Translations under genes and position numbers: made by a program | Virus record (IMG/VR): IMGVR_UViG_3300042882_001139 | Coordinates: 1-64,000 of that record | Length of the DNA: 64,000 nucleotides | Direction: 5' to 3' (one strand) | Origin: an uncultured virus (IMG/VR IMGVR_UViG_3300042882_001139) | Lineage: Duplodnaviria; Heunggongvirae; Uroviricota; Caudoviricetes | Shown: one piece after another, positions 1 to 64,000 of the stretch | Position numbering within the stretch: the first letter of the stretch is position 1 | How the letters are laid out: every line of letters begins with the position of its first letter | The notes under the pieces: model-generated | Told to the model about the DNA's origin: nothing | Seen by the model: the letters and a program-made list of their open reading frames with translations, nothing else | Database searches by the model: none

Positions 1-562
1 TCAGGCTGCTATGGGTATTGGTGCTGCAGCTGGGGCTGCGGCCGGTGGTGTCGCTGCCGCCGCGCCCACGTTGGCCGCCACGCCAGTTAGCAGCCTGCCG
101 GCGTATTTTGCCGGTAATGCCGCTGCGGCAGGCACCGTAGCCGGTGCAGGGGCCGGCGGTGCTGCTGCGACACAAAGTCCCACGGCACAGCGAATGTTCC
201 CGACGATGGCGAACGCGGCTTCAAGTGCGGCAAACTCTTTTAACCGATTTGCGACTGACGGGGCGATGCGGGTCAATGATCTGAAGAACACACTATGGAA
301 AAAATTGCCGCACTCGGCACGCGAGTTTCATGAGACGATAGAGCACCATCCTTTTGCTCAAGCCTTGGACCCCAACACGGGTATCGCAAAACACATGAAC
401 CCGGTGAACACGTCTGGTAATTTAATGGGGCTGTTGCCGCACTCCGTTACGCTGCCGTACGAAGGTATGCATGAAGGGGCGCACGGCTTACACCACACAC
501 TGCATAACTTTGTAGGCGGCGGACACGGGCACGGTGGCGTTGAGCATGCGGGTGTGCACTAG
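1..562 (+). CDS. Gly/Ala-rich putative internal virion protein, 5'-truncated; paralog of next gene; His-rich C-terminus
   Basis: Frame open to window edge (QAAMGIGAAAGAAAGGVAAA also found in 612..1238); C-terminal HEGAHGLHHTLH...GHGHGGVEHAGVH. Confidence 0.6.
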   Translation, partial: QAAMGIGAAAGAAAGGVAAAAPTLAATPVSSLPAYFAGNAAAAGTVAGAGAGGAAATQSPTAQRMFPTMANAASSAANSFNRFATDGAMRVNDLKNTLWKKLPHSAREFHETIEHHPFAQALDPNTGIAKHMNPVNTSGNLMGLLPHSVTLPYEGMHEGAHGLHHTLHNFVGGGHGHGGVEHAGVH

Positions 563-611
563 GTTGTGAATACAGTCAATACATTTAAATTAATCGCTGG
601 GCAGAAATAAC

Positions 612-1238
612 ATGCAGGCTTTTTCTTTTGGCCGTGCCCTCGGCGAAAAACTGGCTGCCGAGCCGAGTTTTTTGCGGTCTTACGGTAATGTCTTAGACCG
701 CTGGTATAACCCGTTTACAAAACAGCGCAATTACGAACGCGGTGAAAAGGGTTTAATGCGGGCCGGCCAAGCCGCGATGGGAATTGGAGCGGCAGCAGGT
801 GCTGCGGCCGGTGGTGTTGCTGCGGCCCCGACGATTGCTGGCATGGGCACCGGTACGGCGGCGACTGCGGGTACTGGCGGCGTCATAGCCTCGCAAACAC
901 CCGCGGGGCAAAACCTAATGCAACGTTTGCCGGCCATGGCTCAAAACGCCGCACACACATACTCGTCGCGCGTCGAGCCGGCTCTGCGGCGAGTTGGTTA
1001 CGGCCCGGGAGACGCAGCCCATGATTTATATGCGGCGGGCACGGGAAACTTTGACAGAATTAAAGGCCCGAACTGGGGCGCGGTTGGTATGAAACCGCCG
1101 TCTATGAACGCAGTCACGGGCGCCCCGAGCGGATGGACGTCTGGCTTGTATCCGACATTGCCGCGACCGACAGAGGTTGTTAAAAACATAGCGTCGGCTG
1201 TCCCGGCATCTTCAGTTCTTGCACAGGCTAAACTGTAA
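612..1238 (+). CDS. Gly/Ala-rich putative internal virion protein with N-terminal K-x-A motif
   Basis: MQAFSFGRALGEKLAA leader; hydrophobic Gly/Ala segment shared with upstream ORF; no Cys. Confidence 0.65.
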   Translation: MQAFSFGRALGEKLAAEPSFLRSYGNVLDRWYNPFTKQRNYERGEKGLMRAGQAAMGIGAAAGAAAGGVAAAPTIAGMGTGTAATAGTGGVIASQTPAGQNLMQRLPAMAQNAAHTYSSRVEPALRRVGYGPGDAAHDLYAAGTGNFDRIKGPNWGAVGMKPPSMNAVTGAPSGWTSGLYPTLPRPTEVVKNIASAVPASSVLAQAKL

Positions 1239-1453
1239 TGGCACTTTGCCCCGCATGTGAATCCGCATTAGTCGAGATTCGCTCAAAACACGTCTGTCCG
1301 TTTTGCCACATCATCGTCGAGACGTGCTGCGACGGCGGTGAATGTCGGCCGGCGGTAGCAGGCTGGAAAAAACTTGTCGAAGAGACGGCCCCGGCACGAC
1401 AAGCGTATATGTCAAAAGTCCAGAACACCCAAGAGGAGTGCACTCGTGGCTGA
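1238..1453 (+). CDS. small zinc-ribbon protein
   Basis: CPAC-x12-CPFC, TAATG start/stop coupling with previous gene. Confidence 0.5.
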   Translation: MALCPACESALVEIRSKHVCPFCHIIVETCCDGGECRPAVAGWKKLVEETAPARQAYMSKVQNTQEECTRG

Positions 1454-1847
1454 ATCTGCCAAGAAGTTTATTCTCAACGCCGAGCAGCGTGTTTATGTCG
1501 CAGAAGATTGGGGCCACGAGGATTGGATTTGGAACGGACGGTATTGCGGGAAAAAGTTGCTCATTAAAGCGGGCAAAACGACGCCATGGTCGTATCACCG
1601 CGTTAAAGACAAAGTCCTGTACGTCGAATCTGGGAACGTTGTGTTAACATATGGCTATGACGAAAACACTGCAACGGCGTCAAATTTAACACTTGGGCCG
1701 GATGCTGCGTTTCACGTTCCGCCTGGAATGTATCACAGCATTAAGGCAACAAGTGAGGCGCGGCTGCTTGAGTTGAGCACGCACCATAACGACAAAGACG
1801 TCTACTCCAACGGCGACCCCGCGGCTGAGGATAGCGATGAAGATTAA
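1446..1847 (+). CDS. cupin-domain protein (mannose-6-phosphate-isomerase-like type)
   Basis: WGHEDWIWN..YCGKKLLIKAG, YH..K..LYVESG, LGPD.AFHVPPGMYH; GAGGAG RBS before GTG 1446. Confidence 0.75.
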   Translation: MAESAKKFILNAEQRVYVAEDWGHEDWIWNGRYCGKKLLIKAGKTTPWSYHRVKDKVLYVESGNVVLTYGYDENTATASNLTLGPDAAFHVPPGMYHSIKATSEARLLELSTHHNDKDVYSNGDPAAEDSDED

Positions 1848-3663
1848 GCAGATTCTTAGTCGCGGTCTTGAGAAGTATGCCGAGCCGGTAGTTCAACCGA
1901 CTGCCGGTACACAACCGATCAAACCATTAGGTGCCCCGCCGGCAGGTGCTGGAAATAACGCCGCGAGTTTACCTCCCGCGGCACCCGCGCCGGCACCAGC
2001 ACCAATGCCGCCTGTGCCTGCCCCAGCACCAGCACCAATGCCGCCTGTGCCTGCCCCAGCACCAGCACCTGCACCAGCGCCCGCGGCACCCGTACCGAAC
2101 GTTATGAAGCCGCCGCAGGCACCACCAACGCCTGCCCCGACACAGCCGGCTAATCAAGCCCCGCAAACGTCTCCGGCTAATGACAAGATGCCGAAGTTAA
2201 TCGAGCACGCTCAGGCGACGCTTTCTGCGGCTAAAACACCAGAAGCCAAAGCGGAAATTGAAAAACAATTAGTACCGAATGTGACAGCACAAGTTAAAGC
2301 AACCGCCACACCCGAGACGTTAGATGCGGCGAGCCGTGTCATGCAAGGCGACACCGAAGCCGCCGCACCTGCCCGCGATAACTTTATTACAGATCAGGCC
2401 GGCGGAGATCCTACGAAAACACAAGACCCGACATGGTACGGCCAGGCCATGGGAATGTGGGACGGGTTAGGTCCGACAGGTCAGGCCGCGTTTATGGTCG
2501 GCGTGCCTGCGGCATTAATCAGTCTTTTATCGGGTGACGGGCTGATGGGGATCTTAGGCGGTCTTGGCATCGGCGCTCTTGGTGTCGGTGCCGGTGCCAT
2601 GGGCATGCTTGGTGAAAACACACAGGCTGGTATGGGCCGCATGCTGGGCGACGCTGCTAATTTTTTCGGCGCTATTCCTGAAGAAGCCCGGGACTCAAGT
2701 ATGTTTGCCCCCGGTGCGGACGCGGCTGTAAAGCAAAAAATTCAAGATGCTATTAAGGCGGCACCACAAGGCCAGGGTGCGGCTGTTGGTCAACGGATGC
2801 TCGACGCTGAACGGGCGAAGTTTGAGCAGTTGCGGCAACTGCACGCTACCAACCCAGAACTTGCCAATAGTTATTTAATGGGCATGCACGGCGAATACGC
2901 GCCCAAGACCCGAGAAGAAGCCGCGGCGTTATTCGCACGCCTTCAGCAACAGTATGACGAGACGGGGCAGCAAGGCTATTTGTACAACCAAGCATTGCAA
3001 GCCGCACAAAAAGAACGCGACGCACGACTGCAAGAAGCGAGAAGCGGCGGCAAAGGTAGCTGGGGCATGGCACTGGGCAATGCTTTCGGCGTCGACACTG
3101 ATGCCGCCGCTGACGCAGCCATGCACGCTGAACTGGCTGAACGAGGATTTTTCGCGCCAACAGAAGGGAAGGAAACACGTGCCTCTATGAACATCGCACA
3201 AAAAATTGTACTGAAACACGCTGCTTTAAAAGCCGCACGGTGTTGGGAAGGTTACGAGCCGGTTCCAGGGAAGAAGCCGTATAGCAATAATTCGTGCCGC
3301 CCGGCTGGAAGTAAGAGCAAGAAAAAAAAGACTGAGAAGAAGGCGGCACAACCAGTATCACAATTCAGCCAAACGGCGTTCGATCGCCCGTACGCCGAAG
3401 CCGCGTTTAAGCAGCACGGAATTCACTTTAATCCAAAAAGCACTGATCAGCAGTTGTACAACCTGTACACCCGAAAAGGTACAGTGCGGCCGGGGCAAAA
3501 AATGAACCCGTTTCAATCTATGGTTGGGGCGCATCACGGTTATTTGCCACCTGCGCCGCTGCAGCCAAACATTAAGCCACAACCTGTGCAATCAACGGCC
3601 CCGGCGAACAGCGTAGCAAGCGTCACGCCGGTAAAAACAAAAGTACCCACACCGGTAAGGTAA
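1837..3663 (+). CDS. Pro-rich multi-module putative internal virion protein with K-x-A sites and Gly-rich hydrophobic segments
   Basis: LEKYAE leader, PAPA repeats, GLMGILGGLGIGALGVGAGAMG segment, LKAAR and EKKAA motifs flanking a CWEGY..C mini-module. Confidence 0.7.
   Translation: MKIKQILSRGLEKYAEPVVQPTAGTQPIKPLGAPPAGAGNNAASLPPAAPAPAPAPMPPVPAPAPAPMPPVPAPAPAPAPAPAAPVPNVMKPPQAPPTPAPTQPANQAPQTSPANDKMPKLIEHAQATLSAAKTPEAKAEIEKQLVPNVTAQVKATATPETLDAASRVMQGDTEAAAPARDNFITDQAGGDPTKTQDPTWYGQAMGMWDGLGPTGQAAFMVGVPAALISLLSGDGLMGILGGLGIGALGVGAGAMGMLGENTQAGMGRMLGDAANFFGAIPEEARDSSMFAPGADAAVKQKIQDAIKAAPQGQGAAVGQRMLDAERAKFEQLRQLHATNPELANSYLMGMHGEYAPKTREEAAALFARLQQQYDETGQQGYLYNQALQAAQKERDARLQEARSGGKGSWGMALGNAFGVDTDAAADAAMHAELAERGFFAPTEGKETRASMNIAQKIVLKHAALKAARCWEGYEPVPGKKPYSNNSCRPAGSKSKKKKTEKKAAQPVSQFSQTAFDRPYAEAAFKQHGIHFNPKSTDQQLYNLYTRKGTVRPGQKMNPFQSMVGAHHGYLPPAPLQPNIKPQPVQSTAPANSVASVTPVKTKVPTPVR
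1993..2069 (+). repeat. 33-bp coding tandem repeat (APAPMPPVPAP) x2.3
   Basis: gcaccagcaccaatgccgcctgtgcctgcccca at 1993 and 2026, partial at 2059. Confidence 0.85.
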
Positions 3664-3710
3664 CTTATTGCACAACCAGCCGCGATAAAAAATAGGCAAG
3701 GAACGCCGCA

Positions 3711-4424
3711 ATGCGAACAAACAACAAGTCGGTTCGAAAGGCTGAGCGAAAAGCAAAGAGGAAAGTCAAAGCAGTAGAACAACTGGAGAAACAAGACAAA
3801 AGCGCATCGCTGATTATTGAGTGGCGCAACGCCAGTCAGAAGCATGCCTGGAATACGATGAGCAAAAGCCCCATGACGTTTTTGCTAGGGTCGGCTGGCT
3901 CTGGCAAAACGTTCTTGGCTATGGCGTATGCGCTCAACGAAGTATTAAACAAGCGCCGCGAATTCATCGTGTTAACGCGGCCCATCGTTGAAGCGGGCGA
4001 GCGGCTGGGTTATCTTCCCGGCACGTTCGGCGAGAAAGTTAATCCGTACATGGCTCCGTTGTATGACACGATGGACGCTTTGATTGGTAAGTGCGGCCCC
4101 AAACGGGAAATCATCAATAAGAGCATTATGCTAGCGCCGCTGTGCTACATGCGCGGGCGAACATTCAATAACGCTATTTGCATTTTTGACGAAGCGCAGA
4201 ACGCGAGCTACCAGCAACTCAAGTTATTTCTTTCGCGCTTTGGGCAGAATACCCAGGTCATTGTTACCGGTGACCCGTTTCAAAGTGACCTGCCGTATAG
4301 CCCGCCGCCGCTGGTCGACGTCGTGGCTAGACTTCAGGATGTGGCCGGCATTAGCACGATTAAATTCACAACAAATGACGTGGTGCGCCATCCGCTTGTA
4401 GCCGCTATCTTGAAAAAGTTGTAA
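3711..4424 (+). CDS. phoH: PhoH-family ATPase
   Basis: GSAGSGKT, LTRPIVEAGERLGYLPG, MRGRTF, DEAQN, TGD..Q.D, VRHPLV. Confidence 0.95.
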   Translation: MRTNNKSVRKAERKAKRKVKAVEQLEKQDKSASLIIEWRNASQKHAWNTMSKSPMTFLLGSAGSGKTFLAMAYALNEVLNKRREFIVLTRPIVEAGERLGYLPGTFGEKVNPYMAPLYDTMDALIGKCGPKREIINKSIMLAPLCYMRGRTFNNAICIFDEAQNASYQQLKLFLSRFGQNTQVIVTGDPFQSDLPYSPPPLVDVVARLQDVAGISTIKFTTNDVVRHPLVAAILKKL

Positions 4425-4431
4425 TGCCCCG

Positions 4432-4461
4432 TTGACTAGTTTGGGTGGACCGCTGTAGATT
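4432..4461 (+). promoter_or_regulatory. sigma70-like promoter candidate
   Basis: TTGACT-N18-TAGATT in intergenic gap before 4488. Confidence 0.4.
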
Positions 4462-4487
4462 ACGGCACACCCCGCAACGGAGTACAC

Positions 4488-5087
4488 ATGCGACCCAATC
4501 AGGTTGAGTGGGAGAAGGCGCAGAAATGGGAGCGCGACTGGTGGTTGAACACACCGCAGCAGTACAGTGTAGAAATTAAAAAGGGCGACACGGTTGCCGG
4601 CTGGCTGGGTATCAAAGATTCTCCCGACCTGGCTGTGGTCGATATTGGCTGCGGGCCCTTCTCTATTCTGCAGCGCGTCCAGGTCGGGTTTGGCTGTGCG
4701 GTTGACCCGATTAATTACGGCTCTTTGGAGCTGGGCTATACGGCGGCAGCTATTTCGCGTGTGTTCTGCCGCGGGGAAGAACTCAGCGACATACTTCCTG
4801 GTGCCAAGTTTGACGAGGCATGGATCTACAACTGCTTGCAGCACGTCGAAGATCCGACTGCCGTCCTTCAGCAGTCAATCCGAGTAGCCAAACGAGTACG
4901 GCTATTTGAGTGGATTAATTTGCCGCCATACACAGGGCATTTGCACACGCTCACGGCGCCCATGCTTATGGCACCGTTCAAAGAAGCAGGCTGGCACACA
5001 GACTTCCATTTTCAAGGTGTCGCCGATGCCGATGGCCTCAACGGCGAGTTTTATGTCGGCGTCTTTAGCCGGCCGGAGCAGGCATGA
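4488..5087 (+). CDS. class I SAM-dependent methyltransferase
   Basis: VVDIGCGP motif I, AVDP, FDEAWIYNCLQHVEDP. Confidence 0.85.
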   Translation: MRPNQVEWEKAQKWERDWWLNTPQQYSVEIKKGDTVAGWLGIKDSPDLAVVDIGCGPFSILQRVQVGFGCAVDPINYGSLELGYTAAAISRVFCRGEELSDILPGAKFDEAWIYNCLQHVEDPTAVLQQSIRVAKRVRLFEWINLPPYTGHLHTLTAPMLMAPFKEAGWHTDFHFQGVADADGLNGEFYVGVFSRPEQA

Positions 5088-5653
5088 CCTACACGTTCGT
5101 TACAGACGACGCTAATCCGCACCTGGGCGGCAATATCAACGAAGGCGATCCGTTTACATATTCTCCGACGACGTGGCGGTATCTCGTAGACCGGTTTGCT
5201 GTGCGGACGCTGTTGGATTTAGGCTCCGGACTGGGCTACAGTGCCCATTTTTTCTCCAAACTTGGGCCGCTAGTCGTAGCCGTCGACGGGTTAAAAAAGA
5301 ACGTCGAAATGTCAAGTTTTCCAACAATTTTACATGACATAACGCATGCCCCGCTGTACTGTGCTGTAGATTTAATTTACTGCGTCGAAGTCGTCGAGCA
5401 CATTGCTGAGCCGTACGTGCCGAACTTAATGGCGACGTTTCAGGGGGCGAAGTTTGTCATGCTTTCGCACGCCGTTCCGGAGCAGGGCGGTTACCACCAT
5501 GTAAACTGTAAAGACGATAAATATTGGGTTGACCAATTTAACGTTGCCGGGTTTAATATGCTTCCCGAAGACAGTGCGCGTGTGCGGCAGTACTCGGCAC
5601 TTGATAGTGCCCACCACATTGCGCGGTCAGCCTTAGTATTTGCACGCAGATGA
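5084..5653 (+). CDS. class I SAM-dependent methyltransferase
   Basis: LLDLGSGLG, VAVDG, DLIYCVEVVEHI, A.P.QGGYHHVN. Confidence 0.85.
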   Translation: MTYTFVTDDANPHLGGNINEGDPFTYSPTTWRYLVDRFAVRTLLDLGSGLGYSAHFFSKLGPLVVAVDGLKKNVEMSSFPTILHDITHAPLYCAVDLIYCVEVVEHIAEPYVPNLMATFQGAKFVMLSHAVPEQGGYHHVNCKDDKYWVDQFNVAGFNMLPEDSARVRQYSALDSAHHIARSALVFARR

Positions 5654-5656
5654 CTC

Positions 5657-5953
5657 ATGAGCGCCGTACCTGAACTCGACCGCTTGCTCGACGAACATGC
5701 GACCGTCAAAAAAAACAAAAGGTGGGCACAGCGAGAACGGCTGCACCGACGGGCATTTGGTTGCATGCTGCTTTGCGTACTAACGTTTTTTCCGTTGGTG
5801 TTATTCTTCGGCGACATCGGTGCTTTTATTTGCGGCGGTGTGATGTTGTTTTGCCTGGCCCCGATCCTTACGTCGGCCGTGTTTGATTTACTGACGGTTT
5901 GTTTCACAGATCCACCGCCCCGCGATCCAACGAAACGTTACACCTACAAATAA
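5657..5953 (+). CDS. small membrane protein (2 TM)
   Basis: Two hydrophobic stretches; fills operon gap. Confidence 0.55.
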   Translation: MSAVPELDRLLDEHATVKKNKRWAQRERLHRRAFGCMLLCVLTFFPLVLFFGDIGAFICGGVMLFCLAPILTSAVFDLLTVCFTDPPPRDPTKRYTYK

Positions 5954-5969
5954 CCCCTGGTCGTTTTGC

Positions 5970-6470
5970 ATGGATGCAAAAAACCGGTTCACGTCGAAGG
6001 TGCTCGTGCCGCCGGTGCCAGACGTCGAGACGCTGGGGCCAAACTTTTCTAAATTGCCAGACGCGCATGTGATCGCGGCAATTGCGGAAAACATGGCGGA
6101 GAACGAGATGTTCCGCCACGGCATTATGCCTTGCGTGCCGCGGTTTGATATCGGCGTCGACCGCATCACGTACTTTGGCGACGTAATTAAACGCGTGCAG
6201 GTTAAAGGGCAGGAAACCAAGAAACGTCGCACAGACAAGAGTTACGTATTCGACCTGCGGCGAAGTACAAACGGCGTTACGACGAGTTATCGCAAAAACG
6301 AACTAGACGCATTTATTTTTGTGCATACGGAACTACGGCTGTTTTATATTCTTCCGGCCAGTAAAATCTTGCCCGGCCAGACATCAGTGACATTCAGCGA
6401 TAGTGTGCGGCAGCAATGGCAAAATGCGTGGTGGGTTTTAAAAAAGGAGCGTGAACATCATGTCAATTAA
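5970..6470 (+). CDS. PD-(D/E)XK endonuclease (homing-endonuclease-like type)
   Basis: AE helix, VD, RVQVK, SY...ELDAFIFV....FYILP pattern. Confidence 0.7.
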   Translation: MDAKNRFTSKVLVPPVPDVETLGPNFSKLPDAHVIAAIAENMAENEMFRHGIMPCVPRFDIGVDRITYFGDVIKRVQVKGQETKKRRTDKSYVFDLRRSTNGVTTSYRKNELDAFIFVHTELRLFYILPASKILPGQTSVTFSDSVRQQWQNAWWVLKKEREHHVN

Positions 6471-6705
6471 AGCAACGTACGACCGGTTTGATTTAGAGCA
6501 GGCCCTCATGGCGTGCTGGCAGACGGTAGACGACCTGCAGCTCTTATCTGAGATGGTCACAGAAGACGCACTGGACACGGACAAAATTGCCAACGCGGTA
6601 ATGGGCATCGAGTTGCTGCACGAGATGCGCTGCAAAAAAACCATGGACATCTTTGAGCACGTCGTCTCGAACGGCGAATTGGATAACGACACCGACATTG
6701 ACTGA
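6460..6705 (+). CDS. hypothetical phage protein
   Basis: AAGGAG RBS; DRFDLEQ..M.CW...DDL helical protein. Confidence 0.65.
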   Translation: MSIKATYDRFDLEQALMACWQTVDDLQLLSEMVTEDALDTDKIANAVMGIELLHEMRCKKTMDIFEHVVSNGELDNDTDID

Positions 6706-6735
6706 CTTTAACACGCTATTAAATAGGAGACCAGC

Positions 6736-7212
6736 ATGACGCTCCCGCAGTTTTTAGACCTGATGAACGCGGACTTACAGAACGAATGGACGCATTTGCA
6801 GTTTTATCTTTATCACGCGTCATCTGTAATCGGCATCCACGCGGCCGAATACCGAGAGTTTTTCTTGGAGTCCGCCAAAGGGGAAATGCAGCATGTCCAG
6901 CAGTTTCTAGATCGGCTGTTTGGGCTGCACTTTAATCTGCCAAATTCCAGCGGCAAACAGTTTCCGCTTTGTCGTAATACGGAGTCGGCACTGGTTGAGG
7001 CTTTAAAGCTAGAAGAAGAAGTCATCAAGAACTACGCCACGCGTCTTGCACAACTTGACGCACTGATGATCAACAACCCCATCGAGGCGACGTACTTGCG
7101 TATTTTTTATGAAGATCAGTTGCAAGATAGTTATGAAGACTGTGAGCGTATTCGACAGATTTTAGGCGATACGCTGGCGCACGCTTTCCGGGCGGTCAAC
7201 TCGCGACCTTAA
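6736..7212 (+). CDS. ferritin-like (bacterioferritin-type) four-helix protein
   Basis: DLQNEW..LQFY, EMQH, ALKLEEEVIKNY; AGGAG RBS. Confidence 0.75.
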   Translation: MTLPQFLDLMNADLQNEWTHLQFYLYHASSVIGIHAAEYREFFLESAKGEMQHVQQFLDRLFGLHFNLPNSSGKQFPLCRNTESALVEALKLEEEVIKNYATRLAQLDALMINNPIEATYLRIFYEDQLQDSYEDCERIRQILGDTLAHAFRAVNSRP

Positions 7213-7231
7213 CACACGAGACAGTACTGCC

Positions 7232-7492
7232 ATGGAAAACTTCAGTTGGGCCACCGCCGGAACAGTATTTGTCGTCTACATTTTGTTTGACATTTTGTAC
7301 GCCCTGTACGTGATTTGCGTCAGTCGTCAGCAGGCTTTGAAAGCCAGCGGAATTAGCGCCGTGTTGTATAGTTTGGGCGCTTACGGTGTCATGAACTATC
7401 TGCACAACCCGTGGTATCTCATTCCGCTAGCGTGCGGGGCGTTTATCGGCACGTACATTGCCGTGAAATACATGAGCAACTGGCACGCATGA
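7232..7492 (+). CDS. small membrane protein (3 TM)
   Basis: Three hydrophobic helices ending [10 protein letters not shown]. Confidence 0.65.
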
Positions 7493-7926
7493 CGCCGTAC
7501 AGGCTCACCACGATCGCTATTGATTTTGACCGCACGTTCACCAGCGACGTGGAAATGTGGCGGTATATGTTGCGGTTGTTTGTGAGCCGCGGACACACAG
7601 TGATCTGCGTGACAGGGCGTACTGATTCGCCGGCTAATAGGCTGCAACTTCTGCACGTATTTGGCGAAGACACTTTTAAACTTTTAAAGGACTGTATTTT
7701 CTGTAATCACGGTCCAAAGCGGGCAATGACGTTACAACGCGGCTACAAAATCGACATTTGGATTGACGACCTGCCGGAGGGCGTCGGTGCCACAGATCCG
7801 CGAGAGTTTAAAAAACTAGAAGATCAGTTTGACGTCTGCGAAACGCTGCCGTTATTTATGCCTAAAGCCGTAAACCCTTATACTGTCTGGGAACCGAAAC
7901 TTGTGGTACCAGAGTCTCATGGATAG
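7489..7926 (+). CDS. HAD-superfamily phosphatase
   Basis: IAIDFDRTF (motif I), VTGR (II), K, IWIDD (IV); ATGA overlap with upstream stop. Confidence 0.85.
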
Positions 7927-8248
7927 TTACATCATACATGTGTCCATTTTGCTGGCTTTCGCACTTGGCTATATTCTTGGGCGCCTCGATATTATTGCGA
8001 GTCGGCTTACGGGCCCGGCTGGGCCGGTATATCAATCTCCGCTCGCGAAGCCATCGCGATCTGGACGGCCCACGCCCGTGCTGCAGCCAGACATCAGTAC
8101 AATTGACATCAATGAAACAAAAGTCGTGACAAAGATTAATACAGACGGGCTGCAGAAAGCCTCGGACGTGGAGCTCGGGACAACCACGGCAAAACAAGAC
8201 ACCATTAATGCCTCGGTTTCCAAACTGGCACAATTAAAGGGTAAATAA
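7919..8248 (+). CDS. N-terminally membrane-anchored hypothetical protein
   Basis: [12 protein letters not shown] anchor; ends 1 nt before actin-like gene. Confidence 0.6.
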
Positions 8249-8249
8249 A

Positions 8250-9284
8250 ATGGCCAAAGGTTTAGACGTTGGTACTTCATTCATTGTCCTGGCTTCAGAC
8301 TCCGAAGCCCCCGTTAGCTACACCAGCGACGATAAGTTCGACTACGTGAAGTACAAGGAACTGCGTGACGCGTTCTTTGCCATCAAGCCGACGACCCCCG
8401 TGGCCACGAAGATGATTGAGAAAGGCCTGCAGGGCAAGTTATTCGTCAAAGACGCTGACGGCACGTTTATTCTTCTTGGGCAAGACGCTATTGAAAAAGC
8501 CATCGAGCGCAACGAGTCAGCCAAACGGCCCATGTTCCGGGGCGTTGTTTCGGCCAAGGAAAAAGACGCTCGGCGCATCCTGGCGTACATCCTGAAAGAA
8601 GTCGTCGGCACGGCCAGCGAACCCCACGAAAAACTTGTGTTTTGCGTTCCGGCCCAGCCCGTCGACCAAGAAGACGAAGACTTTGACGTTGGGTATCACG
8701 AAGACGTGGTTATGACCATTTTGGCCGAATGCGGGTACATGGCCCGGGCGATCAACGAAGCCGAGGCGCTGTGCTATTCCGAACTCGAGAAAGATGACTA
8801 CACCGGCGTGGCACTGTCATGCGGCGCTGGCATGGTGAACTGCTGCATCATGCTCAATGGTGAGCCGACAGTCATGTTTAGCACCACCAAATCCGGCGAC
8901 TGGATTGACCGTATGGCCGCCGTCGCTACTGGTGAAAAAGACTCGGTGGTACAGGCCGAGAAAGAGCAGGGTGACTTCACGATTGGCGAACAGAACGATA
9001 ATCCGGTGCTGGCTGCTGTAAGTGCGTATTACGAGCGGTTGATTGACTACACGACCAAAATGCTGGCGCACGCGATTGCTGGCCACAAGGCGTTACCCAA
9101 ATTTAAAGATCCGTTGCCGGTTGTAATTGCCGGAGGGACCAGCCAGGCCAAAGGCTTTATTGACGTGTTCGCAAAAAAATTGGACGACAACGGATTTCCA
9201 TTACCAATTAAAGAAGTGCGGCACGCCAATGACCCCCTGCATGCCGTCGCGCGTGGTTGCTTAATTGCAGCCAAGATTCTCTGA
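8250..9284 (+). CDS. actin-fold ATPase (MreB/MamK/ParM superfamily)
   Basis: GLDVGT phosphate-1, CVPA, INEAEA connect, SCGAGM phosphate-2, IAGGTS adenosine motif, AVARG. Confidence 0.85.
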   Translation: MAKGLDVGTSFIVLASDSEAPVSYTSDDKFDYVKYKELRDAFFAIKPTTPVATKMIEKGLQGKLFVKDADGTFILLGQDAIEKAIERNESAKRPMFRGVVSAKEKDARRILAYILKEVVGTASEPHEKLVFCVPAQPVDQEDEDFDVGYHEDVVMTILAECGYMARAINEAEALCYSELEKDDYTGVALSCGAGMVNCCIMLNGEPTVMFSTTKSGDWIDRMAAVATGEKDSVVQAEKEQGDFTIGEQNDNPVLAAVSAYYERLIDYTTKMLAHAIAGHKALPKFKDPLPVVIAGGTSQAKGFIDVFAKKLDDNGFPLPIKEVRHANDPLHAVARGCLIAAKIL

Positions 9285-9361
9285 CGCAGGGCCGTAGACA
9301 GGCCGCAAGTCGGTCGCTACGATGGCTCCGTTGTTTTCTGCTTTGGCTACAAGGATGTTAT

Positions 9362-9823
9362 ATGGCGGCAAGAAGTAGGACGCCGTTTGACGGTATTATT
9401 ATTTCGCACCTCGGGAACATCGACGGGCGACAGCCAGACAATGAAAATAAACTTGCCTATATTCAAAAAGCCCTCAAAGCCGGCTGGCATGTCTGTGTCG
9501 ATGTCGTATTCCACTGCGGCACTTTTATCTTGCCCTACGACGGCGGCTTTAATCCCGCGCCACCTGCCCTGCTATCCAAGCAGCGCGTCTGGTGCCGCGC
9601 TCACGATCCGGCCACCCTGGACGCTTTATGTAACGTCAGCGCCCACTCGTTTTTAGATACGCAGGGCTTGGCGTTAACAAGTGCACAATTTGTATGGACG
9701 CTCCCGGGGCACGAGTTAACATCTCGGTCAATTGCTGTATTTCCAGAGACAGCCGGCGAAGACTGGCTAGCACTTTACGAGCCAGCCGGCCTGTGCAGCA
9801 ACGAGCCGATGCGATATATCTAA
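9362..9823 (+). CDS. GDPD/PLC-like phosphodiesterase-fold protein, degenerate active site
   Basis: IISHLGN...EN...IQKALKAGWHVCVDV resembles ISHRGN...EN...ALxxG..VEIDV. Confidence 0.6.
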   Translation: MAARSRTPFDGIIISHLGNIDGRQPDNENKLAYIQKALKAGWHVCVDVVFHCGTFILPYDGGFNPAPPALLSKQRVWCRAHDPATLDALCNVSAHSFLDTQGLALTSAQFVWTLPGHELTSRSIAVFPETAGEDWLALYEPAGLCSNEPMRYI

Positions 9824-9927
9824 CGTACTGACAGCCGGGCGGTAAAAGACTGCCAGCCACCGATCTTTGACAACCTATCTTTATTGCCAGCCCGATTATC
9901 GCGGCCAGGGTAATACTGTTAAAATTG

Positions 9928-10154
9928 AAGTGCGTCAAAAGTTAGTCGTGGTGGCCGGCTGGTTAGGGTCGTTTTTTACCGCAGGGATGCGGCAAAGTTC
10001 GGCAGGTTCCGCGGTCAGATATAGTCGTGAGCGCGGTTGGAGGTACGGCGAATGCCACACAAAGTAAATTTTACTTTTGTAAGTCGTCGTAAAACCCTGG
10101 TTTAAATCAGGGTCGGTCTCGCGGAAGGGGATCGCGAGGGCTTTTGACGCATTT
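9928..10154 (+). ncRNA. candidate structured non-coding RNA (~225 nt)
   Basis: 16-bp closing stem 9928-9943/10139-10154 with G-U pairs, several internal hairpins, extended -10 TGTTAAAAT at 9917-9925. Confidence 0.55.
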
Positions 10155-10188
10155 AACATAAAGCAAGCAATATCAAGCGGTTATCATC

Positions 10189-10545
10189 ATGTCTGACGAA
10201 AATTTGCACGCTATTGCCGTATTTATCAGTGCTTTCGGGGCCGCGGGCTTCGCAGGCTTGGCAACTCTTTTGCGGTTTGCCAAAAAACTGTCTAAACTTA
10301 ATGTCATCAGCTCGATGCTTAACGCCGGTTTTCTGGGGTTAGCCATCGCACTGATTTGGTATCAAAATTACTGCCGGACAGAAAATGTATACGGCCTAAT
10401 TGGGATTTGCGTGCTGGCCGGCATGGGCGGCTCGACGCTAACCGATTTGGCGATTTCGTTGTTATCTGGTGCCGGTATTAAAGTCATCATCCACCATGAA
10501 CGTGATCATGAGGAGTTGCATCAACATGACAATGAACGTCCGTAA
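10189..10545 (+). CDS. putative holin (3 TM)
   Basis: Three TM helices with AGFLG and LAGMGG, charged C-tail. Confidence 0.6.
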   Translation: MSDENLHAIAVFISAFGAAGFAGLATLLRFAKKLSKLNVISSMLNAGFLGLAIALIWYQNYCRTENVYGLIGICVLAGMGGSTLTDLAISLLSGAGIKVIIHHERDHEELHQHDNERP

Positions 10546-10690
10546 ACAATTGAGTGTCGCCGCGTGGGGCGCCAGTGCGTTCTGTGCGGTGTTGCTGCTG
10601 CTGTCCGCACAGGCCATGGTCAACCATTGCGTGTCCGCTGTCCACGCGTCTTCGGCCACGAGTGCTGAAGCGATCGGCGGCTCGCGTTGA
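10526..10690 (+). CDS. small membrane-anchored protein
   Basis: GAGGAG RBS, single hydrophobic helix. Confidence 0.35.
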   Translation: MTMNVRKQLSVAAWGASAFCAVLLLLSAQAMVNHCVSAVHASSATSAEAIGGSR

Positions 10691-10695
10691 ATTAT

Positions 10696-10767
10696 TGCTC
10701 GGTGGCGCAACGGTAGCGCGGCGCACTGTTAATGCGATGGTTCTAGGTTCGAATCCTAGCCGAGCAG
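10696..10767 (+). tRNA. trnN: tRNA-Asn (GTT)
   Basis: Acceptor TGCTCGG/CCGAGCA, anticodon loop CTGTTAA, T arm CTAGGTTCGAATCCTAG, discriminator G; CCA not encoded. Confidence 0.93.
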
Positions 10768-10783
10768 CGTACAAGGAAAACCC

Positions 10784-12631
10784 ATGAACAGCTTATTCAG
10801 TCTTGATCCGCTGTTGTGGGAAACATCGTTGGAAGATCAAACCGTGTACCAGCTTGGCAACGCCATTGGCTGGCTTGGCCGCACGGGAACAAAGACGGCT
10901 GCAAATCATTCATTATCTGGCCGCTTGTATCTGGCAAAAAGCGGATGGCTTCTGCTATCTGTGCCAAACGCGTTAGTCCGTGGATTATTTGACGCCTTGG
11001 TGGCGCCCGGGGCAGAACTGCCGTTGGCCGGCGCGATGAATGTGCCCAACGTTGACGCAGATCTTTTGAACGCCCATATTTCTGTGATGACTGCCGACGA
11101 AGTGCAGTCGGTGGGTGCCGATAAGATCAATGAGCGTGGCCACAACTTTGGCTACACACTTGGGCCGTTAAAAGAAATAACCGTCCGAGGCATTAGCGGC
11201 GTAAGCAAAGTTTGGGCCGTGCAAGTCTCGAGCCCCGGCTTAACCGCAATTCGCAAGAGTTACGGATTGTCGCCGCTGCCGAAGGGCCATCCGTTTCACA
11301 TCACGGTCGCAGTACGAAAAAAGAACGTGCTCGGCGACAATGAGGTACGCAAAGCCGCTGCCGCGGACCCGAGCCAGGTTGTGCTCGTAAGCGGGCATTC
11401 TGGGGCCGGCAAATCTACGCTGTCAAAAGCCCTAGCCGAAAAATTAAAACTGCCGCGCGTATCGGTCGATCAAGATCCCAATTTTCAAAAGTTTCTTGAC
11501 GACAATACGCCGGATAATCATTTGCCAGCCGGCTCGCCCAAAGAACAAGACTTTCGGGCACTGATGCGGCAAACGGCTATGCAAACGTTGGAGAAAAACG
11601 ACGGGCCCGCCGTGGTCGAGGGTGTGCAGCTGTCGTATCTTCCGCCTGAGATTTTAAGCAAATACAAAAGGGTGCATGTAAACCCGCCTGTCGAGCAGGC
11701 GTACGAACAACGCCTTAGCCGCACAAAACAGCGGTACGAAAAAGACCCCGCAAAAAAATGGACGCCGGACGTCGAGCAAGAAAAAAAGCGTATTGCCGAT
11801 CTTGTCTATAAGTTTCACACGCCCACGATTGCGGCGTATGACAAACTTCCGGGCACGCTGAAATACAAACCAGGGCAAGACCTTTCGGCCCTACTGCAAA
11901 AACTGCAAAGCCAGCAGAAACAGGCGGATCTGTTATCTGGTGGCGAAGCCGACGGCAAGGCCGATAATAAGTTTTTGAAAAAAGAATTAACTAGGGGAAC
12001 ACGGCATGAGCACGAGCACACCGACAACGATCAAATCGCCAAAGAAATTGCCAAGGATCACTTGTCCGAAGACGCGGCCTACTACGACAAGCAAGAAAAA
12101 ATAGAGAAAGCCGCGCAGCCCGAAATCCTCAAAGACCTTTTAGCGGCAAAAGAACATTCGGATAACAAGCGCTACGACCACAAGGCCGCGATCATTCGGC
12201 GCTTGATGGCACAATCGCCTGATGACTGGGTAATCGACGACGCTAAGCCGAAATACAAAGGCATTACCCACCGGCCCACGAATTTCAGGCTCCACATAGA
12301 TCCGACCGTTATTCCGGCTGGCGTAAAAGCCGCGGCGAACAGCGTGTATTTAAATGAACTGCGGAACTCGGTATTTGGCCGCGGTCCTTTCGCGTATGAC
12401 ATGCAGAAGCCTGTGTTTGAGAACATCCGTAATCACATGGCTGAAATTAAAAGACGGGGCGACTGGATGCTGCAAGCCCAGCGGAATAATCAGTCGTATC
12501 AGGCGTTTATTAACCCGGCTTATCGCCATCAATTAGCCCTGCAGGCTTTTCACGGCAATATGCCGCAGCCATCAATCGTAGATCAAACAATCGAGCGGTT
12601 TGGCGGCAACTTTTTAGGAACACCGCGATGA
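10784..12631 (+). CDS. multi-domain cargo polyprotein: 2H phosphoesterase + P-loop nucleotide kinase + DUF5661-like + two unknown modules
   Basis: AHISV and FHITV 2H motifs; GHSGAGKST; EHEHTDN..IAKEIAKDHL.ED..YY; modules separated by KTA/KAA/KQA; no Cys. Confidence 0.75.
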   Translation: MNSLFSLDPLLWETSLEDQTVYQLGNAIGWLGRTGTKTAANHSLSGRLYLAKSGWLLLSVPNALVRGLFDALVAPGAELPLAGAMNVPNVDADLLNAHISVMTADEVQSVGADKINERGHNFGYTLGPLKEITVRGISGVSKVWAVQVSSPGLTAIRKSYGLSPLPKGHPFHITVAVRKKNVLGDNEVRKAAAADPSQVVLVSGHSGAGKSTLSKALAEKLKLPRVSVDQDPNFQKFLDDNTPDNHLPAGSPKEQDFRALMRQTAMQTLEKNDGPAVVEGVQLSYLPPEILSKYKRVHVNPPVEQAYEQRLSRTKQRYEKDPAKKWTPDVEQEKKRIADLVYKFHTPTIAAYDKLPGTLKYKPGQDLSALLQKLQSQQKQADLLSGGEADGKADNKFLKKELTRGTRHEHEHTDNDQIAKEIAKDHLSEDAAYYDKQEKIEKAAQPEILKDLLAAKEHSDNKRYDHKAAIIRRLMAQSPDDWVIDDAKPKYKGITHRPTNFRLHIDPTVIPAGVKAAANSVYLNELRNSVFGRGPFAYDMQKPVFENIRNHMAEIKRRGDWMLQAQRNNQSYQAFINPAYRHQLALQAFHGNMPQPSIVDQTIERFGGNFLGTPR

Positions 12632-12873
12632 GCAAAATAAACTGGCCCTGGCAGCCAAAGCCGAAACCTTCGCCGACACCAGACGTAACGCCGGACAAGC
12701 CGTCGCCGCAATGGATGCGTGCATTGCTGCTGTTTCGTAAAATACCTATTCAGAAATTGTTCCCGGCATTGACTCTGACGTCGTTTATTGTTTTTTTAGC
12801 TCTCAGCGGTCTGATTGCCTGGATTGTCGTAATTCTGGCTTTTGCCGTGCAGTTATTTCGAGTGTTAACGTGA
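12628..12873 (+). CDS. small membrane protein
   Basis: Pro-rich N-terminus and long C-terminal hydrophobic segment; overlaps neighbours by 4 nt. Confidence 0.55.
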   Translation: MSKINWPWQPKPKPSPTPDVTPDKPSPQWMRALLLFRKIPIQKLFPALTLTSFIVFLALSGLIAWIVVILAFAVQLFRVLT

Positions 12874-13865
12874 TGCAGCCGTCGCACGATATTTCCGCGT
12901 GGGAACAGGTACCCAACAGGGTGGCTGCGTTGCTGCCTGTTGTGGCACACATTAAAGCCGCCCACGTTGACGCCGTAAAAGACACCGGCTTACTGAGCAC
13001 CAGTTTTGTCACGTGGCGTCCGGCGACCAATACACTGACTGTGTACGCGAGTCACGACCCGAGCAGCGAAACCCAACAAAAGTACGCAGCGGCTATGCCG
13101 CAATGGTCGTGTGTATTTCAGCGTTTAGCGCCCCTGAACATTGCCGAAGAGATTGTTGTAAAAAAAGCAGGCATTACCGGTATCGCGCCAACATTTGATG
13201 CCGCACAAAACGCGCTTGGCGGGCCAACCCCTCTGACCAACGCTATTGTTACGGGCTTGGCTGCTGGCGGTCTTGGGTATGGTGCCGGCACACTGATTGA
13301 AAACTTATTCCCGGAGCGCTACTTAGAGCGCGGTAAGCTGCGAAATACGCTGGCGCTTATCGGCGGCTTGGGCGGCGTTGGCCTTGGGGCGAACAATGCG
13401 GCAGCGAATGCGCGAGCCAAAAATACAAGTTTTTTGCGTGGCTGGACAATTAAAAACTCGCAGTTTGGCGTTTACGCGCCAGAATTGAATCCGGCTATTC
13501 CCGGTGACTCGGGCATCATGGCGCCGTCGGTTAATATCCAACAATTTAACAACGCAGTTTGGAACGACGCCCGTAAAGGTTTTTATAACGGGTTTGAAAA
13601 TCACACACCGCCGGCTTATGCCGCTGCGGCAAGCGGCATGATGACTGGTTTAGGCACTGGTCTACAGTCGCCGATTATCAGGCCGTCTGATGTTATTAAC
13701 GGTATCGCGTCCGCCGGCGTTGGCCTAGCCACCGCGACGATGGCCGGCAAAGCGTTGTCTGCAATGGCCGGCTTAACGCCGCTAGCCCAAGAGAAACTCC
13801 AGGACATGGGGTTATGGGGCGGAATGATGCACGCTATTGTGCCATCTATGTTAGGCATGCGCTGA
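12870..13865 (+). CDS. putative internal virion protein with glycine-zipper segments
   Basis: IKAAH and KKAG motifs; GLAAGGLGYGAG and GGLGGVGLG segments. Confidence 0.65.
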   Translation: MMQPSHDISAWEQVPNRVAALLPVVAHIKAAHVDAVKDTGLLSTSFVTWRPATNTLTVYASHDPSSETQQKYAAAMPQWSCVFQRLAPLNIAEEIVVKKAGITGIAPTFDAAQNALGGPTPLTNAIVTGLAAGGLGYGAGTLIENLFPERYLERGKLRNTLALIGGLGGVGLGANNAAANARAKNTSFLRGWTIKNSQFGVYAPELNPAIPGDSGIMAPSVNIQQFNNAVWNDARKGFYNGFENHTPPAYAAAASGMMTGLGTGLQSPIIRPSDVINGIASAGVGLATATMAGKALSAMAGLTPLAQEKLQDMGLWGGMMHAIVPSMLGMR

Positions 13866-13930
13866 CGTGCTTGCGAATTTGTAACTGTTAAGGCACAATA
13901 TAGTGTTGTGCTTTTACTCTAGGAGGCTCT

Positions 13931-14305
13931 ATGTCGACACGTAAAGTAAGCGTTGATACTGTCCGCGAAGAAATGCGGATGTTAAATGAGGCGGCCAACA
14001 ACACCGCCGAAACGGGCGTTGGAAACTGGATGTCGTCTGATTTTTGGACAATGGCTGGTTCGGCTGTGGCTAATCTTGTGGCTGTGGCTGTGCTTATTGG
14101 CTGGGTCAGCAACACAACAGCTGCTGAGCTGACGCAGGCGTTGACCGCCGTCGTGGGTGCGACGCAGGTCATTGTTGTGAACGCGGCATTGGTGTGGAAG
14201 TATCTGTCGAACCGCAATCAACTGCGGGCGACTATCCTGAGCCATCGCTACCACTATTTGGAAGCGACCACCATTGAAAAAATGCGGATGACCGCACAGC
14301 AATAA
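13931..14305 (+). CDS. holin-like membrane protein (2 TM)
   Basis: WMSSDFW followed by TM helices; AGGAGG RBS. Confidence 0.5.
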   Translation: MSTRKVSVDTVREEMRMLNEAANNTAETGVGNWMSSDFWTMAGSAVANLVAVAVLIGWVSNTTAAELTQALTAVVGATQVIVVNAALVWKYLSNRNQLRATILSHRYHYLEATTIEKMRMTAQQ

Positions 14306-14306
14306 C

Positions 14307-14711
14307 ATGACAAACGGAGATCTCCAAAAGCGGGTCGATGCTTCGCCGCGTTTGTCGGCACTGCGGGATCGACTTACAAACGAGTTGGTGTTTCGGGCTG
14401 ACAACTCAGTTCAGTTCGACCCGCTTTTGGTACTCGCGATTATTTCGTTGATGCTGCAGATTATCTATTACTGCCGAGAGTTGCGAAAACCCGACGAGAT
14501 TAAACAAGACATCAAAGACATTCGATCGTTGCCCGCCCGCAAACTAATTCGTTTGCGGCGCCGGGCAAACCTTTTGTGGCGCGACTGTTGTGCGGACAAA
14601 CAGGACAGCCGGCACGACGCTAACCCTATTTTGACGGCACTTTACGAACTGGGCGAGTCGGCTGATGACGCCACGCTGGACGAATTAATCGAACTAGCGA
14701 AAGAACAATAA
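14307..14711 (+). CDS. hypothetical protein with one hydrophobic helix
   Basis: FDPLLVLAIISLMLQIIYYC; tightly packed in operon. Confidence 0.6.
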   Translation: MTNGDLQKRVDASPRLSALRDRLTNELVFRADNSVQFDPLLVLAIISLMLQIIYYCRELRKPDEIKQDIKDIRSLPARKLIRLRRRANLLWRDCCADKQDSRHDANPILTALYELGESADDATLDELIELAKEQ

Positions 14712-14723
14712 AGGTGACACAGT

Positions 14724-15545
14724 ATGGCAAGGACGCCAAAAAAACAAAAAAACGAAATTCTCTCCGCTAATGAAACACTGAAAAAACTCTTTGACCTTGG
14801 TTACTTTGGTGAAACACCGTGGGCGAAGGTTAAGACAATTCGCGGGGCCGATTTATCGCGGGCTGTAAAAGCCTATCAGGAGTTTAACGGCCTGGAGCCG
14901 ACCGGCGCCGTTGAGCCACGCACTGCTAGTCGCATTCACAGGCCGCGATGCGGGCTACCAGATTTTAATCTGACGGCGCCTGGCGGTGCTCCGTGCAAGT
15001 GGCTGCATAAAAAGATTACGTACTATCACGACATTACGCTTCCAGGCGTAACAGACGAGCAGGTTAAAGAAGCGTACGACATTGCTTTTTCGCAGTGGGC
15101 CGAAGTTTGCGATATTGAGCCGACCCGCGTTGACGGCTCAGATAAAGCAAACATTTATGCTCGATCAGGCGTTGGCCGTGCTAGCGGATTAGATAACAAG
15201 GGCGGCACGCTGGCCTGGAGCGAATTACCGTGCGGCGTAACTGAAAACGTGCAATTAGATCAGATGTTCGACGAGGCCGAGCCGTGGTCATTTAATATGG
15301 CCGTAGCGGTGATCTGCCACGAACTTGGGCACGCGCTTGGTTTGCCACATTTAAATTCTGGCAATTTAATGGCGCCTTATTACGATCCAAATGTAACTGG
15401 CCCACAAAAGGGCGACATTAAAGAAATTGTCAAACTATACGGTAAGCGTAAAGAAAAATACGCAATTACAAAAGACGCTGCGCCGCATATTCACGGTACA
15501 TTAGTCATTAATGGGCGGCCGTACGTGCTCGTGCCGCAAACTTGA
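14724..15545 (+). CDS. matrixin (M10) zinc metallopeptidase with PG-binding-like prodomain and cysteine switch
   Basis: AVKAYQEFNGLEPTG, PRCGLPD, HELGHALGLPH, Met-turn LMAPYY. Confidence 0.92.
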   Translation: MARTPKKQKNEILSANETLKKLFDLGYFGETPWAKVKTIRGADLSRAVKAYQEFNGLEPTGAVEPRTASRIHRPRCGLPDFNLTAPGGAPCKWLHKKITYYHDITLPGVTDEQVKEAYDIAFSQWAEVCDIEPTRVDGSDKANIYARSGVGRASGLDNKGGTLAWSELPCGVTENVQLDQMFDEAEPWSFNMAVAVICHELGHALGLPHLNSGNLMAPYYDPNVTGPQKGDIKEIVKLYGKRKEKYAITKDAAPHIHGTLVINGRPYVLVPQT

Positions 15546-15571
15546 TAGAATAACTGTTTTGGAGGTAACCT

Positions 15572-15850
15572 ATGACTGCGTTTCAAATAGTAGCGAGTGT
15601 AGTGTTTGTTGCTGTAATGCTGGCGGCATACCGACAGCAGATTGCGTCGTTGCTGACTAAAACTGTCGGTGCAGAGAGGGCACCGGAAGTACAGCAATCG
15701 ATCGCCGTTATGCTCGTTAACGATATCGTTGCGGTTACAAACCTGCGCGATAAACTTTCTGCCGAAGACTGCCCCGAAGGCGTTGAGGCGTGCACGAATC
15801 TTCTTCGCGTTATTGTTGAGCACAAGCAACCGTCGAAAGGTGTTGTATGA
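15572..15850 (+). CDS. membrane-anchored hypothetical protein
   Basis: GGAGG RBS; N-terminal TM helix. Confidence 0.65.
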   Translation: MTAFQIVASVVFVAVMLAAYRQQIASLLTKTVGAERAPEVQQSIAVMLVNDIVAVTNLRDKLSAEDCPEGVEACTNLLRVIVEHKQPSKGVV

Positions 15851-16284
15851 AAAGGTTAGTTTGGTTGGCCGGTCTAGTACTGTTGGCCTCGTTTGCTGAG
15901 CCGTATATTCGCGGCACATATCAGCAGGCGCCGGTTGTTGTCGAAGACAGCAGCACTGACAAGACTGATCCGACAATCCAAAAATTGCTTGCCGACGCTG
16001 CAGCTGCTGACAAGGCGGACGTTCGCGGCATATACAAAGCATTACGGGCTGTCGTTAATCGCGATGCCGGCAAGCGCGTCGTAACGACCGAGCAGTGGAG
16101 CGATCTGCAGGAGAACACGCTGCAACTCGCAATCACACAGGTGAATAAGTATCCAGGATTAGATGAGGCAATTGAGCAAGTATTTTTGACCACGCTCGGA
16201 ACAGACGACGTGCTGCCGGGCAACGAACAGACGCGCTCAAAGATTGTTGAAGCGTGCGACGTCATTATTAACTCGGCCAAATAA
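15847..16284 (+). CDS. exported hypothetical protein
   Basis: MKRLVWLAGLVLLASFA signal peptide. Confidence 0.65.
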   Translation: MKRLVWLAGLVLLASFAEPYIRGTYQQAPVVVEDSSTDKTDPTIQKLLADAAAADKADVRGIYKALRAVVNRDAGKRVVTTEQWSDLQENTLQLAITQVNKYPGLDEAIEQVFLTTLGTDDVLPGNEQTRSKIVEACDVIINSAK

Positions 16285-16409
16285 TGCCTTCGTTGTTTAC
16301 ACTTTTTGTTGTAGTATGTTTAGTTGCGTGGCTTGTCCTTATACTGCGAGGACAAGAACCGCCCGTGGCCCCGCAGTATTTACGTTGTATCCAAGTAAGG
16401 AGAGAATAC

Positions 16410-16796
16410 ATGGCAGATCTTTTAACATATGCGGTTGTCGTAGCACCGCCGACCGATTCTGACGTAGTAACACGCGTTTTCTCTGTTGACGTTAACGGTG
16501 AAAACAAGGGTGCGACTTCTTTTGCTGGCAACTCGGTTGATCTCGGCACAGTAACTGTTCCGCAGAACGCTGAGGTTGTCTTAACGCTCGTCGACGTTGA
16601 CGATGCGGGTAACTCGTCGGTACCGGCATTTCACCGCTTCGTAGCGGTAGACACGCTGCCGCCGGGCCAGCCTGGTGGTTTTGTGATCACGCTGGTTGGC
16701 GAAAAAGCAGCACCGGAAGTAACGCCGGAACCGGAAGTAACGCCGGAACCGGAAGTAACGCCGGAACCGGAAGTCACCCCTGACGCTGACGCTTGA
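16410..16796 (+). CDS. beta-sandwich (Ig/FN3-like) protein with PEVTPE repeats
   Basis: AAGGAG RBS before ATG 16410; LVDVDDAGNSS; acidic repeat tail. Confidence 0.6.
   Translation: MADLLTYAVVVAPPTDSDVVTRVFSVDVNGENKGATSFAGNSVDLGTVTVPQNAEVVLTLVDVDDAGNSSVPAFHRFVAVDTLPPGQPGGFVITLVGEKAAPEVTPEPEVTPEPEVTPEPEVTPDADA
16713..16784 (+). repeat. 18-bp coding tandem repeat (PEVTPE) x4
   Basis: ccggaagtaacgccggaa x3 plus one degenerate copy. Confidence 0.9.
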
Positions 16797-16811
16797 TTTT
16801 GGAGAGACGCC

Positions 16812-17837
16812 ATGGCTTTCGAAGAGAAGTTGTTTGCAAACGTCTATGACGTTGTGGCAGCATATGAAGCGGGCTTTTTGGGTGCATTATGCGATCCCGA
16901 AAAAACAGCCCAGCTTCAGGCAGAAATTGCTGCTGCGGGCGGCCTTCCCGACGGAGCCATGGCGTGCTCTACCTTTGGCCTGGAAGACTCAGGTAAAGAC
17001 AAACTCAGCCTGACGTTTCTTGAAATTCTTAAACTGTACCCGGACTGTTTGCCGGGCGGAGCACAGGGGCGCGGCGACTGCGTAAGTTGGTCGACGCGTA
17101 ACGCGTGCTTAACCACGATGTGCACAGACATCACAAGTGGGCAGCCTGACGAAGTTTCAGGCCGGCTTGAGGGTGCACCCGAGGTTAGTGACGAGGCACG
17201 CTTAAACGGCGTGTTGAGCACGGAAGCATTTTATAATTGGCGCCGGCACTCCGGCGACGGTTGGTTCTGCTCTGACGCTGTTAAAGTCGCGATGAACGAC
17301 AGCGGCATGTGGCTGCGAAAAAAGTATGACGAAATTGGTGTAGATCTGACCCGTTACAGTTCGCGTAACGCGGGGCTGTATGGCAATAAAACGCCGCCGG
17401 AAGCGTGGCGGCAAATCGGCAAAGATCATCTTATCCGCACAGCGACAGTGCTTCATACATATGAAGAACTCCGCGACATGCTGGCGAACGGTTATGGGAT
17501 TAGCTCGTGCGGTAGTGAGGGCTTTGAATCAAATCGTGACGCTAATGGCGTCAGCCGCCGCACAAAACAATGGGCGCACGCGATGGCGTATATCGCTGTA
17601 GACGACCGGCCGGAAATTATTAAACTCTACAAAGAACCGCTGGTGCTGGTCCAAAATTCTTGGGGTGATTGGAACGATGGTCCGAGAATTATTTACGGTA
17701 CAAACATCAGTATTCCCGTCGGCTCATTTTGGTCGCGATGGTCGGACATCAAGAATCGCGACATGATTGCGGTGTCTGGTGCGGCCGGTTGGCCGCCTAA
17801 GAAACTCAAGAGCTACGGCGCTCGCGGCAACATTTAA
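16812..17837 (+). CDS. papain-like (C1) cysteine peptidase
   Basis: QGRGDCVSW (Gln/Cys), WAHAM (His), VQNSWG (Asn). Confidence 0.88.
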   Translation: MAFEEKLFANVYDVVAAYEAGFLGALCDPEKTAQLQAEIAAAGGLPDGAMACSTFGLEDSGKDKLSLTFLEILKLYPDCLPGGAQGRGDCVSWSTRNACLTTMCTDITSGQPDEVSGRLEGAPEVSDEARLNGVLSTEAFYNWRRHSGDGWFCSDAVKVAMNDSGMWLRKKYDEIGVDLTRYSSRNAGLYGNKTPPEAWRQIGKDHLIRTATVLHTYEELRDMLANGYGISSCGSEGFESNRDANGVSRRTKQWAHAMAYIAVDDRPEIIKLYKEPLVLVQNSWGDWNDGPRIIYGTNISIPVGSFWSRWSDIKNRDMIAVSGAAGWPPKKLKSYGARGNI

Positions 17838-17847
17838 CGAGGTTTTT

Positions 17848-18171
17848 ATGTTTAACTGGCTTTTTTGGTTATTAAGCCTTTTTACTGCGGCGGCGCCGGC
17901 CGACCCAAACTTTGTTCCCGCAGTGGCAGCCGAGGCCGCTTATGCGTCTTTGATTCACGTCGCGCCGGATACGGCACCAAAGCCGGACACAAAAGACTGT
18001 AAGACATGTAACGGCACAGGCCGGGTCCGATCTGGCGATGGCCAGGGTTGGACAAAATGCCCCGACTGCGAAAACCGCACGGGCATGCGGGCTATTGACG
18101 CCCCGGCGGAAAAACTAACGGCACCCGGAAAAGGCTGGCCCGCTAGAAGTGTTTCGGCTGACGCCCAGTAA
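17848..18171 (+). CDS. exported protein with DnaJ-like zinc finger
   Basis: Signal peptide; CKTCNGTG..SGDG...CPDC. Confidence 0.65.
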   Translation: MFNWLFWLLSLFTAAAPADPNFVPAVAAEAAYASLIHVAPDTAPKPDTKDCKTCNGTGRVRSGDGQGWTKCPDCENRTGMRAIDAPAEKLTAPGKGWPARSVSADAQ

Positions 18172-18180
18172 GGAAATTAC

Positions 18181-18675
18181 ATGTCTGTCCAGAAAATTAC
18201 TGGAAAGTGTTACACTTTCCGGGGGTTAAAGTTCTACGCTCAGAACGGCTTTGTTTGTCTTCATGACGAAGACACCGGCGATTTTTTTGTGCTAACCCGC
18301 AAAGAGTTTCTTTTGCGAGCGCAGGCACTGAGCGACGAAGCCAAGCGACTGCGGCACATTGCCGCCACAAACCCGAGTAAAGCTTCCTGGCTTTCCGCGG
18401 ATCGCATGGATTTACAGCAGGCTATTGATAATATGGTGGCCTGCACCCAGGAGGCCCGCGAGCAGGGAGACCGAAATGACCCTGTAGTCGACGAGTGGTT
18501 TAGGCGACATCGCCCCGGCAAAAAGAGTAAGATATCTTTGGCCAGCGGTGCTAATTTTAATACGGCACTGCCCGGTGTTTTACCGATCGGGAAAGATACT
18601 GGAAAGCACGTAACCCCGGACTTTACTGCCGGGCAATCCGCACCAAAGAAACTGATTTTGCCGGGAGATTTTTAA
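18181..18675 (+). CDS. hypothetical protein
   Basis: AAGGA RBS; fills operon. Confidence 0.65.
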   Translation: MSVQKITGKCYTFRGLKFYAQNGFVCLHDEDTGDFFVLTRKEFLLRAQALSDEAKRLRHIAATNPSKASWLSADRMDLQQAIDNMVACTQEAREQGDRNDPVVDEWFRRHRPGKKSKISLASGANFNTALPGVLPIGKDTGKHVTPDFTAGQSAPKKLILPGDF

Positions 18676-18676
18676 T

Positions 18677-19069
18677 ATGGACATGACCCCTAACGAGGCT
18701 TTTCGGCTCGGGTTCATTACCCGCTGCGCCGAAGAGGGTCTAAACGGCGATCAACTACAGCAGCGCATTAAACTGGCAGCTGAGAAAAAAGCCTACATGA
18801 ACTACATTTTACCGACGCTGTTACTTGGCGGTGGTATTGGGCTTGCGAGCCAGGCACCTGGCGTGACGGGTACAGCACTTGGTCTGCCAGCTGCCGCCGG
18901 GCTGGGCATAGGTGCTGGCCTTGGTTACGGCGCGGCACGGGTTACAGAACCCGACATCTCAGCCGATGACATTAAAGCTATGGAACTTGCGGACACCTAC
19001 AAGATCTACGCTGCCCGGGCTAAAGCTAACCGGAAAGCACAGAAATACCGACAAAGCAGGAGCATATGA
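18677..19069 (+). CDS. putative internal virion protein with glycine-zipper segment
   Basis: IKLAAEKKAY motif then LLLGGGIGL and GLGIGAGLGYG. Confidence 0.65.
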   Translation: MDMTPNEAFRLGFITRCAEEGLNGDQLQQRIKLAAEKKAYMNYILPTLLLGGGIGLASQAPGVTGTALGLPAAAGLGIGAGLGYGAARVTEPDISADDIKAMELADTYKIYAARAKANRKAQKYRQSRSI

Positions 19070-19419
19070 GCACGCGTAAATATCACGCAGAAGTTGGTGG
19101 CGGCCAGCACGGGCAGCATGCTCTGAATTGGCCGGGCACGATGGACGGTTTTCCGGTTATTGGTAGTGATGCTGCACTTGGAAATCTTAAGCAGGATGAG
19201 GTTGAAAATCTTGAACTGCAGTACGACTTTAAGTCAAAAATGTTTGTTTTGTGGGACGAAAAGCAAAAAGCAGAGTTTGACGAGATAAACGATAAAATAG
19301 TAAACGGCTGGTATAGGCTGCTTAAACGCAGCGACCACTGGGACGAGGAAAATAATCATTACCGCGTCTGGTTAGAGTGGTTCCAGGTATACGGAATGTT
19401 GCCAACAAAAAAGAGTTGA
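19066..19419 (+). CDS. hypothetical protein
   Basis: AGGAG RBS; ATGA overlap. Confidence 0.65.
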   Translation: MSTRKYHAEVGGGQHGQHALNWPGTMDGFPVIGSDAALGNLKQDEVENLELQYDFKSKMFVLWDEKQKAEFDEINDKIVNGWYRLLKRSDHWDEENNHYRVWLEWFQVYGMLPTKKS

Positions 19420-19422
19420 TGC

Positions 19423-20445
19423 ATGACTACGAAACACGCTGAAAATTTGGCCGAGTACGCCGAAGGTGCAAAATTTAACGTAGGCGTGCCGGCCGACTCG
19501 GAAGCCGCGCGGCCGTATCACCAGCAATACGGTAAAGAGTTAATAAATAGCGCTCTCTGGGGGCTTGGGCTTGGTGCTGGTGGTACGGCACTGTATCACC
19601 TTATTAATGGTGCTGGTTCTTCGCAGTTGTCTGAGTTACAAGGACTGCTGCACAACCCGTCTCCCGAAGCGGCCCCGCAAAAAAAGCAAAAAATCAGTAA
19701 ACGGAAACAAGTAGCCAAAAAACAAGAGACCAGTTGGCTGCCGAAAAATATGACGATGCCGTCATTTAAGTTAGCCGCGGATGCGTCTGCCGGCGGACTA
19801 ATGGCGAACTTTCAAGAATCGCTGTCGAAAAATTTAATCCCGACGCAATTTATCCCTTCTGCCATCTGGCCGACTTTTGACCCAAATGCACCACCGAGTC
19901 TAAATACTGCACAGCACGGCTGGCGGCAAGCCGCGAACATTATTGCGGCGATGGGCGGTGGCTACGGCGGCATGCAACTTGTTAACTCGATGTCGGCTGA
20001 TAAGCGTAAAAAAGATATTGAAGACGAAGTCGAAACGGCTCGCCGTGCTTACTTTAATGCGTTAACCGGCAAAGAAGCGGCGGAACTTGACAATGTTTAC
20101 GCCTGTATGAAGCAAGCCGAAGCACCACCGGCACCTCCGGGCTTTTTCTCTCGTATGTCGCAGGGGTTGGGTTTGAGCAAACCAGGCGGGCCCGGAGCAC
20201 TTGAAAATGCAGGGATTGCCGCCGCACGTACCGTACAAGAAACTGGCAACAATGCGTGGACCGCCGCTTTGTTAACTGCACTTGGCACCGGCGCACTCGG
20301 GGCAAAGTACATGTATGACCAGACAAAGTCACGCACCAAGGCGGAGAATTTAATGCGGGCACGCAACTCGAAAGCCCGCCTGCAGGAACTGAATCAAACG
20401 CCGTACGTAGATCCGGACGCACTCGCCGCCCTTTCAGGGAGGTAA
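19423..20445 (+). CDS. putative internal virion protein with K-x-A sites and glycine-zipper segments
   Basis: TKHAE, FKLAA, GKEAA, MKQAE; three Gly-rich hydrophobic segments. Confidence 0.65.
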   Translation: MTTKHAENLAEYAEGAKFNVGVPADSEAARPYHQQYGKELINSALWGLGLGAGGTALYHLINGAGSSQLSELQGLLHNPSPEAAPQKKQKISKRKQVAKKQETSWLPKNMTMPSFKLAADASAGGLMANFQESLSKNLIPTQFIPSAIWPTFDPNAPPSLNTAQHGWRQAANIIAAMGGGYGGMQLVNSMSADKRKKDIEDEVETARRAYFNALTGKEAAELDNVYACMKQAEAPPAPPGFFSRMSQGLGLSKPGGPGALENAGIAAARTVQETGNNAWTAALLTALGTGALGAKYMYDQTKSRTKAENLMRARNSKARLQELNQTPYVDPDALAALSGR

Positions 20446-20448
20446 GCC

Positions 20449-23400
20449 GTGCTGCCCTTAAACGCGCCTCAAGAACAGCCCCGCGAATTTGGCGATGTTC
20501 CCGCTTTGCGTCAAAGCATTTTTAACAATGCTTTGCAGAGTGCACAGAGCATCGAGCCAATTAAAAACGATCTGTACACGCTGCAATTAAACGACGTAGC
20601 GTACGACGGCCCGGAAGCGTTTACCAAAGCCGATCAAAAGCGTGCTGTGCTTACACGCGGCAACCTGTCGCGAAAACTCCGTGGCACATGGACGCTGACG
20701 GATAACAAGACGAATACGCCCGTCGCCAATCGGCCCGTCACGTTAGCCAGTGTGCCGTACTTAACGGACTCCGGCACATTCGTGAACAAGGGCGTCGAAT
20801 ACACGCTGGCTCATCAATTACGTTTGCGTCCCGGCGTGTTTACCAGACAAAAAGACAACGGCGAGTTAGAGGCCCACGTTAACACGCTTCCAGGTAAAGG
20901 CCGTTCGCACCGGTACTACTTAGACCCGCAAACTGGTGTGTTCAAAATTCAAATTGGGCAGGCGCAGATTCCGCTGATGCCGCTTTTGAAAACTCTTGGT
21001 GTCACAGACAAACAACTGCGTGATACCTGGGGTAACGAGATCACTGCTGTCAACATGCAGCAAGGTGACGCCGGAACACTCGACAAACTTTATCAGCGCC
21101 TTGTGTACTCGCCAGATCCGAAAGCGGATGAACTGGCGAAGATCAAGGCTATTGCCACTGAGTTCAACAAAACAGAGTTCGACGAAGAAGTCACTAGTCG
21201 AACGCTGGGCAAGCCGTACAAAAATTTAACGCCTGACGCCATTCTCGACATCACGAAAAAACTGATTGCCGTTAATCGCAAAGAGGCGGACTCGGACGAT
21301 CGAGACAGCATGGCGTTTCAGTCTGTGTTCGGCCCCGAGGACCTGCTGGCAGAGCGTTTCGTTAAAGACCGCTCGGTGCTGCGGCAACTGCTCTGGAAAG
21401 CCACGGCAAAAAAATCTTTAGACCACATTCCGACTGGCGTGTTCAATAAGTCGATTCAGGCCGCTCTTTTAGGGTCCGGCCTTGGATCAAGTCTTGAAGA
21501 AATCAACCCGGCCGAAATCTTTGACCACCAAACGCGCGTCACCCGGCTCGGCGAAGGCGGGATCGGCAGCATGGACGCCATCCCGGCCGAATCGCGCTCG
21601 GTGCAGCCAAGCCATTTCGGATTCATTGACTATTTGCGTACGCCGGAATCTGGCAAGGTCGGCGTGGACATGCGCTTTGCCGCCGGGGCACGAAAAAGCG
21701 GGAAAAACTTACATACGTTCGTAATCCCGGTGCGGAATGCAAACACCGGGAAAACCGAATACAAAACGCCGCAAGAACTTACGGACATGCCGCTGATGTT
21801 CCCCGGTGAAGACAAGTCAGATCTTCCGATGGTTGCGGCACTAGTTGGCGGCAAGATTAAGTATGTACCGCGGAAAGACGCACAGTACACCGTTCCGAAC
21901 ATGGACAACACTTTCTCGGCACTTACAAACATGGTGCCGATGAAGTCTATGGTCAAAGGGCAGCGCGTGATCATGGGCGCTCGAATGTTTACACAGGCTT
22001 TGCCGCTCGTAAACGCCGAAGCCCCGCTCGTACAGTCTGCTACAAATGACGACGAGAACATATCGCACGAAGATCTGATCGGCGCCAAGATGGGCACGGT
22101 TAAAGCAGACGAGCCTGCCGAGGTGCTACAGGTTACACCCGACAACATTGTTCTTCGGCTGCGTGACGGTACGAAAAAGACCGTCGACTTGTACAACGAC
22201 ATGCCGTTTAATCGGAAGACGTTCTGGACGCAAAAAGCAGCCGTTCAGCCCGGCGACGTGATTAAACCCGGCCAGATTATCGCCACAAGCAACTTTACCG
22301 ATAAGAGCGGAGCGGCAGCCCTCGGCATGAATATGCGTGTGGCGTATGTGCCTTTCCGCGGCAAGAACTACGAAGACGCCATCGTGATCTCGGAATCCGC
22401 GGCCAAGCGCCTAACGTCTGAGCACATGTACCAGAACGAGGCCGAGTGGGACGACAACACGCACGTCGGTAAAAAGGCGTTTGTCAGTCTGTTTCCCAGT
22501 GAGTACGACAAAAAACTGCTCGATAACTTTGACGACCAGGGCGCGATCAAAAAAGGCACGACCGTCAACTTCGGCGACCCGTTAGTGCTAGTCGCCAAAA
22601 AGAAAGAACAGGTGTACGGAAAAGTGCACCGCGGCCGGGCAGGTAGTTTCTCGAATGACACGCTGACCTGGGACCATCATTCGCCAGGTATTGTCACTGA
22701 CGTCGAGCACACAAAGAAGGGCGTGTCCGTGGTTGTAAAGAGCCAGGCCCAGATGGAGTCGGGCGATAAGTTAACTGGTCGCTACGGGGATAAGGGCGTC
22801 ATTGCGGAAGTTGTGCCGGATAATCAAATGCCGCACGACAAAGACGGCAACCCATTTGAAGTGCTTGTCAGCCCGCTTGGTTTAATTTCACGCGTGAACC
22901 CTGCCCAGATTATTGAAGCAGCGTTGGGTAAAGTCGCGGCTAAGACCGGTAAACCGTACAAGATCAAAGATTTCGACAGTGAGAAAGACCTGGTCGAGTT
23001 TGCACAGCAGGAACTCGCCAAGCACGGGTTATCTGACACCGAAGAAGTTATTAACCCAGAGAGCGGCCATAAAATTCCTGGAATATTAACTGGCCAGCGG
23101 TTTTTCATGAAACTGCACCACACGGCTGAATCCAAAGGCCAGGGCCGAGCGATGGCGGGTTATACAGCCGAAGGTACACCGGCCAAAGGCGGCTCTGAGG
23201 GTGCAAAGCGTGTCGGCATGCTGGAACTGGGGGCTTTGCTTTCGCACGGTGCTGGCAAAGTAATCCGCGACGCCAAGATGGTACGTGGCCAAGCGAACCC
23301 TGAGTACTGGTCGCAATTCATGGCCGGGTATGACGCTCCGCTGCCCAAGGTTCCACACGTGTATGAGAAGTTCGTAAATCAATTAAAGGGTGCTGGCATC

Positions 23401-24822
23401 AATACTGTGCGGACTGGAACCAAGACGCACATTATGGCCATGACAGACAAAGACGCCGCGGCCCTTACAGGCGACCGGGAACTCAAGAGCGCCGAGACTG
23501 TCGATTGGAAGGGAAATCTCAAGCCCATTAAAGGCGGCTTGTTTGATGAGTCACTTACGGGCGGTCATGGCGGCAGTCGGTGGGCAAAGATTACGCTTCA
23601 AGAGCCGATGCCCAATCCCGTCATGGAAGAACCTATTCGCCGCGTCTTGGGCCTGACAGAGAAGAAATTCCTGGGGATCTTGGCCGGCCGGGAACAACTG
23701 GGTGACGCAACAGGCCCCAAGGCTATTCAACAAGCCCTGGCCAGCATTAATCTCCCTAAAGCCATCGAGCAGGCAAGGGAAGACATCAAGTCTGGTCGGA
23801 AGACAGTTCGGGATGAGGCTGTTCGGCGCCTTGGATTCCTTAAGTCAGCCGAATCGACCAATATCCATCCGAAAGACTGGATGATTAATCAGGTTCCAGT
23901 TATTCCGCCTGCTTTCCGCCCTGTGTCGACGATGGGGCCAAAGAAGCTCCCGCTCGTAGATAACCCCAATTACCTTTACAAAGAGTTATTTGATGCTAAT
24001 TCAACACTGAAAGAAGCATCTGGGGCCTTATCAGACTATGGCGACGAGCGGCTGGCTGTTTACAACTCAATGAAGGGTGTGACTGGCTTAGGTGCTCCGA
24101 CTAACCCCAAGAACGTCGAAAAGAACGTCCAGGGGTTTTTAGCCAAGATCTTCGGCGACAGTCCTAAATTCGGCACCATGCAGCGAAAACTGCTTTCGAG
24201 CACTGTTGACTTGGTCGGCCGCGCTGTCATTACGCCGAACTCTGATCTGGATATGGACGAAGTAGCCCTGCCTGAAGAGAAAGCCTGGGATATCTACAAG
24301 CCGTTTGTTATTCGCGGCCTTGTTCGTCGTGGCTTACCTCGAATGCAGGCACTCCAGGCTGTTGAAGACAAAAACAAAGCCGCCTTCGACGAATTAAACA
24401 CCCAGATGAACGCTAAGCCCATTGTAATTAACCGGGCGCCCGTCTTGCACCGCTACGGCGTGATGGCATTTAAACCGCGCTTGACCAAAAATAAGGTCAT
24501 GGAGGTTAACCCGGTAATCACGAAGGGGTTTGGTGCAGATTTTGACGGGGACGCTATGCAATATCACGTTCCCAGCACAAATGAGGCGGCAAAAGAAGCA
24601 CTTGATAAGATGTTACCTAGTAAGAACTTGTTTAGTACGTCCAGCTTCAAGGCTCACTACGTTCCAAACAAGGATTACCAGACTGGGCTGTACCTAGCAT
24701 CGAGTAGAATAAATCAACGCAGTAAACCACGCGTGTTTAAAAGCAAACTAGAGGCTGTGGCGGCTTACCGGCGCGGCGAAATCAACGTAGACACGCCCGT
24801 ACACATTGTGGAAGATAAATAG
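20449..24822 (+). CDS. rpoBC: DNA-directed RNA polymerase, beta subunit fused to N-terminal half of beta'
   Basis: beta motifs TPESGKVG, NYEDAIVISE, GDKLTGRYGDKG, SRVN, MKLHH; beta' motifs VIPPAFRP, GRAVITP, NRAPVLHR, catalytic GADFDGD (24532-24552); GGGAGG RBS before GTG. Confidence 0.96.
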   Translation: MLPLNAPQEQPREFGDVPALRQSIFNNALQSAQSIEPIKNDLYTLQLNDVAYDGPEAFTKADQKRAVLTRGNLSRKLRGTWTLTDNKTNTPVANRPVTLASVPYLTDSGTFVNKGVEYTLAHQLRLRPGVFTRQKDNGELEAHVNTLPGKGRSHRYYLDPQTGVFKIQIGQAQIPLMPLLKTLGVTDKQLRDTWGNEITAVNMQQGDAGTLDKLYQRLVYSPDPKADELAKIKAIATEFNKTEFDEEVTSRTLGKPYKNLTPDAILDITKKLIAVNRKEADSDDRDSMAFQSVFGPEDLLAERFVKDRSVLRQLLWKATAKKSLDHIPTGVFNKSIQAALLGSGLGSSLEEINPAEIFDHQTRVTRLGEGGIGSMDAIPAESRSVQPSHFGFIDYLRTPESGKVGVDMRFAAGARKSGKNLHTFVIPVRNANTGKTEYKTPQELTDMPLMFPGEDKSDLPMVAALVGGKIKYVPRKDAQYTVPNMDNTFSALTNMVPMKSMVKGQRVIMGARMFTQALPLVNAEAPLVQSATNDDENISHEDLIGAKMGTVKADEPAEVLQVTPDNIVLRLRDGTKKTVDLYNDMPFNRKTFWTQKAAVQPGDVIKPGQIIATSNFTDKSGAAALGMNMRVAYVPFRGKNYEDAIVISESAAKRLTSEHMYQNEAEWDDNTHVGKKAFVSLFPSEYDKKLLDNFDDQGAIKKGTTVNFGDPLVLVAKKKEQVYGKVHRGRAGSFSNDTLTWDHHSPGIVTDVEHTKKGVSVVVKSQAQMESGDKLTGRYGDKGVIAEVVPDNQMPHDKDGNPFEVLVSPLGLISRVNPAQIIEAALGKVAAKTGKPYKIKDFDSEKDLVEFAQQELAKHGLSDTEEVINPESGHKIPGILTGQRFFMKLHHTAESKGQGRAMAGYTAEGTPAKGGSEGAKRVGMLELGALLSHGAGKVIRDAKMVRGQANPEYWSQFMAGYDAPLPKVPHVYEKFVNQLKGAGINTVRTGTKTHIMAMTDKDAAALTGDRELKSAETVDWKGNLKPIKGGLFDESLTGGHGGSRWAKITLQEPMPNPVMEEPIRRVLGLTEKKFLGILAGREQLGDATGPKAIQQALASINLPKAIEQAREDIKSGRKTVRDEAVRRLGFLKSAESTNIHPKDWMINQVPVIPPAFRPVSTMGPKKLPLVDNPNYLYKELFDANSTLKEASGALSDYGDERLAVYNSMKGVTGLGAPTNPKNVEKNVQGFLAKIFGDSPKFGTMQRKLLSSTVDLVGRAVITPNSDLDMDEVALPEEKAWDIYKPFVIRGLVRRGLPRMQALQAVEDKNKAAFDELNTQMNAKPIVINRAPVLHRYGVMAFKPRLTKNKVMEVNPVITKGFGADFDGDAMQYHVPSTNEAAKEALDKMLPSKNLFSTSSFKAHYVPNKDYQTGLYLASSRINQRSKPRVFKSKLEAVAAYRRGEINVDTPVHIVEDK

Positions 24823-24838
24823 ACACAGGGAGGCTTTC

Positions 24839-25483
24839 ATGGCGATCAACCCGTATTTAATGTCGATGGCCCGCGATCAATTCGAGAAGTCGGCCGTCGT
24901 TCCGCCTGGCGGCGGTGACCCGTCTATGGGTGCAGCCCCGCCTGTTGATCCTTCTATGGGCGGTGCGCCGCCTATGGACCCGGCTGCTATGGGTGCCGTT
25001 CCACCCGCCGGCCCGGCTGCACCGGTTGATCCGGCCACCGCGATGGCTGCAATGGGAGGTGCTCCCGCCCCCGCTGCGATGCCTGCGGCTGCGCCCGCTC
25101 CCGCTGCGCCGGCCGGCGGCCAGAAGTTAAAGCCTGAGCAGATGATGCAGATGATCGATATGCGGCTGTACAACATGCAACAGCAGTTAACATCGATTAT
25201 GAACGCCATGGGCGTGCAAGTCGCTCCTGAGTCGCTTGTTCTTCCTCCGGGCACGACTGGTGCCCCGCCTGCCGAATCGGCTCTCCCCGGCGGTCCTATG
25301 GCTCCGCCTCCGCCGCAAGACCCTGCCGCGGCTGGTATGCCTCCCGGTGGTATGCCTCCCGAGGCTATGCCGCCTGAGATGGCGAAAGGTGCCAACTGGA
25401 ATGCCGGTCAGATTTTAGATCTGCATACCAAGGCGTCGGCGATCAAGGCGTTACGGAGGAGTTTAGAGAGCAATGCGGGTTAA
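24839..25483 (+). CDS. Pro/Gly/Met-rich low-complexity protein with K-x-A leader
   Basis: GGGAGG RBS; FEKSAV; short helical core LKPEQMMQMIDMRLYNMQQQL. Confidence 0.65.
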   Translation: MAINPYLMSMARDQFEKSAVVPPGGGDPSMGAAPPVDPSMGGAPPMDPAAMGAVPPAGPAAPVDPATAMAAMGGAPAPAAMPAAAPAPAAPAGGQKLKPEQMMQMIDMRLYNMQQQLTSIMNAMGVQVAPESLVLPPGTTGAPPAESALPGGPMAPPPPQDPAAAGMPPGGMPPEAMPPEMAKGANWNAGQILDLHTKASAIKALRRSLESNAG

Positions 25484-25712
25484 AACGCAATTTAACCTGC
25501 AACCAGCGGACACGCCGGCCCATAGCGTCGTAATTGAAGACGACATGGGTAATCCAATTATCGTGGCAACACAACTGACCGAGTCAATTGTGTTTTCCAC
25601 GGTAAATGACCCCGACTTCCAGTCCGTGCTTCGATCTCTCGGCATTACTAAGACTGTAAAAATAACAGAATTTAAACCCAAGCCGCTTCAAGATATTATC
25701 TGGACACCGTGA
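25473..25712 (+). CDS. small hypothetical protein between RNAP genes
   Basis: GGAG RBS; overlaps both neighbours. Confidence 0.6.
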   Translation: MRVKTQFNLQPADTPAHSVVIEDDMGNPIIVATQLTESIVFSTVNDPDFQSVLRSLGITKTVKITEFKPKPLQDIIWTP

Positions 25713-27595
25713 TGTTAAAAACCACGCTTGGTCAAATTCTGATTAACGACGCACTCCCGGAAGATCTGCGGGACTACGATCGTGTCTTAGATAAAAAGAC
25801 GATGGGTGCCTTGGCGACAAAACTAGCCGAGCAGTACCCAGACAAATATCGAGATGTCATGAAGCGGCTGCACGACGTCGCTCACGAGTCGGCCCATACG
25901 ACCGGCGGCCTGTCTTTCGGGCTCAAAGATATTAAGCAGACGCTTGCCGCTCGCCATGCCCAGATAAAGGCTCGTGCCGGTCTGCGTGCGATCATGGCGA
26001 ACGGCAAATTCTCCGAAGAACAGCGAACGCAGAAGATCCTAGAACTAGCCTCAACTATTCAGCAGAAACTAGTAGAGGACGTTTATGCCGAGGCTAAAGG
26101 TAATGATAATCCTTTGATGCACCAGGTGTTGGGGTCTGGTGTCGGCAATAAATACTCGCTGAATTCGATCATTGGTGCCGACATGCAATATGTCGACCAC
26201 AAAAACGATCCGATTCCTTTGCCGGTGCTGCACAGTTACAGCCGAGGCTTAAGACCCGCCGAGTATTTTGCGGGCGCCTTCGGCGCCCGCAAGGGTGTAA
26301 TTGATACTAAGACGGCTACGGCAGACGCCGGCTTTTACGGCAAGCAATTGACCCAAATGGCGCACCGCCTGCTCGTTACCGCCGACGATGACGATGACGA
26401 AGAATGGAACAGCACAGCGAGCGAGCGTGGCTTCCCTACAGACGTCGATGACCCGGATAACGAAGGTGCCCTGCTTTCGCGACCTGCGGGGCCGTATAAA
26501 CGAAACACGGTCCTGACGCCCAAAATCCTGCAAGACATTAAAAAAATGGGCGTCAAGGATATTCTTGTCCGCAGCCCGACTGTGGGCGGTCCGAGTGACG
26601 GCGGAGTTTTCGCTAAAGACGTCGGATTTCGCGAAAAGGGCCGGCTACCGCCGGCCGGTGACTACGTTGGAATTGCAGCAGTTCAGGCGCTCTCCGAGCC
26701 GGTATCGCAGGGGCAATTGTCGTCGAAGCATTCTGGCGGTGTCGGCGGTGCCGGGTCTATTTCTGGCTTCAAGGCGTTAAATGCCTTGGTACAGGTGCCG
26801 AAGACATACCCGGATGGCGCCGCTCACGCCCAGCGCGACGGCAAAGTGCAGGAGATCCGCCAAGCACCGCAAGGCGGCGTATACGTCACCATCGACGGCG
26901 AAGAACACTACGTCGGGGCCGACCGCACTGTCGCCGTTAAAAAGGGCGACACACTTGAAGCCGGCGACGCGATTTCAGACGGCATGCCGAATCCGGCCGA
27001 GATTGTTAAGCACAAGGGTATTGGCGAGGGCCGGCGTTACTTTACGCAAGCTATGCGGCAAGTTATGAAAAACAGCGGCATGAGCCCGCACCGCCGAAAT
27101 ATCGAATTGCTGTCGCGAGGCATTGTGAATCATGTCCGCATGCTCGACGAATACGGCGACCACGCGCCAGAAGACGTTGTGCCGTATTCGATGCTGGAGC
27201 GCAACTGGCAGCCGCGCCCGGGGAGCGTTGCGGGCAACCCTACAACGTTAACAGGGCATTATCTTGAGCGGCCCGTGCTGCATTATTCTATCGGCACAAA
27301 AATAAGTAAATCTGTCAACGAAAACTTAAAAAAGTACAACATCGCGAGCGTGCAGGCGCACAAAGAACCCCCACCGTTTCAGCCTGAAATGATTCGCGGA
27401 ATGTCAAACATCTCACACGACCCGGACTGGATGACGCGCATGCTGGGGTCGTATCAAGAAAAAGGCCTGCTGAACAGCGTACACCGCGGTTTAACGAGCG
27501 ACGCGGCCGGCAGCAGTTACGTCCCGGCTTTAGCCCGCGGCGAGCAATTTGGCGTTACAGGTGTTACAAGCGGGTGGAAGCCGGAAGGCGTTTAA
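25709..27595 (+). CDS. rpoC: DNA-directed RNA polymerase, C-terminal half of beta'
   Basis: TTLGQILIN, bridge helix EYF...GARKG..DT...TADAGF, VRSP, trigger loop GIAAVQALSEPVSQ..LSSKHSGG, RNIELL. Confidence 0.93.
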   Translation: MMLKTTLGQILINDALPEDLRDYDRVLDKKTMGALATKLAEQYPDKYRDVMKRLHDVAHESAHTTGGLSFGLKDIKQTLAARHAQIKARAGLRAIMANGKFSEEQRTQKILELASTIQQKLVEDVYAEAKGNDNPLMHQVLGSGVGNKYSLNSIIGADMQYVDHKNDPIPLPVLHSYSRGLRPAEYFAGAFGARKGVIDTKTATADAGFYGKQLTQMAHRLLVTADDDDDEEWNSTASERGFPTDVDDPDNEGALLSRPAGPYKRNTVLTPKILQDIKKMGVKDILVRSPTVGGPSDGGVFAKDVGFREKGRLPPAGDYVGIAAVQALSEPVSQGQLSSKHSGGVGGAGSISGFKALNALVQVPKTYPDGAAHAQRDGKVQEIRQAPQGGVYVTIDGEEHYVGADRTVAVKKGDTLEAGDAISDGMPNPAEIVKHKGIGEGRRYFTQAMRQVMKNSGMSPHRRNIELLSRGIVNHVRMLDEYGDHAPEDVVPYSMLERNWQPRPGSVAGNPTTLTGHYLERPVLHYSIGTKISKSVNENLKKYNIASVQAHKEPPPFQPEMIRGMSNISHDPDWMTRMLGSYQEKGLLNSVHRGLTSDAAGSSYVPALARGEQFGVTGVTSGWKPEGV

Positions 27596-27674
27596 TGTAG
27601 GATAATAGGCTGTAACACGCTAAAGTAGTAAACAGTCAGCGTTTCGTTACGTTTAGTGCCGCATGGAGGTGGCC

Positions 27675-30068
27675 GTGTACAACAAAAGCAAAAAAGAAGC
27701 GTCGTGGCAGCACTGGCTGAAGGTAGTTAGGTCTCACGACCGCAGCCAAGTCAAACAGGCCGAAATTGGCGGCCGTGGCGATGACACTTCTTTTGAACAG
27801 GCGTTTTCTAACCTGGCCCACGCTTACTTGCGTGACTCAGCGCCCAAATTGCTTGATCACGAAGTCGGTTTCCAATTATTGGACCGCAACCGCGAGAACA
27901 CAAAAGCCGTTGGCGTATTTGCTTTTAAAGTCGGTGCCCAGTGGCTTTACGCCCCGGTATTCTTTTTAAACGGCGACTTGAAAGGGCACGAACTCCTGTA
28001 CATCAAAAATCAGGATATGTTCGTACCGCTCAAAGAAAACTGGATCAACTATTTAATCAATCGAAAGCCGAACATCCTTGGCAACGGCGTCGATCGAAAT
28101 CTGTCGAATCTTGGCCAACGGCAGCCGGACTTCACGCAACTTTCCCGCAGCCCGTCAAAGTTCGGCTCGGCGCAGCCCACGCTCAAAGAGATGATGACTG
28201 CGGCCATGCCGGCATTTGCGAAATCGGCCACGATGAATACCGCCCAGGCTTTTGCCGAACTTGGCAGTGCGATCAACCTGCCGGCGTTCTTAAAAGAAGC
28301 CAGCATGCAAATGTTAAGCACGCTGGTTAACAGCTGCAAGAAAGCCCCCGAACTCGCCGAGGCCATCGACTCGTTCCACGGTTTAAATATCGTCAAAGAG
28401 GCCGTAGCACAGGCGTCGGCTCGCGTAAGCCGCACAAAAGTGGCGAGCGTGTTGTCTGAGGCTCCCAAAACGCCAGCGGCTGAAAAGTCGCTTGAAGTCA
28501 TTACGCTCGATACGACGGTGCAGACTAAGTTACCGCCGGGTCACACAGAAGAAGACCAGGAAAAACTTTTGCGGGACGGCGTGCTGATTCTCGACAAGCG
28601 GGATCGCGACAACGTTTCGATTCCCTACCATATCCAAGTCGAGAAGCGGCTGTTTAATCCGACCGAGAGCGGTCTGTACGAAATCCTCGTCAAGCCGGGC
28701 AATATTGAACGCTGCTACGTGGCCGTATTCCCGATGGGTGCCGCCAAGCGGTCTAACTTCGTCACGGTCGTTCGCATTGACGGTAAAGCCGACTGGATTA
28801 ACACACGGGCTGACCATGTTTTTGCACTTTCCCGCGTAGAGGGCGAAGAGTTTGACAAATGGTATGACGGTCTTCCGGAAGCCAAAAGCCTTCCGTCCGG
28901 TCGCTCGCGCGTAATGCTGCTTAACAAGCGCGGCGACACTACCGCCCCGGTTCGGAGCCTTCGCGAATATGGCGAAACAAATGGCTCGACGGTGTACGAA
29001 GTGCATCTCGAGGATTACACAAAGTTTCCGCCCAAGGGCAGCATTTCTCCGTGTTGCTACTCTGACCCGCTTAATTACGACAAGTACCGCGACGGCGTGC
29101 GGCTGCATTTAAACGGTAAAAAGGGTTCGTCGCTGCGTGCCAGCATGGGCGACATCTTTGTGCCGGAAGGGTTCAAGATGCTGAAGTGCGAGCCGGGCGA
29201 AGACGACGTCGATTCGGCTGAAGGGCAGGGTGCATGCGGTTGCGGCGAAAGCAAAGATCCGCCGCTGATGCCGGGCAACCTGCTTGACGCCCAGATGGAG
29301 TTGATGCAAAAAACATCGTCTTTAACTGTGACAAATAACGGTCACGCTGTAGAGATTCACAGCGGGCAAAAACAACTCGTTGAAAAAGAACTGTCTGAAA
29401 AGCAGGCACTGGTGTCGTTAGTACGGCAGCACGGTTTACGAGAAGAAGCCGCCCGCGACATTCTGAAACAAGCGGCTGATAAACGAAAGTTTGAGTGCCG
29501 CGTAAAATATGCCGAGCCGTACGGCAGCCCGATGATGATCAACAGTGCCCCGAACGCTCCGAGTGATCCCGGCGCGGTCATGGGCGGCGAAAGCATCATG
29601 GGCACGAGCGTTCCAACACAACTCGGTATTGACGTCGGTATGCCTGTGTCGGGCATGGCTGCTAGTCAGACGGATCGCAGCGTTTACAACCCGAACACTG
29701 AGTTAGATCAAAAAGATTTACGCTCGGTAATCGACGCCGCTCAAAGCGGTCAACGCGAAGTATTTGACACAGCGATGATTGGCTCCATGTTGCGAACTGT
29801 ACGCGACGACGGCATGGTAGATCGCTACATGGGTGAACTGACAAAGGGCCTCGACAAACTGGGGCGCATCTTGTTTATGTTTTATTGGCATGGCGACCGG
29901 TTTGCCGATCGTTATGGCAAGGCCGACATGCCGGAACTGGAAGATTCGCTGCGTAACGCATTTGAGATGCTTGGCGACGTCATCTTGTTCCTGAAGCAAA
30001 AGACAATCGAGCCGTATCCAGAAGAAGCCAACAGCGACGTCGACTTAGGTCCCGTTGCCAACTCTTAA
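27675..30068 (+). CDS. large head-associated protein with many K-x-A motifs
   Basis: GGAGG RBS before GTG 27675; VKQAE, AKSAT, LKEAS, TKVAS, VKYAE; position in head module. Confidence 0.6.
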   Translation: MYNKSKKEASWQHWLKVVRSHDRSQVKQAEIGGRGDDTSFEQAFSNLAHAYLRDSAPKLLDHEVGFQLLDRNRENTKAVGVFAFKVGAQWLYAPVFFLNGDLKGHELLYIKNQDMFVPLKENWINYLINRKPNILGNGVDRNLSNLGQRQPDFTQLSRSPSKFGSAQPTLKEMMTAAMPAFAKSATMNTAQAFAELGSAINLPAFLKEASMQMLSTLVNSCKKAPELAEAIDSFHGLNIVKEAVAQASARVSRTKVASVLSEAPKTPAAEKSLEVITLDTTVQTKLPPGHTEEDQEKLLRDGVLILDKRDRDNVSIPYHIQVEKRLFNPTESGLYEILVKPGNIERCYVAVFPMGAAKRSNFVTVVRIDGKADWINTRADHVFALSRVEGEEFDKWYDGLPEAKSLPSGRSRVMLLNKRGDTTAPVRSLREYGETNGSTVYEVHLEDYTKFPPKGSISPCCYSDPLNYDKYRDGVRLHLNGKKGSSLRASMGDIFVPEGFKMLKCEPGEDDVDSAEGQGACGCGESKDPPLMPGNLLDAQMELMQKTSSLTVTNNGHAVEIHSGQKQLVEKELSEKQALVSLVRQHGLREEAARDILKQAADKRKFECRVKYAEPYGSPMMINSAPNAPSDPGAVMGGESIMGTSVPTQLGIDVGMPVSGMAASQTDRSVYNPNTELDQKDLRSVIDAAQSGQREVFDTAMIGSMLRTVRDDGMVDRYMGELTKGLDKLGRILFMFYWHGDRFADRYGKADMPELEDSLRNAFEMLGDVILFLKQKTIEPYPEEANSDVDLGPVANS

Positions 30069-30078
30069 TAGGTGAACT

Positions 30079-30462
30079 ATGCCCAGCACAGTTTGGTCAG
30101 GCAGTAAAGAGTTTACGACGAATGCCGGGTCGGCAACGACGGTGGCCATTCCAATGCCGCATCGTGGCGTTTTAAAAGGCTACAACCTCGTCGAGGCGGC
30201 TGGTGGTGCAACAGGTAACTTCACTGCCACGCTGTATTCGAGCAAGCAGGATAAGGCGCCGAACAACGCGTTACCGGCAGACACATTCAAAGTGCTGACG
30301 TTTGACCAGGCTGCGGCTTTTAAAAACGACTTAAACGTGTCGTATCTCAATCGTGACGGCTCGCCGACTAATCCGCAGCGCTACCTGTATCTTAAAATTA
30401 CGACGGCGGCAGTTAAAAACTTTGTGTTCTCTGTCACCGTAGACACGCCGACGCTGCGCTAA
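30079..30462 (+). CDS. putative virion structural protein
   Basis: Beta-rich Thr/Ala composition, AGGTG RBS. Confidence 0.5.
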   Translation: MPSTVWSGSKEFTTNAGSATTVAIPMPHRGVLKGYNLVEAAGGATGNFTATLYSSKQDKAPNNALPADTFKVLTFDQAAAFKNDLNVSYLNRDGSPTNPQRYLYLKITTAAVKNFVFSVTVDTPTLR

Positions 30463-31391
30463 TGCTAAACGCCCTTCGCGATAACCCTCGACGGTCGCCT
30501 AGTTGGCGGTGGCTGCGGGCGGTAAATATTGATGCCGGCGGGCCCAAGGCGTCTCGCAAATTAGACGGTGCGGAAGGCTTTAAGTGGGTACGCCGTGCTA
30601 GCCGGCTGAAACGGCATTTTGAGTTAGCTGGCAGCAGGCCGCAAGCATTGTACGCCCTGCATCTCCGCGACCCGGAATTGTTCTGGGCCCACTCACTGTG
30701 GGTGGAGGATAAAGCACCGTCAAAGTGGGCCGTGGAAGCCCGTGTATTAGCAGGAGAAACGGACGCCGAGATTGCTGCTAAGGTCGGCACGACGCCAGAG
30801 ATTATTAACGCGTATATCAACGTATTTTTTGATGTTCGCGAAAAGATGGCCCACACCGATTATGTTGTGAATGTCGTGATGGGTGATGCCGTTACTCGCG
30901 GATTGCAGGAACGACACTACGACTTGCTCTGGAAGTTAATGGGTTATCACGGCGGCCCGATGGTGCTAGATGCCGTCATTAACAGATTTTGCCCGGTCAG
31001 CCGCCCGCAAAACCCTGAGAACGTCTCTGGCTTTTTCCAGGATTTTGCAATTAGTGCCATGAAGTACAAGGCGGCACTGGCGACGCTTACCGTGCAGGCC
31101 AACACGCATACACAATTACCGCTTATCGACTCGTTCGCCAAATATGTTGAAATTGAAAGAACGACAGAAAACGCTACTAAAGCGCAGGTATCCATTGTGG
31201 AGAATATCGGGGCTATGTTGACGGCCCTGCCATTCCGCGTTGGGACGAAACTGGATTCTGAAGCTATAAAAATGGTACCCTTTGATAGTGGCGCGGCAGA
31301 ATTAAACAACAGCGAAATGATCATTGTGGCGACTGGTGGTAAACTAGAAAATCAGCCCCTGATCGAAAATCTGCGATTCCCGGGAGAATAA
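30462..31391 (+). CDS. hypothetical protein with HTH-like segment
   Basis: ETDAEIAAKVGTTPEIINAY; TAATG coupling. Confidence 0.6.
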   Translation: MLNALRDNPRRSPSWRWLRAVNIDAGGPKASRKLDGAEGFKWVRRASRLKRHFELAGSRPQALYALHLRDPELFWAHSLWVEDKAPSKWAVEARVLAGETDAEIAAKVGTTPEIINAYINVFFDVREKMAHTDYVVNVVMGDAVTRGLQERHYDLLWKLMGYHGGPMVLDAVINRFCPVSRPQNPENVSGFFQDFAISAMKYKAALATLTVQANTHTQLPLIDSFAKYVEIERTTENATKAQVSIVENIGAMLTALPFRVGTKLDSEAIKMVPFDSGAAELNNSEMIIVATGGKLENQPLIENLRFPGE

Positions 31392-31393
31392 CA

Positions 31394-33004
31394 ATGCAGA
31401 CATTGAGCAAAGAAGCCGAACAAAAGTTAATTGCTGCGATTGAAAAAGCTGCAGCATTAGTCAACGAAGGGCTATCGCCAAACGCTGCAATCATTAAGAG
31501 TGCCGCCGCCGCCGATATTCCCGCGGGGCATATTAACCTTATGGTGCATGCGTACAACACAGGCCGCACCACCAAGCAACGCGAACAAGGCGAAAACACG
31601 ACTGAAAAGTCGGCTGATTTCCAACTGGCTGACGCCCCCACGGTTTTAGATGCTCTGTACCCCAAGGCTGTTAAAACGTCGGCAGAAATCGTGCGGCAAG
31701 AAATTGTATCTACGGACTACGCCGTTTCGCCTGCCGGCATGCTCGCTCGCCGCGTGGCTGAGCAGGAGAAGGCCGCAGCGGCTCAAGTGGCATTACCGGC
31801 AAAGACATATGTGCCGTATCCGCGTGACGAGCAATTCGCCGCTGAGCGGGCCTATAGCGTCAAACGTGCCGAGCAGTTGGCTGACGAGGAGCGGCGCCGC
31901 ATCGCTACGGCTGCGTACTCTAAAGCCGCCGCGGCGCTTGACGGCGTAGTTGAGTATTTCCGCACTCCGGGAAACATGTCGTTCGCCGACGCTGTTCGTC
32001 AGGTTGGCTTACGTTTCGGCGACGAGGGTGTTTCGGTGCTGCACAAGGTGGCCGAAGTTTATCCTCAGTTTAAAAAGCAAGCGGCAACGAACAACAACCA
32101 CTTTGGCGATAACCCCCTGTACGCCCGCGTACAAAATGTTGTTATTCTGACGGAAGAATATGTCAAAGCGAGCGCGGACTTAAAAAAAAAGACGCCAGTA
32201 ATTAGTAATAAGAAAGTAGCCACTTTTCTTACAGGTTCGGTGCTGCAGGCGCCGGTAGACTTCTCTAACGGCGTAACTTTAAAGCAAGCAGCAGGCCCGC
32301 GTGGCGGGCATTTTCCTGTATCTGCCGGGCCAGGATTACCGCCGAGTCTTGCGGCGACATTATTCGGCATTAACCCGCCTGCTCCGCCTGCACCGCCTGC
32401 ACCGCCGGCAAAGCCATCTCCTAAGCCCGAAAAGCCGGAAGAGAAGAAGCCGCAGGGCAACCGTGGCGGCGGTGGCGGCGGTAATCGTGGTGGTGGCGGT
32501 GGCGGCAAGGGTGGTGCCAGCAATTACGAAAAAAACTTACAAACGTTTTTTGAGAGTGCTAACCGGCCAGTCAACACTGTTGGTGAACAAATTGGTCTTG
32601 CTGGTGCTGCCTCGCCAGCCGGGATGGCTAAAAGCATTCTTGGCTTAGACAAAGAGCCGCGCGACATTGGTTTAAAGATGTTGAAAGAGATCTCCTCGCC
32701 CGACCACGAACTGACGCTTAAAAATATTCGCGCTCAAGCCACGCTTCACGACTTGATGCTTAATGACGACGTCATCTCTGGTTATAGCCCTCAAGAAGTA
32801 GCATTGGCGTTTAATGAAGTAGCCGACGCGGCGCCAAACGTCGTGCAGTCCCCGGCTGTCTTACGTGCCATGCTTCGGAAACGTTTAGAGGCCGGACAAC
32901 TTGCCGATTTTGACGCGAAACAATTACTTGAAATGGATAAACTCAAAGCCGAGCGGGATCAAACAATGCTTTCGGCCCGCAAACTCCAAGAAGAACTTGC
33001 GTAA
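31394..33004 (+). CDS. head-associated protein with many K-x-A motifs
   Basis: IEKAAA, IKSAAA, EKSAD, EKAAA, KKQAA, LKQAAG; no Cys. Confidence 0.6.
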   Translation: MQTLSKEAEQKLIAAIEKAAALVNEGLSPNAAIIKSAAAADIPAGHINLMVHAYNTGRTTKQREQGENTTEKSADFQLADAPTVLDALYPKAVKTSAEIVRQEIVSTDYAVSPAGMLARRVAEQEKAAAAQVALPAKTYVPYPRDEQFAAERAYSVKRAEQLADEERRRIATAAYSKAAAALDGVVEYFRTPGNMSFADAVRQVGLRFGDEGVSVLHKVAEVYPQFKKQAATNNNHFGDNPLYARVQNVVILTEEYVKASADLKKKTPVISNKKVATFLTGSVLQAPVDFSNGVTLKQAAGPRGGHFPVSAGPGLPPSLAATLFGINPPAPPAPPAPPAKPSPKPEKPEEKKPQGNRGGGGGGNRGGGGGGKGGASNYEKNLQTFFESANRPVNTVGEQIGLAGAASPAGMAKSILGLDKEPRDIGLKMLKEISSPDHELTLKNIRAQATLHDLMLNDDVISGYSPQEVALAFNEVADAAPNVVQSPAVLRAMLRKRLEAGQLADFDAKQLLEMDKLKAERDQTMLSARKLQEELA

Positions 33005-33007
33005 GAC

Positions 33008-33997
33008 ATGAACAACAACGACTTTGAAAAATTGGCAGGTCAGTTAGCCCGCAGCGCCGTTACTGGCGAAACACTGCCATCAAACTTAATGCAAATTAAA
33101 ACCGCGTTCGTCGGTGGTGACGCCGGGCGTTATTTACTTGGCGGCCTTGGCGGGGCGGGTATCGGCGCACTCATTGGTGCGACGCAGGGCCGCAATAAGA
33201 AACGCAACGCCCTTTATTACGGCACGCTCGGCGGCCTTGGCGGCCTTGGCCTCGCCCACTTTATGAACGGCGGTAACAGCGCTGCCCCGACGCCGTCAAC
33301 TACCCCGACGGCTAAAATTACACCGTCGGCTGCGCCTGCCGCTGTCAAACCAAAAGACGTACAGCGAGTAGAAACGACGCCAATGCGCGTAGCCGATAAG
33401 CCGACCGAGCAAGTTGCGCTGACAACAAACGCTGACGGCACAGTAAGCGTTGTGCCGTATAAGGGCTACAGGCCAGACGCTATTAAACCCCACATGGAAA
33501 CTGATTTATACAAACAGGGCCCGTCTCGGCATCCGTTAGCTGACGGCGTGTCGCCAAACGCCGGCGGGAGTGATTTTTTAAATTGGGTGCAAACCGGCAA
33601 AATGCCGTGGTATAAGAAATTAACCGGGCGAACGACGCAGTATCAAGACCGTTTTCGTGGTTTATTAGAGTCGTATGAACGTAAAACTGGAAAACCGGCA
33701 ACGAGCATGGCTGAACTGCGGGAGACTGGTTTATTGCCAAAAGACGATTTAGATATCTACACGAAAACACCCAGCGGCCAGCCGATTGCGATGACAAACC
33801 CGCAAGACAAAACTAACTTGCTACAAATGATTAATAGGATTCGTGAGTTTCCGGGCGGGGAAGAGTTTTATTTGAACAACGACCGCGATATGGCAAAAAC
33901 GATAGCGTGGATACAAAACACTGCGGCAGAACAAGCGCGCCAACAGGCTAGTCGTTTTGGTTACGCCGGCAGCCGTGGCGCCGTAAATGCACGATAA
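33008..33997 (+). CDS. putative internal virion protein with glycine zippers
   Basis: FEKLAG, IKTAF then LLGGLGGAGIGALIG and GTLGGLGGLGLA; no Cys. Confidence 0.65.
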   Translation: MNNNDFEKLAGQLARSAVTGETLPSNLMQIKTAFVGGDAGRYLLGGLGGAGIGALIGATQGRNKKRNALYYGTLGGLGGLGLAHFMNGGNSAAPTPSTTPTAKITPSAAPAAVKPKDVQRVETTPMRVADKPTEQVALTTNADGTVSVVPYKGYRPDAIKPHMETDLYKQGPSRHPLADGVSPNAGGSDFLNWVQTGKMPWYKKLTGRTTQYQDRFRGLLESYERKTGKPATSMAELRETGLLPKDDLDIYTKTPSGQPIAMTNPQDKTNLLQMINRIREFPGGEEFYLNNDRDMAKTIAWIQNTAAEQARQQASRFGYAGSRGAVNAR

Positions 33998-34021
33998 AAT
34001 TAACGGATAAGGAACTAGCAA

Positions 34022-35476
34022 ATGAGCATGATCAAAGTTATTCAGCCGCACGCTCAAGACTTTAGTGAGCCAGTCGCGGAGATTATTAAGATCTCAAGCC
34101 GCGGCCTCATCGGTGCCGACAAGCAGGCATTCGTTAAACGAGCCGGTGCGGAGTTTGCCCATAAACTTGAAAACATTAAGTTTGCAAAAGATGAAGTTCC
34201 TGTGCACATGATCGCGATTGGTGCCACAGAGGACTACGGCCCGAACCGCAACGGCGACGGCTTTACACGAGACACATGCCGTAAAGATCACAACACGTTT
34301 GAAAAGTTAGCCAGGTTCTATCGGGACCACGCCAACAAGAATCCGGCCAAGTCATTCGGCATCGTGAAGGCCAGTGCCTACCACGAGCCCATGCACCGAA
34401 TTGAACTTGTCTGCGCGTTAAATGGCACAAAAGAAGCGGCCGATCGCAATGGCGGTTTAATTGCTGACAAAGAACTTGAGAAACTGGCCAACGGGAAAGA
34501 GATCCCGGTATCGATGGCCTGCAAAATTCCTTTCGACAAATGCTCTTCTTGCGGCAACACGGCTCGTACCCGGGCTGAGTATTGCGACTCACCAGAGAAC
34601 GGCGGGCACTGCAAGGCGGGCGGTTTAAAGCACAACATCGGTCGGGTGCTGGCGGACGGTCACGTGCTACACGCCGACAATACGAAGTGTGCGTTTTTTG
34701 ACATTTCTCACGTGTTTCGCCCGGCTGACCGAATTGCGTATGTATCTGGCCGGCTTGAAAAAGCCGCTGGTACAGCCATTCTTTCTGGCGCTGAATTGGC
34801 TGAGCACCTTGGCGTCACCGCACCGATTGGATTTAACTTAGATGGTAACTCAAGCAAGCGGGCTCACGCACAGTTAGAGGCTTTAAACTTACTTGTCCAA
34901 GCCGAAGCCACCCAGAACAGTGCTGAGTGGACCAAACTTGCCCTGGCTTCATCGCCGGAAGTACAGCCGCCTATTGATGTAAGTGCGTGCTCATTTGTTA
35001 AAATGTCAGACGTGTTGCGTGGGCTGGCTGACGCCGGTGTTATCCTGCCGCTGCGCGACTTTTTAGCACTGACTTTAAAGACAGCAAGTGAGGACCTCGT
35101 CGGGGCTGTTGCGAAAGCCCTGCCCAATATTTTTACAAAAGTTGCAAATGATCTAGACATGGCGACGCTTTTGGAGAATAATGTTTACTACCCTTCGAGT
35201 GTGGCTCCGGCTGCTGTTAGGGTGTGGGCAGAGAAAGTAGCGCAAACCCACAGCGTATTACCGAGTAACATCGAAAAGCGTGCATACTTAGCCGCGATTC
35301 GTAACGCTCGGTTAGATAACATTCCGTGTGAGAAACAAGCAACTGGGAACGCAGAAACAGCACTTGCGCAACATTACGCGTTGTATAAGATTGCCGCTTT
35401 CGCCGCCATTTGTGATAAATACGGAAATAACTTGTTGACAGCAAACCACTGTGTACTGCAAAATTACATCATGTAA
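34022..35476 (+). CDS. prohead maturation protease (HK97/assemblin fold) with zinc-ribbon insert
   Basis: NRNGDGF, RDHAN (His), VSMAC (Ser), CSSCGN...YC, FFDISHVFRPAD; precedes scaffold and capsid. Confidence 0.8.
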   Translation: MSMIKVIQPHAQDFSEPVAEIIKISSRGLIGADKQAFVKRAGAEFAHKLENIKFAKDEVPVHMIAIGATEDYGPNRNGDGFTRDTCRKDHNTFEKLARFYRDHANKNPAKSFGIVKASAYHEPMHRIELVCALNGTKEAADRNGGLIADKELEKLANGKEIPVSMACKIPFDKCSSCGNTARTRAEYCDSPENGGHCKAGGLKHNIGRVLADGHVLHADNTKCAFFDISHVFRPADRIAYVSGRLEKAAGTAILSGAELAEHLGVTAPIGFNLDGNSSKRAHAQLEALNLLVQAEATQNSAEWTKLALASSPEVQPPIDVSACSFVKMSDVLRGLADAGVILPLRDFLALTLKTASEDLVGAVAKALPNIFTKVANDLDMATLLENNVYYPSSVAPAAVRVWAEKVAQTHSVLPSNIEKRAYLAAIRNARLDNIPCEKQATGNAETALAQHYALYKIAAFAAICDKYGNNLLTANHCVLQNYIM

Positions 35477-35519
35477 CGGAAACTAATCGCACAACGATTA
35501 GGCCCCAAAGGAGATAACA

Positions 35520-36908
35520 ATGGCACGGATGCAACGTTCCCTTTTCGCTCAACTCAATGCTCTTGCTGACGAAATTTCGCAGAGCACAAAAGCCGCTGCT
35601 GAAAAAGTAGCTGGCCCCACGCCTTCTGATCCGGGCGGCTATCAGGGCGCCTCTTCGCACCCGACGACCAGCGTTGATAACAGTGTGCAGAATGCTGACA
35701 CCGGTGCGCGTGCTTCCGAGTACGAGACCGACATCAAGAAGCAGCAGGGTGCGTTAGCTGTAGACAACACTCCGGAAATGTCGCAAGAGGGTCGGCAGAA
35801 CGAAGTGCAGTTAAACATCAATACAAATGCCAAGTCGACCGGCGAAGATCCCGCTGCCGAAAAGGATTTCAAGGGCACGAAGGATGACCCGGGCACATCG
35901 CATCCCGCCAAGACCAACGACGGCGAGAAGTACTCGTCGGCCTCGTTCAAGGAAGCACGCAATCACTGCGGTAACCTCGGCAACGACATCCTCGCGAACC
36001 TTATCAACTTTGGCACGGACAAGTTAACAAAGAAGTCTGACGACCACCTAATAGGCGGCCAAAAAAAGTTAGACGTTAATGACAACGGCAAGATCGACGG
36101 CTCGGATCTCGCTGCGCTCCGCAGCGGCAAGGCCGAAGCCGGTTCCGAAGCCGGCAGCGAAGACAGCGACGAGAAGTCCGACGCCGGTGATGAGAAGGAA
36201 GAAAAGTCCGACGCTGGCGACGAGAAAGCGGCTGCGTTTAAGGCGGGCTATGAGTTAGCCGCACACTTTGGGATGGACAAAGCCGCGGCCGAGGCTTCGG
36301 TGCGCGAGGTGTGCGCGAACACTCTCCGCGAGGCTGACGAAATGGCCGACCTGTTCATGGGTTTTTTAAGTTCAAAGCAGGCCGCCGCGGACCCGACAGA
36401 GGAAGCGTCGGAAGGTGAGGATCACAGTGCCCCGGCTGACGTTGGTTCCGGTGCGGCTCCGGCCGGCCTGGAAGAAATGCTCGGTGCTGAGGGTGGCGAT
36501 CCGGCTGCGGCTGGTGGTGCTGGCATGGAAGGCGCCGGCATGGAAGGTGCTGGCCCTTCGGAAGACGAGGCTGTACAAGAACTGGCTATGGCGCTGGAAG
36601 AACTCGGCATTCCGCCGGAAGCGCTGCTTGAGGCCATTGCTGGCGGCGAGGGCGGTGGTGCTGCAGGCGGAATGCCGCCGGAAGCCGCTGGTATGCCGCC
36701 GGAAGCCGCTGGTATGCCGCCGGAAGCCGCTGGCATGGCACCCAAGATGGCCGCTGCCAAGCGAGCCAGCGAACTGCGGTCCATTGGTGCTGCTGTAATG
36801 AATTTTAAACGTGCTGGTAAGTTCCAGGTCAAAGAGGCCCGCACCAAGCGGTCTCGGCAACTTCGGGACATCATGAAGCAGCACGTCATCGAACTCGTAA
36901 ACCGTTGA
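35520..36908 (+). CDS. putative scaffolding/prohead core protein
   Basis: Acidic, Ala/Gly-rich, many K-x-A motifs, between protease and capsid; EF-hand-like DVNDNGKIDGSD. Confidence 0.65.
   Translation: MARMQRSLFAQLNALADEISQSTKAAAEKVAGPTPSDPGGYQGASSHPTTSVDNSVQNADTGARASEYETDIKKQQGALAVDNTPEMSQEGRQNEVQLNINTNAKSTGEDPAAEKDFKGTKDDPGTSHPAKTNDGEKYSSASFKEARNHCGNLGNDILANLINFGTDKLTKKSDDHLIGGQKKLDVNDNGKIDGSDLAALRSGKAEAGSEAGSEDSDEKSDAGDEKEEKSDAGDEKAAAFKAGYELAAHFGMDKAAAEASVREVCANTLREADEMADLFMGFLSSKQAAADPTEEASEGEDHSAPADVGSGAAPAGLEEMLGAEGGDPAAAGGAGMEGAGMEGAGPSEDEAVQELAMALEELGIPPEALLEAIAGGEGGGAAGGMPPEAAGMPPEAAGMPPEAAGMAPKMAAAKRASELRSIGAAVMNFKRAGKFQVKEARTKRSRQLRDIMKQHVIELVNR
36672..36734 (+). repeat. 21-bp coding tandem repeat (MPPEAAG) x3
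   Basis: atgccgccggaagccgctggt repeated. Confidence 0.9.
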
Positions 36909-36927
36909 TATACACGGAGGTTTTCTA

Positions 36928-37353
36928 ATGTCGAAAAACAATAACGCGCTTGTTCAAAACATCATCGACTACATCGGTTACTCCGATGCGGCGATGACGA
37001 AGGCTGCTGCGGTACTGCAGGAGCGGGACGAGCAAACTGAAAAGGTCGCCCGTCTTATTCCCGAAGCCGTTCAGGCTTGCGTGGACAACGAGCGCATCGA
37101 GCCGCACCAGAAGGAAGCGCTTGCCGCCGCCTTAAGTGACCCGGCTCGCACAATGGAACTGGTCATCAAGTTAGCGACGCATAAAAACGCCGCTGAGTTG
37201 GCCCGTCTCGGCACGCCGGTCGCTACAAAGACTGCCGGTTATGACCCTGCGGGCAGCCTGACGAGCGGGTATGTGGGTGCCCGCGATGGTCGCCTCAAGG
37301 CTTCTGACGTGAAGTTGTTCACGGGCCTTGGTTTGAATCCGCCCACAGCCTGA
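36928..37353 (+). CDS. head-module helical protein
   Basis: GGAGG RBS; TKAAA, EKVAR, IKLAT, TKTAG. Confidence 0.6.
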   Translation: MSKNNNALVQNIIDYIGYSDAAMTKAAAVLQERDEQTEKVARLIPEAVQACVDNERIEPHQKEALAAALSDPARTMELVIKLATHKNAAELARLGTPVATKTAGYDPAGSLTSGYVGARDGRLKASDVKLFTGLGLNPPTA

Positions 37354-37414
37354 GCTCGATAACGAAACCCCGGGATACAACGTCCCAAATTGACAAAGAC
37401 ATGGAGGTCTAACA

Positions 37415-37981
37415 ATGCCTGCTCCCGATCTGATGTTTGAACACGGCCTTGACGTAAAGAAGGGCTGGTTCGATATGGCGTCGCTCGATTACGACGCCAA
37501 GCTCGCTGCTTCTAACGTGGTTACGTTTGCCGTACCGCGTGGTCGCGTTGTGCACGTCGATGCCGACGGTAACTTCCGTCCCGGCTGCCACGCTACTGGT
37601 GTTTCTATTTTCCTGTTAAACGGTTCGGAAGACGCTGACGTAAGCAACCCCGGCCAGACGGCTGCGAACAACTTCATGCACAAGGCGATTTCGCCGACGG
37701 GCAAGTTGTCGGGCCTGGTGGCTACTGGTGGCTACGAGATCTCGTCGACTGAGTTTGATTCGTCGCGAACTTACGTTCCTGGCGATCTCCTCACGGCGAC
37801 TGCCAGCAACTCCAATGCCGCCACAGGCGGTGTGCTTACAAATGCGTCCGTGGTTCAGTACGTGAACCCGGTTTGCGGCGTAGTGTCGAGCGGTAAGAAG
37901 AAGAACCATAACAACGTGCAGTCGCTCTCGTTCTGGTGCGTCTGGCTGCCGGCTGGTACCGCGGCGACGATCGATCCGTGA
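37415..37981 (+). CDS. putative capsid decoration/cement protein
   Basis: Immediately upstream of capsid gene; beta-rich, YVPGDLLTA motif; strong codon bias. Confidence 0.55.
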   Translation: MPAPDLMFEHGLDVKKGWFDMASLDYDAKLAASNVVTFAVPRGRVVHVDADGNFRPGCHATGVSIFLLNGSEDADVSNPGQTAANNFMHKAISPTGKLSGLVATGGYEISSTEFDSSRTYVPGDLLTATASNSNAATGGVLTNASVVQYVNPVCGVVSSGKKKNHNNVQSLSFWCVWLPAGTAATIDP

Positions 37982-38038
37982 TCTAACCCTTAACTAACTA
38001 ATTAACTAACTAACTAAGGAACATGGAGGTTCCAAACG

Positions 38039-38965
38039 ATGCCCACTCAGCAAGAAGTTCAACTGCTCAACGAGACTCTCTTTGAGCAACTCGATACCCC
38101 CGGCATGCAGAAGCAGGCCATTGATGCTGTTAACGACTTCACGCGCACCAAGATGCGTGAAGACGGGTTCTACCGGCGGATTATGCCGCCGCTGACCATC
38201 ACCAACGACGAGCTCGACCGTCAGGTTGACACTGACAAGCCCGTCAAGGTTGTGGACAAGGAGCCCGATTCCCCGGCGGCTGTGTCGCTTCCGTTTGCGA
38301 CACTCCCGATCAACTTTTACATCCGTGGCCCGCGCTACCGCGTCATGTTTGACCGGATCGTGTCGCCCCGTGCTGTGAAGGACGTCGACGAACTCCGTAC
38401 GTATGTCATCGACATCCGTCAGGTGCTCAGCGACAACATGATCAAGGACATGCTCGCCGAGGAAGACTCGAAGTTTATTGCCGCTTTCAAGGCCGTACTC
38501 CCGACGCCTGGCACCGAAGTCACGATGTCGGAAACGGTTCAGTACGAGGAAATCTCTGGTGGCATCACCCGCGAAACGCTGGTTGACGCCCTCAAGGTTA
38601 TGCCCCGTACGCCGTCGCACTTTGAAGTTGAGACCTGCCTCGTGAATAACATCACGATCAAGGAACTTCTCAAGTTCGGCCGCGACGAAATGGGTGGCGA
38701 TTTCAGCCAGGACATCATCAAGAATGGCTGGGCTGAAACCAACTTCCTGAACTGCCGCTGGATCGTCACGATCAAGCGCGACCTCGTTCCGGACGATTCG
38801 CTGTTCATGTTCGCTTCGCCGAAGTTTATCGGCAAGAACTACGAGCTGGAACCCACCACGATGTACATCCGTCGTGAGGCTTACATGCTTGAGTACTTTG
38901 CCTACAACACGCAGGGTGGTTCGTTCGGTCATACGAACGGTCTGGCCCGTGTTGACTTCAAGTGA
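38039..38965 (+). CDS. putative major capsid protein (HK97 fold)
   Basis: Position after protease/scaffold/decoration; strongest C-ending codon bias; QKQA near N-terminus; EEDSKFI backbone-helix-like motif. Confidence 0.7.
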   Translation: MPTQQEVQLLNETLFEQLDTPGMQKQAIDAVNDFTRTKMREDGFYRRIMPPLTITNDELDRQVDTDKPVKVVDKEPDSPAAVSLPFATLPINFYIRGPRYRVMFDRIVSPRAVKDVDELRTYVIDIRQVLSDNMIKDMLAEEDSKFIAAFKAVLPTPGTEVTMSETVQYEEISGGITRETLVDALKVMPRTPSHFEVETCLVNNITIKELLKFGRDEMGGDFSQDIIKNGWAETNFLNCRWIVTIKRDLVPDDSLFMFASPKFIGKNYELEPTTMYIRREAYMLEYFAYNTQGGSFGHTNGLARVDFK

Positions 38966-38997
38966 GTCGTGTAAAAACTAACCAAAGGAGCACAGAG

Positions 38998-39384
38998 ATG
39001 GATCAGATTAAACAAGCGGCTGAGCAGGCTTATGCCACGATTGTGGCTGAACTTGCTGCGCCGTATTTCTTCGAGAAACTTGCCGCCCACGGGGTTGCCC
39101 CGCGGTCGGAGCAGGAGGCCTCTGAAATGTGGTCGATTGCGAACAAGTTACATGTGCTCTACACGGCGGAACAAGAAAAGGCCGCTGCGGCGCAGGTTTC
39201 GGGACTGTCGGCTGCTAACCAGCGACTCGACGCCGTCCTCGCCGCGGCGGGCCTTTCTGGCCCGGTTGAGAAAGTGGCCGCTTTCAAGGGGGCCGCTGAC
39301 GTGGCGGCAGAGCAGCCGGCGATTGCCAATGCTGTTCTGACGCTGCAAGCCGCGGCTTCCGCTGCTATGCAGAACGCATCCTGA
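38998..39384 (+). CDS. Ala-rich head-module protein with K-x-A motifs
   Basis: AAGGAG RBS; IKQAA, FEKLAA, EKAAA, EKVAA. Confidence 0.65.
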   Translation: MDQIKQAAEQAYATIVAELAAPYFFEKLAAHGVAPRSEQEASEMWSIANKLHVLYTAEQEKAAAAQVSGLSAANQRLDAVLAAAGLSGPVEKVAAFKGAADVAAEQPAIANAVLTLQAAASAAMQNAS

Positions 39385-39402
39385 AGAATGGAGTAATTAA
39401 CA

Positions 39403-39723
39403 ATGCCAGTACCCGGTTTATACACGACAGTTAAGAACACATCGGGCGCCGCCCGCGTGTTCGGTTTCCTTGGCGCCCACGGCAAGCGGCTTGAAGCGGA
39501 CGCAACCTACACGGTTGCGGGCGACCTCGTAGCTAAGCTTGGTAACGGCGGCAGGGGCAGTCAGCGACAATTCAAGGCTCTTGAAAAGGCCCTTGAGACA
39601 AACAAGATCGATATTTTAAGTTCGCCCGCTGTTTACATGCTCGACGCGACCGACAATAGCGTTGATCAGTTGCGGATCAATAACAACACGCTCGGCACAG
39701 TGACGCCGACGGGGTGGACTTGA
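39403..39723 (+). CDS. putative virion structural protein
   Basis: GGAG RBS; last gene before terminator in capsid operon. Confidence 0.55.
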   Translation: MPVPGLYTTVKNTSGAARVFGFLGAHGKRLEADATYTVAGDLVAKLGNGGRGSQRQFKALEKALETNKIDILSSPAVYMLDATDNSVDQLRINNNTLGTVTPTGWT

Positions 39724-39750
39724 TTAAAAAAAATCGGTTTGAATTTTTAC

Positions 39751-39786
39751 AAGGGCTGGCTGCTTAAGCGGCCAGCCCTTGCTGTT
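39751..39786 (+). terminator. intrinsic terminator-like hairpin
   Basis: AAGGGCTGGCTGC-TTAA-GCGGCCAGCCCTT after capsid operon; weak U tract. Confidence 0.65.
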
Positions 39787-39816
39787 TGTACACTAGAACT
39801 ATACACGGAGTGATTT

Positions 39817-40824
39817 ATGGTAGTAATTGCAACGCCGACGTCGCATCCGTTAGTTCAGTGCTGCGACAACGCCAATACGCCGCAAGTTTTAAATCCCGTA
39901 TCTTGTGCAATACAGAACAAGTTGCAGGCCCCGGTAACTTCGCAGAACGGGCAGCAATTGTTGTCAAAGATGCGGGCTATATCGGTTACACAAGGCCAGT
40001 GCTCAACTGTCGAATGGCAGATGATTAACAAGGATGGCGTGCCGGTAGATTTACGGCCGTGTGGCTTTGGCGGCGTGACAGCGCCGTTATCTTTTACAGT
40101 TGTGTTGCGTTTAAAAGAACAGCTAGCCCTCGGTAATACGAATCCGGTCACGCAGGTGACAGCAACAGTGCACGACGCAGAGCACGGCATTGTCCGGGCA
40201 GCGTTGACAAAGCAAATGGTTGGTTTGCCCGGCATCTACTACGCCGAGATGGCTTTGCTTGACGTAGCAGCAGAGAATGCAGCCCAGCCGTGCGTTGTGT
40301 TTTCAAACTTGTTTTATGTCGTTATTAATCGCAGCACATTCGAAGAAGCCGGTCGTGTGGGCGGGCCCCCGAGCGTTGCAGAGATTCGACTGCACCTTCG
40401 CGACTCAAGCCCCGGCGAAAGTTTCTTGCTGGATAATCTGATGTTTGACGACGCAGAAATCGCATTGGCAATTGTGCGCCCTGTGCAATACTGGAACGAA
40501 ATCCCGCCGCCGCTCGACACGACATACAACACACAAAATTTCCCGTTCCGCTATCACTGGCTTGAAGGTATTTGTGCGAATCTGTTTTTTATGGTGGCGG
40601 AGCAGTATAGGCGTAATCAGTTGTCGTATTCTGCTGGCGGGCTGCAGGTAGACGACCAGAATAAAGAAGCAGCCTACGAACGTGCCGGCCAGGCCAGGTG
40701 GCAGGCGTATCGAGAATGGGTGCGAGCTACGAAAGCCAGCATTAACTTAGAGAGTTGCTACGGTGAAGTAACGTCGTCGTATAAGTACAGCGCCTACACC
40801 GACGCCATCCGTATTCGTTATTAA
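39817..40824 (+). CDS. putative neck/head-tail adaptor protein with N-terminal Ig-like domain
   Basis: FDDAEI..AI....YWNEIPP, RNQLSYSAGGLQVDD; position after capsid. Confidence 0.55.
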   Translation: MVVIATPTSHPLVQCCDNANTPQVLNPVSCAIQNKLQAPVTSQNGQQLLSKMRAISVTQGQCSTVEWQMINKDGVPVDLRPCGFGGVTAPLSFTVVLRLKEQLALGNTNPVTQVTATVHDAEHGIVRAALTKQMVGLPGIYYAEMALLDVAAENAAQPCVVFSNLFYVVINRSTFEEAGRVGGPPSVAEIRLHLRDSSPGESFLLDNLMFDDAEIALAIVRPVQYWNEIPPPLDTTYNTQNFPFRYHWLEGICANLFFMVAEQYRRNQLSYSAGGLQVDDQNKEAAYERAGQARWQAYREWVRATKASINLESCYGEVTSSYKYSAYTDAIRIRY

Positions 40825-40983
40825 ACTATCTCATTCTGGAAACTGGAAAATTTGACGTAAGTGCTTTGTTTCCTAGCACTTTCGCAATTCGCGAATTTGG
40901 AATATGTCGCTTGTCCGCAGTTCGCGAACCGTGGACATGTTACAGAATCGCGGTCCAAAATCTTTTTGGCATAGGTTCTGTAA

Positions 40984-41022
40984 CACCTAAATACGTGCCC
41001 AATTTCTGGCATATTCTTTGTA
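40984..41022 (+). promoter_or_regulatory. phage-specific promoter candidate, copy 1
   Basis: CACCTAAATA-N13-TGGCATATTcTTTGTA. Confidence 0.6.
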
Positions 41023-41110
41023 GCCCAGGGCTACATGTCAGACGCAATTGTGTTGGCACGCACATTTGCGTTTTTGGGTTTTTGTGTGCTCACAGAAGTG
41101 GAGACTACCT

Positions 41111-41659
41111 GTGAAGGCAGTGAATGACATCACGCAGTTTTTTCTGCGGGGGATGAAGAAGATGTTCGCCGAGCAACAAGAGAGTGGCAAGAAGACGCCG
41201 CTCGACGATATCAACGAGATACGGAAAAATGTCGGCGACTCGTTGCACGACAAAGATGTCAAAGACGCCATGAAGGCGGCCTTGGGGGTGAGCACCACGC
41301 TGCTGGTCACGATGACCATCCACAGCGTGCAGCAGGCTCTCAATCAGGCGGGCCGGGTGCTCGTCCGCATTGGGGACCCGGATAACGTTCCGCCGGAGAG
41401 CCGGATCGCGCCGGAGGAACTTGCGGAGAAAGCGATGGAGGCGGCCCACAAGTTGGCCGCGGTGATGAGCGTGCTTGAGGCTATGTCGATGTGCGCACTG
41501 GAACACACCGATATGGAGCACATCGTGGAGACGCTCTACGACGCGCATCTTCCGAGACTGCTGGCGGAAGAAGCCGGGGCTGCCACGCCGCCGCAGGCAA
41601 AGCCCATCAGCGGCACTGCAACGCCGCTGAACCAGAAATGGAACCCGTCGGCAAACTGA
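41111..41659 (+). CDS. hypothetical protein
   Basis: GGAG RBS before GTG 41111; helical; followed by terminator. Confidence 0.65.
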   Translation: MKAVNDITQFFLRGMKKMFAEQQESGKKTPLDDINEIRKNVGDSLHDKDVKDAMKAALGVSTTLLVTMTIHSVQQALNQAGRVLVRIGDPDNVPPESRIAPEELAEKAMEAAHKLAAVMSVLEAMSMCALEHTDMEHIVETLYDAHLPRLLAEEAGAATPPQAKPISGTATPLNQKWNPSAN

Positions 41660-41746
41660 CGCCTATGCGGCAGTTAGCGCTGCTGCCGCATTTGCGGTGC
41701 CGTGGGCGATCATCCCTAGGGTGTGTTGTTTAAAACTTTCGAGTTT

Positions 41747-41786
41747 AACACTCCGCCTGGCTACGGCCGCGCGGAGTGTTTTTTTT
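41747..41786 (+). terminator. intrinsic terminator
   Basis: AACACTCCGC...GCGGAGTGTT plus T tract. Confidence 0.8.
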
Positions 41787-41799
41787 AGCTATTGGCGAG

Positions 41800-41838
41800 C
41801 ACCTAAATAATTCGCAATTTAATGGCATATTTTTTGTA
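41800..41838 (+). promoter_or_regulatory. phage-specific promoter candidate, copy 2
   Basis: CACCTAAATA-N13-TGGCATATTtTTTGTA, same spacing as copy 1, directly after terminator. Confidence 0.6.
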
Positions 41839-41875
41839 TCCCCGGTTCTATTCATTCCCTAAGAAGGAGATGTGC

Positions 41876-42697
41876 ATGGTTGGAAACCTGTTGCCCGGAT
41901 ACCACGCCCGCAAGGGTGAACTGCTGGCCGCGCGATGGCTGGCGACGATCACGGACCTGCTCCGTGCGGTTCTCCTCGTCGGAGACCCCGGCACGGGCAA
42001 GACGTTCTTTGCCGAGTGCTTTGCAAAAAGCATGAACGCAATGCATCTGTTTGTGCCGTGCCATCCATGGTTGACGGCTGAGGAGATGCAGCAGGGTGTC
42101 GACATCGGCCAAGTGGCGGTCGGCGTTCAACAGGCTGACGACGCCTACTTGGACGGGCAACTGCTGCGTGCAGTTCGTGCCAGCCACGAACAGAAGGTCG
42201 TGCTGGTGCTTGACGAGGTGGAAAAGGCTGGCAGTCGTTTCTACCCGCTTGTGCTGGACTTTCTTCAGCACGGTCGGGTGCCCGATGCACGACACAAAAT
42301 GCATCAGGCGACTCTTCGCAATTTGTTCGTAGTTCTAACCGCGAACGAAGAAGCGGAGATTCCGGAAGCGGTTAAGCGCCGCTGCTTCCGGGTGACGATG
42401 GAGTTCTTGCCGGAGAACGTCGAGATCGATGTTCTCCGCAAGACAACGGGTGCTCCGGGAGGTGCGTGCCGGCTCGTCGTGCGAATGGCTAACACTATCC
42501 GCACGCGAGGCGAGTCTAAGCCCTCGCTGCAGGAGTTGCGTGAACTTCTGCGGGCCAGAGATCTCGTCTCGTCGATTGACGAGGCTGAGATGCTGATCGA
42601 CGCGTTCTTGGTGAAGGCCAAGCGCGACCGAGAGGCGATCGTTAAGGAAATCCGCACGCCGGGTGCGGCCCTGCTTGGAGAAATCAAGCGGGTGTGA
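41876..42697 (+). CDS. MoxR-like AAA+ ATPase
   Basis: GDPGTGKT, LVLDEVEK, LTAN sensor-1, EAVKRRC arginine finger; AAGGAG RBS. Confidence 0.88.
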   Translation: MVGNLLPGYHARKGELLAARWLATITDLLRAVLLVGDPGTGKTFFAECFAKSMNAMHLFVPCHPWLTAEEMQQGVDIGQVAVGVQQADDAYLDGQLLRAVRASHEQKVVLVLDEVEKAGSRFYPLVLDFLQHGRVPDARHKMHQATLRNLFVVLTANEEAEIPEAVKRRCFRVTMEFLPENVEIDVLRKTTGAPGGACRLVVRMANTIRTRGESKPSLQELRELLRARDLVSSIDEAEMLIDAFLVKAKRDREAIVKEIRTPGAALLGEIKRV

Positions 42698-42707
42698 CGG
42701 TTGTTCA

Positions 42708-42741
42708 GGGGGCACGATTCTGTGGCGGGAATCGTGCCCCC
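42708..42741 (+). other. 13-bp intergenic hairpin (stabiliser/processing site)
   Basis: GGGGGCACGATTC-N8-GAATCGTGCCCCC, no U tract. Confidence 0.6.
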
Positions 42742-42766
42742 TTACCCTTACCGCCAAGGAGTTTGC

Positions 42767-44206
42767 ATGGATTTAACAATCCGGCAGGTGCAGCGTTTGC
42801 TGCATAAGTCGAGGACGAATCCGAACACCTTGGTGGCAGAGGGTGTTCGAGACATTGCCCAATTGGCAAACCACTTAGTTGGTTTGAATATTGTGGCTGT
42901 CGGGGCTGTACACAACGGGCATCTCTGGATGTCCGTAGCAAGTAACTTCGCACCGCGCGGCACGCGGGCGATGTATGCCTACCTGGACCCGCATCACGCC
43001 GTAGACCGCTTGTGCCGCAAGTACGGGCCCAATGCTTCTGTTAAAGACATAATTAAACAGGAGCAGCCAGCCAAGCAACCGCCGCAGCCGCCTAAGCCGG
43101 AAAGCGGCGAGGGCAGCGACGCCGATGCGGACGGCCACGAGGACGCAGATGCTGAGACTCAGGCCGAGCCCAGCACCTCAGCCAAGGACATGGCTAAGGC
43201 CCGCGAAGCAGCCGAAGACTGGCGTGCAGACGAAGCGGCACGGCAGCGGCAAGCCGAAGCCGAGGCACAGGCCGCGGCGGCAAGAAAGAAGTTAGCAGAC
43301 AATCTTGCTGCTGCTAAGGCGAAGGCTTTGGCAGAAGCGAAGAAAGCCGCCCAGAACGCCAAACGACAGCCGAGCGGTTACCGCCGTTGCGGAGCCAAAC
43401 AAGCCCTTAAAAAGGCACGCCAGGCTGTGTCGTTTAGTCAGGCCGCAGAGGCGTCTGGGCCGTCGCTGGCGTCTCGGCACGCCCTGTCGAGTGCTAACGG
43501 TCGCTTGCGGGCTGTACCCGCGGCGCTGCGAAGCCAGATGGCAGAGTTGCTTAACAGGCTCGTGGGCAACACAGGAAATACCGGCGGCAACGTCGGACCG
43601 ATTCCTGTGTACGACAGTCGTAGGTTGGTTAAGCGGTTGCTCGTCAAACGACCGCTACCCAACGCGCTGAAGGAGGACGTCATTTCCGGGCGACCGGTGA
43701 CGTTAATCCTTCCTGATGTTTCGCCGTCTTGTGCCAAGCAGGCACAGGCCGCGTGTGACATCGCCAATGCCGCCGGGTACGCAGGAGTTAGCGGCTCCGA
43801 CGTACTCGTTCTGCCACATAGCAACGGCTGCATCGAAGAACACGTCGATGCGTACATGCCGTGGTTTAATGGCAGGCCCGTTGATGTTCGCGGTACGGCG
43901 TTAAGGACGCTGTTCCGGACCATTATTACGGGCAAGTCTTCGTACAAGCTCCGCGTAGTGATCGCCGTCGGCGACCATGACGCGGTAGACATGTACGAAC
44001 AACTGGCGGGATTGCGGCAGGTAACAAGGTTGATTTGGCTGCACAACGCCAGTGGTCGCCACGGCGGCCTGCGCAATCGTGTGGTCACATCGACGCCCGA
44101 AGACTGTCCGGGGTGGGTACCGGACTCCCTTAAGAAGTTGTCGCTGATCTGGGGCTGTCACAGTCAGCGGCGCATGCTTAAAGGGCTTGCTTTAAGTCTT
44201 CGGTAA
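42767..44206 (+). CDS. VWA-like (MIDAS) protein, MoxR partner
   Basis: ILPDVSPSC (DxSxS), VIAVGD, LIWLHN; acidic linker and coiled coil; AAGGAG RBS. Confidence 0.6.
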   Translation: MDLTIRQVQRLLHKSRTNPNTLVAEGVRDIAQLANHLVGLNIVAVGAVHNGHLWMSVASNFAPRGTRAMYAYLDPHHAVDRLCRKYGPNASVKDIIKQEQPAKQPPQPPKPESGEGSDADADGHEDADAETQAEPSTSAKDMAKAREAAEDWRADEAARQRQAEAEAQAAAARKKLADNLAAAKAKALAEAKKAAQNAKRQPSGYRRCGAKQALKKARQAVSFSQAAEASGPSLASRHALSSANGRLRAVPAALRSQMAELLNRLVGNTGNTGGNVGPIPVYDSRRLVKRLLVKRPLPNALKEDVISGRPVTLILPDVSPSCAKQAQAACDIANAAGYAGVSGSDVLVLPHSNGCIEEHVDAYMPWFNGRPVDVRGTALRTLFRTIITGKSSYKLRVVIAVGDHDAVDMYEQLAGLRQVTRLIWLHNASGRHGGLRNRVVTSTPEDCPGWVPDSLKKLSLIWGCHSQRRMLKGLALSLR

Positions 44207-44906
44207 ACGTGATGCACGGGCACCATTCCCGGCACGCGGTACTGAAAGGAGGTGCCTCATGACCTGGCCCTGATACAGTTCCTTTTTAAAAACCCGGGCT
44301 GCTGCTTTTTCCGTCGGCAGCTGCGGGTATTCGCAACACGCGGTAAGTGACCGCATTCGTGCGGTTGCGAACGGAAAAAACAGGCTGTCCGAATACAGCC
44401 CGGAGAAAAAAGTTAACGCCTTGTCGGGTTAACAATTTCGGGGGTAAATCACAAATAAACCCTTAGATGTCGGCTTGAGTCGGTCGGGACGTCGAAAAAA
44501 GAACGGGAGTACTACCGTTGTAATTAATTCGAAACGCCGCCCGCTCTCAACGCTCACATCACATTTGTGGCGGGGACTAGGCATTGCATGCAGGTCAAGA
44601 CAATTGCAAATGCTGTATACCCGCGTGCCGCGTGCACACTCAATTGCGTCACGTTGTGTGGCCCTTGACGGCCACATAACATGCTCCTCCCACCAAGCCA
44701 CTTAGACGCTGTTTTAAAATAATAACGTCGGCTGCCACACGCGTCTGGCACTCAGCGTCATATAAGTGTTACCGTCACGACCGGGAAGACGAAAGTCGGT
44801 GGGCCGCCGCTGCCGAGTAATCGGTAGCCTTGGGATGCGTCCCAAGTGAAAAGCGTAGGGAAAATGGGGCTGGACGGATCATAGTACCGCCTAGCCCCAT
44901 TTTTTT
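44207..44906 (+). ncRNA. candidate large structured non-coding RNA (~700 nt)
   Basis: Many hairpins with G-U pairs, GAAA and GTAA tetraloops, a 9-bp pseudoknot and a 6-bp kissing-loop complement; no credible ORF. Confidence 0.6.
44861..44906 (+). terminator. intrinsic terminator
   Basis: AAAATGGGGCT...AGCCCCATTTT plus T tract. Confidence 0.7.
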
Positions 44907-44997
44907 AGATATCAGCGGTATGTGTAAAATGTAGAATGGCTGGACGTTTGGTGCGGAACGCATCAAAAAAGTTATGTCATTCCGCACAGGTTATCAA

Positions 44998-46239
44998 ATG
45001 ACCCAACAGCGCGTCTTCCCGTTCCGCCGAATCTCAGTCGACCACATGGTTCGCGGCGTAACGCGTGTGTGGTGGCAATTAGAGCCGTTATTTAATGACC
45101 CCGGCCCGTATACGTTTCAACTTCAGTTCGGCCACACCGGTCTTCGCGACACACCTGATTGGAAAGATATCGGCAATCCTGTCGTCAATACATACACGGC
45201 AGCAGATGCCGCGTGGCGCGAGGGCGGGTACGATATTCTGTCGCATTACCGAGTTAAATTAACAACTTCTGTCGGCGTATACGTTTCGCAGGCGGCCAAC
45301 TGCTACGGCGACCTGACAGAAAAAGACTGGCTCCTTGCACGTGAGATCATGCGTAAAGAGCAACTGCGTAACAGGCTTGTATCTGTTCCGGGCTACCTAA
45401 TTAAACCTTATCGCTACGGAAAGCCGTGCAAACGTTGCCGTGATCAGTTGACCCAAGAAATTACAGACGCCAACTGTGACATCTGTAGCGGCACAGGGTT
45501 TGAAATTGGGTTCCATCCACCGCTTGGCCTACAGTGCTGGGATCTATCACCCGAAATTATTCAAGAAGACGTAAACAATGAAGTAAAGGGCTCGACGCGA
45601 GAGAACGCGTATGTCACTGCCCGTGTAATTGGTTTTCCGGCACTCAATAAAAACGATATATGGGTAAACGGTGCTAGTGACGAGCGCTGGCGGGTAGAGA
45701 CAATACAGGTGGCGGCGAGCATTCGCGGAGTTCCAATTGTTTATTCTGTCAAAATGGGTTTAGTGCCTTTTAATAACTCGGTGTACAGTTTAGAGGTCGG
45801 CGGCGAGCCTGAATCACGACCCGGCCCGACGCTACCTGTGAAAGGTTGTGGTGCCATCGCTATCGACCACAATTACGGCGGACAAGAAAATTTAATATAC
45901 ACCGCAAGCATCGACGGGTGCCCGATAATTGGTGCCTCTGTGTACGTGTTTACGCGTGCCGTGTTTGACGATGCAGAAACAGACACTCCGCGAAACTTGG
46001 CAGTAGCGGGCACAACTACTCGAGCAAATGGCCGATGGACTGAGTCTTTAAAACTAGACCCAGGCGAGTACGCTATCTTATTTGAGAAGTTAGGCGAGTA
46101 TGGGCCGGATGTAGCGTACATAGAAGTGACCGTGCCAGCGTTACCGCAAATGGCGCCCGCAGCCGCACCGTCACCACGCCCTAACATTAAACCATTAAAT
46201 AACAGCAAAGACCGTACGAACGGATTCTGGGATATCTAA
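44998..46239 (+). CDS. putative neck/head-closure protein with zinc ribbon
   Basis: CKRC...CDICSGTGF, FPALNKNDIWV...ERWRV; position before tail genes. Confidence 0.55.
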   Translation: MTQQRVFPFRRISVDHMVRGVTRVWWQLEPLFNDPGPYTFQLQFGHTGLRDTPDWKDIGNPVVNTYTAADAAWREGGYDILSHYRVKLTTSVGVYVSQAANCYGDLTEKDWLLAREIMRKEQLRNRLVSVPGYLIKPYRYGKPCKRCRDQLTQEITDANCDICSGTGFEIGFHPPLGLQCWDLSPEIIQEDVNNEVKGSTRENAYVTARVIGFPALNKNDIWVNGASDERWRVETIQVAASIRGVPIVYSVKMGLVPFNNSVYSLEVGGEPESRPGPTLPVKGCGAIAIDHNYGGQENLIYTASIDGCPIIGASVYVFTRAVFDDAETDTPRNLAVAGTTTRANGRWTESLKLDPGEYAILFEKLGEYGPDVAYIEVTVPALPQMAPAAAPSPRPNIKPLNNSKDRTNGFWDI

Positions 46240-46379
46240 TGTTTCTTGATAAGATTAAACTCACGTCGCCGATAGTGTTTAACGATAAAAAACTGCAACT
46301 CTGGCCGCGGTTACAACTTATTGAAAAGAGAGAAGCCCGTGAGCGACTGCCCGCAAAACCAAAACCCGCCGGAAGTTGA
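46239..46379 (+). CDS. possible 46-aa protein (not in ORF track)
   Basis: TAATG coupling to upstream stop; MFLDKIKLTSPIVFNDKKLQLWPRLQLIEKREARERLPAKPKPAGS. Confidence 0.3.
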   Translation: MFLDKIKLTSPIVFNDKKLQLWPRLQLIEKREARERLPAKPKPAGS

Positions 46380-47061
46380 AGACCTGTTTCCGGAAGGCAG
46401 CGAGACCGAAAACCGCCTGCCGAAAGTGAGTGCCTTGTGCTCGTACGGCATGCGCCCCCACGTTATGACCGGTTTTCTTCGACAACTGCTTATCGGGCAT
46501 TTCGCAGACACCGACAATATCGACGACCCGAAACTCCGGCAGCAACTGCAAGAATTAAATGATTGGAAACCGGCCGAAAACGATACGTACGAAAAGGTAT
46601 ACGGCCCTATCCTTATTGAGAGCATTACACGCTGGGTGCCGAATCAAATAGACAAACGACCCGCAATACTTATTAAACGAAACGGGTGGAAGTGGCAAAA
46701 ACAAGGTATTGGTGACATTACAAGTACCAATGCTTATACTGGAAGCACGTCGTATGCGGGTTTATGGGACGGCAGCCACACATTGTTCTGCCTGTCCCAG
46801 AACGGCGCCGAAACAGAATTTTTAGCCACTGAAGTAGTTAAGTTTTTAATCAAGTTTTCGCCGATGATCCGCGAGCAAATGGATCTTCACCGATTCTTTG
46901 TAAGCGATGTCGGCGGTATAGGAGAAATCCAAGAAGTTATACAGGGTTATGCCGTACCTGTTAACGTAGCATACATGGCCGAGGAGGCTTGGACGCTCCA
47001 GCCGTATGCGCCGCGCCTAAAGCGGATTGTCTTCAAGGCATCGGATTTACTGACCTATTAA
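46339..47061 (+). CDS. putative tail terminator/completion protein
   Basis: KRPAILIKR, TLFCLSQNGAETEFLA; immediately upstream of sheath. Confidence 0.55.
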   Translation: MSDCPQNQNPPEVEDLFPEGSETENRLPKVSALCSYGMRPHVMTGFLRQLLIGHFADTDNIDDPKLRQQLQELNDWKPAENDTYEKVYGPILIESITRWVPNQIDKRPAILIKRNGWKWQKQGIGDITSTNAYTGSTSYAGLWDGSHTLFCLSQNGAETEFLATEVVKFLIKFSPMIREQMDLHRFFVSDVGGIGEIQEVIQGYAVPVNVAYMAEEAWTLQPYAPRLKRIVFKASDLLTY

Positions 47062-47156
47062 ATCGCGGAGAAGTGTTTTTTGTTGCTAGAGTGGTTGTGT
47101 ATACTACTCGTTACGCGCTGAACCGCACACAAATTTTAGGCATGGAGGCCTGAAGC

Positions 47157-50100
47157 ATGTCGAGCTACGTAAAACCACAAGTTCTTGTTTTCCAAGAGTT
47201 CTCGATCGTCCCCACGGAGATCACTGAGCCGCTGCGTGCCCACATTGCTGGTCCGCATGCGATGCTCCACCGATATAACGTTCTGGCTGAGAAAAACGAT
47301 ACTCGCCTTGGACTTTATAATCGGTTAGACGACACTTGCTATTCGTGGCCTGGCCGCGAGCCCGGCAGCCTTGTCGATCCGAGTTACACAAAACTCTACA
47401 TCGACGACGCTCTGTTACTTTATTACTCGCATAATGTCGGCGATCCTGCGAACCACAACGTTACGCCAGTTGCCGGCAAGACTAACTGGATTCAGTCGAA
47501 CGTTCTCAAGTTCAAGACCAACGGCGGCGAGACACGCAGCGACGTATTTAATGACCGCGACGTGCAACTCGGCGACGTTGTTTATCTGCGATCGGTCACG
47601 GACACAGCAGATTCATGCGTCGAGACTGAACTGACGACAACGGTCGCCGGTTTTGCAAGTGAAGCCACGAACTCTGTAATTGAAGCGGCTTATGCCGATG
47701 ACGATAACCAAGATCCTGTTTCCGGTGCCGCGGCTGCCGCTAACATCAGCGTCGTACACGGTAGCACGCTCGTTAACTGTGTTACTGTCGCCGAGTCGGC
47801 TGCTGTGGGCTATAACGGTTATAACGGTTTAGCCAGCGGTGACGTTGTAGAAGAGTATTTAGTCGAAGTTATTAAAAGTTCTGTTGCGACATGTCAGGCT
47901 GCTCGGCTGCGCGTCACAAGTGCCAGCGGTCGCGACAACGTAGCGGAACTCGACCCGGGCGATTTTGGTGATGAGGTTGCAGTCGGCACGCGTGGCTTAA
48001 AATTGGTGTTCAGCAACGCCAGTGCCGGCCCCTGTGCCGCCACTGCTACAACGAACGGCATCCCGGCAACAAGTTTTGTGGTCGGCCAAAAGTGGCGTGT
48101 GCTTGTCGGGCAGGCTTACGATAACGTAGAGGCTGCAATCGTTGCCACGTCGCCGAACACTGTTTCGGCTGGAAAGATTTATGGACAGTATACTGGCGCC
48201 AAAAATGACACTTATATCATTGAGTGCACGAAGGGCGGCACGTGGGCCACGCAGCCTGAGATCTCTGTGCGGACAGCGAAGGGCTTAGATTATTCTGGCC
48301 CGACGTCTGTAACTTCTAGCACTTATGCGACTGGCGTGTCGGTGGGTTCTAGCGGTGTGCGGGTCAAATTCGTTGGCGATACCGGCGGTGCTTTAGCCAC
48401 GTCTGTTAATCCCATCATAACCGTTACTTCGCCCGGTGTTGGTTACACCTCCGCACCTACCGTTACATTCTCTGCGGCTCCGGCTGGCGGCGTTACCGCG
48501 ACCGGCACAGCGGTGCTGGGAACCGGTGCTGACAGCGATAATGTAGTCAGTATTACTGTGACAAATCGCGGAGCTGGTTATACATCAGCCCCGACGATCA
48601 CAATTTCTGCGCCTCCGGCTGGTGCTGGAAATGCGACAGCCACAGCCACAGCGACATTAACCGGCGCAGATACCATCATCGGCCTTCGTAAGGGCGACAA
48701 GTGGTACATTCCGGTTACATCGTCCCAGGCTGGTCCGGTCCGTCGTTTAATCCTGCGCGACGACCTGCCGGCACTGATGGCTTCAGCCACGGAACTCGAC
48801 CTGAAGTTGTTCATCAAAGACAACATCCAGGTTGCCGAAAACAGGGTAGAGGCGGCTCCGGACGTAAATTACGAAACCGAAGCCACACAGATCTGCGTCA
48901 AAGAAGGCGTAACAGCGTACCACCCCGAGTGGACGGCTGCCGGCGCCGAACAGCCGCTGCCTGTGTACTCTGGCACAATGTACGTTCAGTACCGCGAATG
49001 GCTTGCTGATCTTGCCGACGAAGTTAACGCTATCAACAACCCTGGCGACCTTGATCAAATCAAGGGACAACTTGATCCGGACAATCCGCTCAAGTGGGGC
49101 GTGTACAAAGCGCTGTCGAACTCGAACGGCACGGCTGTGAAGTACACCGCTGTACGTAACCCTGAAAATCTGGATAGCTGGGTTGAGGTGTTAGAACGAC
49201 TCAAGGGTCGCGATGATCTCTACAACCTTGTTCCGCTGACGTTTAACACACTCGTGCACAACCTCTGGGCGGCTCAAACCGTTTCGGAGTCCAATGAATT
49301 TGCTAATAACTGGAAGGCCGCGGTCGTAGCCCTCAAGTCTCGCCCGACCGTACTGGTTGTCGGTGAAGGCGCTGCTATCGCCGGTGTCTCTGGCAATGTA
49401 ATTGCTGACCCCGTGCTTGCGGTGCTTGAAGATGATCCGAACGCGACAAATATGCAGTACACACGACTGCGTGTTCCGACAGGTTCTGGTTACTTTATCA
49501 CTAACAATGTTCGCCCCGGCGACGTTGTTCGCTACCTGTTTACCGTAGACGGATTTTCTGAAGAGCAGTACGAAGAATTTGTTGTTGACGAGGTTCTCTC
49601 TGAAAACACACTGCGGCTTTACTCGGGCGCTGACGCTCCCGTTAACGCAGCGCAGCGTGTTGAGATCTACCACAACAACAACCGGAATGAGATCGCTGAC
49701 GACATTGCACAGCAGGCCGGTGCCCTCAGCAGCCGACGTGTCGTGGCCGTATGGCCCGATCAGGTCGGCGAGGCTGGCGTCCTGCAGCCGGGCTACTATC
49801 TCGCTGCGGCCATCGCTGGCCTCGCGAGTGGCGTAGTGCCGCAGCAAGGTTTAACAAATGTTGAAGTAGCTGGGTTCGACGATTTCACTCGGTCGTACAA
49901 GTACTTCAACGAAACACAGTTAAACAGGCTTGCGGAAGCTGGCGTGTGGATTGTGACCGAAGACCGTGACGGTACGCCGCACTCGCGGCACGCTCTGACC
50001 ACGGACAATCTCGACTTGAACCGTCGTGAAGAAATGATTCGGCGCAATGTTGACTCGATGTCTTATCTGTTCCTGCGTCGGCTGCGTCCGTACATCGGCC

Positions 50101-50327
50101 GCACTAACGCGACTCCGTCGATGGTAACGCTGTTGCGTAACCGGATGACAGAGACAATTTCTGCGTTGGCTACGAACGGCACAACGGCGGAGGTCGGTTC
50201 GCAGCTCATTGATGGAAGCATCCGCGTGCTGCGTATCCATCCGCTGTTAAAGGATCGGATCGAGGTGATCCTCGACCTCACGGTTCCGGCGCCGCTCAAT
50301 AACATCGAGTTACACTTAGTGGTCTAA
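47157..50327 (+). CDS. tail sheath protein
   Basis: C-terminal LNRLAEAGVWIV, IRRNVD, LRPYIGR, VPAPLNNIELHLVV; followed by tube gene. Confidence 0.85.
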   Translation: MSSYVKPQVLVFQEFSIVPTEITEPLRAHIAGPHAMLHRYNVLAEKNDTRLGLYNRLDDTCYSWPGREPGSLVDPSYTKLYIDDALLLYYSHNVGDPANHNVTPVAGKTNWIQSNVLKFKTNGGETRSDVFNDRDVQLGDVVYLRSVTDTADSCVETELTTTVAGFASEATNSVIEAAYADDDNQDPVSGAAAAANISVVHGSTLVNCVTVAESAAVGYNGYNGLASGDVVEEYLVEVIKSSVATCQAARLRVTSASGRDNVAELDPGDFGDEVAVGTRGLKLVFSNASAGPCAATATTNGIPATSFVVGQKWRVLVGQAYDNVEAAIVATSPNTVSAGKIYGQYTGAKNDTYIIECTKGGTWATQPEISVRTAKGLDYSGPTSVTSSTYATGVSVGSSGVRVKFVGDTGGALATSVNPIITVTSPGVGYTSAPTVTFSAAPAGGVTATGTAVLGTGADSDNVVSITVTNRGAGYTSAPTITISAPPAGAGNATATATATLTGADTIIGLRKGDKWYIPVTSSQAGPVRRLILRDDLPALMASATELDLKLFIKDNIQVAENRVEAAPDVNYETEATQICVKEGVTAYHPEWTAAGAEQPLPVYSGTMYVQYREWLADLADEVNAINNPGDLDQIKGQLDPDNPLKWGVYKALSNSNGTAVKYTAVRNPENLDSWVEVLERLKGRDDLYNLVPLTFNTLVHNLWAAQTVSESNEFANNWKAAVVALKSRPTVLVVGEGAAIAGVSGNVIADPVLAVLEDDPNATNMQYTRLRVPTGSGYFITNNVRPGDVVRYLFTVDGFSEEQYEEFVVDEVLSENTLRLYSGADAPVNAAQRVEIYHNNNRNEIADDIAQQAGALSSRRVVAVWPDQVGEAGVLQPGYYLAAAIAGLASGVVPQQGLTNVEVAGFDDFTRSYKYFNETQLNRLAEAGVWIVTEDRDGTPHSRHALTTDNLDLNRREEMIRRNVDSMSYLFLRRLRPYIGRTNATPSMVTLLRNRMTETISALATNGTTAEVGSQLIDGSIRVLRIHPLLKDRIEVILDLTVPAPLNNIELHLVV

Positions 50328-50346
50328 TTACACAAGGAGTTAAGGT

Positions 50347-50853
50347 ATGGCAAAAACAAGTGTTTTCGCAAACACATGCGGTGAAGACCAGACGCACGGC
50401 GGTTCGTTTTTAGCCGATAACGTTAAGCTCACGTGGTCGCAGGATTCTGGCGGCGCGGGCAACGGCGGTGCAAACGGCGGAGCTTTAGTGCAACAAGTGC
50501 AGTTTCAAATTCAACGTAATGTAAACATGCTGTACGAGATTGGCTCGTCGCTTGTGTACTACGTTGGCGGTCGTCGGCAGGGTAACGCGACGTTTAACCG
50601 CGTCGTTTCCGGCTCTGACACATTCCGCGACTTGGCTACAAAGTTTGGCAACATCTGCAATCCGAAGAACCTTTATTTAAACGCGGCGCAGGCTTCTTGC
50701 AAAGGCGAGAGCTGCGGCGAGGCTGGTGGCGTGAAGTACACGCTCATTAGTGCGACTTTGAACTCTGTCGGTGCGTCGGTTTCGGCGAACGATGTTGTAA
50801 TTAACGAATCGCTCGGTTTCATGTTTACGGATCTCGGTTACGAGAAGGCGTAA
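50347..50853 (+). CDS. tail tube protein
   Basis: LVQQVQFQIQRNVNMLYEIGS..YYVGGR..G...FNRV; follows sheath. Confidence 0.75.
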   Translation: MAKTSVFANTCGEDQTHGGSFLADNVKLTWSQDSGGAGNGGANGGALVQQVQFQIQRNVNMLYEIGSSLVYYVGGRRQGNATFNRVVSGSDTFRDLATKFGNICNPKNLYLNAAQASCKGESCGEAGGVKYTLISATLNSVGASVSANDVVINESLGFMFTDLGYEKA

Positions 50854-50881
50854 GCAGTAGATTAGACAGCGTATAACCAGA

Positions 50882-50914
50882 AAACGGCGGTTGCGTTTTA
50901 CGCAGCCGCCGTTT
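50882..50914 (+). terminator. intrinsic terminator-like hairpin
   Basis: AAACGGCGGTTGCG-TTTTA-CGCAGCCGCCGTTT. Confidence 0.7.
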
Positions 50915-50973
50915 ATGGTATAGGCGGCAACGCCTGGGGCTTAGGCCCGTAACCACACCGAAAGGTGGACAAC

Positions 50974-53862
50974 ATGAGTGATCAGCCTACGCCAGTGGGT
51001 ATTAGACCCATTTCGCCGGCAGCCCAGTTTACCGACAACACGATTCACACGCGTATTCTTCAGAACAATACGCAGTACGCCGCTAAGGGCGCTAACGCCG
51101 CGTACGGAGCGCAGACTGACTCCGTAGCCGACCCGTTTCAAAAACTTAGCAGTTACGAAAACGGCCTGCAAGAAGGCGGGCGTATTTTAATTGGCTGGAT
51201 TCTTGACGGCACGCCAATTGTAAATTCGTATCGCGTGCATCTTGAAAAAGCAATATGCCCGATTCTAGCGACCGCCGTTTGCGGTACAACGCAGGGCTTC
51301 TTTGGCCCAACAGAACTGCAGCACTATTGCCTTGGCACATGTGTCATGGTGATGTGGCACGACAAGATAAACAAGTATTACATCATCGGCGCTATTCCCG
51401 ACCCGTACGATACCGGCAAACGCGCTGTTAATCCTTACATTACGCAAGCGTCCAGAAAGCGCGTAGACGAAGCCCACAAAGTCCACATCAAGCAGCCGAA
51501 TAGCAGCAACTTAGCTAACTACAGTGCACTGAAACCTTTTGACGCCACGCTTGGAGGCGAGTGGGGTGCGGTGAGCACAACAGGTGTTGCAGTTACTGTC
51601 GATGACTTTATGGCACAGTTATCGGTGAATGAGTTTTGCGGCGTGTTCAGTTTTTATCATGACAGTTTGCTACGTGTTGCTGGCACGCAATTCCAACTTT
51701 GGACTGCCGGCCATGAGCGTGATGCGTTCATGGACCAAGCCGAGTACAACGACATTCAAGGTTACACGGCTTTTCCGTGGGAGGCTGTCGGCATACTTAC
51801 GCCAGGGCAGCCGACCATTAAAGAGTTTCAATTCGAAGACATCCACTGCCCGAACGCTAAGCCATACTTCGCGCACTGGGAAAGTAAAAATCTTTACCAG
51901 CAGCCATACCATCGGACGCAACATTTTTACGGCTATCTCGGCCAAGGCGGTCGCTATGTTTTACACGCCCCACCTGAAGGCGTAAACGTATGGACGTACG
52001 AAAAAACAGGCGGCGGAGATGCGGGCAAGGTATATGAGGCCACGGTAAGAAGCCAAGATTACGAAAATCCGTGTACCGGCGGCGGCGGAAGCAATCCAGA
52101 CACGAACACGATGGAACTTAAGCCATGTGTTGGTCTGCACGAAGACAATATCGCAATGGACGGCCGCAGGTTCATTGCGTCGGCAAAAGGTATTGTGTTA
52201 GCGAAGCGAATGTTGCTTCCTATGCCAACACGTCTTCGCCGCCCGGAGGATAGTAAAGGGGACGATGCCGAGACAAATTATAAGGCATGCGGCAAAACAG
52301 GCGCAGGCCCAGAGCATGAGATAACAGGCGACATAAAGACTAGCGGTGATCACCCCCATCTTCAACGAGCTAGTGCTGTTCTTGACTTGCATGGGTATTT
52401 GTTTAATTACGCTGGAATACATCCGTTCCACTGGCACACGAAAGATTTCAAACTGTGGCAGCAAAGCGAGCTAAAGCACGCACAATATAACCACAAGATT
52501 CCAAGTTTTTCAACGCTTAAATCAAAAATGTATTTGCCGGAGCCGCAACCCAAGCAAATACGCGTAGACCACCGCTATAAAACACAAAAGTTTTACGAGT
52601 CGGAAAGTTCGATCTCGTTGCTTGAAGACGGCAGTGTTGTAATTACAGATGGTTACGGCGCAGAAATAAAGATGTCTGCCGGCTGTCTTACGATGTCCGC
52701 GCCCGGCGACGTGTGGCTCAAGTCTGGTCGCTCTACGCAACTGTGGTCCGGAGCCGACTGCATTGTGCGAGCAGTAGACGATGTCGACATCTCAACGACA
52801 GAGAAAAACGTGCGTATTAAAAGCGAGCAAAACCTCATGCTGCTCGCCGGCAACGACTCGTCTCAAAAAGAGGGCGGCGTGCTTATTGAAAGCCGTGCAA
52901 AAAGTCCCGTATACAAATTTGAAGAATGCGGCGACGACGTTATCTTCGGCGGCATAGTGCTTAGGGCGCCGAAGTCTGAAGTCGTCGCACTGGGCGAAAA
53001 GATCTACCTTCGCACTGGCGGCGGCGGGAGCAAAATTAAACCGGGCAATATCACAATTGACGCCGGCCGCGGCGAAGCAGACATCGTCACAAAGTCCAAT
53101 AACCTGTTTAACTACGTTGGGCAAAACGGGCAGATCCTCCACTTCTTCCGTGCTGGTGCCGACGACGAAACGAAAAAAGCAAATGCCTTCAGAAGCAGTG
53201 CCACGCTGCTTTGCGGCCCAGTCATGACAGACCGAGACATTATTGCTGGCGGCAATATGATCTTGGACGGCAGCATATTGTGTGCCAGTCAAAATGGCCA
53301 TATTTTTACGGGCCAAGCCGCGAAGGGAATGATCTTCGTTGCCCCATGTGACGGCGACTGTGCTGATCAAGCATTGCCAGCACTTGATACGGTGAAACAA
53401 CTTATTGAAAAAGAACTGCCAAAGATTGCTGATCAAATCGACGATCAAATGCTGGAACAACTTTGGTACAAAACTGGCCGGCCGGGCAATGCCGGAACGA
53501 TGGACATCATGGAGTTCTCGTTCCGTACCGACGAACAATACAAAATTCCAGACTTCTTATTGTTCGAAGATCGCTGGCAGCAGATGGCCCGCCTCACGGG
53601 CGACATTCCAAAACGTTGGACCGAGAAACCGGTTACGAATGTTTCTTGCGGACCGACGTATCCGTTTCCGGGAAAGAAATGGCTGGAGTCTGAGGGCTTC
53701 GCTATGGTTGACTTTAATATCGTTACGTCCGCCGGCGGAAGCATGCGCGATAAAGATCGCGGGAACCAAGGAACGCTGGCGGAAGAGTACCGTAATCCCG
53801 AATTCAAAGAGATTAAAAAACAGAAAATCAACGGCATGTACCCAATCATTGGTCGCGACTAA
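50974..53862 (+). CDS. putative baseplate central spike (gp5/VgrG-like)
   Basis: OB-fold-like GTCVMV...YYIIGAI; beta-helix-like SISLLEDGSVVITDGYGAEIKMSAG.LTMSAPGDV. Confidence 0.6.
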   Translation: MSDQPTPVGIRPISPAAQFTDNTIHTRILQNNTQYAAKGANAAYGAQTDSVADPFQKLSSYENGLQEGGRILIGWILDGTPIVNSYRVHLEKAICPILATAVCGTTQGFFGPTELQHYCLGTCVMVMWHDKINKYYIIGAIPDPYDTGKRAVNPYITQASRKRVDEAHKVHIKQPNSSNLANYSALKPFDATLGGEWGAVSTTGVAVTVDDFMAQLSVNEFCGVFSFYHDSLLRVAGTQFQLWTAGHERDAFMDQAEYNDIQGYTAFPWEAVGILTPGQPTIKEFQFEDIHCPNAKPYFAHWESKNLYQQPYHRTQHFYGYLGQGGRYVLHAPPEGVNVWTYEKTGGGDAGKVYEATVRSQDYENPCTGGGGSNPDTNTMELKPCVGLHEDNIAMDGRRFIASAKGIVLAKRMLLPMPTRLRRPEDSKGDDAETNYKACGKTGAGPEHEITGDIKTSGDHPHLQRASAVLDLHGYLFNYAGIHPFHWHTKDFKLWQQSELKHAQYNHKIPSFSTLKSKMYLPEPQPKQIRVDHRYKTQKFYESESSISLLEDGSVVITDGYGAEIKMSAGCLTMSAPGDVWLKSGRSTQLWSGADCIVRAVDDVDISTTEKNVRIKSEQNLMLLAGNDSSQKEGGVLIESRAKSPVYKFEECGDDVIFGGIVLRAPKSEVVALGEKIYLRTGGGGSKIKPGNITIDAGRGEADIVTKSNNLFNYVGQNGQILHFFRAGADDETKKANAFRSSATLLCGPVMTDRDIIAGGNMILDGSILCASQNGHIFTGQAAKGMIFVAPCDGDCADQALPALDTVKQLIEKELPKIADQIDDQMLEQLWYKTGRPGNAGTMDIMEFSFRTDEQYKIPDFLLFEDRWQQMARLTGDIPKRWTEKPVTNVSCGPTYPFPGKKWLESEGFAMVDFNIVTSAGGSMRDKDRGNQGTLAEEYRNPEFKEIKKQKINGMYPIIGRD

Positions 53863-53877
53863 TAACGAGGAGCAAAC

Positions 53878-54885
53878 ATGGAACTGGTTGAAAACCCGTA
53901 CCTGTCGGATTTCACAAAAAAAACGCTGCTGCAGTTTAATTGGAAAGACGGCGATCCAATCCCGGCGACGCTTGGCGATTTTCTGTTGAAAACTAAAGAA
54001 ACGATTCCAGCGTCCTCGCGCACTGACGTGTTGATAGACGCTGAAAAAATGCCTGCCGAGGCCGTCGCACAGGTGAACGCGATGCTCGCCGAAGCCCGCG
54101 TCATTGGCGACAAAGAAAAGGCACGGCAGGCGCGACAGAAAGAACTACAAAGCGTAACCGAGGGTATGGCGCCGAATGTCGCCGCGGCCGTTGAACAAAT
54201 TTTAGGCCCGCAAATCGTAGATGACCGGGCGACGATGGCTTCCACTCCAGCAGCAGAGGCAGCCCCGGCACCAAAGCCCGCACCGCAGCCAGAGGCACCT
54301 GTAGTGCCCGATTCAGTGGACGAGGCCCTGATGCCGGCAATGGCCTTTATGCCGTTTTGCCCGCGCTGTGGCTGGGACATGCGACAGAAGTATGACGTAA
54401 ACGCTACCGACAGGGACAAAGAAGATTTTGTGGCTTGCCTGCTGGGCAACACGCGATTTAAACGAACTTTTGAGCTCTTTGGCGGGAAACTCAGGGTGAC
54501 GCTACGGGCACTTCTGACAGAAGAAACCAAAGCCATTTATAAGCAGTTAATTATCGACCAGCAGCAGGGGGTTGTTAACTCTGAGGCGGAGTGGTTCGCG
54601 CAGATGATGGACTACCGGCTGGCTTGTTCCGTAGAGAGCCTTGCCGATAAAGACGGCAAATTAATCTCGGTCGTGCCGGAGATGGCTGAAATGCCGTTTA
54701 CGCCTGACAAGGACAACCCGCTGGCGACACCATTAGTAGCAACGCTGGATTACGTAAATACAAAAGTATTGGCACAAGAAGTCACCAAGCGGCTTGTCGG
54801 AACGCACCTCCGACAATTTCAGCGGCTTGTTGAGGCACTTGAAGCCATGGCGTTAGAACCAAGTTTTTGGACCGGGATCGAATAG
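53878..54885 (+). CDS. putative tail/baseplate assembly chaperone
   Basis: GAGGAG RBS; CPRC; VTLRALLTEE; upstream of tape measure. Confidence 0.5.
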   Translation: MELVENPYLSDFTKKTLLQFNWKDGDPIPATLGDFLLKTKETIPASSRTDVLIDAEKMPAEAVAQVNAMLAEARVIGDKEKARQARQKELQSVTEGMAPNVAAAVEQILGPQIVDDRATMASTPAAEAAPAPKPAPQPEAPVVPDSVDEALMPAMAFMPFCPRCGWDMRQKYDVNATDRDKEDFVACLLGNTRFKRTFELFGGKLRVTLRALLTEETKAIYKQLIIDQQQGVVNSEAEWFAQMMDYRLACSVESLADKDGKLISVVPEMAEMPFTPDKDNPLATPLVATLDYVNTKVLAQEVTKRLVGTHLRQFQRLVEALEAMALEPSFWTGIE

Positions 54886-55262
54886 CAGCCTACATGGTGC
54901 GGGCTGCAGTATCGGGGGCAATTGACTACTCCCGAGCCGATCCCACGGACAGAAACTGGCGGTTAAAGCAAAACCTGGTGCTGCGTGAAATACAGCGCCA
55001 AGAGGATCTGCAGATCCACACGGCGATACACCAGCAGTGGCTGGCGTACATATCGCACGGCCGGCTCACGCCAGAAAGCTTTGACTCCGTAAAAAGCCAG
55101 GCGAACGAGGCCCTCGACCGCCTGCAGGAGTTAATTTTGCCGTGGGTCGAAAAGACTGAGCCTAAACAACTGCTTCAAAACGATACAATGTTAGATGCAG
55201 AAACGCAGAAACTTGTAGAGCAATATAAGCGCGAATTTGGCGGCGGAGACGAACAAAAATGA
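54867..55262 (+). CDS. putative tail assembly chaperone extension (-1 frame)
   Basis: Overlaps previous gene in -1 frame, no clear RBS, abuts tape measure gene. Confidence 0.5.
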   Translation: MDRDRIAAYMVRAAVSGAIDYSRADPTDRNWRLKQNLVLREIQRQEDLQIHTAIHQQWLAYISHGRLTPESFDSVKSQANEALDRLQELILPWVEKTEPKQLLQNDTMLDAETQKLVEQYKREFGGGDEQK

Positions 55263-58200
55263 ATGGGTTCCAAGCACCCGGCCCCGTGCCGTGGACATAC
55301 GCCGCACCCTACAACCCGGCTATGAGCATGGGTTTTAACCCGTCTGGCTTTGGTGCTATTGCGGGCCCGTTAATGACGAGTTATTTGCAGCAATTTGCTG
55401 GCCCCACCAATTTTTTGCCGCATCAGTTCCCCGGGCAGGCCAAAGCCGACCAGTTCATAATGCGGGAGTACTTTAACCGCAGCCAGCAAAATTTATACAG
55501 AACAAACGCCGCAGGTGACCAGCGGTTTGCCAATGTGCTATTAGGCACCCGCGGCATGGTTACTGACAAGCCGGCCTCTGATTTAAATCGAGGCCAGGCT
55601 TTAAACATGGCCCAAATGTTAAACGACCCCACAGTTAAAGGTCTGGTGGGCATGATGGTCGGCCCTGAGAATCTTGAGCAAATTATGTTCGGCAGTGCCG
55701 GCGACCCCATGGCTATGGCCGCTGCCGCGAACCGTATTGGGTATTACCGGCCTGACGCACTTACTGGCGCGAAAAAAATGAGTGCCCGGTCGCTAGAGTC
55801 TTTTTCCCGCGGTATGTACGCGACTATGTACGAACCTGCCGGGGACGTAGAAAAAATGGTGGCCGATGCTCGGGCAGGTGATCCAACTCAGACTGCAGCG
55901 TTACAAAAAGCCGCTCGTGCTGAGAGTTCAAGAATTGTACGCGACGACGAAGTAAGCCAGCGTCTTATCGATCAGGGAGAAGACCGCGTAAATGATCTGT
56001 ATAAGCGATATCAGCCAAGCGGCACCGCGACAACAGTAACCGATAAAGCGGCAGCCCTTACAAAATTTGATCGTGCTGTAAATGACGCCAACGTTCTTTC
56101 GGCAGACGAGGTGACGTTCGGCGGTATGGAGCGAAAAGCAAAGCGTGCCGGGCTTGATAGCATGCACGGCTTCTCCGCGTCACAGGCGGCAACAGTCACT
56201 GAGAACTTATTTCAAAAAGGTTTGTTACCGCAAAGCATCGGCGCCTTGTCGCCGGCTGAGCGCGTCAAAGTGCTGGCCGATCAAAATATGGATGACGAGA
56301 CGCTTACCAGGCTCGCCAAAGAATATGGGCGACACTATTTAACAGAAGGCGGTGGCCGTAATTCAGACGCCGGTGCCGCGTTCAGAGCCGCAGGCACAGA
56401 TATCGTTAAACAAAATAAAGTGCTTGATGACAACACGGAAGACTTCAAAGGTCAACTGCGATTTAATATGTCGCAGTTAAAGGGCGCTGTCGGCACGGCG
56501 AACCCTGAAGATTTACTGCAACTTGAAGGCATGGACGTCGTCGCTAACCAGGTCGACGCAAGTAAAGCGGGTAATGCGGTCAAAAAGCACACAGAAGCAT
56601 TAGCCGCGATTAGAGAGATTTTCGGAGACAGCGGTAATCCAAACGCTCCCGTGCCCGCCCTGCTTGCGGCTCTCGATCACTTAAGCCATGGCTCGATGCA
56701 CCAAGTCGGCGCGGGAAGAGTTGCTGGCATTATGCGTGAGATGCGCGGGACAGCTAAAGAGATCGGCATGGGCTTTGACCAGTTGGCAGGCTTCTCCGCA
56801 TCTGTGGGCGCGTACGGCGACACACTTGGATTGTCCGGCCCGTCAAAAATGAATGCCGTCAATGAAGCACTAACTATGGTGCAGTCAATGCGACAGAGCG
56901 GTGCATTATCTATTGAACGCTACGGCGCAATGAGCCAAGAAGAGGCGTTACAGCAGGCGGGCATGTTGGCCGCCCGCGGCGAAGGCTCGTCAAACGCCAA
57001 GTCTGTCGCCGCATTGGTCCGTGCGTACGAGTTAGATCCGAGCAAGTATGCCGGCACAGAATTGGAAGCAGCTGTTAATTCGCTCAAGGAAGGCGGCGAC
57101 GGTAACTACGAAGTTAAAGACGCTAGCGGTAACGTTGTAAAAACCGGCAATATTTACGAGCAACTTGGCACCGGCGGCTTCCGAGAGGCGTCGCGTATTG
57201 CGGCAACCGGCGGCATGACGCATCAAGAGTTCATGACGTTACATGCTGACTCGGCCACCATGGAGTACAGCCAGTCGGGTGCTGCCATGCGAACCATGCG
57301 GCAAGAATATTTAGAGCGTGTGGGTGGTAACGCGTTTGGCGGATTCTTGGCACAGGGCCTCGACAATATCAAAGACCCGGACAATAAACTCGATGGTCGC
57401 GACGCTGCGGCAGTGCGTGGTCGTAATGTTATCGCCACTAAGTTTGCGGAGATAGCACTTGACACCGCACACATGGACGAAAAAGAGCGCGTCGATCACA
57501 TCAATAAGACAATCAAAGATGAGTTTGCGGCAGCATTAATCGCAGACGCCGAGCGCCAAGGCATTACGATCGATGACGCTGCCCGTGCAGAAGCCAACAA
57601 ACAAGCAGAGTTCGCGGTGCGTGGAATCTTGGGCGATGACCCAAATCGCCGCGACCAAACACTGCAGTCACGGCTGGCGGGTTTCAACACCTCGTCTGAG
57701 CAGTTAACTGGCCGCGGCACTGTGGCCACATATCAACTTTTTAGCAAGGATCAGCAAGCACAATTTGCCAACGCACAGACAGCCCGAAAAGAAGAAGCCG
57801 ATCGCCGATATAAGCTTGGCTTTGGATTAGATAGTTCACCGCTCGGCCGACTGTCGGATTATCTGGCTGAGACCGGTATGACTGGCGAAGCCGTTACGAA
57901 AGAAAACCTGATTAAAGAGTTGGCTGGCATAATCCCCGATCAAAAGTTTAGGGAGACGCTGGCCGACCAACTGATGCCGCAGTTAAACGCCTCGCGGGAC
58001 GCGGGAAATCAACACCTTGTCACCACTCGGCACCTAGACGATCTCGAACAGAAGACCCGGTCAGGCGACAAAAAAGAAAGCGCCGCGGCGGCTGAAGAAC
58101 TCCGTGCAATCGCCGCTCGCCGCGATAAGCGGTTTGAGAAAGCCGACGGGCTGGTGACCGAACAGGAACTATCAGCAAAACGTGCCGAAGCATTAAAAGG

Positions 58201-59131
58201 CATGGACGACGCTAAATTAAAAGCCGTCTATTCAAGAAAATTCAGCGATCGTACCGGCCGTACAAACGACGAGATGATACAAGAGTTGTCGGCGTCCGGC
58301 GTTGACCTGTCTAAAGAAGTCGGCTTACGTGAACAAGATCTGCTCGATAAGGGGCAGTATACCGTCGGGCAGATGCGCAGTGCCGCCGAGACAGAGGTGG
58401 GCAAAGGCCGCGGTAAAACAGAGGCCGAGATCGCGGAGAATCGCCGAAAAGCAGATCGCGAAGATCGTAAGGCCGCGGGCATTATCGGTGCGACCGTCGA
58501 AGATCAGCGACGCGGCACGGCAGCTGTATTAGAAGACGCTACCGGTGGCACGCTAAAAGGCGAAAAACTAGAACAGTTAGTAACCGCTAGTTTAGAGAAA
58601 GGTGCAGACGGCAAACACTCTGACGCGTTCTTGAAGCAGTTAGACACGTTAGGTTTAAGCGACGACAAGAAAAAAGAAGTACTAGATTACACCGCGCGGC
58701 AGCGGGAAGTTAAAGAGGCCCGCGAGGCGAGCGGGCAGCCGACGGGCGAACAAGTCGACGATAAGGCCGGCACGAAAAAAACCGCAGACACTGCGGCGGC
58801 AACTGACGAGTCGTTCAAGTTGCTGGCCACGACCGCCGGCGAACTTAACAAATCGTTCACCGAGCTAATTGCTGTCATTAAAGCACAAAAACCCACAGCG
58901 GGTGAGCAGCCAGGAGTGCAAGACTCCGCGGCACAAGTGGCCCAGGCAAAAACTGCGGGAACAAATGTTGCGGCTACGCCACCACCAGCCCCGACACCGG
59001 CAGGTAAAGACGGCGGCACAACCCAAATTACAGGGCGCTTAAATATCGTAGGGCTCGACTGGGCAATCCTGACAGCCACCATGCCTCAAATGCAAACCAA
59101 CCCTGGCGGTATAACAATCGCAAAAACCTGA
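55259..59131 (+). CDS. tape measure protein
   Basis: 1290 aa, helical Ala/Gly/Gln-rich, no Cys, position after chaperones. Confidence 0.75.
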   Translation: MNGFQAPGPVPWTYAAPYNPAMSMGFNPSGFGAIAGPLMTSYLQQFAGPTNFLPHQFPGQAKADQFIMREYFNRSQQNLYRTNAAGDQRFANVLLGTRGMVTDKPASDLNRGQALNMAQMLNDPTVKGLVGMMVGPENLEQIMFGSAGDPMAMAAAANRIGYYRPDALTGAKKMSARSLESFSRGMYATMYEPAGDVEKMVADARAGDPTQTAALQKAARAESSRIVRDDEVSQRLIDQGEDRVNDLYKRYQPSGTATTVTDKAAALTKFDRAVNDANVLSADEVTFGGMERKAKRAGLDSMHGFSASQAATVTENLFQKGLLPQSIGALSPAERVKVLADQNMDDETLTRLAKEYGRHYLTEGGGRNSDAGAAFRAAGTDIVKQNKVLDDNTEDFKGQLRFNMSQLKGAVGTANPEDLLQLEGMDVVANQVDASKAGNAVKKHTEALAAIREIFGDSGNPNAPVPALLAALDHLSHGSMHQVGAGRVAGIMREMRGTAKEIGMGFDQLAGFSASVGAYGDTLGLSGPSKMNAVNEALTMVQSMRQSGALSIERYGAMSQEEALQQAGMLAARGEGSSNAKSVAALVRAYELDPSKYAGTELEAAVNSLKEGGDGNYEVKDASGNVVKTGNIYEQLGTGGFREASRIAATGGMTHQEFMTLHADSATMEYSQSGAAMRTMRQEYLERVGGNAFGGFLAQGLDNIKDPDNKLDGRDAAAVRGRNVIATKFAEIALDTAHMDEKERVDHINKTIKDEFAAALIADAERQGITIDDAARAEANKQAEFAVRGILGDDPNRRDQTLQSRLAGFNTSSEQLTGRGTVATYQLFSKDQQAQFANAQTARKEEADRRYKLGFGLDSSPLGRLSDYLAETGMTGEAVTKENLIKELAGIIPDQKFRETLADQLMPQLNASRDAGNQHLVTTRHLDDLEQKTRSGDKKESAAAAEELRAIAARRDKRFEKADGLVTEQELSAKRAEALKGMDDAKLKAVYSRKFSDRTGRTNDEMIQELSASGVDLSKEVGLREQDLLDKGQYTVGQMRSAAETEVGKGRGKTEAEIAENRRKADREDRKAAGIIGATVEDQRRGTAAVLEDATGGTLKGEKLEQLVTASLEKGADGKHSDAFLKQLDTLGLSDDKKKEVLDYTARQREVKEAREASGQPTGEQVDDKAGTKKTADTAAATDESFKLLATTAGELNKSFTELIAVIKAQKPTAGEQPGVQDSAAQVAQAKTAGTNVAATPPPAPTPAGKDGGTTQITGRLNIVGLDWAILTATMPQMQTNPGGITIAKT

Positions 59132-59141
59132 CGAGTCGAAA

Positions 59142-59642
59142 ATGGCAACCTCTGTATTTACACCATGCGAAGGCGCAGTTGTGCGCGTCAACCTGTGCGA
59201 AGGTTCTGGCGGCACCGGCGGCGGAACTTTTAACGTAACAATTGACGGCGCCGCTATATCCTTACCTGTGACCGGCTTTGTGCATGAAATGCAGGGCAAC
59301 TATCAGTTCCTTCACGCCCTTGATCGCTTTGTGTATTTTTATTCGTTTGGTGACCGCATCGGCGAGATTACCGTGTCTGGTATTTCTTTTGCCGCAGCAC
59401 CATGCGGTCCGGCTGCGGCGGGTACAAAGCCGCCGACAATTTGCAACCTGTACGAGTTATACGCTGAAAAGAAACAGTCCAAATTAAAAAAAGCAGTTAA
59501 AATTGGCGCGAGCAATTGCGGCTCGTTTCAGGCGTTTCTTACCGGAATGCGCTTAGAGGTTACCGCGGCCAATAGCGGTGTGCCGATTGGGCAGTGGTCG
59601 CTGCGGTTTCATGTCATCCCGCCACAAGACACAACAAAATGA
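59142..59642 (+). CDS. putative tube-initiator/baseplate protein
   Basis: NYQFLHAL...YFYSFGDRIGEITVSG; follows tape measure. Confidence 0.55.
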   Translation: MATSVFTPCEGAVVRVNLCEGSGGTGGGTFNVTIDGAAISLPVTGFVHEMQGNYQFLHALDRFVYFYSFGDRIGEITVSGISFAAAPCGPAAAGTKPPTICNLYELYAEKKQSKLKKAVKIGASNCGSFQAFLTGMRLEVTAANSGVPIGQWSLRFHVIPPQDTTK

Positions 59643-60628
59643 TTAATCACGCAAGAACGCTTTTACTTAACAAAGCCTACAAAGACAATCACATTACACG
59701 CGACACAGGGGCAGAATATGTGCCACTGGAGTTTGTGCCGGTACGGTTATCTAACGAACTAAAATTGTTACGCCGGGTGCTCTTTGGCAGTAATCCGGAC
59801 GCGCGTTTTATCAATCTGCGCGTGCGCGAGTTGATGAGTTACGTCCATCAGACAGAGTTAGCGGATTACGTACATGCACTCGATAACCGGATGACGTACT
59901 GGCCGTTAAGCGTCGTTGATTTTTATGACACGTCAAAAAAAACAGTAACCGTTACGCAACTAAACGGCCCGCCGCAGCGCCTTACGATTATCGGCGACTA
60001 TCAGGCAGACAACAGCGTAGGTCGGTCACTGTTTCAGTACATGATTAGTGCGGGCACAGAAACGCCAACGTTGCCCATGCAAGCCCTGGCGTTCTCTACC
60101 GACCTCCCGCTCATTGCAACAGCCCAAGAACTGAGCACAACTGCTGCCCCAATTACGGCAGACGTTGGTACAGCCGCAGAGTCCGAAGTTATGCGGCTTG
60201 AAAACACAGGTTTAAAAGTATTGCTCGATTTCGCTAATCAGTCTGAAAACGATTTGTACGCAAGCATCGTAACCGAAGCCGGCAACTTTTTAATGCACGA
60301 AATCTACGGTGATAGTGCCGGCAACCTTATATCCGATCAGATGTCGACAACTATTGCGTTGACGGCTCCGCCCATCGCGGAAGTTATCGCCCAGTGGTTT
60401 GTCACTGTACGTGCTGTCCCATCGCCAATTATTACAACCGGCATTCCGACGATCGAACTGCTCGGCGAGCCAATTATGTTGGGCTTATTTGGGCTGGGGG
60501 ATGAAGAACCCTACGCCACGTTTAGAAATTTATGGCGCGACCATAATTCGCCGGTGTATCGCCTCGCCGGCCTGACCATGGCCCTGATCTATCGTACGGA
60601 AGAATTGCGGAAGAATAAACATGCCTGA
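59639..60628 (+). CDS. hypothetical baseplate-region protein
   Basis: ATGA-type overlap; position. Confidence 0.55.
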   Translation: MINHARTLLLNKAYKDNHITRDTGAEYVPLEFVPVRLSNELKLLRRVLFGSNPDARFINLRVRELMSYVHQTELADYVHALDNRMTYWPLSVVDFYDTSKKTVTVTQLNGPPQRLTIIGDYQADNSVGRSLFQYMISAGTETPTLPMQALAFSTDLPLIATAQELSTTAAPITADVGTAAESEVMRLENTGLKVLLDFANQSENDLYASIVTEAGNFLMHEIYGDSAGNLISDQMSTTIALTAPPIAEVIAQWFVTVRAVPSPIITTGIPTIELLGEPIMLGLFGLGDEEPYATFRNLWRDHNSPVYRLAGLTMALIYRTEELRKNKHA

Positions 60629-62288
60629 CAATTACGTATTCTCGCAGTTTAAACTTTACGCCATGATAGAAGACATCGGGCGTGTAGACGATATTGTCGC
60701 CATATCCGGCAACTTTGCGTTAAACACGATTCCAACAGCTGCACTCATTTTGGCTTGCGGTATTAACGCTACAACGAACGCGCAGGCCAGTGCCCACTCA
60801 AAAATTATGGGCAAAATAAAGTCACGTGCTCGCGTGTCCGTGTACTTAGAAGTAGACACGACCGATGGCTACAAGGAAAAAATGCCGAGCGAAAAAACGT
60901 TCATGGTGTTTGACGGATACTATGCGGGGTTTGGTTTTCAGCGTTCGAACAATAATGCAAATTACACGCTGCACCTAGTGCACTGGCTCGATGACTTAAA
61001 CATAGGCTCGATGTTAAACGGGCAGTGGTTCCCCGGGGCGCCGTTTAACGTAGCCGATAACGCGGGCTACTACACGGCGACGAACCAGGCACAGGGCTCT
61101 GGCTTTGTAATGGCCCCGGCAATTGATCCTGACAATCAAATCATAACGTATTCAAATATCACGAACGACCTGTGGGGCGATGTGCTGAAGCCTGTTCTAA
61201 CAGTTATTGCTGGTTGGGGCACGAATAAGTGCGCCACAGGCGTAGACACCGAGCATGAAAAAAAGATCAAAGCGGCCTTAGAGAAGATGCCTGGCTCCGC
61301 ACCGAACAAAGTAAAACTTGGCTTAAACCTTGACGGCCCCGGCGGGCTTACGGGAGATCTCATTAGAGATTCCGTCAACGATGCTTTAACAAAAGTTGGC
61401 GTGCAAGCGTTTAGTTACTCAACTTTTTGGAGCAAACTTACCGGCGAATACGCACCGCAATTTTTGTTCGCACTGTCGCCCGGAGTTGACTTTGCACAAG
61501 TCGTGCCTGTCTTCGGCGGGTTAAAGTGGCGCGACGGCGACAAAGTCGTTTACGCTGACGAGTACGGCTACGCTAATTTTATGGGCAACACCCGTCAAAC
61601 ACTTGGCGGCATAGACATTATCTGGCCTGCAAGTTTTGGCTCTGGTTTAGTCGCCGGCACGCCGGTACAGAACGATTATCGCCCGCCGTCGTTTTGCGAC
61701 CCGCCAGGTCTTTTTCCGTCACATGAAGCCCGCAAAACGCGGCCGGGCACTGTGCTTGTAAAAGAACCACCGAGTTGGTTCGGCAACATCATGAGCAAAA
61801 TATCGAATACATCTCGGACGGCCGGGTTAAGCGGTAGCGTGCTAGGCGCTAATAACGACGCCAGCAAAGGTGCCGACGCTACAGAAAAAGCAAAAAAAGA
61901 ATCTGAACTGCAGCAAAATATAAAAGACAGTCCGGTGTTAGACAGGTTTGCCGAACAGTGGTTTAAAACAGAATTACTGCAGCAGCGTTACGGCGAGTTT
62001 TCCGGCAAGTTACGCTTTGATATAGCTCCGGGCAGCGTCATTAAAATTAAAGCACCCACAGAAAACATGCCGCAGTTGTCAGATAACACGGACATGATAG
62101 CAACTGTCGTGCAAGTTTCGTTCTCCATTAACGCTGAAAACGCAAACGCAGGTACGGCGTTTTCCGTATCACATATTCGTTCACCTGCTGAAAACGACGA
62201 TCGTTTAATCGCTGGGTCCGACACGCCGCCGTTATACAATGAACGCTGGGCCGGCGGCCCGCTCTCCTCAAAAATTAAATACACATGA
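60621..62288 (+). CDS. putative baseplate hub protein (gp27/gpD-like)
   Basis: VFDGYYAG N-terminal barrel; GKLRFDIAPGSVIKI...VVQVSFSI. Confidence 0.6.
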   Translation: MPDNYVFSQFKLYAMIEDIGRVDDIVAISGNFALNTIPTAALILACGINATTNAQASAHSKIMGKIKSRARVSVYLEVDTTDGYKEKMPSEKTFMVFDGYYAGFGFQRSNNNANYTLHLVHWLDDLNIGSMLNGQWFPGAPFNVADNAGYYTATNQAQGSGFVMAPAIDPDNQIITYSNITNDLWGDVLKPVLTVIAGWGTNKCATGVDTEHEKKIKAALEKMPGSAPNKVKLGLNLDGPGGLTGDLIRDSVNDALTKVGVQAFSYSTFWSKLTGEYAPQFLFALSPGVDFAQVVPVFGGLKWRDGDKVVYADEYGYANFMGNTRQTLGGIDIIWPASFGSGLVAGTPVQNDYRPPSFCDPPGLFPSHEARKTRPGTVLVKEPPSWFGNIMSKISNTSRTAGLSGSVLGANNDASKGADATEKAKKESELQQNIKDSPVLDRFAEQWFKTELLQQRYGEFSGKLRFDIAPGSVIKIKAPTENMPQLSDNTDMIATVVQVSFSINAENANAGTAFSVSHIRSPAENDDRLIAGSDTPPLYNERWAGGPLSSKIKYT

Positions 62289-63109
62289 AACCAAACATGC
62301 CGCAAACGAATAGCCCAAAAGGTATGCCGTCCATTCTGGGCGACGTCACGCCGCCATATTCGGCACCAAGATCTATTACCGGCGTCGCGCCGGAATTTGA
62401 TGACCTGTACACGACCTGGCAAACGACAAAGACGCCAGAAAACAACACCAAGGTGCTAGCCGCATTACAGCCGGTTATTGACACCGCTGTTTCGTCATAC
62501 GGTGGCGCCAACGCTACTCCAAATCTTAAGTCTCGTGCCAAACTCATGGCTCTTAAAGCGCTTGACACATATGACCCCAAACGAGGCAATGTGCGCACGC
62601 ATTTGTTGTCTCAGTTGCAAAGCCTGCGGCGGCTGTCAGCAAAAGAGCAACACATCATTAGCCTGCCAGAACAAGTAGGGCTAGATTTTCAAAAATTGAC
62701 GCTAGCTGAAAGTGAGCTTACTGATGCACTTGGCCGCGATCCGACAGACGACGAACTAGCCGATCACACCAATTTGTCTACACGGCGAATTCGTAAGATT
62801 CGTGCGTTTAATCAGCCGCTTGCAGAAGGTTCTGTTTCTCGTGTCACAGAAGAGTCAGCCGGTGGCGATGTTGCAAGTCACATCCCAGGCAGCAACCGTG
62901 GAACAGATGCGTGGATGAACTTCGTATACGACGATCTCGGACCGACCGATAAAATGATCATGGACATGACGCTGGGCAGGAACGGTAGACGACGTGCGTC
63001 GACGCAAGATATCGCAGCGCGATTAAAAATAACGCCCGGGGCGGTCAGTCAGCGTGCGGCAAAGATACAGCAAATGCTCGATAAACGTTTTGACTACGGA
63101 GGCTTTTAA
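62285..63109 (+). CDS. RNA polymerase sigma factor (sigma70 family, FliA/SigF-like)
   Basis: Region 2 ALKALDTYDPKRG, region 3 LGRDPTDDELADHTNLS, region 4 STQDIAARLKITPGAVSQR. Confidence 0.85.
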   Translation: MKPNMPQTNSPKGMPSILGDVTPPYSAPRSITGVAPEFDDLYTTWQTTKTPENNTKVLAALQPVIDTAVSSYGGANATPNLKSRAKLMALKALDTYDPKRGNVRTHLLSQLQSLRRLSAKEQHIISLPEQVGLDFQKLTLAESELTDALGRDPTDDELADHTNLSTRRIRKIRAFNQPLAEGSVSRVTEESAGGDVASHIPGSNRGTDAWMNFVYDDLGPTDKMIMDMTLGRNGRRRASTQDIAARLKITPGAVSQRAAKIQQMLDKRFDYGGF

Positions 63110-63570
63110 TGGCAAACGGCGTTTCCCGTGCGAGCATAGACAGCACATTTGAAAAGCGCATTCGGCATTTAGAAGAAGCGGCGCAGGCGTCAGCGGACGC
63201 TTTTCGCGATGGCTACTCTACGTATTTAAAGTGGTGCACGCCAAAAGAAGTGAAAGATCTTCTAGACGTGCCATCGCTGCATAACCCTGCTTGGGACCGC
63301 AACAAATTAAACGAGATGTATTGCTCGCAGGTGCTCGCGGGTCCGGGTGATGCTGGCGGTACCGTAGCTGACTGCATCGGTGTCAAATCGCAAATCGATT
63401 TCATGGCCGTCGAGGAGCGTGCGTTTAGATTACGCCACGCAACTTACTCCCGATGTGCTGCTATGGCACATGGCCGCTTGGACGGGTACGGCAAAAAAGA
63501 CCGCGGCGTGTTTTCGTTTGTTTTAAACTCAATTGACAGCATTATCAATGCCGGTCGTGTAAGCAGTTAA
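63109..63570 (+). CDS. hypothetical protein
   Basis: TAATG coupling, GGAGG RBS. Confidence 0.6.
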   Translation: MANGVSRASIDSTFEKRIRHLEEAAQASADAFRDGYSTYLKWCTPKEVKDLLDVPSLHNPAWDRNKLNEMYCSQVLAGPGDAGGTVADCIGVKSQIDFMAVEERAFRLRHATYSRCAAMAHGRLDGYGKKDRGVFSFVLNSIDSIINAGRVSS

Positions 63571-63578
63571 GGTGAGCT

Positions 63579-64000
63579 ATGGCAACAGCATATGAAGGAC
63601 GAAAATACGACTTTCTAGGTTTTAGAAACGTCGCCCCGCGAGGCGAGCGGCAACTGGGGCTGGCGTTGTACAGCGAAGATAGTTCCGGTCAGATTTGCGT
63701 TGGCGTACAAAAACTGGCGCAGCGCTGGGCACTCGAGTTTCTTACAGAGGTGGGGTCAATGCCCGGCCTGCCCGAGCGCGGCTGCGAGTTCATGGCAGCC
63801 GTCCGAACGCAGACGGCTCGTACAGAGCAAGAAATAATATGGGCGTTTTTATCGGCTGATATCGACATTACACGCAATTTGAAAAACGAAGAATACGCCG
63901 ACATGCCCGACGACGAAAAGTTTAAATCGGCGACGCTCACGTCTGTTACATTTTATCCGGGATATTTATCGTTACATGTTATGATTGAGAGCGTTGCAGG
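63579..64000 (+). CDS. baseplate wedge gp25-like protein, 3'-truncated
   Basis: Own translation MATAYEGRKYDFLGF...GVQKLAQRWALEFLTEVGSMPGLPERG; open to window end; AAGGTG RBS. Confidence 0.6.
   Translation, partial: MATAYEGRKYDFLGFRNVAPRGERQLGLALYSEDSSGQICVGVQKLAQRWALEFLTEVGSMPGLPERGCEFMAAVRTQTARTEQEIIWAFLSADIDITRNLKNEEYADMPDDEKFKSATLTSVTFYPGYLSLHVMIESVA

Follow-up and report, generated by a model that had tools for sequence, protein, structure and literature searches.

The locus and the modules of the 615-residue protein

The window is a stretch of 64,000 nucleotides from a 123-kb virus record that is about 60% complete; four relatives are complete. The source is an uncultured phage of roughly 200 kb, whose record carries RNAP, sheath, baseplate and terminase genes. 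The ORF at positions 10784..12631 of the plus strand encodes a modular 2H-SAK/polyvalent-type protein of 615 amino acid residues. Its ATG start is backed by an N-terminus that is kept across homologues. The protein contains no Cys, for which the probability is about 7e-5 at the genome Cys frequency of 1.5%. It is one of 15 Cys-free proteins among the 106 proteins of at least 120 residues in the genome, and the other Cys-free proteins include a 536-residue head protein and a 1290-residue protein. The gene adjoins a probable lysis cassette, and the head block follows about 15 kb further downstream. A tRNA-Asn gene (GTT; 10696..10768, plus strand) ends 15 nt upstream of the ORF. This tRNA gene is directly upstream in 14/28 related loci and at most 10 kb away in 21/28; the observation is one of linkage only.

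The search for homologues gave 392 proteins at E ≤ 0.001, and the family counts below were taken on 120 listed relatives. The 615-residue protein (tblastn/megablast) had no match in 50,697 GenBank phage records, and neither did 20 kb of the window, the portal-sized protein or a short leader-2H relative. A distant family member matched cultured phage records through its InPase domain only.

The leader (residues 1–39; 10784..10900, plus strand) is a conserved extension of about 36 residues (Y22, G29, W30, L31) up to joint 1, K37-T-A, where the family consensus is K-Q-A-[A/S]-T-N. It falls outside the Pfam 2H-SAK match, its pLDDT is <50 at residues 1–7 and 30–41, and no other protein of the 123-kb record shares its sequence. 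The leader is followed by the 2H phosphoesterase module (residues 40–192; 10901..11359, plus strand), with the motifs H98-I-S-V and H172-I-T-V, which ends in joint 2 (K190-A-A). Pfam 2H-SAK (PF22547) matched residues 96–182 with E 2.7e-10 and 41 bits against a cut-off of 27, and the score was 43.5 bits when this module was scanned alone. No other Pfam family was found for the module at E ≤ 10. Both 2H His residues are invariant in 35/35 sequences; among the 120 listed relatives, H98 is kept in all 120, H172 in at least 90% and K190 in 119. Each of five related records contained one 2H-SAK copy above the cut-off. The predicted model was confident over residues 44–180 of the 2H module, and pLDDT was <50 at residues 185–196, corresponding to joint 2. 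When the whole protein was used in fold searches, the kinase took every place in the match lists, and one BFVD match was named 2H-SAK (E 1.9e-3). Comparison of the 2H module with PDB sequences gave chance-level P-II matches only, with E 0.14 or weaker. The module is a member of Pfam 2H-SAK and a predicted phosphoesterase.

The P-loop kinase module (residues 193–381; 11360..11926, plus strand) carries the Walker A motif GHSGAGKST at residues 204–212 and ends in joint 3 (K379-Q-A). It matched Pfam AAA_18 over residues 200–321 (31.2 bits against 29.4; 32.8 bits with the module alone), and also SKI and AAA_33, the latter with 26.3 bits against a cut-off of 27. Its model resembled shikimate, gluconate and NMP kinases, with shikimate kinase 1e6c_A at Z 12.1 and rmsd 4.2 over 163 aligned residues, and the kinase fold was also matched by Foldseek (E 1.4e-4). 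PHROG 505 ‘polynucleotide kinase’ matched the protein with E 0.042 only. This module is present in 11/120 listed relatives, always straight after a K-x-A.

The DUF5661 module (residues 382–444; 11927..12115, plus strand) has the pattern LLxGGxAD ... H408-E-H-E-H-T ... D425-H-L and ends in joint 4 (K442-A-A). It scored 25.4 bits in the whole protein, where the cut-off is 27, and 30.5 bits when scanned alone. In the predicted models it consists of three helices over about 63 residues. H408, E409 and H412 are kept in 106, 120 and 119 of the 120 listed relatives, and no mention of DUF5661 was found in the literature searched. Module 4 (residues 445–517; 12116..12334, plus strand; HSD ... W ... G-I-T-H-x-P-T-x-F-R-x-H) ends in joint 5 (K515-A-A) and gave no match when scanned against Pfam. 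Module 5 (residues 518–615; 12335..12628, plus strand) is helical, occurs in all 120 listed relatives and had no convincing match among solved structures (best Z 5.2, best Foldseek E 0.46); neither module 4 nor module 5 could be assigned to a family. A profile search of the C-terminal modules against PDB sequences found nothing, and the best hits of the C-terminal fold search (Z 5.2) were to helical hairpins, with DUF5661 and module 4 barely covered.

A preliminary description of this DNA had listed the modules as leader, 2H domain (HISV/HITV), P-loop kinase (GHSGAGKST), DUF5661-like module and two further modules, in 615 residues without Cys. The reading of the ORF and the Pfam scans confirmed this order, and zero Cys were counted. 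All three named domains held up as well: 2H-SAK by a Pfam score above cut-off and the conserved H98 and H172, the kinase by AAA_18 above cut-off and the fold match, and DUF5661 by a score above cut-off in the scan of the module alone.

K-x-A joints in the protein and its relatives

K-x-A occurs in the protein at residues 37, 190, 379, 442, 467 and 515 (nt 10892, 11351, 11918, 12107, 12182 and 12326). These include all five positions given in the preliminary description, which had not counted K467-A-A (nt 12182). The latter was rejected as a joint, as it is not kept in relatives and is a chance occurrence. About five K-x-A are expected from the composition (50 K, 60 A) and six were seen; in this protein alone, K-x-A is thus no commoner than chance. 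What gives the motif significance is solely its occurrence in homologues and in other genome-encoded proteins.

In the 120 listed relatives, the strict tag K[AQTSV]A[AST] was observed 313 times, compared to 33.3 ± 5.5 in shuffled sequences. The reverse-order control A.K was not enriched (520 vs 535). A K.A lies upstream of 11/11 P-loops, 40/40 NUDIX boxes and 131/135 GRLY anchors. Cassette starts were extrapolated from mapped reference modules and scored when they lay at most five residues from a K.A end. By this measure, starts near a K.A end were found for 2H in 116/120, for the kinase in 11/11, for a Cys-rich module in 38/38, for NUDIX-b in 36/41 and for module 5 in 104/120 cases; the agreement was weaker for DUF5661 (41/120) and module 4 (61/120).

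The same relatives show 76 different cassette strings. At tag joints, the kinase, NUDIX, the Cys-rich mini-module and module 4 are acquired, dropped or moved to another place; the kinase, for example, stands either before or after NUDIX. Module 4 is missing as a block, exactly between two tags, in 6/32 aligned relatives, and is nearly missing in three more, with the breaks in both groups at the two flanking K-x-A. The comparison of module content in related phages, which the preliminary description had proposed as a check, thus showed that cassettes vary at the K-x-A joints. Its claim of a polyprotein built of K-x-A-bounded modules was borne out in so far as independent cassettes meet at a conserved K-x-A-[A/S] tag among relatives, but not by the frequency of K-x-A in this protein, which is at chance. 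Taken together, the comparisons support a string of independent cassettes, each bounded by a conserved K-x-A-[A/S] tag.

Among the 79 joint sites there are 63 distinct 12-mers. As the joint codons vary freely, a recombination signal at the level of DNA was rejected as an explanation; the joint tag is selected at the protein level. Signal-peptidase A-x-A sites were also rejected, as K-Q-A-A does not fit them and the leader is acidic. The whole-protein model had a mean pLDDT of 81.8 and a pTM of 0.37, and its first two joints fall in low-confidence linkers. Residues 30–41 and 185–196 are strongly conserved despite their pLDDT of <50. Joints 4 and 5 are not of low confidence, and K442 lies inside a predicted helix. 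Short proteins made of leader and 2H still carry the tag behind the 2H domain, so this tag could belong to the domain itself instead of forming a joint.

The family profile matched 9,732 representatives of 50%-identity clusters at E ≤ 1e-3. In 144 further family members the tag occurred 187 times, with 32 expected, and in 17 large members 74 tags were outside and five inside Pfam-matched stretches. Scanning of 30 distant members identified InPase in 12, SNF2 in seven and LigD_N in eight, and GNAT, SET, NUDIX or C39 in others; 2/30 fuse 2H to LigD_N plus an ATP-dependent ligase. NUDIX cassettes are common among relatives. The InPase matches fall in cultured-phage genes whose annotations read DarB-like, portal or internal head protein.

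The tag in the head block and the search for a protease

The head block is marked by a 308-residue protein (38039..38965, plus strand) without a strict tag, which is probably the major capsid protein. This assignment is a lead that comes from an Atlas features score of 0.98, with 211–212 of 256 features common to clusters that bear the name major capsid protein; a search for Gp23, the major capsid family of T4, found nothing. Three strict tags are present in a portal-sized protein of 801 residues (27663..30068, plus strand), whose assignment as a portal comes from size and position only. The Cys-free 536-residue protein (31394..33004, plus strand), of scaffold or internal type, has seven tags, including K-Q-A-A-T-N, which it has in common with the leader joint of the family. 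An acidic scaffold-like protein of 462 residues (35520..36908, plus strand) has four, the first at residue 24. A 141-residue protein (36928..37353, plus strand) has a tag at residue 25, and a Cys-free 140-residue protein (38962..39384, plus strand) has three.

The 11 ORFs between 27663 and 39384 together contain 20 tags, a 7-fold excess over the expected 2.8 ± 1.7, and the highest count in 300 shuffles was seven. In the 134 other ORFs the tag was near chance, with 17 occurrences and 13.5 expected. The reverse motif and the R-, E- and D-variants were not enriched in the five tag-bearing head proteins. Four head-block proteins have an N-terminal tag at residues 17–25. This tag is kept at residue 17 of the 140-residue protein in 2/2 relatives, at residue 24 of the 462-residue protein in 3/3 and at residue 25 of the 141-residue protein (as KAAA) in 3/3, and at residue 18 of the 536-residue protein in 1/4. 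Sites 35, 126, 228 and 297 of the 536-residue protein are kept in 4/4 relatives. Because the relatives behind these counts are 57–91% identical, the conserved head-protein sites are weak evidence alone; the head-block pattern repeats in a complete relative. The counts support a tag that is shared specifically by the 615-residue protein and the head-assembly block. Its distribution looks like that of the prohead-protease site in T4 and in phages of the phiKZ/SPN3US type, by analogy.

Several searches were made for a protease that could act on these sites. The prohead protease families S77, S78 and ClpP of Pfam were found in 0/5 related records, and 19 proteins of the head-to-sheath region resembled T4 gp21 with an hhalign probability of 1.7% or less; a divergent protease may have escaped these searches. 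No protease was found in Pfam and PHROGs scans of the larger ORFs of the window, nor in the 30 second-half ORFs scanned, with 23 further ORFs of at least 120 residues left out. The 309-residue gene after the portal-sized gene was considered as a candidate and rejected: none of its 243 homologues is annotated, and there is no invariant Ser. In the Atlas, its product pointed only weakly to small terminase or HTH proteins, and it reached an hhalign probability of 0.1% with T4 gp21. Within the 615-residue protein itself, no Pfam peptidase family matched at E ≤ 1, and the HExxH of DUF5661 had no fold support in structure searches. An MMP-like peptidase gene at 14724–15545 also encodes a peptidoglycan-binding domain and is preceded by genes for small membrane proteins. 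An HExGHxxGxxH gene is found 2–3 kb downstream in 47/47 related loci of at least 16 kb.

A proposed cargo polyprotein and alternative readings

In T4, the internal proteins IPI-III and Alt carry a capsid targeting sequence that is cut by gp21, and these cargo enzymes are injected with the DNA; the annotation of Alt describes a capsid protein entering the host. The T4 protease tag is L/I-x-E, and it recurs many times in the scaffold core. The 615-residue protein resembles T4 internal proteins in having an N-terminal leader followed by the presumed protease tag. It differs in that T4 loses one short leader from a single-domain cargo, whereas cutting at K-x-A-A would split the chain into five or six, and in that a gp21 homologue was not found here. 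In SPN3US and phiKZ the cleavage motif has the form A-x-E, unlike K-x-A, and the cleavages take off N-terminal propeptides. These large myophages have many internal head proteins that are cut at a recurring propeptide motif, with a phage RNA polymerase among their packaged proteins (PMC10052503, PMC7411985, PMC5694885). In SPN3US, the internal head proteins are cut by the prohead protease gp245, for which a cleavage-motif logo exists (PMC10052503); the passages on phiKZ/SPN3US describe no polyprotein of shuffled enzymes. A Lys-x-Ala motif of a prohead protease did not appear in the literature searched.

The 615-residue protein belongs, as a small representative, to the phage polyvalent proteins that carry a 2H domain, the “Swiss Army Knife” of Pfam. 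Like the polyvalent proteins of Iyer, Burroughs, Anand, de Souza and Aravind (2017), which were predicted to be packaged and injected, it holds several unrelated enzyme domains in one phage polypeptide (PMC5512222), in this case 2H, kinase and DUF5661. The domain repertoire of the distant members also overlaps that of the described polyvalent proteins. According to that paper, the 2H domain is confined to polyvalent proteins of the phage type. The idea of injected multi-enzyme proteins with a possibly signal-degrading 2H domain is already in print (PMC5512222). For their processing, embedded zincin (HExxH) peptidase domains were proposed, which are common in polyvalent proteins without being a requirement (PMC5512222), whereas the 615-residue protein has K-x-A-[A/S/G] joints, and no peptidase domain was found in it. 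The word ‘linker’ is absent from the main text of that paper, and no joint motif is described in the titles and abstract openings of the literature on virion cleavage of polyvalent proteins. In phage P1, the 250-kDa polyvalent protein DarB has an N-terminal capsid-localisation signal that suffices for DarB and for a foreign protein (PMC9024508). DarB is packaged whole, and the leader of the 615-residue protein has no sequence relation to it.

The chain of enzymes is probably packed in the head and cut into separate enzymes; we infer this packing and cutting because the tag also marks capsid-assembly proteins. The precursor would be made late and reach the assembling prohead, guided by its leader or by some other segment. 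There it would be cut at the tags by the capsid maturation protease, as would the scaffold-like proteins; the freed enzymes would stay inside the head until they pass into the next host together with the DNA. Less firmly, the 2H enzyme might open 2′,3′-cyclic-phosphate (or 2′-5′) linkages and the kinase might phosphorylate 5′-OH ends. The two could then heal RNA ends cut by anticodon nucleases or toxins, with a host ligase sealing them; alternatively, they may destroy nucleotide alarm signals. As a whole, the reading of the gene as a polyvalent-type cargo polyprotein that is cut by a capsid protease, packaged and injected has, in our estimate, a little less than an even chance of being right. 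The chance-level K-x-A count in the protein itself argues against it, and so do the distance of about 15 kb from the head block, with a probable lysis cassette as neighbour, the failure to find S77, S78 or ClpP in the five records or a gp21-like protein in the head-to-sheath region, the lack of low confidence at joints 4 and 5, the poor fit of the DUF5661 and module 4 starts to K.A, and the tag after 2H in short leader-plus-2H proteins.

The absence of a protease from the searches, the position of the gene outside the head block and beside tRNA-Asn, and the tag that follows 2H even in short proteins would also suit an uncut, cytoplasmic multi-domain end-healing enzyme, in which K-x-A-[A/S] is a flexible linker inherited with each cassette. 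We consider this unlikely. Pfam does name the domain after the Swiss Army Knife RNA-repair proteins (Burroughs and Aravind 2016; reference 178 of PMC7824862), and the kinase, NUDIX, LigD 3′-phosphoesterase and ATP-dependent ligase partners form a heal-and-seal set that could gain from linkage. The protein here has 2H-SAK above the cut-off, which is combined with kinase and, in relatives, NUDIX cassettes, but differs from the SAK proteins in that no RNA ligase or HAD phosphatase was seen. Fungal Trl1, with its CPD and kinase domains, and T4 Pnkp are end-healing enzymes (PMC7145591, PMC3592404) that similarly combine a 2H cyclic phosphodiesterase with a P-loop 5′-OH kinase. However, they act with a dedicated ligase, and the kinase here resembles generic shikimate/NMP kinases. 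A passive linker fails to explain the 7-fold enrichment of the tag in the head block and its chance level elsewhere, the flat reverse motif and R/E/D variants, and the free permutation of cassette order; moreover, the linker residues are among the most conserved although they are predicted to be disordered. It is still less probable that the polyprotein is cut outside the head, in the cytoplasm or after injection, by DUF5661, the MMP-like peptidase or a host protease. H408-E-x-x-H412 of DUF5661, with E421 and D425 on the next helix, resembles the catalytic helices of zincins, its H408, E409 and H412 are highly conserved in the listed relatives, and embedded HExxH peptidases have been proposed for polyvalent proteins (PMC5512222). 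In addition, the HExGHxxGxxH gene is present in all 47 related loci, and a classical prohead protease was not found. Yet the three-helix DUF5661 unit lacks the zincin beta-sheet and has no structural match or sequence match to solved structures, the peptidoglycan-binding domain and membrane-protein neighbours of the MMP-like gene fit lysis better, and the tag in scaffold-like proteins indicates head assembly.

A further question concerns the substrate of the 2H module, which, however the protein is processed, could be an Acb1-like anti-defence enzyme that degrades cyclic oligonucleotides or 2′-5′ oligoadenylate instead of healing RNA ends; we regard this as somewhat unlikely. Acb1 is an anti-CBASS phosphodiesterase of the 2H fold, and T4 Acb1 (gene 57B) is likewise a 2H-type enzyme from a phage and has two H-x-S/T motifs, but it belongs to a different family. 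The comparison with Acb1 in the preliminary description found no sequence-level support: the 2H profile matched T4 Acb1 with an hhalign probability of 0.5% (E 0.11, 31 columns), and the family is Pfam 2H-SAK. Iyer et al. proposed signal degradation for polyvalent 2H domains because these were never seen with RNA ligases (PMC5512222). In agreement with this, RNA ligases PF09414 and PF01139 (RtcB) were found in 0/5 related records with positive controls, the T4 Rnl1-type PF09511 was found in 0/5 with a control that was found nowhere, and Tpt1 gave a sub-threshold match only. The missing RNA ligases also count against the repair part of the cargo reading, and the frequent NUDIX cassettes of the relatives favour anti-defence. 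In contrast, two of the 30 distant members join 2H to LigD_N and an ATP-dependent ligase, and eight have LigD_N, which together make an end-repair set; the kinase has no obvious role in signal degradation.

If the tags are linkers only, the protein is a small and ordinary representative of a family already described. If they are cleavage sites, they would give a simple sequence rule for recognising packaged and injected phage effectors in metagenomes. Real tags would in addition delimit many effector modules that are so far uncharacterised (DUF5661, modules 4 and 5, the Cys-rich module) and imply that a widespread lineage of freshwater phages of roughly 200 kb has a maturation protease not yet recognised. 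They would also make the 2017 polyvalent-protein hypothesis directly testable. It is possible, if doubtful, that the very large polyvalent clade, with its 9,732 cluster representatives, consists of true polyproteins, in which one leader and a 2H module precede interchangeable cassettes with a K-x-A-[A/G/S] site on either side. A capsid protease that no present family model recognises would free the cassettes in the head, and each phage would inject them as a custom cocktail at time zero. In that case, such phages could add new effectors by inserting a cassette between two tags.

Anatomy of the 615-residue protein

The ORF at 10784-12631 (+) encodes a protein of 615 aa that contains no Cys, as the preliminary description had stated. 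Its proposed anatomy was confirmed, with coordinates, by Pfam and a motif scan: a leader (residues 1-39), a 2H phosphoesterase module (40-192), a kinase module (193-381), a DUF5661-like module (382-444) and two further modules (module 4, 445-517; module 5, 518-615), together with the K-x-A sites. The Pfam family 2H-SAK ("Swiss Army Knife, 2H phosphoesterase domain") covered residues 96-182 (E 2.7e-10), with H-x-S/T motifs at 98 and 172. P-loop kinase families, AAA_18 among them, covered 200-321, with Walker A at 204-212, and DUF5661 matched 405-442. When the modules were scanned singly, residues 1-192 matched 2H-SAK only, DUF5661 was above the cut-off, and modules 4 and 5 matched no Pfam family. 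K-x-A was found at residues 37, 190, 379, 442, 467 and 515. Because 50 Lys and 60 Ala would give about five copies by chance at a length of 615 aa, K-x-A is meaningless in this protein taken singly.

The AlphaFold model of the whole protein (mean pLDDT 81.8, pTM 0.37) suggests well-folded beads whose arrangement is not fixed. The sole internal segments with pLDDT below 50 were 30-41 and 185-196, which correspond to joints 1 and 2 (K-x-A at 37 and 190), and the best conserved positions include G29, W30, L31, K190, A191 and A192. As modeled, this combination of low pLDDT and high conservation is typical of a short linear motif. Coil was predicted at joints 3 and 5 (379 and 515; pLDDT 73-79), and joint 4 (442) lay within a predicted helix. 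The fold of the kinase module resembled shikimate, gluconate and NMP kinases (Z 12.1, rmsd 4.2, 163 aligned; Foldseek E 1.4e-4). The C-terminal 234 aa, folded separately (pLDDT 84.8), gave no convincing fold match (best Z 5.2, best Foldseek E 0.46) and no match in a PDB sequence search.

Conservation of the joint tag among relatives

Scoring of 8,000 candidates yielded 392 homologues at E<=0.001. The 120 listed homologues (413-1007 aa) vary in whether they carry NUDIX and kinase domains. Among them, the strict tag K[AQTSV]A[AST] was observed 313 times, compared to 33.3 ± 5.5 in composition-preserving shuffles; these sequences share ancestry, so the counts are not independent events. Plain K.A was mildly raised (614 vs 533), and the reverse A.K was not (520 vs 535). 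K.A stood upstream of all 11 P-loops, all 40 NUDIX boxes, 131 of 135 GRLY anchors, which mark where the 2H module starts, and 109/121 DUF5661 anchors.

Ten reference cassettes were then placed on all 120 listed relatives, which resolved into 76 different cassette strings. Permuted orders were observed, with the kinase before or after NUDIX, two NUDIX types either way round, and NUDIX after DUF5661. The extrapolated cassette start lay within 5 aa of a K.A end for 2H (116/120), kinase (11/11), a Cys-rich mini-module (38/38), NUDIX-b (36/41) and module 5 (104/120). Agreement was lower for DUF5661 (41/120), module 4 (61/120), NUDIX-a (4/9) and X11 (1/11), the last being a 144-aa stretch without assigned family whose reference was taken from one relative. 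In a C-terminal alignment of 32 relatives, six lacked the whole of module 4 and three others nearly all of it, with break points at I-E-K-x-A and V-K-A-A, and a further five relatives carried Pro-rich inserts after I-E-K-x-A. K467-A-A was ruled out as a joint, as it was not conserved in this alignment. The 79 joint sites, located in 34 distinct genes, comprised 63 different 12-mers with ordinary codon usage; joint conservation therefore acts at the protein level.

A profile of the 120 sequences matched 9,732 cluster representatives (clustered at 50% identity) at E<=1e-3, with 3,223 left at 1e-10 and 481 at 1e-30. Most of the best 150 matches (162 to 2,913 aa) share just the N-terminal leader-plus-2H part; their leaders end in K-x-A-[A/G], and N-[D/E]-V-x-K-A-A mostly follows 2H. 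In 144 further members, the tag occurred 187 times vs 32 expected. In 17 large members, K-x-A-[AGST] was found 74 times outside and five times inside Pfam-matched stretches, often 20-30 aa ahead of a domain. Pfam analysis of 30 long members revealed InPase (12), LigD_N 3'-phosphoesterase (8), SNF2 helicase (7) and ATP-dependent ligase (2) domains, as well as GNAT, SET, NUDIX and Peptidase_C39.

The tag in the probable head block

The source record, of which the window forms the first 64 kb, spans 123 kb, with an estimated completeness of 60%. The window carries genes for a fused RNA polymerase beta/beta', a beta' C-terminal protein, a sigma-70-like protein, PhoH and an actin-like protein; a tail-sheath-like gene, baseplate J, a collagen-repeat protein and the large terminase are also present on the record. 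Contigs bearing relatives are about 200 kb long, some with terminal repeats, and 50,697 GenBank phage records contained no similar sequence. The actin-like protein (8250-9284, +) matched the Pfam family Volactin (E 1.9e-61), which takes its name from an archaeal actin, and a MoxR/dynein-type AAA_5 ATPase (41822-42697, +) lies within the structural gene region. Beyond the window, a 1370-aa protein in the baseplate/fibre region (76063-80175, +, of the record) has collagen triple-helix repeats and 50 Cys. At about 122270-122341 of the record, beside tRNA-Gln, ARAGORN reported a tRNA-like gene (tRNA-???) whose anticodon has just two bases. One complete related genome, G003, encodes a phage tmRNA (-) with the tag peptide GASAPALAA, adjoining a cluster of six tRNA genes.

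Across the 146 ORFs called on the record, the strict tag occurred 40 times vs 16.4 expected. The head block was set in advance to comprise every plus-strand ORF between 27663 and 39384, 11 in total. It held 20 strict tags vs 2.8 ± 1.7 expected (no more than 7 in any of 300 shuffles), and the 134 remaining ORFs held 17 vs 13.5 ± 3.5. This region is assigned as the head block because it lies upstream of the sheath gene and because it encodes a 308-aa protein (38039-38965) that resembles, in its language-model features (0.98), clusters named major capsid protein; this resemblance is a lead rather than proof. Three strict tags are found in the 615-aa protein, and between 27.6 and 39.4 kb, proteins of 801, 536, 462, 141 and 140 aa carry 3, 7, 4, 1 and 3, respectively. 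For these five, chosen after the fact, the tag count was 18 vs 1.8 expected, and controls were flat (reverse motif 1 vs 1.9; R-, E- and D-variants 0, 0 and 1).

In four head-block proteins the tag lies at residues 17-25. Among four relatives compared, it was kept in the 462-aa (residue 24, 3/3), 141-aa (residue 25, 3/3) and 140-aa (residue 17, 2/2) proteins, but in just 1/4 for the 536-aa protein (residue 18); these relatives are 57-91% identical, so the support is weak. The 536-aa protein also contains K-Q-A-A-T-N, the consensus of the family leader joint. A complete relative of 198 kb has eight proteins with at least two tags, and five of these were orthologues of the 615-aa protein and of head-block proteins. 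The 462-aa protein (35520-36908, +) is very acidic and scaffold-like; it has GMPPEAA repeats, a loop (DVNDNGKIDGSD) that resembles an EF-hand or dockerin, and a basic helix at the C-terminus. Beyond the window, a 402-aa protein of no known family (85365-86573, -, of the record; 65% identity in G003) has three strict tags in addition to many copies of K-x-A-A; it too may undergo processing.

Of the 106 proteins on the record with 120 aa or more, 15 are Cys-free, including the 615-aa protein, the 536-aa and 140-aa head proteins, the RNA polymerase subunits, the sigma-like protein and a 1290-aa protein encoded after the tail tube (55259-59131). This class may represent proteins travelling through the tail. 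The multisubunit RNA polymerase (20449-24822, 24806-25483, 25709-27595 and 62285-63109, +) has beta and the N-terminal part of beta' fused in a 1457-aa protein, and separate beta' C-terminal and sigma-70-like proteins. All are entirely Cys-free, relatives included (P about 2e-10 for the 1457-aa protein). By analogy with phiKZ-type phages, this could be a virion-packaged polymerase.

Processing, function and relation to polyvalent proteins

For the proposed cleavable polyprotein, the comparison of relatives backs the putative joints; no known prohead protease family was found. Pfam S77, S78 and ClpP were absent from five related records (four complete), in each of which the control, 2H-SAK, was found once. 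Neither a 309-aa candidate nor 18 other proteins of the head-to-sheath region showed similarity to T4 gp21. One candidate for cutting the joints is the DUF5661 module itself, judging by its H-E-x-x-H motif (H408 kept in 106/120, E409 in 120/120 and H412 in 119/120 listed relatives), but in the model this is a 63-aa three-helix unit that lacks the zincin sheet. Another is a putative MMP-like metzincin (14724-15545, +; Peptidase_M10 and PG_binding_1, with a PRCGLPD cysteine switch and HELGHALGLPH). An HExGHxxGxxH gene lies 2-3 kb downstream of the SAK gene in 47/47 related loci of at least 16 kb; however, the peptidoglycan-binding domain and the preceding small membrane proteins fit a lysis enzyme better. 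These membrane proteins (12628-12873, 12870-13865 and 13931-14305) lie between the SAK and metzincin genes and may form a lysis cassette with the latter. The tag after 2H persists in short leader-2H proteins and could thus be part of the domain instead of a joint.

The suggested likeness of the 2H module to the anti-CBASS enzyme Acb1 gained no support at sequence level in a comparison with T4 gene 57B (hhalign probability 0.5%). Nucleic-acid end healing by 2H and kinase may be placed slightly ahead of signal degradation, without confidence. It is favored by the pairing of both domains in one protein, by the LigD phosphoesterase and ligase cassettes that distant members carry, and by a tRNA-Asn (GTT) gene (10696-10768, +) 15 nt upstream of the ORF. 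This tRNA gene directly precedes the homologous gene in 14/28 related loci and lies within 10 kb in 21/28; it is not unique, since about 10 tRNAs are present in a complete relative. Against end healing, RNA_ligase and RtcB were absent from 5/5 related records, an Rnl1 search of related records gave no match (its positive control was also silent), and Tpt1 matched below threshold only. Degradation of nucleotide signals by the 2H module is favored by the NUDIX cassettes and by the argument of Iyer et al. (PMC5512222), who propose that the 2H domain acts as an RNase or breaks down 2'-5' oligoadenylate and cyclic nucleotides.

The partner repertoire of the wider family is that of the phage-type polyvalent proteins as described in the main text of Iyer et al. 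2017 (PMC5512222). There, 2H and InPase are confined to this type, packaging and injection are predicted, embedded zincin peptidases are proposed to process the proteins, and no association of 2H with RNA ligases is noted. The kind of protein and the functional idea of the preliminary description were therefore already published. In G003, another polyvalent protein without Cys (47950-50319, -; 789 aa) combines an SNF2 helicase with an N-terminal part that has a sub-threshold Tpt1-like stretch; it is absent from the window's own, incomplete record. Its joints are K-Q-A-A and K-Q-A-D-L-L-P, the latter resembling joint 3 of the 615-aa protein (K-Q-A-D-L-L-S). A literature search did not find the conserved joint tag or its sharing with head proteins in print, and 'linker' occurs 0 times in the main text of PMC5512222. 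Taken as a prediction from sequence, the polyprotein reading draws good support from the comparison of relatives, and what appears to be new here, for a kind of protein already in print, is a conserved joint tag shared with head proteins.

Follow-up and report, generated by a model that had tools for sequence, protein, structure and literature searches.

The DNA analysed here, a window of 64,000 nucleotides of which the source is an uncultured lake phage, encodes at positions 20449–27595 an RNA polymerase (RNAP) in which β runs into β' and β' is itself cut in two. This raises the question of whether such a layout is genuine, what kind of enzyme it would form and how the phage would use it. The locus comprises the following features:

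20449–24822, + strand: RNAP chain 1, 1457 aa, whole β (residues ~1–985) and the N-terminal part of β' (~992–1457; clamp, catalytic barrel), 0 Cys
23398–23439, + strand: fusion junction, residues 984–997, where the last strand of β and the first strand of β' form a β-hairpin
23563–23574, + strand: GHGG loop, standing in for the β' N-terminal zinc-binding domain (E. coli β' ~67–98)
24532–24552, + strand: GADFDGD catalytic motif, residues 1362–1368
25709–27595, + strand: RNAP chain 2, 628 aa, C-terminal part of β' (funnel, bridge helix, trigger loop, jaw, clamp C-terminus)
about 26255–26368, + strand: bridge helix in chain 2
about 26696–26740, + strand: trigger loop in chain 2

An initial sequence-only reading had described a 1457-aa open reading frame (ORF) that fuses β to the N-terminal part of β' and ends soon after GADFDGD, with the bridge helix and trigger loop in a second ORF of 628 aa, and both domain mapping and alignment agree with this description. 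Chain 1 carries the Pfam domains Rpb2_3 (residues 349–411), Rpb2_6 (578–905) and Rpb1_2 (1321–1386), as well as Rpb1_1 at 1107–1190 below the cut-off, and stops 89 aa past GADFDGD; chain 2 carries Rpb1_5. In the alignment, residue 985 of chain 1 (..GAGIN, nt ~23401) corresponds to E. coli β 1336 and is followed by a short linker and then β', chain 1 ends at approximately E. coli β' 553 and chain 2 starts at approximately 568, the two chains being contiguous with respect to E. coli β'. An AlphaFold2 model of the 740–1457 fragment places the junction hairpin at strands 245–250 and 253–258 of the fragment with a pLDDT of ~90, and both the fusion point and the split point are β-hairpin turns. The predicted folds resemble RpoC1 for chain 1 and β' C-parts for chain 2, for which translation more likely begins at the ATG at 25712, where the codon overlaps a 79-aa ORF's stop. 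One β match per genome was found in 5/5 genomes, and the best explanation is that chains 1 and 2 together form the single, presumably active, bacterial-type RNAP of the phage.

The window derives from a single metagenomic contig rated 60% complete, which might favour an assembly or frameshift error at the junction or the stop, but this reading is refuted by homologue counts, exact matches in other sequencing runs and isolate genomes that share the layout, leaving it a negligible probability. A single alignment crosses the junction in 120/120 near homologues and 150/150 cluster representatives (270/270), none of which continues into β'-C. Contigs from two other runs are identical to the window, with no differences, over 20956–24404, which spans the junction, and over 23427–26191, which spans the stop and the start of chain 2. 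Among 55 related viral loci, the junction lies within one ORF in 52 (the other three end before it), and the β'-C gene is seen as a separate gene in 46 and as a joined one in none. Several apparent exceptions were set aside: the break in L055, considered as a differently split form, sits in an intein-sized insert within β and leaves the junction intact; L258, with three ORFs a candidate unfused ancestor, is broken inside β, and its last ORF covers the junction and all of β'. The phage-collection record MT836236 looks like host chromosome, as do Staphylococcus, Listeria, Salmonella and Acinetobacter matches with separate rpoB and rpoC.

The same layout is observed in cultured phages. Salmonella phage Arash (OQ632216) encodes Gp206 (1525 aa) and Gp216 (606 aa), together with a sigma factor (Gp10) and a helicase (Gp217), and both Arash and Vibrio D69, D148 and D181 share with the window RNAP the fusion, the split near E. 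coli β' 553–568 and the loss of the N-terminal zinc domain, as well as orthologous sigma and capsid proteins and membership of the same clade. Identity to these relatives is 31–32% over 97–98% of chain 1, but they differ in keeping the second zinc site and some Cys, in having an AADYDGD motif and in the genes that lie between the two chains. The architecture, regarded as unusual by the sequence-only reading, is real in combining fusion with split but is not rare, since hundreds of metagenomic relatives have it in addition to the cultured phages. Its novelty survives insofar as we found no published description of the fused-and-split layout, in a search mainly of open-access papers, yet Arash already shares clade and layout. 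In the accessible part of the Arash paper, Gp206 and Gp216 are named simply β and β', the fusion is unremarked and the enzyme is not assayed (PMC10585845).

The window RNAP retains (E. coli numbering) E813, D814, K1065, R1069, K1073, R1106 and H1237 of β and R425, D460, D462, D464, Q929 and H936 of β', with equivalents of N458, R731 and R933 altered. Within GADFDGD the three Asp are retained, with G in place of E. coli N458. The hallmarks of a two-barrel RNAP are present, namely the DxDGD triad of the β' barrel and two β-barrel lysines, as well as a bridge helix and a trigger loop with Gln and His in chain 2, from which we infer that chains 1 and 2 together would carry out DNA-dependent RNA synthesis. 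Both β' zinc sites of bacterial core RNAPs are gone: the N-terminal zinc domain is deleted, as also in Arash and D69, and the second site is lost from chain 2. The two chains contain no Cys in 2085 aa, compared with an expectation of 28 based on 87 of the genome's ORFs, and Cys is likewise absent from 110/112 near homologues of intein-free size and from 30/31 β'-C proteins; 2–17 Cys occur in 5/21 distant representatives of similar size. Because Cys (one in Gp206, four in Gp216) and the second zinc site persist in Arash, and likewise in 23/25 single-chain relatives, Cys loss is neither a packaging requirement nor family-wide. The sequence-only reading did not mention the two missing zinc sites, the complete lack of Cys, the sigma factor or the single-chain forms, but did note that no α subunit is visible in the window. 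Indeed, α (PF01000, PF01193) and ω (PF01192) were each found in 0/5 genomes searched, including two relatives rated 100% complete, with controls detected in 14/14 cases and the window genome itself only 60% complete; the encoded α dimer and ω of a bacterial core RNAP were thus not detected in these five genomes.

The surroundings of the RNAP genes include:

24839–25483, + strand: Pro/Ala/Met-rich ORF between the RNAP genes, no known family, 0 Cys, likely ATG at 24839 after a Shine-Dalgarno sequence
25473–25712, + strand: 79-aa ORF, stop overlapping the chain 2 start, no known family
27663–30068, + strand: 801-aa protein, homologue of Arash virion protein Gp218, next after chain 2 in most loci
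34022–35476, + strand: homologue of Arash virion protein Gp222 (38% identity), at a guess a prohead protease
38039–38965, + strand: major capsid protein (30% to Arash Gp226, E 1e-35)
62285–63109, + strand: σ70-like factor, 274 aa, 0 Cys, orthologue of Arash virion sigma Gp10

The Pro/Ala/Met-rich ORF, which is 225 aa when read from the TTG at 24806, has a core that is present in 46/55 near loci. The 79-aa ORF is present in 47/55 near loci as well as in L226–L228 and L230–L232, but absent from Arash, D69 and the single-chain forms, and is restricted to the window's sub-clade; it gave no Pfam or PHROG match, no usable atlas match and no similarity to small Arash or D69 ORFs or to E. coli subunits, and its product is a candidate accessory protein. 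The earlier placement of the RNAP among head genes holds loosely, in that the capsid gene lies ~10 kb downstream and the 123-kb contig yielded no match to a portal protein. The capsid gene has no Pfam or PHROG match, and hence not the PF07068 of mReC phages. Within the sigma factor, regions 3 and 4 are clear, whereas region 2 is divergent and has no Pfam match.

Components of this architecture are known elsewhere. RpoBC of Helicobacter and Wolbachia joins the C-terminus of β to the N-terminus of β', with the whole of β' in one chain, and these RNAPs retain α, ω and zinc. Cyanobacterial and plastid RpoC1 and RpoC2 likewise form a two-chain β' cut past the catalytic region, but the cut lies ~20 residues downstream of that in the window (RpoC2 residue 6 corresponds to chain 2 residue 25), β is separate, and α, ω and zinc are present. 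A split after the catalytic barrel has been described for jumbo-phage and cyanobacterial RNAPs (PMC7598289). The phiKZ/AR9 RNAPs also lack α and ω, split β' after the catalytic barrel and include a virion-packaged form; they differ in having four or five chains, with β in pieces instead of fused, two enzymes in each genome, a lack of any recognisable σ70 and far greater divergence (PMC7598289, PMC7824862), and are set apart here on these features rather than by tree position. The crAss-like RNAP has β–β' in a single chain with the whole of β' but is not alignable to cellular profiles (PMC7481178). Finally, mReC RNAPs are, like the window RNAP, phage-encoded, alignable to cellular β and β' and placed outside bacteria (Weinheimer and Aylward 2020, PMC7481178), but have a Cys-rich β' with zinc sites. 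Because the mReC filter demanded a β' match of ≥800 aa with NADxDGD (PMC7481178), the window RNAP, which has neither a separate β' of that length nor this motif, would not have been admitted.

In our trees, the window RNAP falls in a family of phage enzymes that is distinct from bacteria (19 named bacteria in one tree, 8 in the others), among which it does not branch, and from mReC, represented by L075 and L092 only (2 of 97 published contigs, matched by sample id and length), which group apart. The distinct phage lineage proposed from the sequence thereby gains support. The family includes 25 fully fused single-chain β–β' forms, among which the split clade (SH-aLRT 95–96) sits nested; a single clade of all single-chain forms is rejected (AU p 0.017), with tree support being SH-aLRT only and the nesting leaning on one long basal row, L266. 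Because these 25 forms lie inside the phage family, the comparison suggests that fusion came first and the split afterwards. On this evidence, the window's two-chain enzyme would be a split offshoot of a large phage RNAP family whose members are single chains. That the layout is already explained by an mReC-type or cyanobacterium-derived RNAP is very improbable and largely refuted. The split does lie near the RpoC1/RpoC2 boundary, and the folds that match best are RpoC1 of cyanobacteria and plastids, although this may merely reflect similar chain ends; against such an origin, β and β' are separate in 104/104 mReC phage table rows (PMC7481178), the mReC loci form another clade, and the AU test rejects a grouping of the split clade with the Melainabacteria enzyme (p 6e-45, one cyanobacterial-type row), arguing that the phage split arose independently of the cyanobacterial one. 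A scan of bacterial contigs gave at least 80 rpoC loci at 28–32% identity, with no clearly closest group among the matches listed.

We consider it fairly likely that the locus encodes a virion-packaged, α-independent early RNAP, and infer its activity, two-chain assembly, α independence, packaging, early role and order of events as follows. Since both double-psi barrels lie in chain 1, the whole catalytic centre would reside there, and chain 2 would dock onto it, contributing the bridge helix, the trigger loop and the clamp's far half. The joining of β to β' would do away with the α dimer as an assembly platform, and the phage sigma would steer the RNAP to phage promoters. RNAP and sigma would be packed in the head, enter the cell alongside the DNA and transcribe early genes, and the loss of all Cys and both zinc sites would fit exit from the particle and passage across an oxidising envelope. 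The family ancestor may have combined the β–β' fusion with loss of the N-terminal zinc domain; a cut of β' within a hairpin turn at the surface would have followed, and later still the second zinc site would have disappeared from the window's sub-clade. In the accessible part of the relevant study, avoidance of Cys characterises the proteins that N4-like phages eject (PMC11445570). The accessible part of the Arash virion mass spectrometry reports 128 unique peptides for Gp206, 40 for Gp216, 24 for the sigma Gp10 and 38 for the helicase Gp217, and the spectra per residue that we calculate for these four are 2.0–2.4, with portal at 1.5 and capsid at 4.3; the dataset lists 116/252 proteins, including primase and ligase, and the authors allow for contamination (PMC10585845). 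Arash is only 32% identical to the window's RNAP. On this indirect evidence, presence of the window RNAP in particles and its delivery to the cell are probable. Whether the enzyme is a self-sufficient two-chain RNAP (plus sigma) without α, ω, zinc or Cys, ejected unfolded with the genome and refolding in the host, and at the same time a branch of a large undescribed single-chain family (~1900–2150 aa) that forms another deep lineage next to bacteria and mReC, as well as the smallest core known to use σ70, we regard as an even bet.

Two other readings are each unlikely. The RNAP could be made during infection for middle or late transcription and not be injected, with the host enzyme reading the early genes; as the sole RNAP in each genome, it may transcribe late genes, the Arash data are noisy, and k-mer counts over 50 intergenic stretches gave no convincing promoter motif. 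This is countered by the Cys-free chains and sigma, by the position of the genes in a virion cluster and by Gp206 topping detection in Arash, where most likely contaminants have 2–14 unique peptides in the accessible data. To a similarly low degree, the phage might supply only the catalytic part and sigma, with host α (and ω) needed for assembly or function. Chain 1 retains the β' 520–550 segment, and the window RNAP a DxxTG-like β motif, both of which we take to be α contacts, and the enzyme is highly alignable to bacterial ones. However, the fusion itself ties β to β', α-less cores occur in jumbo phages (PMC7598289), and two single-chain relatives, L073 and L238, delete the β' segment. A packaged, α-independent enzyme remains the reading that we prefer.

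Cellular multisubunit RNAPs require an α-type assembly platform and structural zinc. The fused-and-split layout itself appears undescribed, although a split after the catalytic barrel and a fused β–β' are each already known elsewhere; both chains and the sigma are reported from virions of cultured Arash, yet the accessible part of its paper does not note the fusion. The fused RNAP family is abundant in lakes, and its cultured members would allow these claims to be tested. A one- or two-gene polymerase, probably rifampicin-insensitive, could serve as a tool, and an alignable bacterial-type RNAP that lacks α, ω and zinc yet has a σ70 would be a natural test of the roles of those parts.

The RNA polymerase (RNAP) of the window is encoded by two ORFs, 20449–24822 (chain 1, 1457 aa) and 25709–27595 (chain 2, 628 aa), within a 123,067-bp contig that is rated 60% complete and of which the window forms the first 64 kb. 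In domain searches and alignment, the beta domains of chain 1 extend to E. coli beta position 1336 (chain 1 residue 985) and are followed by beta' to approximately E. coli position 553, with the catalytic GADFDGD motif at residues 1362–1368. By alignment, chain 2 begins at approximately E. coli beta' position 568 and contains the bridge helix and the trigger loop, such that the two chains span beta and beta' without gaps, save for lineage-specific inserts and the N-terminal zinc domain. ORF coordinates, domain mapping and alignment to E. coli thus bear out the sequence-only reading, which had proposed a beta-beta'(N) fusion that stops shortly after GADFDGD and a separate beta'(C) of 628 aa with the bridge helix and trigger loop.

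An assembly artefact at the junction or the stop codon, the former a danger which that reading had itself named, is ruled out by homologue counts, metagenome contigs and isolate genomes. The junction lies within one ORF in 52 of 55 related IMG/VR loci, the remaining three ending upstream of it, and beta'-C is a separate gene in 46 of the 55 and joined in none. A single alignment spans the junction in all 120 near homologues (best 120 of 1275), continuing into beta'-C in none, and the same holds for the 50%-cluster representatives among those listed (150/150 and 0/150, respectively). Metagenome runs of lake and freshwater origin contain near-identical DNA (24 rows from 22 studies, of which 7 rows are possibly the source), and contigs from two runs, X8 and X9, bridge both junction and stop codon with zero differences to the window. 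The isolates Salmonella phage Arash (Gp206 and Gp216) and Vibrio phage D69 also have this layout. That the fused-and-split layout is real is virtually certain.

Beta-beta' fusions are found in Helicobacter and Wolbachia. Among phage enzymes, beta and beta' are separate in all 104 phage rows of the mReC tables, unlike the beta-beta'N fusion and beta'-C of the window, and the words 'fused' and 'split' are absent from mReC supplements 4 and 5, within the accessible parts of that source (PMC7481178). Jumbo-phage RNAPs, as described in the accessible parts of PMC7598289 and PMC7824862, likewise lack alpha and have beta' split after the barrel, but comprise four or five chains without a beta-beta' fusion. 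We found no description of the fusion-plus-split layout in the literature covered; subscription papers or the Arash supplements may hold one. The window RNAP is a real, widespread and apparently undescribed multisubunit RNAP variant.

A scan with a beta' alignment yielded 80 loci, 40 of them in the RNAP family of the window. Of these 40, 24 are fully fused into a single chain, 9 are split, 6 are fused with the rest not seen and 1 is broken. A 25th single chain, L073, has 1930 aa and no cysteine. The 25 single-chain beta-beta' RNAPs (L073, L235–L246, L248–L254, L261–L264 and L266) range from 1930 to 3008 aa, the longer ones carrying inserts, and the beta' 520–570 segment is deleted in L073 and L238. 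Trees were built with FastTree (82 rows, 1401 columns) and IQ-TREE (45 of those rows, 650 most conserved columns, SH-aLRT support), the latter omitting 37 rows comprising near-duplicates, extra bacteria, giant-virus rows and Rhizobium phage Y65. The family groups in a single clade (SH-aLRT 99), distinct from those of bacteria (100) and of mReC-like loci (99), in line with the distinct phage lineage suggested from sequence. Within it, the window, Arash and D69 fall into one split clade (95–96) nested among single-chain forms, with the single-chain L266 basal. AU tests reject grouping the split clade with the cyanobacterial-type enzyme, represented by one Melainabacteria row (p 6e-45), or with locus L255 (p 2e-12), and weakly reject monophyly of the single-chain forms (p 0.017). 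The window RNAP is set apart from the mReC enzymes by trees and layout, from the jumbo-phage enzymes by layout and from the cyanobacterial enzymes by the AU test, and belongs to none of them. From the nesting and the last, weak AU rejection we infer that fusion came first and the split later. The rejection for L255 indicates that beta' was split a second time at almost this loop, on one contig.

An AlphaFold2 model of chain 1 residues 740–1457 (61 sequences, pLDDT 87), whose top fold matches are RpoC1/beta' chains, places the junction (984–997) in a two-strand hairpin. The split site corresponds to a short turn in most single-chain relatives, for example VKVGGHETTIGR. The chain 2 model is weaker (pLDDT 69.5), matching beta' C-parts with E ~1e-21 and rmsd ~15. 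Fusion therefore closes a hairpin, the split opens a second one, and the active site is untouched by either. Two single-chain forms, L242 and L251, have K-x-A-type motifs inserted at the loop in which the split forms have their gene break.

The window enzyme keeps the acidic triad, beta K1065, K1073, H1237, E813 and D814, and trigger-loop Q929 and H936; N458, R731 and R933 are changed. Most rifampicin-pocket positions (Q513, D516, S531) also differ. The enzyme is very probably active. The catalytic motif of the near homologues (best 120 of 1275) reads GADFDGD in 108, NADFDGD in 10 and AADFDGD in 2. Many relatives among the 150 cluster representatives (P0121–P0270) bear an intein-like insert exactly at this motif: 24 have DFDG-N (or DxDG-N) followed by Cys, the insert ending in Asp-Thr, and 20 others have DxDGD, mostly followed by an atypical first residue, those inspected mostly ending in Asn-Thr. 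Asn occupies the third catalytic position in none of 219 insert-free proteins, so splicing may have to restore Asp, or the insert boundaries may be unusual; a literature search on these catalytic-motif inserts found nothing.

In the alignment, GHGG replaces the N-terminal zinc domain in the window, a substitution shared by Arash and D69. Of the single-chain forms, 23 of 25 have an intact second zinc site, and so do 6 of 16 split forms, Arash and D69 among them; the sub-clade of the window has lost it. Chains 1 and 2 contain no cysteine in 2085 aa, versus 28 expected from the 87 ORFs of at least 150 aa in this genome, and cysteine is likewise absent from 110 of 112 near homologues shorter than 1500 aa, 30 of 31 distinct beta'-C proteins and 16 of 21 distant representatives of similar size.

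The absence of alpha from the window, observed previously, extends to the whole contig: searches for alpha (two Pfam models) and omega found neither in this 60% complete genome, nor in Arash or in three relatives, two of which are rated 100% complete. Controls were positive in 14/14 genomes, and each of the five genomes has one beta gene. The beta' 520–550 segment and a DxxTG-like beta motif, both alpha contacts, are retained. The ORF 62285–63109, an orthologue of the Arash sigma Gp10, encodes a cysteine-free protein with sigma70 regions 3 and 4; its profile alignment to SigA/RpoD starts at region 2.3 (E 1e-9), and Pfam sigma70 region 2 gave no match. A second Arash sigma, gp196 (L056, Arash record 120656–121693), has a clear region 2 and is absent from the Arash virion table; searches of the four lake-phage genomes gave no second sigma. 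A homologue of the Arash helicase Gp217 is present in three of four genomes searched, missing only from the partial contig, and two small ORFs between chains 1 and 2 are conserved in the sub-clade of the window only.

The RNAP genes lie within the virion cluster. Further genes of the window are:

3711–4424, PhoH-like protein (family search)
8250–9284, Volactin-family actin homologue in a phage genome (PF25216, E 2e-61)
10784–12631, cysteine-free 615-aa protein that combines a 2H-phosphoesterase, a P-loop kinase and a DUF5661 domain, a candidate co-ejected enzyme
14724–15545, peptidoglycan-binding zinc peptidase (family search)
31394–33004 and 33008–33997, further ORFs without cysteine
38039–38965, capsid gene
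41822–42697, MoxR-like AAA ATPase (family search)
47157–50327, tail sheath (family search)
55259–59131, cysteine-free 1290-aa protein of the tail region without family, a candidate tape-measure or ejection protein

K-x-A motifs are enriched in head-cluster proteins (18677–39723; 74 seen, 38 expected), possibly as maturation-protease sites, and not in the RNAP (15 seen, 14 expected) or tail genes. Beyond the window, a T-rich repeat of 16 nt occurs six times at contig positions 90969–91711, in non-coding DNA adjoining a large gene, possibly an origin or regulatory array.

Cysteine loss, gene position in the virion cluster and mass spectrometry of the Arash virion together suggest packaging and early action of the RNAP. 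Cysteine loss is a mark of ejected proteins in N4-like phages, according to the accessible part of PMC11445570. In the accessible part of the Arash study, Gp206 is the most detected virion protein, with Gp216, Gp10 and Gp217 also present in abundance (PMC10585845); by our own division of these values, the four have approximately equal spectra per residue. Against packaging, the same data list 116 of 252 Arash proteins and their authors allow for carry-over (PMC10585845), and cysteines are retained in Arash and most single chains. Chain 1 carries the entire two-barrel active centre, chain 2 would have to dock on it to supply the bridge helix and trigger loop, and the 62285–63109 sigma would direct promoter choice. 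On balance, we suggest that this phage probably carries a virion-packaged, alpha-independent RNAP.

Follow-up and report, generated by a model that had tools for sequence, protein, structure and literature searches.

A two-chain RNA polymerase in the head module of an uncultured phage

The window analysed here, a stretch of 64,000 nucleotides from an uncultured phage with a genome of ~200 kb, encodes a bacterial-type multisubunit RNA polymerase (RNAP) that is close to the bacterial enzyme and consists of two chains. The features of the polymerase region, all on the plus strand, are as follows.

20449..24822, +, RNAP chain 1 (1457 aa, GTG start, no Cys), a fusion of beta with the N-terminal half of beta', from Pfam and solved-chain matches
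24532..24552, +, catalytic motif GADFDGD (chain 1 aa 1362-1368), inside the Rpb1_2 match
24806..25483, +, Pro/Ala/Met-rich ORF between the RNAP genes (225 aa, no Cys), from its translation
25473..25712, +, ORF of 79 aa without Cys, overlapping the start of the next gene, from its translation
25709..27595, +, RNAP chain 2, the C-terminal half of beta' (beta'C; 628 aa, GTG start, no Cys) with the bridge-helix and trigger-loop regions, from Pfam Rpb1_5
27663..30068, +, protein of 801 aa whose Cys content is normal (8 residues), weakly homologous to structural protein gp218 of Salmonella phage Arash (blastp, E 5.8e-6)
30079..30462, +, conserved Cys-free ORF of 127 aa, with homologues in 48 loci

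Chain 1 matched the Pfam families Rpb2_6 (E 4.8e-48) and Rpb1_2 (E 3.1e-23) as well as Rpb2_3 and Rpb1_1, and solved bacterial beta and beta' chains with E values of 6.7e-65 and 7.3e-47, respectively. The Mg-binding DFDGD motif of the double-psi barrel of beta' is present in this chain, as GADFDGD. Chain 2 matched Rpb1_5 (E 4.1e-22), and its residues 3-498 align with residues 658-1165 of solved beta' (E 6e-34). These two ORFs are the only recognisable RNAP of the phage. Matches to alpha (PF01000) and omega (PF01192) were found in none of five records (G000, three complete relatives and Arash), with controls detected in 14 of 14 cases, a search that very diverged analogues could escape. In a relative at 51-52% identity, G005, beta and beta'N are separate and not fused. 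Neither small ORF between the RNAP genes (225 and 79 aa) matched a Pfam or PHROG family. Among their homologues there are 6 Cys in 8,659 residues (43 loci) and 3 in 3,657 (49 loci), respectively, and among those of the 127-aa ORF 2 in 6,379 (48 loci).

The RNAP genes lie ~10 kb upstream of, and on the same strand as, a homologue of the Arash major capsid protein, which places them in the head module; the gp218-like structural gene then follows them. Pfam identified no capsid family in the record. The mReC clade of Weinheimer and Aylward (2020) groups tailed phages that were found in IMG/VR and metagenomes without being cultured, some of them >200 kb, whose beta and beta' are near enough to the cellular subunits to be detected with COG0085 and COG0086 (PMC7481178). 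The window phage very probably belongs to this clade. In the main text of that paper, the words virion, sigma, zinc and cysteine do not occur.

Cysteine is absent from the mature polymerase

An earlier note on this DNA had reported an RNAP without Cys, and we confirmed that there is none in the 1457 and 628 residues of the two chains. The ORFs of the window contain 219 Cys in 20,519 residues (1.07%), and the 140 ORFs of at least 60 aa in the whole 123-kb record contain 588 in 38,793 (1.52%). With the record mean as the expectation, a Cys-free chain has a Poisson probability of 2.6e-10 at 1457 aa and of 7.3e-5 at 628 aa. Met is present at a normal level in the longer chain (41 in 1457 aa), so sulphur economy does not explain the absence of Cys. 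The other cytoplasmic enzymes encoded in the record are normal in Cys, with 11 residues in the terminase (656 aa) and 6 in the C5 methylase (334 aa), and the AAA ATPases likewise. The tail and baseplate proteins had been described as Cys-rich. This applies to the ORFs at 50965-53862 (17 Cys in 965 aa) and 34022-35476 (12 in 484 aa), but not to the sheath homologue (0.66%) or the capsid homologue (2 in 308 aa), and the richest proteins (2.5-3.7%), in the baseplate/fibre region, are found at 69,989-80,175 of the record, beyond the end of the window.

The earlier note had suggested comparing Cys counts between homologues and non-virion proteins. We fetched 68 related loci, in which the RNAP chains could be aligned in 60 and 61 cases. 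The aligned residues include 6 Cys in 84,465 for chain 1 and 1 in 37,633 for chain 2, against 0.97%, 2.18% and 2.36% in flanking genes, the first value being that of the 801-aa protein (483 Cys in 49,646 residues, 63 loci). Among the 120 RNAP homologues in the matches listed, at 75-99% identity, 111 have no Cys and 3 have one; the remaining 6 contain 6-13 each, every one inside inserts. In 150 cluster representatives, Cys makes up 2.13% of the internal inserts, which are inteins (499 of 23,465 residues), 0.053% of the RNAP core (50 of 93,623) and 0.036% of the lineage-specific C-terminal extensions (22 of 60,572). An intein located between RTPE and SGKVG has Cys1 as its nucleophile, yet the +1 residue it leaves behind is Ser, and a second intein leaves Thr. 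The purge of Cys is thus strongly conserved, acts on the mature polypeptide and is specific to the protein.

Both zinc sites of beta' are lost

23536..23583, +, GLFDESLTGGHGGSRW (chain 1 aa 1030-1045), the remnant where beta' would have its zinc-binding domain (ZBD)
26390..26392, +, first ligand column of the second zinc site, Asp228 of beta'C, from alignment
26567..26626, +, remnant of the second zinc site, VRSPTVGGPSDGGVFAKDVG (beta'C aa 287-306), with three Cys columns at G294, F301 and D304

The N-terminal zinc domain of beta' has been described as common to all multisubunit RNAPs. When chain 1 was aligned with B. subtilis beta' (6wvj_D), residues 1062-1190 paired with beta' residues 143-271 (E 2.3e-8), and residues 1010-1038 paired collinearly with residues 26-53, a match of 1.6 bits that is non-significant alone. 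The place of the ZBD is therefore taken up by 23 Cys-free residues in chain 1 as against 89 in B. subtilis beta', indicating that the domain is deleted and not substituted. The four ZBD Cys of the E. coli protein presumably fall in the stretch corresponding to this 89-residue gap. In phiKZ gp55 we counted a Cys cluster at 58/60/73/76, which fits this position of the ZBD Cys. The region of this cluster has been named a Zn domain (PMC7618050).

At the second site, alignment with three solved actinobacterial beta' chains set the Cys residues of '...trsvltc-esavgtcafcyg...' opposite G, F and D, and the Cys of an upstream 'edcg' opposite D228. The four ligand columns are thus D, G, F and D in the window protein, and Cys occurs at these columns in none of the 150 cluster representatives of its clade. 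The claim that both sites are lost therefore stands, as does the reading of the second site as VRSPTVGGPSDGGVFAKDVG; for the ZBD, the position given for GLFDESLTGGHGGSRW was right, whereas the domain was not replaced by this sequence.

A related polymerase detected in virion preparations of Salmonella phage Arash

The closest known systems to the window RNAP are those of Arash, the nearest relative in culture, and of the Vibrio phages D69, D148 and D181. The Arash RNAP (gp206 and gp216; OQ632216.1) is likewise a beta-beta'N fusion with a separate beta'C, and matches the window RNAP over its full length at 31-32% identity. In both cases the ZBD is missing, Cys residues other than zinc ligands are purged, and there is one RNAP set per genome. 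The genes between the two RNAP genes differ, nine mostly opposite-strand genes in Arash as opposed to two small Cys-free ORFs here. The second zinc site also differs. All four of its Cys are kept in Arash and in 120 of 120 gp216 homologues among the matches listed, which outside these ligands contain 7 Cys in 72,993 residues, while none of the four remains in the window's clade. Purging of free thiols is common to both clades, with the loss of zinc as a further step in the window's clade. With regard to homologues with normal Cys and intact zinc sites, which the earlier note had named as evidence against its reading, close relatives have neither, and the sister clade retains the second zinc site with its other Cys purged.

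Further genes of the window have counterparts in Arash or share the absence of Cys.

38039..38965, +, homologue of gp226, the major capsid protein of Arash (30% identity in blastp, E 1.4e-37)
55259..59131, +, Cys-free protein of 1290 aa, encoded between the genes for sheath and tube and those for the baseplate, likened to a tape measure solely from its position
62285..63109, +, sigma-70-family factor (274 aa, no Cys) among baseplate genes, orthologue of the Arash virion sigma gp10, from Pfam, PHROG and blastp

The sigma factor matched Sigma70_r3 (E 3.8e-10), Sigma70_r4 (E 1.9e-5), phrog_351 and Arash gp10 (E 1e-16). Its orthologues in the relatives G001 and G005 and in Arash are all without Cys, and the Arash gene also adjoins baseplate genes. 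The 1290-aa protein matched no Pfam or PHROG family; its counterparts in G001 and G005 have no Cys in 1486 and 1872 aa, respectively.

Virion mass spectrometry of Arash identified gp206 as the top protein, with 128 unique peptides and 3516 spectra, together with gp216 (40 unique peptides), the sigma gp10 (24 peptides) and the SNF2 helicase gp217 (38 peptides) (PMC10585845). There is one Cys in the 1525 aa of gp206 and none in gp10 or gp217. A second Arash sigma, gp196, which has 3 Cys, is absent from the virion protein table, and the helicases gp193 and gp197, with 6 and 9 Cys, gave 2 peptides each (PMC10585845). Cys makes up 0.40% of the 36 Arash proteins detected by 10 or more unique peptides, compared with 1.29% of the 144 other ORFs (Mann-Whitney p 1e-6). 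The capsid protein gp226 and the tail tube proteins gp227 and gp228 are Cys-free as well, and the trait therefore marks virion proteins generally, not only translocated ones. The Arash preparation contained 116 proteins, including ribonucleotide reductase and DNA primase, and its authors allow for carry-over of abundant proteins (PMC10585845). The virion data come from Arash only, one distant relative whose proteins have only 25-32% identity to those of the window.

Comparison with other phage polymerases

The earlier note had taken the loss of Cys and zinc as the signature of an injected virion RNAP. This does not hold as a general rule. The virion RNAP subunits of phiKZ contain 17 Cys in 2856 aa (the non-virion enzyme, 33 in 2850), so freedom from Cys is neither a universal signature nor a defining one for the class of injected RNAPs. 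The second zinc site is kept in Arash, for which virion data exist, and in its 120 listed homologues, and the non-virion RNAP of AR9 is also devoid of the ZBD (PMC7618050). The AR9 enzyme, a multisubunit RNAP like that of the window, differs in having five chains and in recognising uracil promoters on the template strand via gp226.

The phiKZ-like and AR9-like virion RNAPs (phiKZ gp178, gp149, gp180, gp80 and gp176) resemble the window RNAP in being multisubunit enzymes without alpha or omega. In jumbo-phage virion RNAPs, the break in beta' likewise follows the catalytic barrel, where the cyanobacterial subunit is divided, and the enzymes are thought to traverse the tail unfolded (PMC7598289). 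According to the literature, these virion enzymes are packaged and injected to transcribe early genes. Unlike the window phage, phiKZ encodes a non-virion RNAP as a second enzyme and lacks a sigma-70 homologue, and its subunits are far more diverged from the bacterial ones, our Pfam scan matching one of its two beta homologues and neither of the two for beta'N.

Near-total suppression of Cys in a packaged, ejected enzyme has a precedent in the N4-like virion RNAPs. The claim that the N4 enzyme is Cys-free is in print: N4 gp50 and DEV gp71 are without Cys, and the corresponding proteins of 191 Schitoviridae contain 0.00075%, compared with 0.865% in the proteomes (PMC11445570). The same paper attributes Cys suppression in ejected N4-like proteins to the periplasm and disulfide formation, and reports a predicted zinc-binding motif in DEV gp71-C (PMC11445570). 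In contrast to the window RNAP, these are T7-like single-subunit enzymes of ~3,400-3,500 aa with an unrelated fold, from podoviruses with an ejectosome.

A possible virion polymerase and alternative explanations

We consider it fairly probable that the window RNAP is a virion enzyme, packed together with sigma and entering the host along with the DNA, where it starts transcription, and that Cys has been purged as thiols are harmful outside a reducing cytoplasm. Packaging in the window's clade, delivery into the host with early transcription, and the selective cause are what we infer. The RNAP would be expressed late, together with the head genes; sigma and, in relatives, also the SNF2 ATPase would be packaged alongside it, and it would initiate transcription after delivery, the core probably working with the phage's own sigma-70-type factor (62285-63109). 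Oxidation or wrong disulfides would select against free thiols, in storage within the particle and in passage through tail and envelope alike, and such selection would remove every Cys from the mature chains. The ZBD would have gone missing first, in both clades, and the second zinc site would then have been dropped in the window's clade, leaving an RNAP that, we propose, needs no zinc to fold. As the sister clade keeps its Cys4 site under the same purge, zinc loss is not demanded by the lifestyle. The Cys4 site also argues mildly against unfolded passage through an oxidising periplasm and makes full unfolding in an oxidising compartment less likely. The interpretation of the earlier note is, as a whole, partly supported. 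A complete relative was found to have only one sigma and one RNAP, a count that tells against the scheme and leaves the distinction between early and late genes without explanation.

We regard it as rather unlikely that the RNAP is packaged but that the purge reflects long extracellular storage, which would affect any virion protein in oxidising water, with zinc loss a secondary, clade-specific simplification and unfolded passage through the periplasm playing no part. The Cys-free capsid and tube proteins of Arash, which are not translocated, agree with such an effect, as do the low Cys content of its high-confidence virion proteins and the Cys4 site of the sister clade, which would be exposed in an unfolded periplasmic chain. 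On the other hand, the outer virion proteins of the window phage, in the baseplate/fibre region and the sheath, are not depleted, and the set with no Cys consists of RNAP, sigma and the tape-measure-like protein, all of which are expected to pass through the tail. It is more doubtful still that the enzyme is an ordinary intracellular RNAP for middle or late genes, detected in Arash through carry-over, with Cys lost through, for example, oxidative or thiol-directed host stress. The many clearly non-structural enzymes in the Arash table, the carry-over raised by its authors (PMC10585845), the failure to find a second RNAP that would succeed an injected one, and the loss of the ZBD in non-virion AR9 RNAP (PMC7618050) all fit this explanation. 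However, other cytoplasmic enzymes of the record have normal Cys contents, the Arash RNAP chains, gp10 and gp217 gave 24-128 unique peptides as against 2-11 for obvious contaminants, and the purge extends to the sigma and SNF2 partners while sparing the second Arash sigma. To chance in the composition or mutation of these genes, or to faulty ORF calling, we assign next to no probability: the Poisson values given above speak against it, and it is refuted by conservation of the purge at 47-99% identity in hundreds of sequences and by the Cys-bearing inteins (2.1%) in the same genes.

Implications

As a wider reading, we tentatively suggest, at somewhat less than even probability, that the absence of Cys marks a whole transcription starter kit, packed in the head and sent through the contractile tail: a two-chain zinc-free core, a sigma-70-type factor, an SNF2 (RapA-like) ATPase and a few small Cys-free proteins, along with the tape-measure-like protein. 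If true, this would be the first virus-delivered sigma-dependent holoenzyme, infection could proceed without host RNAP and from a single polymerase, and the proteins that uncultured phages eject could be predicted in practice from a conserved absence of Cys.

The window RNAP represents a very large natural family in which a close relative of the bacterial enzyme dispenses with both zinc sites, Cys, alpha and omega, and a two-chain, Cys-free and metal-site-free multisubunit RNAP could suit labelling and folding studies. The two sister clades constitute a natural experiment, four zinc ligands left in one and none in the other, through which selection against free thiols can be separated from selection against zinc dependence. 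Should packaging be confirmed, the rule of Cys suppression published for N4-like enzymes of a single subunit would also cover a sigma-containing holoenzyme of the bacterial type, provide a hint as to how a 230-kDa enzyme survives storage and delivery, and offer a simple way to recognise the delivered proteins of metagenomic phages from sequence.

Cys and zinc sites in the RNA polymerase chains

The viral record is 123 kb in length, with a completeness of about 60% estimated by CheckV, and the window comprises its first 64 kb. The two genes encoding its RNA polymerase (RNAP) are separated by two small ORFs of 225 and 79 aa.

RNAP and sigma factor genes in the window
20449-24822: RNAP chain 1, 1457 aa, bacterial beta with an in-frame fusion to the N-terminal half of beta'
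25709-27595: RNAP chain 2, 628 aa, C-terminal half of beta' (beta'C)
62285-63109: sigma factor with Sigma70 r3 and r4, orthologue of gp10 from Salmonella phage Arash

The C-terminus of chain 1 lies about 90 residues past the catalytic GADFDGD. The position at which beta' is split is that of the jumbo-phage and cyanobacterial enzymes (PMC7598289), and solved cyanobacterial gamma and beta' chains were included among the structure matches to the window RNAP. In the relative G005 (51-52% identity), beta (an open frame of 1110 aa) and the N-terminal half of beta' (599 aa) are found as separate frames in the L121-L122 region, and the fusion is thus not universal within the clade of the window.

An earlier note had claimed that this RNAP contains no Cys and has lost both zinc sites of beta'. 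Translation counts gave 0 Cys in both chains, and also 0 in both intervening ORFs. Taking into account the record mean of 1.52% Cys (140 ORFs), the Poisson probability of 0 Cys is 2.6e-10 for chain 1 and 7.3e-5 for chain 2. The motif noted in place of the zinc-binding domain (ZBD) is present at nt 23536-23583, where a link of 23 residues faces 89 residues of the B. subtilis beta', indicating that the ZBD has been deleted. In the second zinc site (motif at nt 26567-26626), the four columns corresponding to the Cys ligands are occupied by D228, G294, F301 and D304. The observation itself was thus confirmed. The accompanying remark on a high Cys content of tail and baseplate proteins was correct for some proteins in the window, and strongly so past the window end, at record positions 69,989-80,175. 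Encoded there, in the fibre/baseplate region, is a collagen-repeat protein of 1370 aa with 50 Cys (3.65%), richer in Cys than any other large protein of the record (L004:13063-17175, corresponding to record 76063-80175).

Conservation of the Cys purge

When Cys was counted across homologues and other proteins, the purge proved to be maintained in the RNAP, whereas flanking genes and inteins were not purged. Among the 120 chain 1 homologues listed (75-99% identity), 111 had 0 Cys and three had one. The other six harboured 6-13 Cys, every one of them within inserts of about 350-420 aa. These inserts are inteins: that at RTPE|SGKVG uses Cys1 as its nucleophile and is followed by Ser (+1), and another, at PFNRK|TFW, combines Ser1 with a +1 Thr. 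Intein Pfam families were present in one insert-bearing homologue. The RNAP chain left after splicing is therefore Cys-free. Inteins recur in the RNAP genes of many relatives (chain 1 examples are P0009, P0032, P0038, P0095, P0106 and P0100); in beta'C (representatives P0124-P0273), they recur near residues 200-210 and 330-340, where 67 of 81 counted inserts are located. Inteins are absent from the RNAP genes of the window.

For beta'C, we examined 150 sequences, each representing a cluster at 50% identity and sharing 47-57% identity with the window protein. Their RNAP core contained 50 Cys in 93,623 residues and their internal inserts 499 in 23,465 (2.13%). C-terminal extensions, found in 103 of the 150, contained 22 Cys in 60,572 residues (0.036%), and 86 of the 103 had none. 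At the columns of the second-site zinc ligands, none of the 150 representatives had Cys; 122 of them lack Cys anywhere in the aligned part, and the column patterns of the remaining 28 contain none. We also compared 68 related IMG/VR loci, after dropping matches of at least 99.5% identity or covering less than 60% of the query. Chain 1 contained 6 Cys in 84,465 residues (60 loci) and chain 2 a single Cys in 37,633 (61 loci), while the flanking genes contained 0.97%, 2.18% and 2.36% Cys. With core and extensions poor in Cys and inteins and flanking genes bearing it, the target of the purge is therefore the mature polypeptide, and neither the gene region nor codon usage.

The extensions are 100-1158 aa long, poor in Cys and absent from the window beta'C; two carry DUF4269 and/or DUF5661. 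We considered whether they are fused SNF2 helicases or copies of window proteins, but rejected this, as four of the five tried matched nothing. The fifth matched the DUF5661 region of the protein encoded at 10784-12631, with 51% identity to residues 382-514 of this 615-aa 2H phosphoesterase/P-loop kinase protein. The latter is itself Cys-free and was excluded from the conserved Cys-free set, its homologue in the complete relative G001 having 7 Cys in 435 aa. In one relative (P0216), beta'C is fused to NUDIX and SNF2 domains.

A sister clade that retains the second zinc site

Among 50,697 GenBank phage records, the only true relatives of the RNAP were those of Arash (OQ632216.1, PMC10585845) and three Vibrio phages. 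Further matches were bacterial rpoB/rpoC from mislabelled records, and megablast found no nucleotide match to 18000-30000 among GenBank phages. A single Cys is present among the 1525 aa of Arash gp206. In gp216 and its homologue from Vibrio phage D69, there are exactly four Cys each, all on the four ligand columns. The four ligands are kept in 120 of the 120 gp216 homologues listed (51-100% identity), 113 of which have no other Cys; non-ligand Cys amount to 7 in 72,993 residues. Both clades have therefore been purged of free thiols, both lack the ZBD, and the second zinc site was given up only in the clade of the window.

Number of polymerases

Pfam scans detected one beta and one beta' locus each in the record, Arash, D69 and 5 of 5 relatives 98-100% complete. 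On phiKZ, the same scan missed both beta'N homologues and detected one of the two beta homologues, and is thus blind to very diverged RNAP sets. A single RNAP was therefore not accepted from Pfam scans alone. In addition, G001 was scanned with PHROG, covering 105 of its 108 ORFs of 180 aa or longer (the other three cross locus ends). PHROG RNAP families matched only the two known ORFs, and one ORF matched a sigma family. Alpha and omega were matched in none of five records, whereas all 14 controls gave matches. Concerning promoters, the record has 37 gaps of 60 bases or longer, and no 7- to 9-mer was shared by more than 5 of them, a crude test that is no evidence of absence.

Is the RNAP a virion enzyme?

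The earlier note interpreted the RNAP as an injected virion enzyme. The RNAP genes are followed, in the same orientation and in an Arash-like arrangement, by homologues of capsid (38039-38965, matching Arash gp226), sheath, gp218 and gp222. According to PMC10585845, gp206 was the most-detected protein in virion mass spectrometry (128 unique peptides), together with gp216 (40), the sigma factor gp10 (24) and the SNF2 helicase gp217 (38). The second sigma factor, gp196, was not in the virion list, and helicases gp193 and gp197 gave 2 peptides each. Cys counts match this split: gp10 and gp217 have 0, and gp196, gp193 and gp197 have 3, 6 and 9, respectively. Over all of Arash, Cys content was 0.40% in the 36 proteins detected by 10 or more unique peptides, compared with 1.29% in 144 further ORFs with a length of 100 aa or more (p 1e-6). 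As gene numbers in the paper and GenBank are partly discordant, only coordinate-matched proteins were used. In Table 2 of the paper, Gp061 is ribonucleotide reductase, while gp61c of OQ632216.1 is a 117-aa hypothetical protein; one row is labelled 'xxxxx', and Gp225.1 has no annotation in OQ632216.1. Carry-over is evident in the list of 116 proteins and is conceded by its authors.

The sigma factor of the window lies among baseplate genes, as does gp10 in Arash, and has 0 Cys in the window, G001, G005 and Arash. The tape-measure position is occupied by a protein of 1290 aa that lacks Cys in the window, as it does in two relatives (0 Cys among 4,648 residues altogether), and G001 encodes an SNF2 homologue of gp217 that is also Cys-free. 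The indirect evidence from relatives and synteny thus partly supports the interpretation that the window RNAP is a virion enzyme.

Cys-freeness cannot serve as a general signature of virion RNAPs, as had been proposed. The phiKZ virion RNAP (subunits according to PMC7618050) is Cys-depleted yet not Cys-free, with 17 Cys in 2856 aa versus 33 in 2850 aa in the non-virion enzyme. The non-virion RNAP of AR9 also lacks the ZBD. AR9 has a Gram-positive host, with no periplasm. Its virion RNAP genes g078, g145 and g189 were joined from 3, 3 and 6 pieces, respectively, in 150 kb of annotation. Furthermore, the Arash capsid and tail-tube proteins are Cys-free though not translocated. Together with the carry-over, these points indicate that Cys-freeness is a probabilistic mark of virion membership, and a good one in this phage family. 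It does not prove ejection, nor is zinc loss a requirement.

Other genes in the window

The 340-aa protein encoded at 19423-20445, 3 bases upstream of the RNAP, contains 1 Cys and several hydrophobic stretches rich in Gly/Ala; among homologues from 8 loci, 0 Cys were counted in 1,888 residues. It had no family match, and we would guess that it may be a membrane-active virion protein. An actin-like Volactin (PF25216, E 1.9e-61) was matched over its full length at 8250-9284. The protein at 14724-15545 combines a peptidoglycan-binding domain (PF01471) with a matrixin-type metalloprotease domain (PF00413). Also present are a PhoH-like ATPase (3711-4424), a ferritin-like protein (6736-7212) and a cupin domain protein (1374-1847).

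Relation to known systems

Cys suppression in ejected proteins and its explanation by the periplasm have been published for N4-like phages (PMC11445570), as has an uncultured Caudovirales clade with cell-like beta and beta' (PMC7481178). The words virion, sigma, zinc and cysteine are absent from the main text of PMC7481178, and cysteine, zinc and unfold are absent from PMC10770324, on a tape-measure-fused virion RNAP. The 'moraphage' lineage (PMC12619734) differs from the phage of the window and has no RNAP genes. In the literature searched, with most subscription journals outside its scope, no description of a Cys-free or zinc-free multisubunit RNAP was found. Our results add a variant to kinds already known, namely phage RNAPs carried in virions and the suppression of Cys in proteins that are delivered. 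Their main interest lies in the natural experiment provided by the two clades, and in the prospect of a delivered, sigma-dependent holoenzyme.
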